Positions 1 through 24,000 of a DNA stretch of 24,000 bases are shown in pieces (within the stretch, counting starts at the first letter, position 1; each line of letters opens with the position of its first letter). The translations under genes and the position numbers were made by a program. Origin of the DNA: Bacillota bacterium (GTDB lineage: Bacteria; Bacillota; Clostridia; Peptostreptococcales; Thermotaleaceae). Location: contig JBMOKU010000015.1 of NCBI GenBank assembly GCA_049324315.1, positions 11,964 through 35,963 of the forward strand, written 5' to 3'. Under the pieces are notes generated by a model. The model saw only the letters and a list, made by a program, of their open reading frames with translations, did no database searches and was not told where the DNA came from.

Positions 1-629
1 TTCCAAGTAAAATAGATATTTCACGAACACACTATTTTAGCGATAAGTCACAAGAATTTAGAAAAGCCGTAGACTATATGGGCGATCCCTTAGAATCTGA
101 AAGGATATATATTCATAATGCAGGTTCAGGTCACAAAGGGAAATTCTCATTTTTGACGAATATTGCAGATATGAATACTAGCAAAAAAGAACTTGTTTTT
201 GTAAATAATGACTCTACTAAAACCATTGCCTTGATTGGACCCGATGGTTCCAATAGTGATTTAATAGGGGATTCGGATGTGATTATATATAATCTGGATG
301 ATCTTGATCTTAATACAACCAACGATGAAACCATCAAAGGCATCATCATTACCAAAGGAGATGTTATCCTTAGAGGTAAGCTTAACTATTATGGAACAAT
401 TATAGCAGAGAAAGATATTAACTTTCAGGATAGTAAAACAAAACGTATTGTCCACGATGAGAACTTTATTTACAAGAAGGTATACGACACACAGAACTTA
501 CGCGACCAGTTCGTTAACAACGGCAGTCCCTTTACTTTCTTATACTCCACAGAGGCCAGAGTTGATGACATAGAGTCCTACATCGTCTATGAGGACCTTA
601 TGAAAATACGTTGGGATATCATTCAATAA
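1..629 (+). CDS. 3' portion of a larger ORF truncated by the left window edge; hypothetical protein, probably part of the pilus/pseudopilus cluster
   Basis: The ORF-track start (ATG 78) is probably not the true start. Translating the same frame upstream (codons at 3,6,...,75) gives PSKIDISRTHYFSDKSQEFRKAVDY with no stop, so the frame is open to the window edge. Stop is TAA 627-629. Strand-like repeats are present (GIIITKGDVILRGKLNYYGTIIAEKDINF). No family recognised. Confidence 0.55.
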   Translation, partial: PSKIDISRTHYFSDKSQEFRKAVDYMGDPLESERIYIHNAGSGHKGKFSFLTNIADMNTSKKELVFVNNDSTKTIALIGPDGSNSDLIGDSDVIIYNLDDLDLNTTNDETIKGIIITKGDVILRGKLNYYGTIIAEKDINFQDSKTKRIVHDENFIYKKVYDTQNLRDQFVNNGSPFTFLYSTEARVDDIESYIVYEDLMKIRWDIIQ

Positions 630-704
630 GTTAATCCTATATATTCAATCTTGACAGCTTTGTGAAGGCCGAAAGACAATGGTTAAACAAAGTGAGTGAG
701 CTAT

Positions 705-1169
705 ATGAAAGATCTTTTGAATGAAAATAAGGGATTTACCTTAATTGAGCTTGTGATCGTTATGGCAATAGTAGCGATATTGGCTGTGCTGGTAAAGCCG
801 ACCTTTGGAAAGTCCACATTTGATTTAAAAACACAGTCAATGACGCTTTGCTATGCAATACGAGATGTCCGATTGAGAAATATGACAGAGAGCAATTCAT
901 ATCATATTGTGTTAGAAGAAAATCAATATAGGGTATTAAAAGGTACACAACAAATTCGTAAAACAATTTTGCCCACTGGGTATATACTTGAGGACAATTG
1001 CCCAGATGACGATTCAAGCAGCACGGAAATTCGTTTTAGCAACAACGGAGCGCCAAGTGCATCTGGCACCATCAAGTTTAAAGATATCAATAGAGGCATA
1101 CATATGGAAATAAGAATTGTACCGTCAAGTGGGAGGGTGCTGCTTAGAGATGAGATATTTACGAAGTAA
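705..1169 (+). CDS. Type IV minor pilin / pseudopilin, GspH/FimT(FimU)-like, with prepilin N-terminal cleavage/methylation motif
   Basis: Class III signal MKDLLNENKG|FTLIELVIVMAIVAILAVLV (Gly-1, Phe+1, Glu+5, about 20-aa hydrophobic helix). The C-terminal part follows the GspH/FimT-type pattern (AIRDVRLRN..., EIRFSNNGAPSASGTIKF, MEIRIVPSSGRVLL). Start is ambiguous: ATG 705 (used) or the in-frame GTG 696 from the ORF track. Neither has a strong SD. Confidence 0.85.
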   Translation: MKDLLNENKGFTLIELVIVMAIVAILAVLVKPTFGKSTFDLKTQSMTLCYAIRDVRLRNMTESNSYHIVLEENQYRVLKGTQQIRKTILPTGYILEDNCPDDDSSSTEIRFSNNGAPSASGTIKFKDINRGIHMEIRIVPSSGRVLLRDEIFTK

Positions 1170-1710
1170 TAGAAAAGGCTTTACCCTTGTAGAATTAATC
1201 GTCGTTATAGGAATTATCGGAATCGTTGTCAGTACCATCGGAACATTTTTGGTCTCAAACGTCAAAACCTTTCATTATGCCGATGATCAGATGGAGGTTC
1301 AATACCAAGCTCAGATAGCCATGAACGAATTGGTGGACAGAGTTGTTGAGGCTGAGGGGATTGAGTCAATAGCCTATGTGGGGGCAACTTCAACCATAAA
1401 TGAAATTGTGTTTAGAATTTTTACCAACAAAAAATATATTAAATATGAATATGACCGCAGCAGTACCATAAGAAATCTAAAAAGGGGAGAAGTGGAAGGT
1501 GAAAGTGTACCTCAAATTGCTATTGATAATATTACTACAAACCAATATGCCATGTACGTGGAGAATTGTCAGATAACTTTTTTGCCATCATCAGCTTCTG
1601 GTCCAGCAGACGCGGCAGGCATTCAAATCACTATAACCACCAAAAAAAACAATGTGTCTGTAATGCTGACAAACGAAGTATACTTTCGGAATTGGGAGCC
1701 TTCCCCATAG
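1150..1710 (+). CDS. Type IV minor pilin / pseudopilin (PilW/GspJ-like by pattern) with prepilin N-terminal motif
   Basis: MRYLRSNRKG|FTLVELIVVIGIIGIVVSTIG (Gly-1, Phe+1, Glu+5). The segment after the helix (QMEVQYQAQIAMNELVDRVVEAEG) resembles PilW/GspJ-type minor pilins. ATG 1150 gives a 10-aa basic leader, the same length as the upstream pilin. The ORF-track start 1117 is a TTG that adds 11 atypical residues. GGGAGGG at 1131-1137 lies 12-13 nt upstream, which is long-ish spacing. The gene overlaps the upstream pilin gene by 20 nt. Confidence 0.8.
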   Translation: MRYLRSNRKGFTLVELIVVIGIIGIVVSTIGTFLVSNVKTFHYADDQMEVQYQAQIAMNELVDRVVEAEGIESIAYVGATSTINEIVFRIFTNKKYIKYEYDRSSTIRNLKRGEVEGESVPQIAIDNITTNQYAMYVENCQITFLPSSASGPADAAGIQITITTKKNNVSVMLTNEVYFRNWEPSP

Positions 1711-1796
1711 AACGAGGTGTGCGTCAGCTTTGAAAATAAAAATGTAGGAGAAGCTTTTTTATCTATATTGAGAAGAGTTTAAAAAGGAGGGATAAG

Positions 1797-4700
1797 ATGA
1801 AAAAGGTATTAAGCTGGGTCATGATTTTTATGATGGTAATAGCTGCAGTACCTCATGTTGGCTTTGCTGGTAATGGCAATAATAGTAACAATGCACCGCC
1901 TGAAGAAATTCAAGAATTACACAATATCAAATATACTATCAAAGATTCCAACGGAAATAATATTAATGGCGTAACCGCAAAGTTTTACATTTATAAAGAA
2001 ACAGGTAATGTGGATATTGAATTTGTACTAGAAAATACAACCAGCAGCGATATAAGTGACTGGGTCTTACAGTGTACGTTACCAGGTTTGTATCGGAACG
2101 GTGATGGGAATATACCAATCATTTACAATGGTCATACAGGAAATACTCCTGGTAAAAACGTTGTAGGAGAATACTTGGGCAGCTTTCAATCAACGTTTGA
2201 ACCTAAGAGAAACAAAAATGCCACCCTTTATGCAAAGAATACTTTTACTTTTATTGGTCAGTATAATGGGGAAATGAATCAAACAATTCAATTGGATGAT
2301 GTCATTACCAATGCTGTCCGAAGTGCCAACGCCCAATACAACCTAGGAGATTTCGGAACGATTGAATATCGCGTTAGTGGTAACGCTGTGAATCTACCAT
2401 CGGAGATTATCGGACAAACGCCAAAGGAGATTGTTCTGGTAATTGATACATCTGGAAGTATGGATTGGGATATTAACGGAAATGAAACGTCAAATAATAA
2501 TAATAAAAGAATTACCTATATGAAAACTGCTGCAAAGAACTTTGTTGATCGATTTGAAAATCAAGCAAATGTAAAAATAGGTATTGTGTCCTATGATTAT
2601 GAAGCAACCCTTGAATCAGAGTTGAAATCGACAACATCATATTCTAATTCTTTGAAGTCAACTATAGATAGTTTAAGTGCTAATGGAGGCACAAATACTG
2701 GTGACGGATTAAGAATGGCTTATTGGTTATTAAAGAATTCTCCAAATCTTGATGCACAAAAGTATATTGTGTCATTGACAGATGGTGATCCTACTTTTAG
2801 AACAATTGTAGATAAAAATAATATACTTAATGATTATTATAGCTGGTTTAGATACTACTCAAATTATGATGATTACTGGCCATATACAAGTGAAAATTTT
2901 AAGTCCCACACTTCAAATTCAAGTAGTAATATTTTTATAGCAGGTACTAGTAATCCTATAGATCGGTTAAAAGTGTTTACAAAGAATAATAGAGAAAATG
3001 TATTTCAAAAGGGACATAATCAATGGAATGAAGAAAATGAAAGATGTTTACAGTATGCTGAAGAAATTGGAGAAATGATTAAGGATGAAGGGAATTTTAG
3101 CTCCTATGTCATTGGTTTTTCAAATGGTGTAAGTAGTGATAATCTTCAGAGAATGGGATTGGCCAGTGGTGCCGATGAGATCGCACCGGGAAGAAACTAC
3201 GCCTATGCAAATACGGGTAATGATCTTGGTGCCATTTATGCAGCCTTTGCTGACGAAATAATCAATCAGGTGCCATTGGAAAATGCTCAGTTTAGTGAAC
3301 TATTGCCTGAAGGTATCGATGTCGATACAGCAAATATTCCACAGGGTTTCAGTGCAGTTAAGGAAAACGGAAGATGGCATGTGATCGGTACATGGGACGA
3401 TTTAGTATTAACACGTCAAGATAACGGAACCTATCAAATAGAAGAATCCGTCAAGAGCTTACCGGTGATATTCAACAGAACGGGTGCCTTCAATTTTAGT
3501 AATCAATCGGCCTCTTTGGCATATAATGTAGATGGTTCGAACGATACAAAAACCGTGCTTTTCTCTGAATTAAACATAAATGTTGTGCTTACCGGTTCCT
3601 ATAATATCTTAGAGATAACAGACAGCGGAGAGTCAGATATTGCACCTTTTATCAGCCAAGGAAGTAACATAGAGCTTACTACCCTTAGTATGAAGAAATT
3701 TGTAGCATTAAGAGAAGCACTGGACGGAAAATATGATGTCATCTACATGGGAAGCGGAGAATATGATCCAACTTCTGTAATGGAATTTGACAGGAGCACA
3801 AAGGAAAAAAGGGCAGCCGCACATGCTACAAAAGGTATCATGAATGATATTACCAATCTGAAAGCCGATGAGATTATTCATGACTTCATTAATAAAGGAC
3901 AACCTGTAATTTTACATAATGATATTTTCAATCATAACGATAGCAACTTATATGCTAGGTTTAATCCGTTTAGATCATCTGGTCGTAATAATGTAAGGAT
4001 TGTAACCTCGGCCCAGGAGGCTTTTCCGGCGATAACGTCACTAGCAAGTACGCTCAATAGGCCTGAAATATCATTAACGAATAGTCCAATATCTTATGTA
4101 GAGAATAGCAGTCATGTTTATCATGCAGGTGATACGTTGCAGTATCAATTTACAATAGATAATCAAGAAGTGCTATCAGAAGACTTAACAGCTAATTTGT
4201 ATATTGACAGAAACTTCAACAAAAATTTTGAGTCGGATGAGCTTGTCGCTGCGAATAATGCTTCCAATGGTTCAGTCTCATATACGCTGCCGGGAGGCTA
4301 TTCTACGATTCATTATTGGATGTTAGAGGTCGTCGGCAACAACTCAGGTTTAAAAGATTATAAAACCGGTGTTTATCGTTTTAGAGACATCAAGACAGTC
4401 GTAAAGGTCCTTCAGGTAAGAAATAGTGGTACGAGCTTGAACAATACGAACCAGTTTAATCAAAACTATCTACACACGGATGATTATGATATCCAAATAG
4501 ATGTCGTAAACATGAATGAGTTTAATAAAGTAAATAGCGAATATGGATACAGTGTTTTGAACGGAAAATATGATATGGTTATCTTCGGATTCCAAGATTC
4601 TTACGGGGACGGAGGAATAAGCAATCAAGCCGTGGCTGAAGTTGAGCGATTTATACAGACAGGCCAAAGTACGATGTTAACCCATGACACACTGATAAAT

Positions 4701-6767
4701 ACCAACTCATCACCCAAATTTATAAACTATCTGATGGACGAAGCAGGACAGTTAAACGAACTTCACAATTTAGGCTTCAGTGCACCACAGGTAACGACGG
4801 AAACAGCAAAAGTAAATGAAGGCATTCTTACCCAATATCCTTTCATTCTCGATGATAATATTAGAATTAATCAAACCCATGATCAGTACTATACGCTTAA
4901 TCTAGAAGATGAAGATGTAATCGTATGGTATAATCTAAGAGGCGGAAACAGGGATATTGAAGATAGTTGGTACCACTATTATACCTACTCAAAAGGTAAT
5001 GTTACCTATTCAGGCACTGGACATACAAATACCAATTTCCCCGATGAAGAACAGAAATTGTTTGTCAATACCATGTATAGAGCATTCCTCAGTTCTAATC
5101 ACAACCCGGAGATCAATGTTATAAGTCCTAATGCTGCTACAGATAAGGTAGTCGTTTCCAATAAAACCATACGCGTTGAATATACAGTGGAGGATTATGA
5201 CCCGTTAGACAGTGAAATTGATACGGAAGTTTGGATTGAGGACCAAAAAGTTTATGAGCAAACAGTAGCAAATGGAACCACGATTAATAGATCATTTAAT
5301 GATTACAATATTGAGGGTAATACGGTTGACATCAGGATAATCGCCGTGGATACAAGGGATGCAAGGGCAGTAGAAGAGATCAGTTTACCGATTCATGGAG
5401 ATATCAGTCTAAATGCTGAAAGCAAGCTTGTTAAAAGAGGGGATACCGTTCAATTAACAGCCTCGATTACACCTGAGTTTGCAACGCATCAAGATATTAA
5501 CTGGACAAGCACTAATAATGATATTGTTTCTATTAGCGGAACTGGATCTGTTGTTAATCTACATGCCACAAATGTAGGAATTGTCGATATAACTGCTGCT
5601 ACTGCTGATGACGAGGCGGACTGTAATGTAATCGTTGGTGATGTCACCATACCTGATACAACCATCGAATATGGCAGTACAACCGACATTCTAGCCAGTA
5701 TTGACTTGCCTAATGGTATTAGCTATGATTCGATACAGTGGAGCAGTGACAACACAAGTGTTGTATCGGTAACAGGGAATGGTGAATCAGCTTCATTACA
5801 AGGAATTTCCATTGGCAAAGCAAATGTTACCATCACTGTAACTATAGACGGAGAAACTATTCGTGATCAGGCACTAATCACCGTTGCCGATAGGATAGGA
5901 CCATCGATAACGATTGATACACCGATTATGGGTGACAATATCATCGATAGCAGTGAAAAAAGCAATGTTACCATTAGCGGAACAACCGATGAAGGAGCGA
6001 CTGTTACGGTTGAAATCAGAGACGAAAACGGCAATTCGGTAACATCAGCACAAGTAACAGCTGATGATAGTGGCGATTATGTAGTTACGGGTATCGATAT
6101 CCGTACACTGGAAGACAGCTTACTTACAATTATTGCAACAGCTACAGATGACGCTGGAAATCAGTCTTCATTAGAGAAGGTCGCGAACATCATATCAAGT
6201 ATCAAAATTGTCAGAACCAATGGAGGCAGCTCTGTTTCTGTAGCACCCTTTGCAAACGGTAAGTACGGCGTAATGAATCAAGATGAAGTTATTCAAATTG
6301 TGGATACAGCCGGATCTAATACACAAAAGCTCTATAACGGAAAGGTTCTAGTCAAAATAGAAATTGGGCTGGAGCATGAAGTTGAAAAGCTTACAGTAAA
6401 TCTAACGGATACTTCTACCGATATTGCACCACAATTCACCTATAACTTTGTTGAATTGAAAAAGAAGGGCACCGCTGAAGACACTTACGATAACAGCTTC
6501 AACAGTGATAACACTAAGAGCGTTGCAATAGAAAATGGCAAGGATATCGTATTAAGCTCTACAGCTTCCAGATATCAACCGGGTATCTATTATGTTATCC
6601 TTTCTGTAAATGTAAATAACATTAAAGAGGCTGATATCAGCAATGCAACGTATGATTTGGAAATTGAAGATGTCATAGCTGAAATATCATCCAGTGAAGT
6701 ATATCATCATCCTCAAACGAATAATGCAATTCAAATCCAAATCGTTCAATTACCAAATATACTATAA
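1797..6767 (+). CDS. Giant (1,656 aa) secreted multidomain vWA-domain protein; putative pilus-associated adhesin
   Basis: Strong SD AAAAGGAGGGA (1781-1791) precedes ATG 1797. Sec-type signal peptide MKKVLSWVMIFMMVIAAVPHVGFA|GNG; it is not a prepilin leader. Domain order: unknown N-domain, vWA with MIDAS, two [ThuA-like + Ig-like] modules, two Big_2 domains, another Ig-like domain, and an unknown ~200-aa C-terminus. No LPXTG, C-terminal TM, SLH or wall-binding repeats seen (C-terminus ...IQIVQLPNIL). Confidence 0.9.
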   Translation: MKKVLSWVMIFMMVIAAVPHVGFAGNGNNSNNAPPEEIQELHNIKYTIKDSNGNNINGVTAKFYIYKETGNVDIEFVLENTTSSDISDWVLQCTLPGLYRNGDGNIPIIYNGHTGNTPGKNVVGEYLGSFQSTFEPKRNKNATLYAKNTFTFIGQYNGEMNQTIQLDDVITNAVRSANAQYNLGDFGTIEYRVSGNAVNLPSEIIGQTPKEIVLVIDTSGSMDWDINGNETSNNNNKRITYMKTAAKNFVDRFENQANVKIGIVSYDYEATLESELKSTTSYSNSLKSTIDSLSANGGTNTGDGLRMAYWLLKNSPNLDAQKYIVSLTDGDPTFRTIVDKNNILNDYYSWFRYYSNYDDYWPYTSENFKSHTSNSSSNIFIAGTSNPIDRLKVFTKNNRENVFQKGHNQWNEENERCLQYAEEIGEMIKDEGNFSSYVIGFSNGVSSDNLQRMGLASGADEIAPGRNYAYANTGNDLGAIYAAFADEIINQVPLENAQFSELLPEGIDVDTANIPQGFSAVKENGRWHVIGTWDDLVLTRQDNGTYQIEESVKSLPVIFNRTGAFNFSNQSASLAYNVDGSNDTKTVLFSELNINVVLTGSYNILEITDSGESDIAPFISQGSNIELTTLSMKKFVALREALDGKYDVIYMGSGEYDPTSVMEFDRSTKEKRAAAHATKGIMNDITNLKADEIIHDFINKGQPVILHNDIFNHNDSNLYARFNPFRSSGRNNVRIVTSAQEAFPAITSLASTLNRPEISLTNSPISYVENSSHVYHAGDTLQYQFTIDNQEVLSEDLTANLYIDRNFNKNFESDELVAANNASNGSVSYTLPGGYSTIHYWMLEVVGNNSGLKDYKTGVYRFRDIKTVVKVLQVRNSGTSLNNTNQFNQNYLHTDDYDIQIDVVNMNEFNKVNSEYGYSVLNGKYDMVIFGFQDSYGDGGISNQAVAEVERFIQTGQSTMLTHDTLINTNSSPKFINYLMDEAGQLNELHNLGFSAPQVTTETAKVNEGILTQYPFILDDNIRINQTHDQYYTLNLEDEDVIVWYNLRGGNRDIEDSWYHYYTYSKGNVTYSGTGHTNTNFPDEEQKLFVNTMYRAFLSSNHNPEINVISPNAATDKVVVSNKTIRVEYTVEDYDPLDSEIDTEVWIEDQKVYEQTVANGTTINRSFNDYNIEGNTVDIRIIAVDTRDARAVEEISLPIHGDISLNAESKLVKRGDTVQLTASITPEFATHQDINWTSTNNDIVSISGTGSVVNLHATNVGIVDITAATADDEADCNVIVGDVTIPDTTIEYGSTTDILASIDLPNGISYDSIQWSSDNTSVVSVTGNGESASLQGISIGKANVTITVTIDGETIRDQALITVADRIGPSITIDTPIMGDNIIDSSEKSNVTISGTTDEGATVTVEIRDENGNSVTSAQVTADDSGDYVVTGIDIRTLEDSLLTIIATATDDAGNQSSLEKVANIISSIKIVRTNGGSSVSVAPFANGKYGVMNQDEVIQIVDTAGSNTQKLYNGKVLVKIEIGLEHEVEKLTVNLTDTSTDIAPQFTYNFVELKKKGTAEDTYDNSFNSDNTKSVAIENGKDIVLSSTASRYQPGIYYVILSVNVNNIKEADISNATYDLEIEDVIAEISSSEVYHHPQTNNAIQIQIVQLPNIL
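2424..3266 (+). other. von Willebrand factor A (vWA) domain with complete MIDAS, inside the giant CDS (aa ~210-490)
   Basis: IVLVIDTSGSMD contains DxSxS at nt 2445-2459. ANGGTNTGDGL supplies the MIDAS Thr (nt 2685-2708). YIVSLTDGDPT supplies the MIDAS Asp (nt 2778-2792). Later beta-strand SSYVIGFSNG and closing helix DLGAIYAAFADEII. An ~80-aa aromatic-rich insertion lies between the TDGDP strand and the following helix. Confidence 0.85.
3582..5396 (+). repeat. Internal protein-level tandem duplication: two [ThuA/GATase1-like + Ig-like beta-sandwich] supermodules (aa ~596-865 and ~867-1200)
   Basis: Paired motifs appear in the same order in both copies: ILEITDSG / VLQVRNSG; LDGKYDVIYMGSGEY / LNGKYDMVIFGFQDSY; FINKGQPVILHNDIF / FIQTGQSTMLTHDTL; NRPEISLTNSP / NHNPEINVISPN. 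Only the second copy carries the full C-terminal half (TQYPFILDD..INQTHDQYYTL, VIVWYNL, YTYSKGNVTYSGTGHT, EEQKLFVNTMYRAF). That motif order mirrors ThuA-like domains. The fold assignment is inference. Confidence 0.55.
5403..5885 (+). other. Two tandem bacterial Ig-like group 2 (Big_2) domains inside the giant CDS
   Basis: First: LVKRGDTVQLTASITPEFATHQDINWTSTNNDIVSISGTGSVVNLHATNVGIVDITAAT. Second: IEYGSTTDILASIDLPNGISYDSIQWSSDNTSVVSVTGNGESASLQGISIGKANVTITVT. Both show the classic Big_2 signature (G.t.qL.a...P......v.W.SSn..vatV...G.vta...G.a.Ita). A further Ig-like domain follows at ~5895-6176 (GPSITIDTP...VTISGTTDEGATVTVEI...ATATDDAGN). Confidence 0.8.
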
Positions 6768-6772
6768 ATGTA

Positions 6773-6812
6773 AGACAAAGAAATGGAAAAATCCATTTCT
6801 TTGTCTCTTTTG
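6773..6812 (+). terminator. Rho-independent terminator after the giant adhesin gene
   Basis: Perfect 15-bp stem AGACAAAGAAATGGA (6773-6787) / TCCATTTCTTTGTCT (6792-6806). Loop is AAAA. Tail is CTTTTG. Confidence 0.8.
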
Positions 6813-6838
6813 AAGGATTTTTTAACTATTTGTATAAT
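6810..6838 (+). promoter_or_regulatory. Candidate sigma-A type promoter for the ComFB-family gene
   Basis: -35 TTGAAG (6810-6815), 17-nt spacer, consensus -10 TATAAT (6833-6838). It lies directly after the terminator and ~25 nt upstream of the comFB SD. Confidence 0.4.
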
Positions 6839-6872
6839 ATTTCTATTATTAAGTTTAGAACGGAGGTTGTAT

Positions 6873-7151
6873 ATGTTAAAAAATTATATGGAAGACGTGG
6901 TGGATCACATTCTACCATCTATGCTAAAAGCCTTTAATAACATCTGTAAATGTGAGAAATGCATCAATGATATTAAAGCTATTACTTTAAACCATTTAAA
7001 GCCTCATTATGTGGTTACGGAAAAGGGTGAGATATACACCAGAATCAATGAGATGTATATACAGTTTGAAACAGATGTGATGAAGGCTATTATTGATGCC
7101 ATCGCCATTGTTTCGAAATATCCAAGACATGAATTAGAAAAGAGTAAATGA
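6873..7151 (+). CDS. comFB: ComFB-family protein (late competence development protein ComFB fold), 92 aa
   Basis: MLKNYMEDVVDHILPSMLKAFNNICKCEKCINDIKAITLNHLKPHYVVTEKGEIYTRINEM...AIAIVSKYPRH matches the ComFB family pattern as I recall it (CxCxxC, DIkA.aLN.L.P.YvvtekGe.y, IVSk.PRH). ATG 6873 is preceded by GGAGG (6862-6866). The ORF-track start 6783 lies inside the terminator hairpin and is rejected. Confidence 0.8.
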   Translation: MLKNYMEDVVDHILPSMLKAFNNICKCEKCINDIKAITLNHLKPHYVVTEKGEIYTRINEMYIQFETDVMKAIIDAIAIVSKYPRHELEKSK

Positions 7152-7241
7152 TAGCAAAAATTATTAAGAGATGGTTATAATAATGTAATAATGACGAAAA
7201 AACTATCCAAATAAATAAAAGTGTGTTATCATAGTATAGGA

Positions 7242-7270
7242 TTGCGGGTGTTGGTAGACACTGGTATATA
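7242..7270 (+). promoter_or_regulatory. Candidate sigma-A promoter upstream of the aminopeptidase gene
   Basis: -35 TTGCGG (7242-7247), 17-nt spacer ending in TGG (extended -10 TGn at 7262-7264), -10 TATATA (7265-7270). Confidence 0.35.
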
Positions 7271-7301
7271 TGGCAATGATTTTTGATCTGGGGGGACTAT
7301 A

Positions 7302-8363
7302 ATGCTGCAAAGAGTTGAAAATCTGAGAAACAGGATGAAAGAGAAGGATTTAGACGCTGTTTTGATCTATAAACCTGAGAATCGCAGGTATATCAGCGGA
7401 TTTACCGGCAGCTCCGGTTATGCACTGATTACCAGAGAGAAGGCATACTTTATTACAGATTTTCGCTATATTGAACAGTCTTCTAATCAATGTCAAGGGT
7501 ACGAAATTGTACAGCATGACAACAGTAAGACCGTTATCTCTATCTTACATAATTTAAAATTAAGGAATCTTGGCTTTGAAGAAGATTTTGTCACCTATGG
7601 TCAATACTTAGAGATGAAGGAAAAGCTTGAAGCAACTGAATTAATTCCCCTTAAAGGCTTGTTCAATACGCTAAGGATCAAAAAATATGATCAGGAAATT
7701 CAGTATATACAGAAAGCTGCTCAAATAGCAGATGAAGCATTTACATATATATGTGACTTTATTAAACCTGGGGTAAAGGAAATTGATGTAGCTTTAGAAT
7801 TGGAAATGTTCATGAAAAAGAAAGGTGCATCAGGCATTTCCTTCGAAAGTATCGTTGCATCAGGCGTTCGATCATCACTTCCCCACGGTGTGGCATCAGA
7901 CAAAATCATTGAAGACGGTGATTTTGTAACATTGGATTTTGGCTGTATATACAACGGCTACTGCTCAGATATGACAAGAACAGTGGTTGTAGGAAGCGCG
8001 TCAGATAAGCAGAAAGAGATTTACCGGATCGTTCTGGAAGCACAAGAGGCTGCACTGACTGCCATAAAACCCGGCGTTTCTGGATTTGATGTGGATAAAA
8101 TCGCGAGAGATATTATTGCAAAGAATGGTTATGGAGATTATTTTGGACACAGTCTAGGCCATGGTGTAGGCTTGGAGATTCATGAATCACCAAGGTTATC
8201 ACCTGCCAGCACAGACCAACTGGAAGCAGGCATGATTGTAACGGATGAACCTGGTATATACTTACCGGATTTTGGTGGTGTACGGATTGAGGATCTTATC
8301 TTAGTAACAGAAGATGGCTGCAAGATATTGTCCAAGTCACCTAAAGAATTAATTGAACTTTAG
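7302..8363 (+). CDS. pepP: M24B family Xaa-Pro aminopeptidase/dipeptidase (B. subtilis YqhT/PapA-like)
   Basis: Creatinase-like N-domain followed by a pita-bread fold with the metal ligand motifs DFGCIYNGYCSDMTRT, HSLGHGVGLEIHE and DEPGIY...GGVRIEDLI. SD GGGGGGA (7289-7295). The position immediately upstream of efp matches the yqhT-efp arrangement in Bacillus. Confidence 0.9.
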   Translation: MLQRVENLRNRMKEKDLDAVLIYKPENRRYISGFTGSSGYALITREKAYFITDFRYIEQSSNQCQGYEIVQHDNSKTVISILHNLKLRNLGFEEDFVTYGQYLEMKEKLEATELIPLKGLFNTLRIKKYDQEIQYIQKAAQIADEAFTYICDFIKPGVKEIDVALELEMFMKKKGASGISFESIVASGVRSSLPHGVASDKIIEDGDFVTLDFGCIYNGYCSDMTRTVVVGSASDKQKEIYRIVLEAQEAALTAIKPGVSGFDVDKIARDIIAKNGYGDYFGHSLGHGVGLEIHESPRLSPASTDQLEAGMIVTDEPGIYLPDFGGVRIEDLILVTEDGCKILSKSPKELIEL

Positions 8364-8446
8364 ATGTGACATAGGGACAGTTCCATCGTCTTCCCTACGG
8401 GCCTTCGCTGCGTTACGGTGACGCTCGAACCGTCCCCAAGTCACAT
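8364..8446. repeat. 83-nt GC-rich imperfect palindrome / structured intergenic element (REP- or MITE-like, or a small structured RNA)
   Basis: Outer stem ATGTGAC (8364-8370) pairs with GTCACAT (8440-8446). Second stem GGGACAGTTC (8374-8383) pairs with GAACCGTCCC (8427-8436) with one A.C mismatch. Inner pairs are CGTC (8387-8390)/GACG (8420-8423) and CCC-TAC-GGG (8393-8401). My hand count over 8374-8436 gives about 63% G+C, in a visibly AT-rich window. No U-tract on either strand. Confidence 0.5.
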
Positions 8447-8526
8447 TACAAAGTCCATTGCTGCTGGATTTATTGTTACCAGTAGATGAATATACACATT
8501 ATACAAATGCTAATGGAGGGATATGA

Positions 8527-9084
8527 ATGATTTCAGCTTCAGATTTTAGAAAAGGTGTTACATTTGAGATAAATGGAGAACCTTTTGTCGTTGTTGATTT
8601 TCAACACGTAAAGCCTGGTAAAGGCGCAGCTTTTGTAAGAACTAAGTACAAAAGTGTTACTACTGGTTCTATCCGTGAGGAAGCGTTTAGCCCAAATGAC
8701 AAATTTCCAAAGGCTCATATAGAGACAAAGCAAATGCAATATCTCTATGCAGATGGAGATCTATACTATTTCATGGATAATGAATCCTATGAACAGATTC
8801 CTTTAACACTAGAGCAAGTAGAAGACGCAATCAAATATATCAGGGAAAATGATAGTGCTACTGTGAAGTTCTTCAAAGGAAAAGCGTTCCAAGTTGACCC
8901 ACCAAACTTTGTCGAATTGGTTGTTACTTATACAGAGCCTGGTGTAAAAGGCGATACGGCAACAAATGTTACAAAGCCTGCAACAGTGGAAACAGGTGCA
9001 GTAATTCATGTGCCAATTTTCATTAATGAGGGTGACAAAATTAAGATTGATACAAGAACAGGCGAGTATTTATCAAGAGCATAG
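8527..9084 (+). CDS. efp: Translation elongation factor P
   Basis: [48 protein letters not shown] is the canonical EF-P N-terminus. The Lys-type modification loop KPGKG is present. SD GGAGG (8515-8519) lies 7 nt before the ATG. Length 185 aa. Confidence 0.97.
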
Positions 9085-9183
9085 GGAATAATATAAAAAG
9101 CCTTCTGTTAAGGCATCCTAAATCTAAGGTTTTAATTTCCTATTGGTTTTAAAAAAATAGATGAACAAAAGGAGGGTTTCACC

Positions 9184-9654
9184 ATGAATTATCTTTATGA
9201 GAGAGTTTCCTACTTAAGAGGTTTGGCAGAAGGAATGGAAATTAGTGACAAATCAAAGGAAGGAAAGCTGCTTTTAAACATTATTGATGTACTAGAAGAT
9301 TTTGCAGACTCCTTGGACGAATTAAATGGTCAAGTTGCTGAAATCGATGAATATGTGGAAGCTGTTGATGAGGATCTGGCAGATCTGGAAGACGAAATTT
9401 ACGGAGAACTGGATGAAGAAGATGACGAGGACTTCGAAGATGATGAAGATATTGATTTCGTTGAGGTCGATTGTCCAAATTGTGGTGAGACCATTTATCT
9501 TGATGAAGATTTAATTTATGATGAAGACGAAGCAGAAGTAATCTGCCCAAGCTGTCATGAAAAACTACATCTAGAAGAAGGCTGCTGTGATTGTGGCTGC
9601 GAAGAATGTGATGATGAAGAAGATGAGCATCATGAAGGCGGCTGCTGCCATTAA
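9184..9654 (+). CDS. Highly acidic zinc-ribbon protein with Cys/His-rich C-terminal tail (uncharacterised family)
   Basis: SD AAAGGAGGG before ATG 9184. Helical N-domain MNYLYERVSYLRGLAEGMEI... An almost pure D/E stretch spans aa ~55-95. Zinc ribbon CPNCG-x20-CPSCH covers nt ~9472-9555. The tail EEGCCDCGCEECDDEEDEHHEGGCCH has 7 Cys and 3 His in 26 aa. A strong terminator follows. From memory it resembles proteins labelled 'CD1247 N-terminal domain-containing'; this is unverified. Confidence 0.8.
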   Translation: MNYLYERVSYLRGLAEGMEISDKSKEGKLLLNIIDVLEDFADSLDELNGQVAEIDEYVEAVDEDLADLEDEIYGELDEEDDEDFEDDEDIDFVEVDCPNCGETIYLDEDLIYDEDEAEVICPSCHEKLHLEEGCCDCGCEECDDEEDEHHEGGCCH

Positions 9655-9675
9655 TTGAATCTATCAAACAAAAAA

Positions 9676-9713
9676 CTGATATGAACGGTAAATCCGTTTA
9701 TATCAGTTTTTTT
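9676..9713 (+). terminator. Rho-independent terminator after the acidic zinc-ribbon gene
   Basis: 13-bp stem CTGATATGAACGG (9676-9688) / CCGTTTATATCAG (9694-9706) with one G.U pair. Loop is TAAAT. A T7 run follows at 9707-9713. Confidence 0.85.
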
Positions 9714-9802
9714 ATGTTGTTTTTCATTCGCTTATTTGTAAAAGAAAATAAGCATATTATCTATTCAACGTAAATATTATTAATAGAAAGGAGGGACAGG
9801 TT

Positions 9803-10852
9803 ATGAATGATTCAAAAGATAAAAACTTTGTAAGTAAAAATACGCCTATGCATTATATGAAAAATGAAATATTGGAAGCATTACCTTTAAAAATCAGAGA
9901 ATTATTACGGTATGTGACAGACAGTCGCATGAAAGATATTGAAGAAATCAGATTTCGTATTCTCAAACCACTGCTTCTTAGCTTAGGTAAAAGAGAGTAC
10001 TTTTTAAATGTAGACGGTGGACTTGATCGTTGTATTGAAAAAGCTTATATCGTGACAAAGGATGATATCGAAAATGCTTTTCAGTTCATAACAGATTATT
10101 CTGTATATACGCTGGAAGAAGATATCCGTAATGGCTTTGTCACCATGAAAGGTGGTCATCGCGTAGGCATATGCGGCCGCGTCATAAGAAATGGTCCTTA
10201 TATAAGAACAATAAAGGATATATCAGGACTAAATATCCGAATTTCTAAGGAAAAAATAGGGGTATCTGATCACATTATGAAAAACCTCATAGGACCTTCA
10301 CATTTTTGTCATAACACTTTGATTATTTCGCCCCCACAATGTGGTAAAACCACGCTGCTCAGGGATATTGTCAGAAACCTAAGCAATGGTATTCCACAAT
10401 TGAAAGTTAAGGGACTAAAAGTGGGTGTTGTCGATGAACGTTCGGAAATTTGCGGCTGTTACCAAGGAGTACCACAGAATGACGTAGGTATGCGAACAGA
10501 TATTTTAGATGCATGTCCGAAGGCAGAAGGTATGATGATGCTAATTCGCTCTATGTCGCCAGAAGTTATTGTGACGGATGAAATAGGGAAGAAAGAGGAT
10601 GTGTCAGCCATTGAAGAAGCGCTGCATGCAGGTGTAAAGGTAATCACGACAGTCCATGGAAGCAGCTTTCACGAGCTGTTGGATCGGCCCCATGTCAGTC
10701 GTTTGTTAGAAAGCAGTGTCTTCGAAAAGTACATTATTTTGTCTAATCAGCCGAAAGTAGGAACGATAAAGGAAATCATCGATCATAAGAAAATAATGCA
10801 GTCTACGTCAAATGGCAGGGGGTGGATCCATGATGATCAAGTTTCTGGTTAG
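9803..10852 (+). CDS. spoIIIAA: Stage III sporulation protein AA (secretion-type AAA+ ATPase of the SpoIIIA-SpoIIQ channel)
   Basis: Walker A SPPQCGKTT and Walker B VIVTDEIG. Motifs EEIRFRILKPLLL and HRVGICG are typical of SpoIIIAA. SD AAAGGAGGGA (9788-9797). It is the first of eight co-linear spoIIIA genes. Confidence 0.9.
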   Translation: MNDSKDKNFVSKNTPMHYMKNEILEALPLKIRELLRYVTDSRMKDIEEIRFRILKPLLLSLGKREYFLNVDGGLDRCIEKAYIVTKDDIENAFQFITDYSVYTLEEDIRNGFVTMKGGHRVGICGRVIRNGPYIRTIKDISGLNIRISKEKIGVSDHIMKNLIGPSHFCHNTLIISPPQCGKTTLLRDIVRNLSNGIPQLKVKGLKVGVVDERSEICGCYQGVPQNDVGMRTDILDACPKAEGMMMLIRSMSPEVIVTDEIGKKEDVSAIEEALHAGVKVITTVHGSSFHELLDRPHVSRLLESSVFEKYIILSNQPKVGTIKEIIDHKKIMQSTSNGRGWIHDDQVSG

Positions 10853-11351
10853 TTTGGTCATTATATTGTCTTCCACCGCCATAGGCATGCTGCTTTCCCA
10901 TAGATATACACTTAGGGTTAAATGCTTGAAATCCTTGCATCATGCCATGCAAATGCTGGAGGTAGAAACACTATACGCTTCAAAACCACTGCCTGTAGCG
11001 ATGAAAACCATAGCAGAACGCTCGTATCCGTCTATTTCAGTTATATTTCATAAGATGCACACATTATTACTTGGAAGGATGGGTATCACGGTTTCAGAGG
11101 CATGGTACCAATCAGTAGATCAGTATGCAGTTGATCTTCCATTAAACAAGGAAGATATTGACGTGCTAAAAGAGTTTGGAAAAATGCTTGGCACAACAGA
11201 TAGAGAATACCAAGAGAAAAATTTTCATCATCTCTATTTCTTGTTAAAAAAGCAAGAAGAAGATGCAGTTTCTCAAAAATGTAAAAATGAAAAATTGTAC
11301 AAAAGTCTAGGTATCTTGACTGGTATAGGAATCGTTATTGTTTTGATTTAA
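10830..11351 (+). CDS. spoIIIAB: Stage III sporulation protein AB
   Basis: MMIKFLVSLVIILSSTAIGMLLS starts with an N-terminal TM segment and the protein ends in a C-terminal TM segment. Length 173 aa fits SpoIIIAB. ATG 10830 is preceded by AGGGGGTGGA (10817-10826). The ORF-track start 10812 lies upstream of that SD. The gene overlaps spoIIIAA by 23 nt. Confidence 0.85.
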   Translation: MMIKFLVSLVIILSSTAIGMLLSHRYTLRVKCLKSLHHAMQMLEVETLYASKPLPVAMKTIAERSYPSISVIFHKMHTLLLGRMGITVSEAWYQSVDQYAVDLPLNKEDIDVLKEFGKMLGTTDREYQEKNFHHLYFLLKKQEEDAVSQKCKNEKLYKSLGILTGIGIVIVLI

Positions 11352-11380
11352 AAGATATTTACCTAAGGGGGAAATTGGAC

Positions 11381-11578
11381 ATGAACATCGATTTGATTTT
11401 TAAGATTGCTGCGATTGGTATCTTAGTCACTGTATTAAATCAAGTACTTGTACACTCGGGCAGAGAAGAACAGGCTACCATGACCACCATCGCGGGCATT
11501 GTCATTGTGCTGCTGATGGTGATTCAACTAATTAACAATTTATTTACCACCGTAAAGACAATGTTTCAGCTTTACTAA
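11381..11578 (+). CDS. spoIIIAC: Stage III sporulation protein AC (small two-TM protein)
   Basis: MNIDLIFKIAAIGILVTVLNQVLVHSGREEQA... aligns with the SpoIIIAC pattern (IFqIagvGI...L...gk.e.a). ATG 11381 lies 8 nt after AAGGGGGA (11365-11372). The ORF-track TTG 11375 is too close to the SD. Confidence 0.85.
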   Translation: MNIDLIFKIAAIGILVTVLNQVLVHSGREEQATMTTIAGIVIVLLMVIQLINNLFTTVKTMFQLY

Positions 11579-11600
11579 AACATAATAAGGTGAGGTTACC

Positions 11601-11987
11601 ATGGAAATATTCAAAATTGTCGGTATTGGGATTGTAGCCACGATATTATCTTTAATGCTTAAGGAAGAAAAGCCAGAGATATCACTGCAGATTAGTATCG
11701 TAACTGGTCTGATCATATTCATTTTTATCGTCACTAGGTTAGCATCGGTTTTAGAGGTGCTGAATCTATTTGCAAGAAAAATCGATATCGATCTGGTTTA
11801 CATTACAACCATTTTTAAAATAGTCGGTATTGCTTACGTTACAGAATTTGGAGCACAGATTTGTAGAGATGCTGACGCAGGTGCTATTGCTTCGAAAATT
11901 GAACTGGCTGGAAAGGTATTGATTATGATACTTGCTATACCTATTTTGCTAGCCTTATTAAATTTAATTGTACGACTAATGCCATAG
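11601..11987 (+). CDS. spoIIIAD: Stage III sporulation protein AD
   Basis: MEIFKIVGIGIVATILSLMLKEEKPEISLQISIVTGLIIF... and ...IVGIAYVTEFGAQICRDAGAGAIASKIELAGKVLI are typical of SpoIIIAD. SD AAGGTGAGG (11587-11595). Confidence 0.9.
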   Translation: MEIFKIVGIGIVATILSLMLKEEKPEISLQISIVTGLIIFIFIVTRLASVLEVLNLFARKIDIDLVYITTIFKIVGIAYVTEFGAQICRDADAGAIASKIELAGKVLIMILAIPILLALLNLIVRLMP

Positions 11988-11990
11988 GAT

Positions 11991-13178
11991 GTGAATATGA
12001 TGAAAAAGCTTGTGATAATAACGATGATTATTTGTCTGTTTTCTACGCCATCCTATGCCTTCGATGAGGATGCTGAAACACAATCAATCAGTGATGAATT
12101 AATCATGGAACAGCTGCAGAATATTGACACTGAAGAATTAGAAGAAATGATGGACGAAATTAATGCAGATATAGAAGAATATCTTCCCAAAATGAATATG
12201 GAAAACATTGTTTTTTCCCTTATAAAGGGTGAAGATGTTTTTTCCCTTAAGGATATATTCGATGGCCTGCTAAAATACTTGTTTAAAGAAGTTATTGCAA
12301 ATGCTGGACTGCTGACAAAAATTATTGTTCTTGCCGTTATATGTGCTTTTTTGAGCAATCTATCCAATGCATTTGAAAGTGATTCCGTTGCAAAATTGGC
12401 ACACGCTGTATGTTATTTGGTTATTGTCGCCATAGCTATTCAAAGCTTTACAATAGCCATCAGTACGGGAAGCCGTCTGATAAGCGATATGGTAACTTTC
12501 ATGCAGGCATTATTACCTGTGCTTCTAACGCTATTGATGGCAATGGGTGGATTAACAGCAACAGCAATCTTTCAACCAATCATTTTCGCATCGTTAGGAT
12601 TTATTAGCTCCTTAATGAAAGATTTTGTACTTCCGCTCATTTTCTTTTCGTCTATACTGTCCATTGTTAATCATCTGTCAGAAAAAATTCAGGTTTCAAA
12701 GCTTGCATCATTACTGAAGCAAATCGGTGTTGCTGCCATTGGCTGCTTATTAACAGTATTTGTCGGAATTATTACCATACAAGGAGTGGCCGCTTCTACA
12801 ACAGACGGCGTAACCCTTCGAACCGCCAAATTTGCTGTTGGCTTTATCCCTGTGGTTGGTGGATTCGTCACAGATGCTGTTGATGCAGTTTTAGGATGTT
12901 CTCTATTACTTAAAAATGCTATAGGAGGGTTTGGTTTATTTGCTCTAGCACTTCTGGTAATTATACCACTTCTTAAGATAGCTACACTCATTCTTATTTA
13001 TAAAGTTGCCAGTGCAATGATTGAACCTATTACAGATAATCGTTTGGTTGACTGCTTAAATGATTTAAGCAATTCCTTAACCATGTTATTCGGAACCGTT
13101 CTTTCTGTGGCCATTATGTTTTTCATGGCAATAACCATCATTATAAGCGCAGGAAATATAACGGTCATGATGAGGTAG
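11991..13178 (+). CDS. spoIIIAE: Stage III sporulation protein AE (polytopic membrane protein with signal peptide)
   Basis: N-terminal signal MMKKLVIITMIICLFSTPSYA, an acidic linker, then about 7 TM segments with SpoIIIAE-type motifs (FMQALLPVLLTLLMAMGG, RTAKFAVGFIPVVGG). Start is uncertain among GTG 11991, ATG 11997 and ATG 12000. Confidence 0.88.
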   Translation: MNMMKKLVIITMIICLFSTPSYAFDEDAETQSISDELIMEQLQNIDTEELEEMMDEINADIEEYLPKMNMENIVFSLIKGEDVFSLKDIFDGLLKYLFKEVIANAGLLTKIIVLAVICAFLSNLSNAFESDSVAKLAHAVCYLVIVAIAIQSFTIAISTGSRLISDMVTFMQALLPVLLTLLMAMGGLTATAIFQPIIFASLGFISSLMKDFVLPLIFFSSILSIVNHLSEKIQVSKLASLLKQIGVAAIGCLLTVFVGIITIQGVAASTTDGVTLRTAKFAVGFIPVVGGFVTDAVDAVLGCSLLLKNAIGGFGLFALALLVIIPLLKIATLILIYKVASAMIEPITDNRLVDCLNDLSNSLTMLFGTVLSVAIMFFMAITIIISAGNITVMMR

Positions 13179-13826
13179 GTGATAAGCTTGGCAGCGTTTA
13201 TAAGAACATGGATTTTAAATATTGCAACGGTTATCATCTTCATCTCATTTATTGAAATTTTGCTACCCAATAGCAGTATGAAAAAATATATCAAAATGAT
13301 TGTAGGCCTTCTCGTAATGCTAGTCGTACTCAATCCCGTCATTGAATTAATGAATGGAAAAATTGACATTGAAAATGAGATTATGCGTACTTCCTTACTT
13401 ATCGATGAAACCTCTCTTACCATTGCTAAAGATAATCTAGGGGGACTTCAGGAAAAGCAAATGCTGCAGTATTACAAAGCAAAGGTTGAAGGGCATATTA
13501 AAGATAAAATGTATAGGGATTTTGATATGGCAGTAGAAAAAGTTACGGTCGTCATTGATGAAAATAGCAAAAGCGATAAATTTGGTCAAATCCAAGGGAT
13601 TGAAATATCTATTGCAAGTATGGAAAAGGACCACAGCATAGAAAAGGACATACAACCGGTTACTGGTATCCATATTATTATTGGCAAAGATAATATAGCA
13701 AACGAAGAAGATGAAAATTTTGAAGAAGACAATAAAAAAATTCAAGAAATAAAAAATAGTATTTCCAGCTTCTATGATGTGAATGATAGGAATATACATA
13801 TTAATGTACGTGAGACAAGTCATTAA
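13179..13826 (+). CDS. spoIIIAF: Stage III sporulation protein AF
   Basis: AAFIRTWILNIATVIIFISFIEILLPNSSMKKYIKMIVGLLVMLVVLNPVIELM parallels the B. subtilis SpoIIIAF N-terminus (..EWLTTIVLFILFAIVIDMLLPSSSMQKYAKMV..). Start is either GTG 13179, which abuts the spoIIIAE stop, or TTG 13188, which is better spaced from GAGGT at 13172-13176. Confidence 0.85.
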   Translation: MISLAAFIRTWILNIATVIIFISFIEILLPNSSMKKYIKMIVGLLVMLVVLNPVIELMNGKIDIENEIMRTSLLIDETSLTIAKDNLGGLQEKQMLQYYKAKVEGHIKDKMYRDFDMAVEKVTVVIDENSKSDKFGQIQGIEISIASMEKDHSIEKDIQPVTGIHIIIGKDNIANEEDENFEEDNKKIQEIKNSISSFYDVNDRNIHINVRETSH

Positions 13827-13843
13827 AGCGAGGGGGAAAATCT

Positions 13844-14446
13844 ATGAAAATAATTGAAAAAATCAAACAGATGATTTTGAACAGAAATTATAAACAGACA
13901 ATATACAATCTCACTGCCATCATTATTATCTGTGTCATTGTTTTATTGTCTTGGGATACACTGTTTGGCGGTAATCTCATGAAAGATATCTCAAATGCTA
14001 CTGAGAAAACCGATGGCGCTAAGAGTGAAAGTAAAAATGAACAAATACAGAATACCCAATATAAAGACACTGTAGAAGTACAATTAAAAAGCATTCTACA
14101 TGAAATTAAAGGCGTAGGTGAAGTAGAAGTCATGGTTACCTATGAAAGCAGTTCAGAAGTAATACCTGCATCGAATATGACGCGGTCCAATCAGATAACT
14201 GAGGAAAAGGACGCACAAGGTGGAAGCCGAACAACAACCCAGGAAGAAACAACGCAGAATATTGTTACTGTCAGTGGGGATGACAAAGAATTAATTATCT
14301 TGAAAGAAATCAAGCCTCAAATTAAAGGTGTGGTCGTGGTGGCTGAGGGTGCTGGAAATATTGAAGTGAAGAATGCATTAGTTGAGGCTGTTAAAACAAT
14401 CTTTCAAATTCCGGCACATAAAGTAATGGTTTATGAAAAAAAATAA
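13844..14446 (+). CDS. spoIIIAG: Stage III sporulation protein AG (ring-forming channel component)
   Basis: N-terminal TM segment. The C-terminal region IKGVVVVAEGAGNIEVKNALVEAVKTIFQIPAHKVMVYEKK matches the SpoIIIAG C-terminus pattern. SD GAGGGGGA (13831-13838). Confidence 0.85.
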   Translation: MKIIEKIKQMILNRNYKQTIYNLTAIIIICVIVLLSWDTLFGGNLMKDISNATEKTDGAKSESKNEQIQNTQYKDTVEVQLKSILHEIKGVGEVEVMVTYESSSEVIPASNMTRSNQITEEKDAQGGSRTTTQEETTQNIVTVSGDDKELIILKEIKPQIKGVVVVAEGAGNIEVKNALVEAVKTIFQIPAHKVMVYEKK

Positions 14447-14464
14447 ATCTTGGGGGGAAGCTGT

Positions 14465-15196
14465 ATGTTTCGTATGAAAAGAAAAAATATTTTCTTATCG
14501 CTGCTTGTGATGGTGTTGTTTGTAATTAGCTATTTTAATTATGCAATTAATAAATATTCTTTACTGGAAACATCTTCTGATTTTGAAAGATATGAAGAAA
14601 ACAAATTGGCAGAAGTTACGATGGACACGCTGAATGAAGAACTGCTTGAAGAAGAGATGAAAGACGACGCTGGGAGCAATGTGCAAGTAGATGAAGAAAA
14701 TCAAATGGAACAAAATGAACAAGAAACAGAACAATCGGCTTTAGACGTGAATGTAGTTGACAGTACCCAGAGTGTTGTAGGCAATGTTGTAACAGAGGCC
14801 AGCACAAATATTGAAAGTAACATAACAAGCAATAAAAATATGAAAAAAAGCAATTACTTTATCGAAGCAAGGTTAAATACTTCCATTGAGAGAGAACGAA
14901 TGGTATCTATGTTGAATGAAATCATCGATAATGACAATACAGACGATGAGAACAGAAAAGAAGCCAACAATGCTAAAATGCGATTGATTGATATTATGAA
15001 TAAAGAAAAAATTGTAGAAAACTTAATAAAGGCAAAAGGCTTTGAAGATGCATTGGTGTTTATAACGGAAAACTCTGTCAATGTGATTGTGGAGACAGAA
15101 AAGCTAACGGATTCTGATGTAGCAAAAATACTTGATATCGTTACTCGGGAAACAAAAGTTCCCTTGCTCAATGTAAAAATATTAAATAAATTCTAG
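14465..15196 (+). CDS. spoIIIAH: Stage III sporulation protein AH (SpoIIQ-interacting YscJ/FliF-like component)
   Basis: MFRMKRKNIFLSLLVMVLFVISYFNY is an N-terminal TM anchor. An acidic/Gln-rich linker follows, then a C-terminal domain (ALVFITENSVNVIVETEKLTDSDVAKILDIVTRE). It is the last gene of the operon. ATG 14465 follows GGGGGGAAG (14452-14460). The ORF-track TTG 14450 is rejected. Confidence 0.8.
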   Translation: MFRMKRKNIFLSLLVMVLFVISYFNYAINKYSLLETSSDFERYEENKLAEVTMDTLNEELLEEEMKDDAGSNVQVDEENQMEQNEQETEQSALDVNVVDSTQSVVGNVVTEASTNIESNITSNKNMKKSNYFIEARLNTSIERERMVSMLNEIIDNDNTDDENRKEANNAKMRLIDIMNKEKIVENLIKAKGFEDALVFITENSVNVIVETEKLTDSDVAKILDIVTRETKVPLLNVKILNKF

Positions 15197-15202
15197 TTTG
15201 GT

Positions 15203-15231
15203 TTGTAAATAAAAACTTAATTTGGTATAAT
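15203..15231 (+). promoter_or_regulatory. Candidate sigma-A promoter with extended -10, upstream of asp23
   Basis: -35 TTGTAA (15203-15208), 17-nt spacer, TGg-TATAAT (TG at 15223-15224, -10 at 15226-15231). Confidence 0.45.
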
Positions 15232-15275
15232 ATTCATTGAAGATTTTATTCCTAATATTGGGGGGTGTAGGAATC

Positions 15276-15674
15276 ATGGTAGATAACAAACTAGAGGGTC
15301 CAGATTATGGTCAAATAAAAATCGCAGATGAAGTCGTTGGAATCATAGCCGGATTAGCAGCTACAGAGGTGCCTGGCGTTGCTGGTATGAGCGGTGGTAT
15401 AGCGGGTGGAATTGCAGAAATGTTAGGTCGAAAAAACCTTTCTAAAGGCGTTAAAGTAGAAGTTGGAGAAAAAGAAGCTGCTATTGATTTATACATAATT
15501 GTTGATTATGGTGTCAAGATTCCTGATGTTTCTTGGAAAATTCAAGAAAGTGTAAAAAAAGCCATAGAGACAATGACCGGTCTAAAGGTTGTTGAAGTGA
15601 ATATACATGTTCAAGGTGTGAATATTGAGAAGGACGGAAAAGAAGATGATCCTGCCATTCTTAGAGTTAAATAG
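15276..15674 (+). CDS. asp23: Asp23/Gls24 family envelope stress (alkaline shock) protein
   Basis: IKIADEVVGIIAGLAATEVPGVAGMSGG...KGVKVEVGEKEAAIDLYIIVDYGVKIPDV...VKKAIETMTGLKVVEVNIHVQGV is the canonical Asp23 pattern. ATG 15276 lies 8 nt after GGGGGTG (15261-15267). The ORF-track TTG 15237 falls within the predicted promoter/5'UTR. Confidence 0.9.
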   Translation: MVDNKLEGPDYGQIKIADEVVGIIAGLAATEVPGVAGMSGGIAGGIAEMLGRKNLSKGVKVEVGEKEAAIDLYIIVDYGVKIPDVSWKIQESVKKAIETMTGLKVVEVNIHVQGVNIEKDGKEDDPAILRVK

Positions 15675-15687
15675 ATGATAATATTGA

Positions 15688-15725
15688 CTAACCCTCTGAC
15701 TTGTCAGAGGGTTAGTTTAAATTTT
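15688..15725 (+). terminator. Rho-independent terminator after asp23
   Basis: Perfect 13-bp inverted repeat CTAACCCTCTGAC (15688-15700) / GTCAGAGGGTTAG (15703-15715). Followed by TTTAAATTTT. Confidence 0.7.
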
Positions 15726-15758
15726 CAAAAGGACATACACATAAGAAAGGAGAATTCC

Positions 15759-16295
15759 ATGAAACTTGTTGAAAGAATTCTTTTAGCTTTGTATAGCTTA
15801 TTTGTTGCTGCATTAGCTTTATTATTTATCGCCATGCCTTTTAGTGAAAATGTTTATCAGTGGACAAGCTCACAACTGGCTTTTTATCGTCTAACTTGGC
15901 AAAATATTTTTATTCCTGTTCTTTTCTTATCCGCTAGCCTGCGTTTTTTGGCATCAGGCTTATGGGTAAGTAGGAGGAAAAGAAATGCCATCGTAAGGCA
16001 TACAGCATATGGCGAAGTAAAAATATCTTTCGAAACAATTGAAGGTATGGCTTTGAAGATTGCCAGGTCAGCAGCCGGATTAAGAGATATCAAAGCAAGT
16101 GTAGATCAAATCGCCGAAGGGGTTATTATCTCGTTACATGCTTCTACCATAGGAGATATGAATATACCTGAATCCTCTGTTAAACTGCAGCAAAACATTA
16201 AAGACTATATTGAAGAATATACAGGTGTTCATGTCAAAGAAGTGAAGGTATACATTGAGAATGTTTCGACAATCAGTAAAGGTAGAGTAGAATAG
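15759..16295 (+). CDS. amaP: Alkaline shock response membrane anchor protein AmaP-like
   Basis: Two N-terminal TM segments (ILLALYSLFVAALALLFIAMPF; IFIPVLFLSASLRFLASGLWV). Then GEVKISFETIEGMALKIARSAAGLRDIKASV...VKEVKVYIENV, an Asp23-related soluble domain typical of AmaP. ATG 15759 follows AAAGGAGA (15747-15754). The ORF-track start 15675 spans the asp23 terminator. Confidence 0.65.
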   Translation: MKLVERILLALYSLFVAALALLFIAMPFSENVYQWTSSQLAFYRLTWQNIFIPVLFLSASLRFLASGLWVSRRKRNAIVRHTAYGEVKISFETIEGMALKIARSAAGLRDIKASVDQIAEGVIISLHASTIGDMNIPESSVKLQQNIKDYIEEYTGVHVKEVKVYIENVSTISKGRVE

Positions 16296-16310
16296 TAAAG
16301 GAGTAATACA

Positions 16311-16541
16311 ATGGATAAAGAAAAAATCTTCGAATTACTGATTAGAAACCATGGAAAATTCATTGGTGTTACTGTCGGTCTGTCTTTTGGTGTTCTGGTT
16401 ATTACCATTGGCTTGATAAAAACACTCTTTCTTAGTTTATGTATATACATTGGATATTCTATCGGCAATAAAATAGATCGTAAAGAGGATGTATTAGCAA
16501 TATTAGATAAAATTCTACCTCCTGGAAATTTTAGATCATAG
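16311..16541 (+). CDS. Small two-TM membrane protein (DUF2273-like) of the asp23 locus
   Basis: 76 aa. GKFIGVTVGLSFGVLVITIGLIKTLFLSLCIYIGYSIG. SD AAAGGAG (16297-16303). Its position after asp23/amaP is typical of Firmicutes asp23 loci. Confidence 0.7.
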   Translation: MDKEKIFELLIRNHGKFIGVTVGLSFGVLVITIGLIKTLFLSLCIYIGYSIGNKIDRKEDVLAILDKILPPGNFRS

Positions 16542-16613
16542 TTACATATAAGGTCAAAATTGAGGGACAATAGTTAAAGAATTTACCAGTGAAAATAGAA
16601 CAGGAGGCTGTAT

Positions 16614-17012
16614 ATGAGTAGAAGAATGGCTCGCGAATCTGCAATGAAATTATTGTTTCAAATGGACCTTCAAGGAGATTATTCTCCGTCCATTTTAGAA
16701 AGATATATTGAAGATCTGCCTGAAAATCAAGAAGAAATCATGTTTATTAGGGATATAGGTACAAAATTCATTGAATATAAAGAAATGGTAGATGAAAAAA
16801 TAGCTGCGTATACGAAGGAATGGCGTTTCGATCGCATTGCAAAAGTAGATTTGGCAATTCTTAGACTTGCTGTTGTTGAAATTATGTTTAGGGAGGATAT
16901 ACCAGATAGCGTTTCAATCAACGAAGGGGTAGAATTGGCTAAACAATATAGTACAGAAGAGTCGGGAAGCTTCATTAATGGCATATTGGGCAGCATCGTG
17001 GTGAAGCAATGA
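16614..17012 (+). CDS. nusB: Transcription antitermination factor NusB
   Basis: MSRRMARESAMKLLFQMDLQ..., RIAKVDLAILRLAVVEI..., INEGVELAKQYSTEESGSFINGILG are canonical NusB motifs. SD AGGAGG (16602-16607). Confidence 0.93.
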   Translation: MSRRMARESAMKLLFQMDLQGDYSPSILERYIEDLPENQEEIMFIRDIGTKFIEYKEMVDEKIAAYTKEWRFDRIAKVDLAILRLAVVEIMFREDIPDSVSINEGVELAKQYSTEESGSFINGILGSIVVKQ

Positions 17013-17977
17013 TGAAGGATAAGGGTATGGTACTTGGAATTGATACCAGTAACTATACTACGTCAATTGCATTGGTTGATCTTAAGGGCAATATTCTATT
17101 GGACAAAAGAAAAATATTGGATGTTAAAATAGGAGAGAGGGGATTAAGACAATCAGATGCCCTCTTTCAACATGTTAACAATATGCCTATTTTATTTAAC
17201 GAGATAGAAAAATTTACAAGGGATTATCAGATCTGTACAGTTTCAGCCAGCAGTAAACCAAGACCTGTAGAGAATTCTTATATGCCGGTCTTTCTTGCTG
17301 GTCAGTCATTCGGACAAACAATTGCAAAAACATTGCACTGTCCATACTTTGCGTGCAGCCACCAAGAAAATCACATTGAAGCTGCCTGCAGTACAATTCA
17401 TGAATCATTTGAAACCGACTTTATTGCTGTACATATGTCAGGCGGTACAACAGAAATTCTAAAGATACATAAAAATGAAAATCATGCTGGTCCATACGCC
17501 GTCGAGATCATTGGCGGAACCTCCGACCTAAGTGCAGGACAGTTTATTGATCGCGTAGGTGTTGCTTTAGGATTTTCATTTCCAGCCGGAAAGAGCATGG
17601 ACAATTTGGCATTAGCTGCAAATGAAGATGATCTTCATATTACGGTTTCCGTTCAGCAAGGCATCATCAGTTATTCTGGACCAGAAACCATGGCACAAAA
17701 ATTTATTCAAAGTAATAGGAATCCAAACAATATTGCTAGAGCGGTTTTAGAGAATATAGCCCTTTCTTTAGAAAAAGCAATTACCTTCTGCTGTATGCAG
17801 ACAGGTATCAAAAATGTTATATTCATTGGGGGCGTGGCTTCCAGTCAGTTTTTGAACAAATACTTTACCAATCGACAAAACAAATATTTTACGATATATT
17901 TTGCTAAAAGAGAACTTTGTACGGATAATGCCGTCGGTACTGCCTTGTTAGGTTTGAGGTATTATCGTTCTCTATAG
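17009..17977 (+). CDS. Divergent TsaD/Kae1-family (ASKHA fold, 'glycoprotease/peptidase M22') paralog of unknown function
   Basis: Collinear with TsaD along its whole length. VLGIDTSNYTTSIALVD corresponds to VLGIETSCDETGIAIYD. SHQENHIEAA corresponds to HHMEGHLLAP, so HxxxH is retained. Further matches: FIAVHMSGGTTEIL, DLSAGQFIDRVGVALGFSFPAG, IFIGGVASSQFL, YFAKRELCTDNAVGTA. Its ATGA start overlaps the nusB stop. Confidence 0.7.
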   Translation: MMKDKGMVLGIDTSNYTTSIALVDLKGNILLDKRKILDVKIGERGLRQSDALFQHVNNMPILFNEIEKFTRDYQICTVSASSKPRPVENSYMPVFLAGQSFGQTIAKTLHCPYFACSHQENHIEAACSTIHESFETDFIAVHMSGGTTEILKIHKNENHAGPYAVEIIGGTSDLSAGQFIDRVGVALGFSFPAGKSMDNLALAANEDDLHITVSVQQGIISYSGPETMAQKFIQSNRNPNNIARAVLENIALSLEKAITFCCMQTGIKNVIFIGGVASSQFLNKYFTNRQNKYFTIYFAKRELCTDNAVGTALLGLRYYRSL

Positions 17978-17997
17978 GTACTAAAGATTATCTGTTT

Positions 17998-18074
17998 CTT
18001 TCCCTTAAGTATGACCCGAATGCGGCTAACTGCTAACGGCTAACCACGTATTTGGATCTTTCTTAGGATGAAAG
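17998..18074. repeat. Imperfect ~77-nt hairpin whose 30-nt loop carries three tandem (G/T)GCTAAC heptamers
   Basis: Left arm CTTTCCCTTAAGTATGACCCGAA (17998-18020) pairs with right arm TTTGGATCTTTCTTAGGATGAAAG (18051-18074), about 18 pairs including G.U. The loop holds GGCTAAC (18024-18030), TGCTAAC (18031-18037) and GGCTAAC (18038-18044). A further CTAAC lies at 18081-18085. No U-tract. Confidence 0.35.
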
Positions 18075-18133
18075 TAAAAACTAACAAAATTCACGCTCTT
18101 CAGTTGAAAGGCTATTGTTAAAGGTGAGGAAAC

Positions 18134-19375
18134 ATGCGGTTAAAAACCCTTTCAGTATCAGAATTAAATCGTTATATTCATCGAATACTTACATCAGATC
18201 CAATCCTAAATCATATTAATCTTGCTGGCGAAGTATCTAATTTTAAGCAGCACAGCAGCGGACATTGTTATTTTTCCCTTAAAGATGAAAAAAGTAAGAT
18301 TAATTGCGTTCTATTCAGAGATAACTATATGAAAGTTAAATTTGATATTTCAGAAGGACTACATGTTATCGTAAAGGGATATGTATCAACTTTTGAAAGG
18401 GATGGTCAAGTTCAGTTTTATGTCCGGGAAATTGAACCTGAAGGAATGGGCGCACTTTACTTAGCCTTTGAACAGCTAAAAAGCAAGTTGGAAAAAGAGG
18501 GATTATTTGATATCCATCAAAAAAAGAACCTTCCTTTTTTACCCCCAAAAATTGCTGTTGTTACATCTCCCACCGGAGCTGCAGTAAGAGATATTCTTTC
18601 AGTCATTAAAAGAAGAAATCCCTATGTCAGCATTGTTGTCTATCCGGTACTTGTACAAGGAGAAATGGCTAGTTCTCAGATTAGCAAAGCTATTGAAGAC
18701 ATCAATCAAAGAAACGATATTGCGTTGATGATCGTTGGTAGAGGCGGGGGATCTATAGAAGAGCTCTGGGCTTTTAATGAAGAAAAAGTTGCCCGAAGTA
18801 TATTTCAGTCAAAGATTCCCGTTATTTCTGCCGTAGGACATGAAACAGATTTTACCATTGCAGATTTTGTTGCGGATATGAGGGCCGCAACACCTTCTGC
18901 TGCAGCTGAGTTGGCTGTCCCTAGACTTGTTGATATCTTATCAGCGATGAACGGATTTAAGAATCAGATGGATCGTGCTATGAATCATTACCTGGTTCAG
19001 AAATATGAAAAATTATCTTATATCGGTGCTCATAGGTTATTAAAGCCAATACAAAATCGGGTACAAGGTGAAAAACAATACCTAGACAGATTGAAAAGAG
19101 ATCATGATTTGTTTCTGAATCGGATTCTTGAAAAAAACAAATTTCAATTGCTGCATCATGGTGAAAAACTATATGCGCTAAATCCTTTCCAGACATTACA
19201 AAGAGGTTACAGCATTATACACAATGCTGACACGAAGCAGACAATTTATTCTGTTGAACAAGTTAAAACTGGTGATCATATGGAACTTATCTTAAGTGAC
19301 GGTATCATACACGGTACTGTTGTAGGTCATAAAAAGGAGGAGAGAGCTCTTGATAAATTCAAATATAAAGGATGA
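18134..19375 (+). CDS. xseA: Exodeoxyribonuclease VII large subunit
   Basis: N-terminal OB fold LSVSELNRYIHRILTSDPILNHINLAGEVSNFKQHSSGHCYFSLKDEKSKINCVLF. Catalytic core VVTSPTGAAVRDIL...GRGGGSIEELWAFNEE...ISAVGHETDFTIADFVADMRAATPSAAAE. SD AAGGTGAGGA. Confidence 0.94.
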   Translation: MRLKTLSVSELNRYIHRILTSDPILNHINLAGEVSNFKQHSSGHCYFSLKDEKSKINCVLFRDNYMKVKFDISEGLHVIVKGYVSTFERDGQVQFYVREIEPEGMGALYLAFEQLKSKLEKEGLFDIHQKKNLPFLPPKIAVVTSPTGAAVRDILSVIKRRNPYVSIVVYPVLVQGEMASSQISKAIEDINQRNDIALMIVGRGGGSIEELWAFNEEKVARSIFQSKIPVISAVGHETDFTIADFVADMRAATPSAAAELAVPRLVDILSAMNGFKNQMDRAMNHYLVQKYEKLSYIGAHRLLKPIQNRVQGEKQYLDRLKRDHDLFLNRILEKNKFQLLHHGEKLYALNPFQTLQRGYSIIHNADTKQTIYSVEQVKTGDHMELILSDGIIHGTVVGHKKEERALDKFKYKG

Positions 19376-19601
19376 CGTTACCTTTGAAGAAGGAATAAAA
19401 AGACTGGAAGAAATCGTTCGTGCATTGGAAGATGGAAAATCCTCATTAGATGAGGCGCTGCACTTGTACGAGGAAGGTATTCGTTTATATAGAATGTGTA
19501 ACCTACAAATAGAAAAGGCAGAACAAAAGATAACTGCTTTGGTTTCTGATGATCAAGGACTTTTAAGGGAAATAGAATTTGAGGAACTTAGGAGTGAATA
19601 A
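19350..19601 (+). CDS. xseB: Exodeoxyribonuclease VII small subunit
   Basis: VTFEEGIKRLEEIVRALEDGKSSLDEALHLYEEGIRLYRMCNLQIEKAEQKI is the canonical XseB pattern. The TTG start at 19350 lies 8 nt after AAAGGAGGA (19333-19341). It overlaps xseA by 26 nt. Confidence 0.9.
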   Translation: MINSNIKDDVTFEEGIKRLEEIVRALEDGKSSLDEALHLYEEGIRLYRMCNLQIEKAEQKITALVSDDQGLLREIEFEELRSE

Positions 19602-19602
19602 A

Positions 19603-20496
19603 ATGTCAATGGAATCATTTATGCAAGAGAAAATACAAAAAGTAGATATTGCGTTAGACGAATATATAAAAGATACAGGACATCACCACAAACTAGTATT
19701 TGAGGCCATGAGATATAGTATTTTTGCAGGTGGTAAGCGGCTAAGACCCGTATTGATGCTGGCTGCCAATGAATATGTTGGAGGCAAGGAGGAGGAAGTA
19801 CTCCCTTTTGCTTGTGCCATTGAAATGATTCATACGTATTCATTAATTCATGATGATTTGCCGGCTATGGACGATGATGATTACAGAAGAGGAAAACTGA
19901 CAAATCATAAAGTATTTGGCGAAGGAATAGCAATTCTGGCGGGAGATGGTCTGCTAAATCTCGCTTATGAGATTATGTTTAAGGAAATATGGAACGCTGA
20001 TGAAATGAGCATGAAAAGAAAAGCTGCTGCTGCCTTTGAAATTGTTGCTGCTGCCGGTGTAAATGGCATGATTGGTGGACAAGTAGTAGATTTGATTAGC
20101 GAGAACAAGAAGATCAATAGCGATATTCTTGATTTTATTCATAATAACAAAACAGCTGCACTTATCATTGCTTCCATCAAAGCAGGGGCCATCATCGGCG
20201 GTGCTTCTGACAAAGAAATACAAGAAATGACCGAATATGGAAAAAACATAGGTTTAGGCTTTCAAATAACTGACGATATTTTAGATATCATTGGTGATGA
20301 AAAAAAACTTGGCAAGAAGGTCGGCAGCGATCTCGAAAAGCACAAAGCCACATATCCTTCCATTCATGGAATGGAGGCATCCATAGAAAAGGTTAAGGAA
20401 TTACATCAAAAAAGTGTAGCCGTTTTTCATAATCAGAAAGATAAAGCAAGGTTCTTTCTCGATATGGCGGATTTTCTCGTAAAAAGGGAATTTTAA
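19603..20496 (+). CDS. ispA: (2E,6E)-farnesyl diphosphate synthase / short-chain polyprenyl synthase
   Basis: First Asp-rich motif LIHDDLPAMDDDDYRRG. Second Asp-rich motif FQITDDILD. GKRLRP is also present. ATG 19603 lies 6 nt after AGGAGTG (19590-19596). The ORF-track TTG 19579 is inside xseB. Confidence 0.9.
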   Translation: MSMESFMQEKIQKVDIALDEYIKDTGHHHKLVFEAMRYSIFAGGKRLRPVLMLAANEYVGGKEEEVLPFACAIEMIHTYSLIHDDLPAMDDDDYRRGKLTNHKVFGEGIAILAGDGLLNLAYEIMFKEIWNADEMSMKRKAAAAFEIVAAAGVNGMIGGQVVDLISENKKINSDILDFIHNNKTAALIIASIKAGAIIGGASDKEIQEMTEYGKNIGLGFQITDDILDIIGDEKKLGKKVGSDLEKHKATYPSIHGMEASIEKVKELHQKSVAVFHNQKDKARFFLDMADFLVKREF

Positions 20497-20513
20497 GACA
20501 AGGAGGAAGTCGA

Positions 20514-20960
20514 GTGACATTTCTTCAGCAGATTTTTAGAAATGAAATACTGAATGCAGCATTAGCGTCATGGTTTGTAGCACAAGCTTTAAAGGTAATC
20601 ATTACATTTGTACAAGAAAAAAGAATCAATCTATATCGATTTGTTGGATCTGGCGGCATGCCCAGTTCACACTCTTCATTGGTTATGGGCCTTTCAACGG
20701 CTGTAGGACTCAAAGCAGGGTGGGATTCAATGCTATATGCAATCGCATTAACCTTTGCTTTGGTTATCATGTATGATGCTTCCGGTGTAAGAAGAGCAGT
20801 GGGAAAACAGGCAATCATCCTGAATAAAATCATTGAAGACAGACATAATCATAAACCCATTGGTGAACAGCGGTTGAAAGAATTAATAGGACATACACCC
20901 TTTGAAGTTTTTGCAGGAGCAATTTTAGGGATTATTATTGCTAACTTGATGATTTCGTAG
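20514..20960 (+). CDS. Divergent PAP2 family membrane protein (DUF212 / YuiD-like acid phosphatase-related)
   Basis: NEILNAALASWFVAQALKVI...GSGGMPSSHSSLVMGLSTAVGL...MYDASGVRRAVGKQA...IGHTPFEVFAGAILGIIIA matches the DUF212 pattern as I recall it. The GTG start at 20514 lies 6 nt after AAGGAGGA (20500-20507). Confidence 0.85.
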   Translation: MTFLQQIFRNEILNAALASWFVAQALKVIITFVQEKRINLYRFVGSGGMPSSHSSLVMGLSTAVGLKAGWDSMLYAIALTFALVIMYDASGVRRAVGKQAIILNKIIEDRHNHKPIGEQRLKELIGHTPFEVFAGAILGIIIANLMIS

Positions 20961-20983
20961 AAGGAAACAAAAGAGAAAGTGAG

Positions 20984-22867
20984 ATGAAGGCAGTGGGCGG
21001 TTTACTTTCAAAGATTGATTCACCTGTTGACATAAAGAAACTAAATGATTTTGAGTTACACGAACTGGCTGGAGAGATAAGAAAATTTTTAGTGGAAAGT
21101 GTTTCAAAAACAGGTGGTCATCTTGCATCAAATTTAGGGGTTGTTGAGCTTACATTAGCTATACACAGTGTTTTTAACAGCCCTGATGATAAGATCATAT
21201 GGGATGTTGGACATCAATCATATGTTCATAAGCTGCTAACAGGACGTAAGCATTTATTTAATACATTGAGAAAATTCAAAGGTCTAAGTGGGTTTCCAAA
21301 GCGAAACGAAAGTGTTCATGATGCCTTTGAAACCGGTCACAGTAGTACTTCTATTTCTGCCGCTTTGGGAATGGCTATGGCAAGAGATATAAAAAAAGAA
21401 AAAAACGCGGTTATAGCAGTCATTGGTGATGGCGCATTAACAGGTGGCATGGCATTTGAAGCATTAAATCATGCAGGTCATACAAAAACAGACTTCATCG
21501 TCATACTCAATGATAACGAGATGTCTATTGCTCAAAATGTTGGTGGGCTATCAAAATATTTGAACAGACTTAGATCTGATCCTGCTTATTTTAAAGTAAA
21601 AGACGATGTTGAAAACATATTAAATAAAATTCCTGCTGTTGGAAAAGCTGTATTTAAGACGGCAGAAAAAGCAAAGGACAGCTTAAAGTACTTTCTTGTT
21701 CCAGGAATTATTTTTGAAGAACTTGGATGTACCTATCTTGGACCTGTTAATGGTCATGATATAAAAGAGTTAAAAATTGTTCTTGAACGGGCAAAAAAAG
21801 TTCGTGGGCCTGTGTTTATACACGTCATAACAAAAAAAGGTAAAGGCTATGTATTTGCAGAGAAAAATCCTGACAAATTCCATGGTGTAGGTTCCTTTAC
21901 AATTGAGTCAGGAAAGCTTCTCTCTTCAAAAAGTAAAACCCCTTCTTATTCTGCAATTTTTGGAAATACAATTGTAGAATTAGCGAATAAAGACCGTAAT
22001 ATCGTGGCCATTACTGCGGCTATGCCTTCTGGGACAGGTCTACAGGAATTTTCGGCAACCCATCCGGACCGTTTTTTTGACGTTGGCATTGCAGAGCAGC
22101 ATGCCGTTACATTTGCAGCAGGATTAGCTGCTAATGGTCTAAAGCCTGTTTTTACAGTTTACTCAACCTTTTTACAGCGGGCTTATGACCAGATTATCCA
22201 TGATGTATGTATCCAAAATTTGCCTGTGGTTTTCTGTATAGATCGTGGTGGATTGGTAGGGAACGATGGAGAAACTCATCATGGTGTATTTGACCTGTCA
22301 TATTTAACGCATATCCCAAACATGACAGTTATGGCTCCTAAAGATGGGAAGGAGCTAGAATGCATGTTAAGTTATGCAGTAACACACAAAGGTCCCATAG
22401 CCATCAGATACCCGAGAGGTGAAAGCGATGATTTTACCGCTATAAGTAAGAACTATTCTGTTGATGATATGAAAGCTGAAGTATTGATGAAGGGTTCAGA
22501 TGTTTGTATTTTCGCTGTTGGAAATATGGTAAGAAATGCCTATGATGCAGCAGTTCAAGCTATTGCCAGAGGAGTCAGCTGTACGGTAGTTAACATTCGG
22601 GTTGTAAAACCCCTGGATGAAGAAACTATTTTGAATGAGGCTTTAGAAGCTAAACATATTATCACCATCGAAGATAATGTTATCAGTGGTGGTTTTGGTG
22701 AAAAAGTATTGGAATTACTTAATCGTAAAAAAATGACTACAAAAAATATCAGAATACTTGGTCTGCCTGATAAGTTTATTGAGCACGGCGACACGGAAGA
22801 GCTTATAAAACAGCATGGTTTAGATCAAGAAACCATACTGCAGCTTATTATGCAAATGTGTAAATAG
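20984..22867 (+). CDS. dxs: 1-deoxy-D-xylulose-5-phosphate synthase
   Basis: LLSKIDSPVDIKKL..., GGHLASNLGVVELTLALH-type motif, IWDVGHQSYVHKLLTGR, GHSSTSISAALGMA, the TPP motif IGDGALTGGMAFEALN...LNDNEMSI, and AEQHAVTFAAGLA. Length 627 aa. Confidence 0.97.
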   Translation: MKAVGGLLSKIDSPVDIKKLNDFELHELAGEIRKFLVESVSKTGGHLASNLGVVELTLAIHSVFNSPDDKIIWDVGHQSYVHKLLTGRKHLFNTLRKFKGLSGFPKRNESVHDAFETGHSSTSISAALGMAMARDIKKEKNAVIAVIGDGALTGGMAFEALNHAGHTKTDFIVILNDNEMSIAQNVGGLSKYLNRLRSDPAYFKVKDDVENILNKIPAVGKAVFKTAEKAKDSLKYFLVPGIIFEELGCTYLGPVNGHDIKELKIVLERAKKVRGPVFIHVITKKGKGYVFAEKNPDKFHGVGSFTIESGKLLSSKSKTPSYSAIFGNTIVELANKDRNIVAITAAMPSGTGLQEFSATHPDRFFDVGIAEQHAVTFAAGLAANGLKPVFTVYSTFLQRAYDQIIHDVCIQNLPVVFCIDRGGLVGNDGETHHGVFDLSYLTHIPNMTVMAPKDGKELECMLSYAVTHKGPIAIRYPRGESDDFTAISKNYSVDDMKAEVLMKGSDVCIFAVGNMVRNAYDAAVQAIARGVSCTVVNIRVVKPLDEETILNEALEAKHIITIEDNVISGGFGEKVLELLNRKKMTTKNIRILGLPDKFIEHGDTEELIKQHGLDQETILQLIMQMCK

Positions 22868-22878
22868 GGGCGAAATTT

Positions 22879-23703
22879 ATGGGAGAAAAAATACGATTAG
22901 ATATGCTTTTAGTTGAAGATGGGAACTTTGAAACCCGCGAAAAAGCAAGAAAATCCATTATGGCAGGCATTGTTTTTGTAAATAATCAGCGCATAGATAA
23001 ACCTGGAACAAAGGTAGACAGGGATTCTCAGATTGAGATTAAGGGAAATGTTATGCCCTATGTCAGTAGGGGCGGTTTTAAGCTGGAAAAGGCTATCAAT
23101 GAATTTCACATAGATCTTAATAGTAAAGTTGCATTAGATATTGGCTCCTCTACTGGCGGATTTACAGACTGTATGCTTCAGAATGGTGCACAGAAAGTTT
23201 ATGCTATAGACGTTGGCTATGGTCAGCTTGCTTGGACTTTAAGGAATGACCCGAGAGTTGTGTCCATGGAAAGAACGAACATTCGGTACGTGGAAAAGGA
23301 TGCTTTTTCTGAAGAGATTGACTTTGCATCCATTGATGTATCTTTTATTTCACTTCGGCTTGTTTTGCCTGTTGTAAAAGAATTACTCAAACCAAAGGGA
23401 GAAATTGTTTGTTTGATAAAACCACAGTTTGAGGCTGGTCGAGAAAAAGTCGGGAAAAAGGGAGTCGTCAAAGATGTTCAGGTTCATAAAGAGGTTATCT
23501 TAAAGATACTATCATTTGCCTTAGAAAACGATTTGTGTATTGTCGGTCTTTCCTTTTCACCGATAAAAGGACCCGAAGGAAACATTGAATATCTTGCATA
23601 TTTCATAAACGAAACAGGTTCTCCCATGTTTGATCTTGAAAGTACAGTAAACAATGTGGTACTTGCATCCCACAATATTTTAGACGTTGGAGGTAACCTG
23701 TAA
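22879..23703 (+). CDS. tlyA: TlyA family rRNA (cytidine-2'-O)-methyltransferase (B. subtilis YqxC-like)
   Basis: N-terminal S4 domain RLDMLLVEDGNFETREKARKSIMAGIVFVNNQRIDKPGTKV. FtsJ-type SAM fold VSRGGFKLEKAI...ALDIGSSTGGFTDCMLQNGAQKVYAIDVG. Its position after dxs and before argR is conserved. Confidence 0.9.
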   Translation: MGEKIRLDMLLVEDGNFETREKARKSIMAGIVFVNNQRIDKPGTKVDRDSQIEIKGNVMPYVSRGGFKLEKAINEFHIDLNSKVALDIGSSTGGFTDCMLQNGAQKVYAIDVGYGQLAWTLRNDPRVVSMERTNIRYVEKDAFSEEIDFASIDVSFISLRLVLPVVKELLKPKGEIVCLIKPQFEAGREKVGKKGVVKDVQVHKEVILKILSFALENDLCIVGLSFSPIKGPEGNIEYLAYFINETGSPMFDLESTVNNVVLASHNILDVGGNL

Positions 23704-23732
23704 GGTTACTTCTGCTTTCTAATTTTTCTTTA
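23693..23732 (+). terminator. Weak candidate terminator overlapping the tlyA stop
   Basis: 7-bp stem GTAACCT (23693-23699) / AGGTTAC (23703-23709) with a 3-nt loop. Followed by the T-rich TTCTGCTTTCTAATTTTTCTTT. The stem is short. Confidence 0.3.
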
Positions 23733-23862
23733 AAAACGAAAAATAGTTAAAGGATAAAATAGAAGGATGTAGAATATTGTAGTATATTCATAAATTGTAT
23801 AAATATTTTGTAAAATATATTTTTTTCACAAACGAATAATCGAAAGAAAATGGGAGGTATTT

Positions 23863-24000
23863 ATGAAGTATTCCAGGCATAGTAGGATTTTAGAAATAAT
23901 TGAAAACCATGAGATTGAAACCCAGGAAGAATTAGCAGAACACTTGAAAAAGAGCGGTATTAATGTTACGCAGGCAACTGTATCAAGGGATATTAAAGAA
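23863..24000 (+). CDS. argR: Arginine repressor ArgR/AhrC, N-terminal 46 codons (truncated by the right window edge)
   Basis: [46 protein letters not shown] is the canonical ArgR winged-helix N-terminus. ATG 23863 follows GGGAGG (23852-23857). This ORF is not in the supplied track because it lacks a stop inside the window. Confidence 0.9.

What the first reader, a model, noticed from the sequence alone, without database searches (positions are those of the whole stretch)
1..7151. Minor-pilin pair + giant secreted vWA protein + orphan ComFB: candidate PilY1-like tip-adhesin module of a Gram-positive type IV pilus/pseudopilus
Seen in sequence: two consecutive, overlapping genes encode proteins with textbook prepilin class III leaders (KG|FTLIELV and KG|FTLVELI, both with Glu+5). 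One has a GspH/FimT-like body and the other a PilW/GspJ-like body. After a further 86 nt comes a 1,656-aa protein with an ordinary Sec signal, a vWA domain with all MIDAS residues, multiple Ig-like domains, and no recognisable anchoring device (no LPXTG, SLH, wall-binding repeats or C-terminal TM). A strong terminator closes the unit, and a ComFB-family gene follows. Established knowledge: in Gram-negative T4aP, the non-pilin vWA protein PilY1 is held at the pilus tip by a minor-pilin complex (FimU/PilVWX, GspH-K-like). In Streptococcus sanguinis a vWA module is instead fused to a pilin (PilB). Inference: this locus looks like a Firmicutes counterpart of the PilY1 arrangement, with an anchorless giant adhesin displayed by a minor-pilin tip complex. 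As far as I know this is not a characterised system in Clostridia. The truncated upstream ORF suggests the cluster continues to the left.
Basis: partly seen in the sequence, partly recalled or inferred. Interest (0 to 1): 0.8.

Follow-up and report, generated by a model that had tools for sequence, protein, structure and literature searches.

The report
Giant adhesin tied to type-IV pili
A 1,656-residue secreted protein with an adhesion (vWA) domain closes a type IV pilus gene cluster. Its conserved core (DUF5057) sits inside pilus gene clusters in many Gram-positive genera, so it is a strong candidate for the non-pilin pilus-tip protein these bacteria are currently said to lack.

Summary
The window holds two overlapping prepilin genes, a 1,656-aa Sec-exported protein (vWA with full MIDAS, DUF5057, Ig-like domains), a strong terminator and a ComFB gene. 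The truncated upstream ORF is the C-terminus of a large PilX/GspK-like minor pilin.

The decisive test passed. Of 80 species-level DUF5057 loci, 76 carry Glu5 pilins, 73 carry the PilX/K-like gene and 75 carry pilB/T/C/M/D/O within 10 kb. In Clostridia the order is pilB-pilC-pilA-pilMNO-minor pilins-DUF5057. In Bacilli the gene lies next to the minor-pilin and pilus-machinery operons.

- DUF5057, not vWA, is the conserved core. A syntenic relative lacks the vWA.
- An anchoring candidate exists: lineage-specific extreme C-terminal tails (…LPxLx-COOH; …[DNE][KR]Y-COOH). They recall the PilC/PilY1 C-terminal plug.
- ComFB is not orphan. It belongs to a c-di-NMP receptor family already reported inside clostridial T4P operons.

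The protein is not a PilY1 homologue: there is no beta-propeller. Tip display is inferred, not shown. No paper in the library mentions DUF5057, and a 2026 preprint states that monoderm T4aP lack PilC/PilY1.

The parts
3..629 (+). 3' end (last 208 codons) of a large PilX/GspK-like minor pilin gene. The 5' part lies beyond the left edge of the window.
   Evidence: A profile built from nine clostridial 760-950-aa proteins encoded just upstream of DUF5057 genes hits it with E=2.5e-18 at profile positions 547-738 of 753. Family members carry a class III-like leader without Glu5. PilX_N matches 6 of 10 and DUF2572 matches 8 of 10 members. The full-length orthologue in L081 is 747 aa.
651..680 (+). 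Promoter-like site (TTGACA-18-GACAAT) in the gap before pilin 1. A possible internal promoter.
   Evidence: Consensus scan only. The number of sites in the region is not above shuffled expectation.
705..1169 (+). Minor pilin 1 with leader MKDLLNENKG|FTLIELV (Glu5). Its body is weakly GspH/FimU/ComGD-like.
   Evidence: N_methyl E=2.4e-8. TIGR02532 E=1.8e-8, ComGD E=2.8e-8 over 129 of 139 positions and GspH E=4.4e-8, the last two below their cut-offs. The orthologue in L081 is 37% identical.
1150..1710 (+). Minor pilin 2 with leader MRYLRSNRKG|FTLVELI (Glu5). Its body is unclassified. It overlaps pilin 1 by 20 nt.
   Evidence: N_methyl E=3.3e-8. Homologues sit immediately upstream of DUF5057 genes in L078 (E=5e-26) and L073 (E=4e-13) and in L081. 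PDB and HMM matches cover only the N-terminal helix.
1797..6767 (+). Giant non-pilin protein of 1,656 aa. Domain order: Sec signal, low-confidence N-terminal region, vWA, beta-sandwich, DUF5057 core, Ig-like stalk, C-terminal region, conserved tail.
   Evidence: Public name: 'MAG: DUF5057 domain-containing protein [Bacillota bacterium]'.
1797..1868 (+). Sec (type I) signal peptide MKKVLSWVMIFMMVIAAVPHVGFA|G. It is not a prepilin leader.
   Evidence: Read from the sequence. It is the only hydrophobic segment in the protein. 225 of 234 family proteins have an N-terminal hydrophobic, signal-like segment, and none of the 279 proteins held has a prepilin leader.
2424..3266 (+). vWA domain with a complete MIDAS (D217, S219, S221, T299, D329) and a Tyr/Trp-rich inserted loop. 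It is an accessory adhesion module.
   Evidence: VWA_2 E=4.9e-15. The best PDB sequence hit is S. sanguinis T4P pilin PilB, 7b7p, E=5e-11 / 3e-12. Most of the top Foldseek matches are pilus tip adhesins: Mfa5, PitA, PilB, GBS104 and RrgA.
3552..5150 (+). DUF5057 core (residues 586-1118), the conserved signature module of the family. By my reading of the secondary-structure order it is two alpha/beta lobes with an inserted beta-sandwich.
   Evidence: PF16480 E=5.1e-21 and a weak ThuA match. 40-56% identity to relatives in Bacilli. AF2 model pLDDT 89.8, pTM 0.88. No convincing solved structural or sequence relative.
5155..6191 (+). Ig-like stalk made of Big_2 x2 plus a Big_6 / Ca-stabilised adhesin repeat.
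   Evidence: Big_2 E=9e-13 and Big_6 E=3.3e-5. Ca_tandemer E=3.6e-10. PDB matches to a surface protein and the LapA-type adhesin.
6729..6764 (+). Extreme C-terminal tail IQIQIVQLPNIL-COOH. It has an alternating hydrophobic, strand-like pattern and ends in the conserved P-x-[LIVM]-x. It is the candidate docking ('plug'-like) element.
   Evidence: Among 11 clostridial-type proteins, Pro at -4 occurs in 10 and Leu at -2 in 9. 41 of 143 diverse family representatives end P.[LIVM].$ and 65 of 143 end [DNEGST][KRL][YWF]$. The same motifs occur in 0.4-0.5% of 1,189 neighbouring ORFs. The L081 orthologue ends VIQVVQLPQIL.
6773..6806 (+). Intrinsic terminator closing the pilus-adhesin unit.
   Evidence: Perfect 15-bp stem with a 4-nt loop, followed by CUUUUG...UUUUUU. 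-20.7 kcal/mol, z=-5.2, 0 of 200 shuffles fold as well. An equivalent hairpin follows the L081 gene.
6873..7151 (+). ComFB-family protein (92 aa) with its own ribosome-binding site (GGAGG) and a promoter-like site at 6810-6838. It is a probable c-di-NMP receptor.
   Evidence: PF10719 E=2.3e-25. It aligns end to end with B. subtilis ComFB 4WAI (E=1e-7), with Cys25/27/30, D33 and N40 conserved. It is 79% identical and in the same position in L081. Family function is taken from PMC12448109.

Best explanation
Window 1-6806 is the distal end of a type IVa pilus operon of a spore-forming Bacillota (Clostridia-like) organism. It encodes the minor-pilin priming/tip set: a large PilX/GspK-like pilin, a GspH/ComGD-like pilin and a second small pilin. 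These are followed by a Sec-exported, non-pilin accessory protein of the DUF5057 family.

Shown here:
- DUF5057 proteins are a large family, about 1,100 clusters at 50% identity.
- Their genes are embedded in T4aP loci, next to the PilX/K-like minor-pilin gene, across Bacilli and Clostridia.

Inferred:
- The protein is carried by the minor-pilin complex at the pilus tip, as PilC/PilY1 is in diderms.
- The conserved DUF5057 core acts as the pilus-proximal module.
- Variable ligand-binding modules provide adhesion. Here that is a MIDAS-containing vWA domain closest to that of the S. sanguinis pilin PilB. Relatives carry lectin, PA14 or cadherin-like modules.
- The Ig-like repeats act as a stalk.
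- The lineage-specific extreme C-terminal tail (here IQIQIVQLPNIL-COOH) is the docking element. It probably works by strand addition to, or C-terminal peptide recognition by, the PilX/K-like pilin.

The downstream ComFB gene is a separately transcribed, probable c-di-GMP/c-di-AMP receptor that may regulate pilus functions.
For: Synteny:
- Of 80 species-level DUF5057 loci, 76 have Glu5 pilins, 73 have the PilX/K-like gene (within 2 genes in 68) and 75 have PilB/T, C, M, D or O within +-10 kb. Two of the four loci with neither pilins nor machinery are cut by contig ends.
- The most frequently co-occurring gene families in these loci are all T4P components.
- Three more loci sampled from an independent protein library are also T4P-linked.
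- The clostridial order is pilB-pilC-pilA-pilM-pilN-pilO-pilin-PilX/K-like-(pilin)-DUF5057.
- The window ORF 3..629 belongs to the PilX/K-like family (E=2.5e-18). That family shows PilX_N in 6 of 10 members and leaders without Glu5.

Adhesin character:
- vWA with a full MIDAS.
- Best PDB sequence hit is the T4P pilin PilB.
- Most of the top structural matches are pilus tip adhesins.
- Ig-like and Ca-tandemer repeats.
- Accessory lectin/adhesin domains in relatives.

Tail:
- Terminal motifs occur in 65 of 79 locus-encoded DUF5057 proteins against about 1% of 1,189 neighbouring ORFs.
- They persist across 143 diverse representatives, although the preceding domains vary.

Fast evolution:
- Against syntenic L081, the pilus and adhesin genes are 29-46% identical while the neighbouring housekeeping genes are 60-94% identical.
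Against: - There is no experimental or structural evidence of an interface.
- The PilY1 beta-propeller is absent, so homology cannot support the analogy.
- A protein of about 180 kDa would have to pass thick peptidoglycan together with the pilus tip.
- In Bacilli the gene is convergent with the minor-pilin operon, not co-transcribed with it.
- The tail in Bacilli is only 3-4 conserved residues after a flexible linker, unlike a 12-residue strand.
- None of the 279 proteins retrieved in the family searches has a prepilin-type leader, so no pilin-DUF5057 fusion was seen.
- The DUF5057 core carries invariant His/Asp/Glu/Thr residues that could mean an enzymatic role.
- Two loci (L023, L074) lack nearby pilus genes.
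Confidence: 0.55

Rival explanations
1. The giant protein is a cargo rather than a stable tip component. It would be Sec-exported, then pushed through or released beyond the peptidoglycan by a T2SS-like action of the pilus. It would end up as a free or matrix-bound adhesin. This resembles TcpF/CofJ in type IVb pili, or the vWA protein BsaC of C. perfringens, whose secretion needs PilA3 and the T4P machinery.
For: The same synteny evidence applies. Precedent exists for T4P-dependent secretion of a vWA protein in a Clostridium (PMC11580942). T4bP cargoes are encoded in the pilus operon and bind the tip minor pilin through a terminal peptide (discussion in 10.64898/2026.09.18.752573). The protein has a Sec signal and no wall anchor.
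Against: BsaC is encoded far from the pilus locus, and its secretion did not depend on cpe2277, cpe2279 or cpe2280. The tight pairing with the PilX/K-like pilin and the conserved tail fit a lasting interaction at least as well. Ig-like stalks are typical of cell- or filament-attached adhesins.
Confidence: 0.2
2. DUF5057 is an envelope-level accessory of the monoderm pilus machine rather than an adhesin. For example, it could be an enzyme or scaffold that opens or lines the path of the pilus through peptidoglycan and secondary wall polymers. The vWA and Ig-like parts would then be add-ons.
For: The conserved part of the family is the DUF5057 core, not the adhesion modules. The core has nearly invariant polar residues (THD, TH.Q, E, D, T.SG.G) that suggest a catalytic or metal site. 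There is a weak ThuA (glutamine-amidotransferase-like) similarity. How T4P cross the Gram-positive wall is an acknowledged open question (PMC6916266).
Against: There is no match to any known wall hydrolase, and no solved relative at all. All members are very large proteins with long Ig-like arrays and lectin/adhesin modules, which is unusual for a machine component. No membrane anchor is present.
Confidence: 0.12
3. It is an ordinary secreted surface adhesin whose position next to pilus genes is coincidental or reflects only co-regulation.
For: The gene is transcribed from the opposite strand in Bacilli. Two loci have no pilus genes nearby. Public annotation is simply 'surface protein containing Ig-like domains'.
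Against: Adjacency is conserved across more than 12 genera of two classes, in different gene orders and orientations. T4P loci occupy well under 1% of a genome, so chance adjacency in 75 of 80 species is not credible (inference). No other anchoring device is present.
Confidence: 0.03

Closest known systems
PilC/PilY1 of diderm type IVa pili (Neisseria PilC1/2, P. aeruginosa and M. xanthus PilY1)
   Same: Both are very large non-pilin proteins with a Sec type I signal. Both are encoded with the minor-pilin set that includes a PilX/PilK (GspK-like) pilin. Both combine a variable ligand-binding region (a vWA domain in P. aeruginosa PilY1, from my own knowledge) with a conserved module. PilC/PilY1 is anchored by a short extreme C-terminal element, and a conserved C-terminal tail exists here too.
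   Different: There is no IPR008707/PilY1 beta-propeller. The conserved module here is the alpha/beta DUF5057 core, which lies in the middle or at the N-terminus rather than at the C-terminus. The host is monoderm and has no outer membrane. Tip location, a role in biogenesis and tail docking are all untested.
Modular minor pilin PilB of Streptococcus sanguinis (PDB 7b7p)
   Same: It is a monoderm T4aP adhesin. Its vWA module is the closest solved sequence relative of the window's vWA, sharing DTSGSMDWD, TNxGDGLR and KYIVxLTDG.
   Different: PilB is itself a pilin, with a class III leader and an N-terminal helix fused to the vWA. The window protein has a Sec signal and no pilin module, and none of the 279 family proteins does.
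C. perfringens main T4P locus, gene CPE2277
   Same: The position is the same...pilM-pilN-pilO-CPE2280-CPE2279-pilA3-CPE2277 followed by a terminator (PMC6958937). CPE2277 is described as a 'protein of unknown function' (PMC11580942).
   Different: Homology of CPE2277 to DUF5057 could not be tested here. No C. perfringens protein appeared among the best profile hits.
Type IVb pilus cargo proteins (TcpF, CofJ) and C. perfringens BsaC
   Same: They are non-pilin secreted proteins that depend on a type IV pilus and on tip minor pilins. BsaC is a vWA protein.
   Different: T4bP cargoes use an N-terminal peptide and a homotrimeric minor pilin, and they are released. BsaC is encoded elsewhere. None of them contains DUF5057.
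Tapirins of Caldicellulosiruptor
   Same: They are non-pilin substrate-binding proteins encoded next to the T4P locus of a clostridial thermophile (bioRxiv 10.1101/359786).
   Different: They are cellulose-binding proteins described in that abstract as structurally unique. No sequence comparison was made here.
Sortase-pilus and type V pilus tip adhesins (RrgA, GBS104, PitA, Mfa5)
   Same: They are the best structural matches of the vWA region. They share the same adhesive logic of a vWA domain on a stalk at a pilus tip.
   Different: Those are covalently polymerised by sortases, or assembled by strand exchange in type V pili. There is no LPXTG motif here.

Membership tests
DUF5057 (Pfam PF16480) | Match to the family profile above the curated cut-off | tested here: met
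   E=5.1e-21, 76 bits against a cut-off of 27.9. 40-56% identity of the core to named DUF5057 proteins.
vWA domain (PF13519/PF00092) with MIDAS | DxSxS...T...D metal-ion-dependent adhesion site within a vWA fold | tested here: met
   VWA_2 E=4.9e-15. D217, S219, S221, T299 and D329 are invariant and align to PilB. The vWA region of the AF2 model matches solved vWA-domain adhesins in the fold search.
PilC/PilY1 | C-terminal PilY1/PilC beta-propeller domain (IPR008707) | tested here: not met
   No such Pfam hit at E<=0.1. The conserved module is predicted to be alpha/beta.
PilC/PilY1 | Large non-pilin protein with a Sec type I signal, encoded with the PilX/K-containing minor-pilin set | tested here: met
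PilC/PilY1 | Extreme C-terminal plug that docks on PilK by beta-strand augmentation | tested here: inconclusive
   Conserved lineage-specific tails exist.
PilC/PilY1 | Located at the pilus tip and required for piliation | not testable with these tools
   Needs genetics, labelling and proteomics.
Type IV pilins (class III signal; PF07963/TIGR02532) | G|FTLxE leader with Glu5 followed by a hydrophobic helix | tested here: met
   Both pilin genes qualify: E=2.4e-8 and 3.3e-8, and TIGR02532.
GspH/FimU/ComGD minor pilins (pilin 1) | Profile match of the globular body above the cut-off | tested here: inconclusive
   Pfam GspH E=0.017 (16 bits, cut-off 21). ComGD 34 bits (cut-off 70). GspH 33 bits (cut-off 80).
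PilW/GspJ minor pilins (pilin 2) | Profile or structure match of the body | tested here: not met
   Only the N-terminal helix matches anything.
PilX/PilK/GspK-type large minor pilin (upstream ORF) | Class III-like leader lacking Glu5, a PilX_N region and a large body | tested here: inconclusive
   The window holds only the C-terminal 208 aa. Its family (E=2.5e-18) shows leaders without Glu5 and PilX_N in 6 of 10 members. The L081 orthologue starts ...NNRG|STLVLVLV. There is no PDB match to GspK.
Modular pilins (S. sanguinis PilB/PilC type) | Adhesive module fused to a pilin N-terminus | tested here: not met
   Sec signal, no prepilin motif.
Sortase-anchored surface proteins | C-terminal LPXTG, hydrophobic segment and charged tail | tested here: not met
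   No LPXTG-like motif and no C-terminal hydrophobic segment.
ComFB / CdgR c-di-NMP receptors (PF10719) | Profile match, with conserved Zn-Cys and nucleotide-binding residues | tested here: met
   E=2.3e-25. Aligns to 4WAI with Cys25/27/30, D33 and N40 conserved and K41 replaced by H. Nucleotide binding itself is not testable here.

The most novel reading that the evidence does not exclude
DUF5057 proteins are the functional counterpart in monoderm type IVa pili of PilC/PilY1. They would be a non-homologous family of about 1,100 clusters of tip-located proteins in Bacilli and Clostridia. They would dock through a short lineage-specific C-terminal tail onto the PilX/K-like minor pilin and be needed for pilus biogenesis and/or adhesion. 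If so, the current statement that monoderm T4aP lack a PilC/PilY1-type component would hold only for streptococci.
Probability: 0.3. Interest if true: 0.85.

Novelty: new variant of a known kind. Interest (0 to 1): 0.72.

Why it matters
Current reviews and a September 2026 preprint state that Gram-positive (monoderm) type IVa pili lack PilC/PilY1, and that their tips are functionalised only by modular pilins. That view rests mainly on Streptococcus sanguinis.

The comparative data here show that many Bacilli and Clostridia keep a giant non-pilin protein family inside their pilus loci. It lies next to a PilX/K-like minor pilin and carries a conserved C-terminal tail. The genera include Paenibacillus, Cohnella, Brevibacillus, Anoxybacillus, Exiguobacterium, Peribacillus and Clostridium.

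If the family is tip-displayed, four things follow:
- A domain of unknown function gets a role.
- Non-pilin tip presentation is extended to monoderms through a non-homologous module.
- The question of how large proteins cross the Gram-positive wall with a pilus becomes directly testable.
- A handle (the tail) becomes available for displaying proteins on Gram-positive pili.

Some hosts are tractable or relevant. T4P are a virulence factor in Paenibacillus thiaminolyticus.

Tried and rejected
1. Extending the contig leftward failed. Exact-product look-ups for the window's own proteins returned nothing. A metagenome scan with the upstream ORF found no relative. The source genome is not among the GTDB species representatives scanned. 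Related loci were used instead.
4. I looked for a 'Rosetta stone' pilin-DUF5057 fusion and found none in 279 proteins.
5. Sortase, SLH or transmembrane anchoring is rejected. There is no such motif or domain.
6. A PilW/GspJ identity for pilin 2 has no support.
7. PDB relatives of the PilX/K-like family: none found.
8. A riboswitch or other Rfam RNA in the window: none found.
9. ComFB is not a conserved neighbour across the 80 loci. It appears only in the window and in its close relative L081.
10. The homology of C. perfringens CPE2277 to DUF5057 could not be settled.
11. The consensus terminator scan missed the real terminator, because its T-run is interrupted. Folding confirmed it.

Full report
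**1. Observation**

- ORF 705..1169 (or GTG 696) encodes a prepilin with leader NENKG|FTLIELV.
- ORF 1150..1710 (or TTG 1117) encodes one with leader SNRKG|FTLVELI.
- Both match the N-terminal methylation motif (E=2.4e-8 and 3.3e-8; TIGR02532). They overlap by 20 nt.
- After 86 nt, ORF 1797..6767 encodes 1,656 aa. It starts with a Sec-type signal (MKKVLSWVMIFMMVIAAVPHVGFA|G).
- Its domain matches are VWA_2 (E=4.9e-15), DUF5057 (E=5.1e-21, above the curated cut-off), two Big_2 and Big_6, plus a Ca-stabilised adhesin repeat.
- The MIDAS residues D217, S219, S221, T299 and D329 are invariant among homologues.
- There is no LPXTG-like motif. No hydrophobic segment exists other than the signal peptide.
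- A perfect 15-bp hairpin at 6773-6806, followed by a U-rich tract, folds at -20.7 kcal/mol (z=-5.2).
- A ComFB gene follows (PF10719, E=2.3e-25).

Three corrections apply.

- The ComFB ORF as listed (6783) begins inside the terminator. The real start is ATG 6873, which has a GGAGG ribosome-binding site. This is confirmed by the orthologue in L081, which starts MLKNYME.
- The GspH-like body of pilin 1 has only sub-threshold support.
- The PilW/GspJ-like body of pilin 2 has no support.

**2. The upstream fragment**

ORF 3..629 is the C-terminal quarter of a large minor pilin.

- A profile of nine 760-950-aa clostridial proteins, each encoded just before a DUF5057 gene, hits it at E=2.5e-18 over profile positions 547-738 of 753.
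- These proteins, and their 520-690-aa counterparts in Bacilli (reciprocally homologous), start with a class III-like leader that lacks Glu5, for example KKG|SSLITVV and ERG|SALLLVV. From my own knowledge, lack of Glu5 is the hallmark of GspK/PilX/PilK-type pilins.
- PilX_N matches 6 of 10 members and DUF2572 matches 8 of 10.

**3. What the giant protein belongs to**

A scan of one genome per species found 183 relatives, and 80 loci were kept. I called ORFs in all loci, clustered them by BLAST and mapped the gene order.

- In Clostridia the order is pilB-pilC-pilA(1-3 copies)-pilM-pilN-pilO-pilin(260-340 aa)-PilX/K-like-(small pilin)-DUF5057-(pilD). Pfam confirmed this for L075.
- In Paenibacillus and Cohnella the DUF5057 gene lies between the pilB-pilT-pilC-pilA-pilD-pilMN operon and a pilin-pilin-PilX/K-like operon. 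It is convergent with the latter.
- In Anoxybacillus, Exiguobacterium and Brevibacillus the order is valS-folC-DUF5057, then the convergent minor-pilin operon, then pilB-pilT-pilC.

Counts:

| Feature within +-10 kb of DUF5057 | Loci (of 80) |
|---|---|
| At least one Glu5 pilin | 76 |
| PilX/K-like gene | 73 (within two genes in 68) |
| T4P machinery genes | 75 |

Of the four loci with neither pilins nor machinery, two are cut by contig ends. Only L023 and L074 are genuine exceptions. The most frequently co-occurring families are all T4P components.

Three further loci were reached through an independent protein library, and all are T4P-linked.

- L081 is syntenic with the window.
- L082 has the full clostridial order, with an MshEN-bearing PilB.
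- L083 has DUF5057 directly upstream of pilB-pilT-pilC.

The expected leftward continuation is seen in relatives.

**4. Family anatomy**

- The DUF5057 core (residues 586-1118) finds 1,104 clusters at 50% identity with E<=1e-10. Nearly all of the listed best matches are proteins of 1,000-2,500 aa.
- In most of them the core is near the N-terminus. The vWA region of the window protein is therefore an accessory module.
- L081 makes this concrete. Its neighbours are close to the window's: EF-P 93.5%, ComFB 79%, PepP 69% and SpoIIIAA 60% identical. Its DUF5057 protein, however, is 1,246 aa and has no vWA.
- The pilus genes of L081 are only 29-46% identical to the window's. That is the pattern of a fast-evolving surface module.
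- Relatives carry other adhesin or lectin modules. Precomputed Pfam accessions include PA14, GLEYA, ricin-type lectin and cadherin-like domains. The family names are from my memory of those accessions.
- All public names are non-functional: 'DUF5057 domain-containing protein', 'surface protein containing Ig-like domains' or YjdB.
- No paper in the searchable library mentions DUF5057.

**5. A candidate anchoring device**

The extreme C-termini are conserved in lineage-specific forms, although the preceding Ig-like arrays vary.

- Clostridial-type proteins end in a strand-like alternating hydrophobic stretch plus P-x-[LIVM]-x-COOH. Pro at -4 occurs in 10 of 11 and Leu at -2 in 9 of 11. The window protein ends IQIQIVQLPNIL and L081 ends VIQVVQLPQIL.
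- Bacilli end in [DNE]-[KR]-Y-COOH after a flexible linker. The terminal residue is Tyr in 61 of 65.
- Proteins from Brevibacillus and Aneurinibacillus loci end ...AKxxL[KQRN].
- Among 143 diverse representatives, 65 have the Bacilli-type ending and 41 the clostridial-type ending.
- Among 1,189 other ORFs in the same loci, the two motifs occur 6 and 5 times.

This matters because of recent work on PilC/PilY1. Its last 12 residues are necessary and sufficient for tip localisation. They dock on PilK by beta-strand augmentation, and plug sequences differ between systems (bioRxiv 10.64898/2026.09.18.752573; PMC13533445). That the tails found here play the same role is my inference.

**6. Structure**

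- An AF2 model of residues 26-1130 (pLDDT 75.8) has a confident vWA fold.
- Most of its best PDB matches are pilus tip adhesins: Mfa5, PitA, S. sanguinis PilB, GBS104 and RrgA.
- By sequence, the closest solved protein is the T4P modular pilin PilB (7b7p, E=5e-11). It shares DTSGSMDWD, TNxGDGLR and KYIVxLTDG with the window protein.
- A separate model of the DUF5057 core is confident (pLDDT 89.8, pTM 0.88). By my reading of its secondary-structure order it has two alpha/beta lobes with an inserted beta-sandwich.
- The core has no convincing solved relative by fold (best query-normalised TM 0.23) or by profile. Only a weak ThuA similarity was seen.
- It carries nearly invariant His, Asp, Glu and Thr residues. 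Their role is unexplained.

**7. How it most likely works**

Shown:
- The window carries the distal part of a T4aP locus.
- DUF5057 proteins are Sec-exported non-pilins.
- They are genomically locked to the PilX/K-containing minor-pilin set in two classes of Bacillota.

Inferred:
- The minor pilins form the priming/tip complex. This follows established knowledge for GspH-K and FimU-PilVWX systems.
- The giant protein rides on that complex, with the C-terminal tail as the docking element.
- The DUF5057 core is the conserved pilus-proximal module.
- The Ig-like repeats form a stalk.
- The MIDAS vWA is the ligand-binding head.

I put this at 0.55. The rivals are:

| Rival | Basis | Confidence |
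|---|---|---|
| Pilus-dependent cargo or matrix protein | cf. BsaC, TcpF | 0.2 |
| Envelope-level accessory or enzyme that helps the pilus cross the wall | Conserved polar site | 0.12 |
| Coincidental neighbour | | 0.03 |

Points against tip display:
- The protein is about 180 kDa and would have to pass the peptidoglycan mesh.
- The gene is convergent with the minor-pilin operon in Bacilli.
- The tail in Bacilli is very short.
- No pilin fusion exists in the family.
- There is no interface evidence of any kind.

**8. ComFB**

- The gene is separately transcribed. It lies after the terminator and has its own promoter-like site (6810-6838) and ribosome-binding site.
- ComFB proteins are c-di-GMP/c-di-AMP receptors. 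comFB has already been noted inside T4P operons of Thermoanaerobacterales (PMC12448109).
- The window protein aligns with B. subtilis ComFB. The zinc cysteines and D33/N40 are conserved.
- It keeps its position in L081 but is absent from the other 80 loci.
- It is therefore a plausible local regulator, not an orphan competence gene and not a core part of the module.

**9. Comparison with the known, and novelty**

- The protein works like PilC/PilY1 in outline but fails the defining membership feature, the beta-propeller. It is an analogue, not a homologue.
- It is not a modular pilin, although it shares PilB's vWA.
- The position-equivalent gene of C. perfringens, CPE2277, is listed as 'unknown function'.
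- Reviews and the 2026 preprint say monoderm T4aP lack PilC/PilY1.
- I found no publication linking DUF5057 to pili.
- I therefore rate it a new variant of a known kind: non-pilin pilus-associated adhesins. The evidence is solid for the association and only circumstantial for the mechanism.

**10. Rest of the window**

Positions 7302-24000 hold housekeeping genes: pepP, efp, a CD1247-N-domain protein, spoIIIAA-AH, asp23-like, nusB, xseA/B, ispA, dxs and tlyA-like. No Rfam RNA was found.

Noticed in passing
window 1-6767 compared with L081 1-7675: Against the syntenic relative L081, the housekeeping neighbours are 60-94% identical but the pilus and adhesin genes are only 29-46% identical. The whole N-terminal 586 aa, including the vWA, is present in the window protein and absent from the L081 orthologue. 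This indicates modular gain or loss and fast evolution of the surface module.
   Followed up: partly
L082 1-299; L083 13450-15138: The PilB ATPases of related loci carry an MshEN domain. By my knowledge this is a c-di-GMP-binding module. Together with the ComFB gene, it points to cyclic-dinucleotide control of these pili.
   Followed up: no
window 651-680: A promoter-like site (TTGACA-18-GACAAT) lies in the 75-nt gap between the PilX/K-like gene and pilin 1. It may be an internal promoter for the pilin-pilin-DUF5057 sub-operon. It is a consensus match only.
   Followed up: no
window 4845-5120 (giant protein residues ~683-1104): The DUF5057 core has nearly invariant polar residues across 56 divergent members: NDxT, D934, T962-H963-D964, T1027-H1028-x-Q1030, E1037, D1056, TxSGxG and N1101. 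They look like a metal, ligand or catalytic site. No solved relative exists to interpret them.
   Followed up: partly
window 2811-3020 (giant protein residues ~339-408): A low-confidence loop rich in Tyr and Trp is inserted in the vWA domain (model residues 314-383, pLDDT < 50). Other clostridial homologues carry a Cys/His-rich insertion in the vWA region (seen in the consensus of alignment A1).
   Followed up: no
window 9184-9654: A small protein with a CD1247 N-terminal domain (E=1.5e-26) and a CxxC zinc-binding-like C-terminus lies between efp and spoIIIAA. It is conserved in the same place in L081 (58% identity). Its function is unknown.
   Followed up: no
L073 4188-7892 and the next gene; L074; L083 10001-13381: Three variant arrangements were seen. 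L073 has two giant genes in tandem (1,234 aa, then a 1,942-aa DUF5057 protein). L074 (Tepidibacter) has a DUF5057 gene among chemoreceptor genes with no pilus genes within 10 kb, yet it keeps the ...VPILE tail. L083 has DUF5057 as the gene directly upstream of pilB-pilT-pilC.
   Followed up: partly
L075 14687-16423; L074 flanks: Methyl-accepting chemotaxis protein genes lie next to DUF5057 genes in some clostridial loci.
   Followed up: no
window 6783-6872: The mechanical ORF for ComFB is 30 codons too long at its 5' end. These codons overlap the terminator hairpin of the upstream gene. An automated annotation could easily make the same error.
   Followed up: yes

Follow-up and report, generated by a model that had tools for sequence, protein, structure and literature searches.

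We found that a Gram-positive type IV pilus operon ends with the gene for a secreted protein of 1,656 amino acids (aa), and that the conserved alpha/beta body of this protein is the hallmark of a pilus-locus-linked family across Bacillota. This operon context is decisive for interpreting the protein, and it had been overlooked in the initial annotation. On balance, the protein is probably a Sec-exported, non-pilin, pilus-displayed modular adhesin of a Clostridia-type type IV pilus, comparable in its working to PilY1/PilC of Gram-negatives or to modular pilins, though with a different carrier. The adhesion of Gram-positive type IV pili is poorly understood. To our knowledge, the modular pilins of Streptococcus sanguinis are the only characterised adhesive subunits of these pili. 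No PilY1 counterpart for monoderms is described in PMC8179133 or PMC6916266.

Genomic context and export signal

The window (the whole 24,000-nucleotide stretch of DNA that was analysed; all coordinates below refer to its + strand) opens with the 3' end of a PilX-like minor-pilin-type gene that is cut by the window edge (1..629). This assignment was made by synteny with a related locus, L005: the product matches the C-terminal portion of a 747-aa L005 protein at 35% identity (E 3e-32), and that protein itself showed weak PilX_N and DUF2572 matches. Next comes the gene of a GspH/ComGD-like minor pilin (705..1169) with the cleavage/methylation motif G/FTLIE (slash, cleavage site), scoring 33.7 bits for N_methyl and 33.8 bits for TIGR02532. 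The gene of a second minor pilin (1150..1710; MRYLRSNRKG/FTLVE...; 33.2 and 26.9 bits for the same two models) overlaps the preceding one by 20 nt. After the 1,656-aa gene, a ComFB-family gene (6783..7151; ComFB, 88.9 bits) starts 16 nt past the stop codon, a position that is kept in L005. Members of the ComFB family have been described as c-di-NMP receptors (PMC12448109). A scan for promoters and terminators gave signals that were not above the shuffled expectation.

The 1,656-aa ORF (1797..6767) runs from an ATG start in a single uninterrupted frame, with a ribosome-binding site, AAAGGAGGG, upstream. Both the ORF and the domain order given in the initial annotation were borne out. The protein begins with a signal peptide (aa 1-24, 1797..1868) ending ...VGFA/GNG, which had been recognised previously and which we found to be of the Sec type and not of the prepilin type. 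The prepilin motif G-FTLxE is absent from the N-terminus, MKKVLSWVMIFMMVIAAVPHVGFA/G, neither N_methyl (Pfam) nor TIGR02532 matched the protein, and aa 1-27 form its sole hydrophobic window. The protein thus shows a trait of PilY1/PilC, namely that of a non-pilin with a Sec signal encoded beside minor pilin genes, and it was classed as a secreted, non-pilin accessory protein of the pilus operon.

Domain architecture

An Asn/Gly-rich N-terminal domain (aa 25 to ~180, 1869..2336), presumed to be the outermost head module, had been left unassigned and stayed an orphan here: Pfam and PDB sequences returned noise only, and no relative was found among 148 proteins or 80 loci. It is followed by a vWA unit (aa 181-595, 2337..3581), delimited by a VWA_2 match, the MIDAS and a homologue alignment over aa 180-595. 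VWA_2 (PF13519; cut-off 27 bits) matched aa 212-330 with 56.5 bits, in agreement with the earlier vWA call, and the MIDAS (DxSxS...T...D) is complete, with D217, S219, S221, T299 and D329 invariant in 10 homologues. The unit contains an aromatic-rich insert (aa ~335-410) with beta-rich halves flanking it, and the segment after the vWA core (aa ~411-595) aligned with its counterpart in every vWA homologue. The top match among PDB sequences was the vWA module of S. sanguinis PilB (7b7p, E 5e-11). By analogy to this pilin, the head, composed of N-domain and vWA with its intact metal site, is predicted to bind a ligand in a manner dependent on Mg2+ or Mn2+.

The body consists of module A (aa 596-866, 3582..4394), a trimmed alpha/beta domain followed by an Ig-like domain, and module B (aa 867-1200, 4395..5396), a fuller alpha/beta domain resembling ThuA and likewise followed by an Ig-like domain. 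The two had been proposed to be duplicates of each other. Self-BLAST of the protein found no internal repeats, and the duplication is visible at the profile level only. Since profile-profile alignment of A with B by hhalign gave a probability of 96% (E 3.5e-9, 218 columns), and since the AF2 model of aa 596-1200 (pLDDT 91, pTM 0.90) has the layout alpha/beta-Ig-alpha/beta-Ig, the duplication is real. The description of these modules as ThuA-like held in part: a match to the ThuA profile (PF06283) exists, but at 18.5 bits it lies below the curated cut-off of 33.4. One relative (P0058) reached 27.4 bits over the same profile stretch, and we take the GN.TYSGTGH stretch that ends module B to resemble the conserved C-terminal motif of ThuA. 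Membership in DUF5057 (PF16480) is secure, with 76 bits at aa 683-964 over the whole profile (1-378) against a cut-off of 27.9; the DUF5057 model covers part of A, the Ig domain of A and part of B. The invariant residues of module B include T962-H963-D964, H1028, Q1030, E1037-D1038 and G1075-H1076, and T-H-D, H, Q, E-D, G-H, E and N are invariant across 60 sequences. So many invariant polar residues point to a possible function in ligand binding or catalysis, which a plain adhesin model leaves unexplained.

Behind the body lie two Big_2 Ig-like domains (aa 1203-1363, 5403..5885), which passed the cut-off with 48.4 bits in 2 stretches, and a Big_6/Ca-tandemer-like Ig domain (aa 1367-1460, 5895..6176; NF033510, E 3.6e-10), which passed the Big_6 cut-off (32.2 versus 27.6 bits) with aa 1367-1468 scanned alone. 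Both assignments match those made before, and the Big_2 and Big_6 domains would serve as spacers of a stalk.

The C-terminal domain (aa 1466-1656, 6192..6764) had been described as a region of no recognisable motif. It has no Pfam match, and AF2 modelling added a beta-sandwich fold (mean pLDDT 74, core 80-94), made up of a low-confidence linker (1476-1506), a sandwich of ~145 aa (1508-1650) and a free tail. Fold searches with this model returned generic sandwich matches only, with a weak resemblance to the ACE19/Cna collagen-binding sandwich. The domain is 39% identical to the C-terminus of a syntenic orthologue (P0059), and an exhaustive search with a profile of the query-type C-terminus had as its only matches the query itself, this orthologue and one VCBS-repeat protein, the last of which we regard as a compositional or beta-repeat match. 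A word-indexed search with a mixed C-terminal alignment found two fragments.

The protein ends in ...QLPNIL-COOH, and its last five residues (LPNIL, 6750..6764) belong to a phi-P-x-phi-x tail class. Tails of this class (P at -4, hydrophobic at -2) occur in 32 of 94 relatives with non-redundant tails and differing middle regions, among them vWA-only proteins that lack DUF5057 and are encoded at the same operon position. An HMM built on the LPDLF-type C-terminal domain did not score the query, and hhalign between the two C-terminal subfamilies gave a probability of <1%; we therefore claim for these two types a common tail and strand pattern, and not homology. Because the tail is common to relatives with differing middles, the initial guess that the C-terminus is a docking element gains indirect support, and we infer such a role for it, with LPNIL as a candidate docking or recognition signal. 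The Bacilli-type DUF5057 proteins end differently, in [KRL][YW]-COOH, and therefore no single docking element is kept across the whole family.

Pilus linkage, proposed display and competing readings

Relatives of the alpha/beta body were collected by an alignment-based genome scan, which yielded loci from 80 Bacilli and Clostridia species; scanning genomes with the 1,656-aa protein alone as query found nothing. A prepilin ORF lay within 10 kb of the DUF5057 gene in 75 of the 80 species, a PilB/C/T/M/N match in 74, and one or both of these in 76. All seven loci that we examined manually (L001-L007, where L002 carries the same protein as L001) were type IV pilus loci, and the relative directly follows minor pilins in five distinct ones (L001, L003, L005, L006 and L007). 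The order in L006 and L007 is pilB-pilC-pilin-pilM-pilN-(pilO)-pilin-PilX-like-pilin-X. Body and tail recur among the relatives, while the heads are vWA, double vWA, PA14, discoidin or none. The evidence for a pilus linkage of the DUF5057 family is therefore strong. The searchable literature contained no mention of DUF5057.

The DUF5057 proteins of Bacillaceae and Paenibacillaceae (~1,140 aa) are 40-47% identical to the query over aa 596-1200 and likewise have a Big_2 stalk, a Sec signal peptide and a pilus locus. Neither the N-domain nor the vWA unit is present in them, and they end in a polar linker followed by [KRL][YW]-COOH in place of the beta-sandwich and LPxIL tail. Their gene order also differs, in that the minor pilins are divergent and an ankyrin-repeat gene is often present. 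In databases, they are annotated as 'surface protein containing Ig-like domains' or 'YjdB'.

From these observations we infer that the 1,656-aa protein is displayed on the pilus, possibly at its tip, and acts in adhesion. Its plan would be that of a variable adhesive head, a conserved body formed by the DUF5057-type tandem alpha/beta+Ig unit, an Ig stalk and a C-terminal carrier. The last beta-sandwich and the free ...LPNIL-COOH tail would attach to the complex that the adjacent PilX-like protein forms with the minor pilins; the pilus would display the head and, on retracting, pull at it. The generic fold of the C-terminal beta-sandwich counts against this adhesin model, as does the statistically unsupported homology of the C-terminus to LPDLF-type domains. 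The differing tail of the Bacilli-type proteins and the invariant polar residues of module B also weigh against it.

Because members of the DUF5057 family are encoded next to pilus genes in almost all species analysed, the protein is a candidate for the Gram-positive counterpart of PilY1. We advance more tentatively, as a claim that is rather less probable than display itself, the idea that DUF5057 proteins and the vWA-only proteins of the same slot together constitute the missing Gram-positive PilY1 equivalent, a new class of non-pilins displayed on type IV pili via a C-terminal docking code that had not been recognised before. This code would consist of the beta-sandwich and phi-P-x-phi-x-COOH in Clostridia and of [KRL][YW]-COOH in Bacilli, and the ThuA-resembling tandem body would be a conserved unit for ligand binding or force sensing.

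It is unlikely that the protein is cargo of the pilus machine and no part of the pilus. A short pilus would then work as a type II secretion piston that pushes the Sec-exported protein through the thick wall, the released protein would act in adhesion or biofilm, either free or bound to the matrix, and the C-terminal tail would be its export recognition signal. A precedent exists in Clostridium perfringens, where secretion of the Sec-signal vWA protein BsaC depends on PilA3, PilB2, PilC1, PilD and PilM/N/O (PMC11580942). A BsaC-like substrate class is defined by experiment, through dependence on pilins and the assembly ATPase (PMC11580942). BsaC thus represents another way of linking a pilus system and a vWA protein, which counts against the adhesin model. 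The main pil operon of C. perfringens has the order pilO-CPE2280-CPE2279-pilA3-CPE2277 (PMC6958937), with the PilA3 gene immediately upstream of the terminal gene, and a Sec signal peptide without an anchor is also what a cargo protein would have. However, BsaC (70 kDa) is encoded outside the pil operon, in sipW-bsaABC. Co-location with minor pilins that is this tight and this general in the family is more what one expects of structural partners like PilY1, and a long Ig stalk fits display at a distance. Mutation of cpe2277 had no effect on BsaC secretion, which is uninformative on the fate of CPE2277 itself.

Somewhat more doubtful still is the possibility that the ThuA-resembling tandem body is the real effector and the vWA domain optional, the body being an enzyme or a sensor of sugars or polysaccharides that is coupled to pilus function and targets the cell wall, exopolysaccharide or substrate glycans. 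The invariant polar residues of module B argue for such a role, as do the sub-threshold ThuA matches at the same profile positions in two family members. The body is also the sole part conserved in both Bacilli and Clostridia members, and many relatives have no vWA at all. Against this, no catalytic family reached threshold in the body, its profile found 0 matches among PDB sequences, and a Foldseek search of the four-domain model against the PDB gave only long multi-Ig alignments with TM 0.12-0.17. Moreover, vWA-only proteins fill the same operon slot without any such body.

We reject as very improbable the reading of the protein as an ordinary wall-anchored MSCRAMM or sortase-pilus adhesin that lies beside pilus genes by chance. 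Its vWA and Ig-like repeats are a common adhesin composition, and its C-terminal model is weakly like the ACE19/Cna sandwich. Yet no LPXTG-like motif ([LIVN]P.[TSA][GNSA]) occurs anywhere in the 1,656-aa protein, which also has no C-terminal hydrophobic anchor or charged tail and, by Pfam, no SLH or cell-wall-binding repeats, and none of the genes in the window encodes a sortase. The combination of LPXTG-type motif, hydrophobic segment and charged tail that marks a sortase-anchored adhesin is thus absent, in line with the initial statement that this is not an MSCRAMM or sortase-pilus layout. The pilus linkage in 76 of 80 species is not a coincidence and therefore also counts against this reading.

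A fusion or assembly artefact joining a vWA gene to a DUF5057 gene, which the orthologue P0059 (1,246 aa, without N-domain and vWA unit) might suggest and which the initial annotation had named as a concern, can be rejected as very improbable too, since the ORF is uninterrupted, base composition along the gene shows no break, an identical protein ('MAG: DUF5057 domain-containing protein [Bacillota bacterium]' at NCBI) is recorded in the searched protein collection, which drew on NCBI and Logan, and the vWA+DUF5057 layout recurs in independent organisms (P0002, P0003, P0004, P0007-14 and L073), including the complete Oceanirhabdus chromosome of L073.

The linkage in 76 of 80 Bacilli and Clostridia species connects DUF5057, an uncharacterised Pfam family, as a whole with type IV pilus loci, and the MIDAS head, the invariant polar site in module B and the two lineage-specific C-terminal tails are testable elements. 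Display on the pilus, if true, would mean that pilus adhesins have a novel kind of carrier module, and it would open a way into the adhesion, surface sensing and biofilm formation of spore-forming Firmicutes, relatives of pathogens included.

Comparison with known systems

Sortase-pilus tip adhesins such as RrgA and GBS104, and MSCRAMMs, also act in adhesion and have Ig-like domains and a vWA domain whose MIDAS is surrounded by arms, but the 1,656-aa protein lacks their LPXTG sorting signal and has no sortase nearby. With ThuA (PF06283) and its class I glutamine-amidotransferase-like fold, module B shares an in-register match below the curated cut-off; unlike ThuA, the body here lies outside the cell and consists of two tandem copies, each followed by an Ig domain.

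The closest solved vWA relative, S. sanguinis PilB (7b7p), has a complete MIDAS, belongs to a Gram-positive type IV pilus and has both an adhesive role and a function that depends on the MIDAS. Its vWA domain binds host proteins, and the MIDAS is required for twitching motility (PMC8179133). PilB is, however, a bimodular pilin whose signal peptide is of class III and which includes a pilin module, whereas the 1,656-aa protein is four times larger, carries a Sec signal and has no pilin module; the class III signal peptide/N_methyl and pilin module that define a modular type IV pilin are both missing from it. C. perfringens CPE2277 has the same terminal operon position. This gene is still listed as a 'protein of unknown function', its only description.

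The nearest parallel is PilY1/PilC of Pseudomonas, Neisseria and Myxococcus, an adhesin that is not a pilin and associates with the tip of the type IV pilus. Like the 1,656-aa protein, PilY1/PilC is large, Sec-exported, non-pilin and encoded with minor pilins, and it is likewise modular: its N-terminal head varies and may be a vWA domain, and the minor-pilin complex is the presumed binding partner of its conserved part (PMC8179133, PMC7541494). The fusion of a carrier module to effector modules is a concept already described for PilC/PilY1 and modular pilins (PMC8179133). In the 1,656-aa protein, the C-terminal beta-propeller that marks the PilY1/PilC family (IPR008707) gave no Pfam match at E<=1. 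Its host is a monoderm without an outer membrane, and in place of the PilY1/PilC propeller its conserved part is the tandem alpha/beta+Ig body together with the C-terminal ~145-aa beta-sandwich and its short tail.

The giant ORF and its operon

A single long ORF in the window (1797..6767, + strand, ATG start) encodes the 1,656-aa query protein, and a strong ribosome-binding site, AAAGGAGGG, lies immediately 5' of it. The identical NCBI entry is named 'MAG: DUF5057 domain-containing protein [Bacillota bacterium]'. Pfam placed VWA_2 at aa 212-330 (56.5 bits), DUF5057 at aa 683-964 (76 bits), a weak ThuA match at aa 924-1087 (18.5 bits, under the 33.4 cut-off) and two Big_2 stretches starting at aa 1203, while an Ig domain at aa ~1367-1460 rose above the Big_6 cut-off if scanned alone. 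No Pfam family or PDB sequence matched the ~155 aa past the Sec-type signal peptide or the final ~190 aa. The residues of the metal-binding MIDAS site (D217, S219, S221, T299, D329) are all present and are invariant across ten homologues. Together with the hydrophobicity and motif results, these placements show that the domain order read from the sequence in the initial annotation, including its intact MIDAS and unmatched termini, was accurate. The query is a bona fide DUF5057 protein and vWA protein. Its vWA domain carries an insert rich in aromatics (YYSWFRYYSNYDDYWPY..., aa ~335-410, window ~2799-3026), where GC falls to 0.31 and which may be the counterpart of the 'arms' beside the MIDAS in PilB and RrgA.

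The operon context was that of a type IV pilus. Upstream, the window opens within a large PilX-like gene, whose 3' end encodes a product 35% identical to a 747-aa PilX_N/DUF2572 protein from a syntenic locus. Two prepilin genes follow, each bearing a canonical G|FTL[IV]E motif. These minor pilin genes share 20 nt (window 1150-1169; stop 1169, ATG 1150), an overlap that suggests translational coupling. Downstream, a ComFB-family gene (6783-7151, + strand) starts 16 nt past the stop codon of the giant ORF, a position that is kept in the syntenic locus L005 (7856-8119). ComFB proteins have recently been described as receptors for c-di-GMP/c-di-AMP with a regulatory role in pilus-dependent competence and motility (PMC12448109, 10.1101/2023.11.27.568819), and with this gene the pilus operon may carry its own second-messenger regulator. 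Beyond it are pepP and efp, then the spoIIIA operon. The interval separating efp from spoIIIAA encodes a small protein (9184-9654, + strand) that starts with a CD1247 N-terminal domain and whose C-terminus resembles a CxxC zinc ribbon; in L005 a 146-aa gene occupies the same place. The housekeeping and sporulation stretch at 9803-20496 (+ strand) contains most of the spoIIIA operon (AA, AB, an AC/AD-family ORF, AE, AF, an unassigned 200-aa ORF and AH), two Asp23-family genes, nusB, a TsaD-like gene, xseA and a polyprenyl synthetase gene, a set that identifies the host as a spore former within the Clostridia.

Pilus linkage and variable heads

All seven relatives' loci that we inspected by hand were pilus loci. 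L001 and L002 carry the same protein, P0002, in a pilus operon, L001 being the fuller copy. The gene order in L003, L006 and L007 is pilB-pilC-pilin-pilM-pilN-(pilO)-pilin-PilX-like-pilin-X, where X is the relative's gene; L005 follows the window (PilX-like, pilin, pilin-like, X, ComFB, pepP, efp, spoIIIAA), and in L004 (Anoxybacillus) X adjoins divergent minor pilins and pilB/pilT/pilC. Scanning the DUF5057 alignment against one genome per species yielded 80 loci, distributed over Bacilli (Brevibacillus, Aneurinibacillus, Anoxybacillus, Paenibacillus, Cohnella, Jeotgalibacillus, Exiguobacterium) and Clostridia (Oceanirhabdus, Tepidibacter, Peptoclostridium). Within 10 kb of the DUF5057 gene, a prepilin ORF was found at 75 loci, a PilB/C/T/M/N match at 74, and one or the other at 76 of the 80. 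Of the four exceptions, two (L076, L077) are truncated on one side by a contig end. With genomes measuring several megabases, such linkage cannot be chance. DUF5057 is a pilus-locus-linked family. We note that in most Bacilli-type loci (L008-L087) a conserved ~545-aa protein adjoins the minor pilins, followed in Anoxybacillus, Jeotgalibacillus and Rossellomorea by an ankyrin-repeat gene. In L003 (Clostridium) a second large secreted protein of 950 aa with PA14 and Big_13/Big_6 domains follows the DUF5057 gene (13945-16797), so that some pilus operons may hold two accessory adhesin candidates.

The heads of the relatives vary among vWA, double vWA, PA14, F5/8 type C (discoidin) and none. The closest groups to the vWA part of the query were 900-1,000-aa proteins that have two vWA units but lack DUF5057, and ~1,600-2,400-aa proteins with vWA(+PA14)+DUF5057. 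For the DUF5057 part, the closest relatives were Bacilli proteins of ~1,140 aa, which share 40-47% identity with it over aa 596-1200, have Big_2 stalks and lack a vWA domain. The syntenic orthologue P0059 (1,246 aa, ending ...VVQLPQIL) lacks the orphan N-domain and the vWA unit but retains the body and a C-terminal region 39% identical to that of the query, which is therefore a pilus-operon protein variant with a gained head. In P0007-P0014 (Clostridium spp., ~1,600 aa), a 60-100-aa insert right after the MIDAS DxSxS bears repeated CxxC...H motifs (e.g. YCEDCGKW...YCRDCNKW) and looks like tandem zinc ribbons within the vWA domain; the query lacks this insert.

Duplicated body and C-terminal tails

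Self-BLAST of the query was blind to any internal repeat, yet homologue-built profiles of module A (aa 596-866) and module B (aa 867-1200) aligned with 96% probability (E 3.5e-9, 218 columns), and both modules carry the motifs L[ND]GKYD and FI..GQ....HD. A confident AlphaFold2 model of aa 596-1200, made with 60 homologues (pLDDT 91, pTM 0.90), formed one compact body in the order alpha/beta - Ig - alpha/beta - Ig. The duplicated supermodule that had been proposed from the sequence was thus borne out. The Pfam DUF5057 model runs from the middle of the alpha/beta domain of module A through its Ig domain into module B, and is not a structural domain. Module B, the fuller copy, holds the invariant polar residues T962-H963-D964, H1028, Q1030, E1037-D1038, G1075-H1076, E1085 and N1101. 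The 'ThuA-like' label stands for a remote similarity with sub-threshold scores, in which the query (18.5 bits) and its relative P0058 (27.4 bits) match one and the same part of the ThuA profile. Neither fold search confirmed it: Foldseek with the four-domain model returned just long multi-Ig alignments, which were meaningless, and the profile of the body matched nothing among PDB sequences.

AlphaFold2 of aa 1457-1656 (mean pLDDT 74, core 80-94) gave a ~145-aa beta-sandwich (aa 1508-1650) with an unstructured LPNIL tail. Foldseek matched it to generic sandwiches only: ACE19, type I cohesins (TM up to 0.51), TTHA1873, GH123 N-domains and the diphtheria toxin R domain. By sequence this C-terminus is very rare, with one clear relative, P0059, in 1.84 billion representatives, and weak relatives in P0029-P0038. 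Among 94 tail-non-redundant relatives, 32 tails have P at -4 and a hydrophobic residue at -2, most commonly as LPDLF; the chance rate is ~1% by our own estimate (Pro ~4.5% x hydrophobic ~30%). No statistical link joined the query C-terminus to the LPDLF-type domain, yet their strand patterns align. The tail class with P at -4 also takes in vWA-only proteins of the same operon slot, so it follows the slot rather than the middle domains. Another 48 of the 94 end in a Bacilli-type [KRL][YW]-COOH following a polar linker, and in a separate count Y or W was the last residue at 67 of 80 species loci. This ending, a polar G/D/N-rich linker and then [KRL][YW]-COOH (GDRY, TDKY, GWLY and DDKW are examples), is almost universal in Bacilli-type DUF5057 proteins (e.g. 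L004, 10001-13417).

Proposed display on the pilus and known systems

In the best-supported reading, the query would be exported via Sec, join the pilus through the complex that the PilX-like protein would form with the minor pilins, with its C-terminus as the candidate docking element, and then present its putatively adhesive vWA head at a distance on the Ig stalk. The place in the operon, the linkage across the family, the intact MIDAS, the conserved tail and the lack of any other anchor are observed, whereas adhesion, display on the pilus and C-terminal docking are inferred. A 'carrier + effector' design has been described for PilC/PilY1 and modular pilins (PMC8179133), and minor pilins are working partners of PilY1 (PMC7541494). 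As the main rival, the query could be cargo and not a pilus component, since secretion of the C. perfringens vWA protein BsaC requires PilA3 and the assembly machinery (PMC11580942). Second, the conserved body could be an enzyme or glycan sensor, in keeping with its invariant polar site and its resemblance to ThuA. An assembly or fusion artefact was rejected, given the even base composition over the whole giant ORF and the independent recurrence of vWA+DUF5057, in one case on a complete Oceanirhabdus chromosome. A sortase/MSCRAMM protein was likewise rejected: the query has no LPXTG-like motif, and the signal peptide is its sole hydrophobic segment.

For pilus biology, the linkage at the level of the family and the C-terminal tails matter more than the domain list. 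A 2019 review of monoderm type IV pili discussed no candidate adhesins other than modular pilins (PMC6916266). DUF5057 is not mentioned in the searchable literature, and CPE2277, at the same operon position in C. perfringens (operon in PMC6958937), was described as 'a protein of unknown function' (PMC11580942). The query shares its genomic logic and vWA head with PilY1/PilC and modular pilins, but lacks the defining beta-propeller of the former (Pfam scan, C-terminal model) and both the class III signal peptide and the pilin module of the latter. On these grounds we rate it as a putative modular pilus-associated adhesin with a different carrier.
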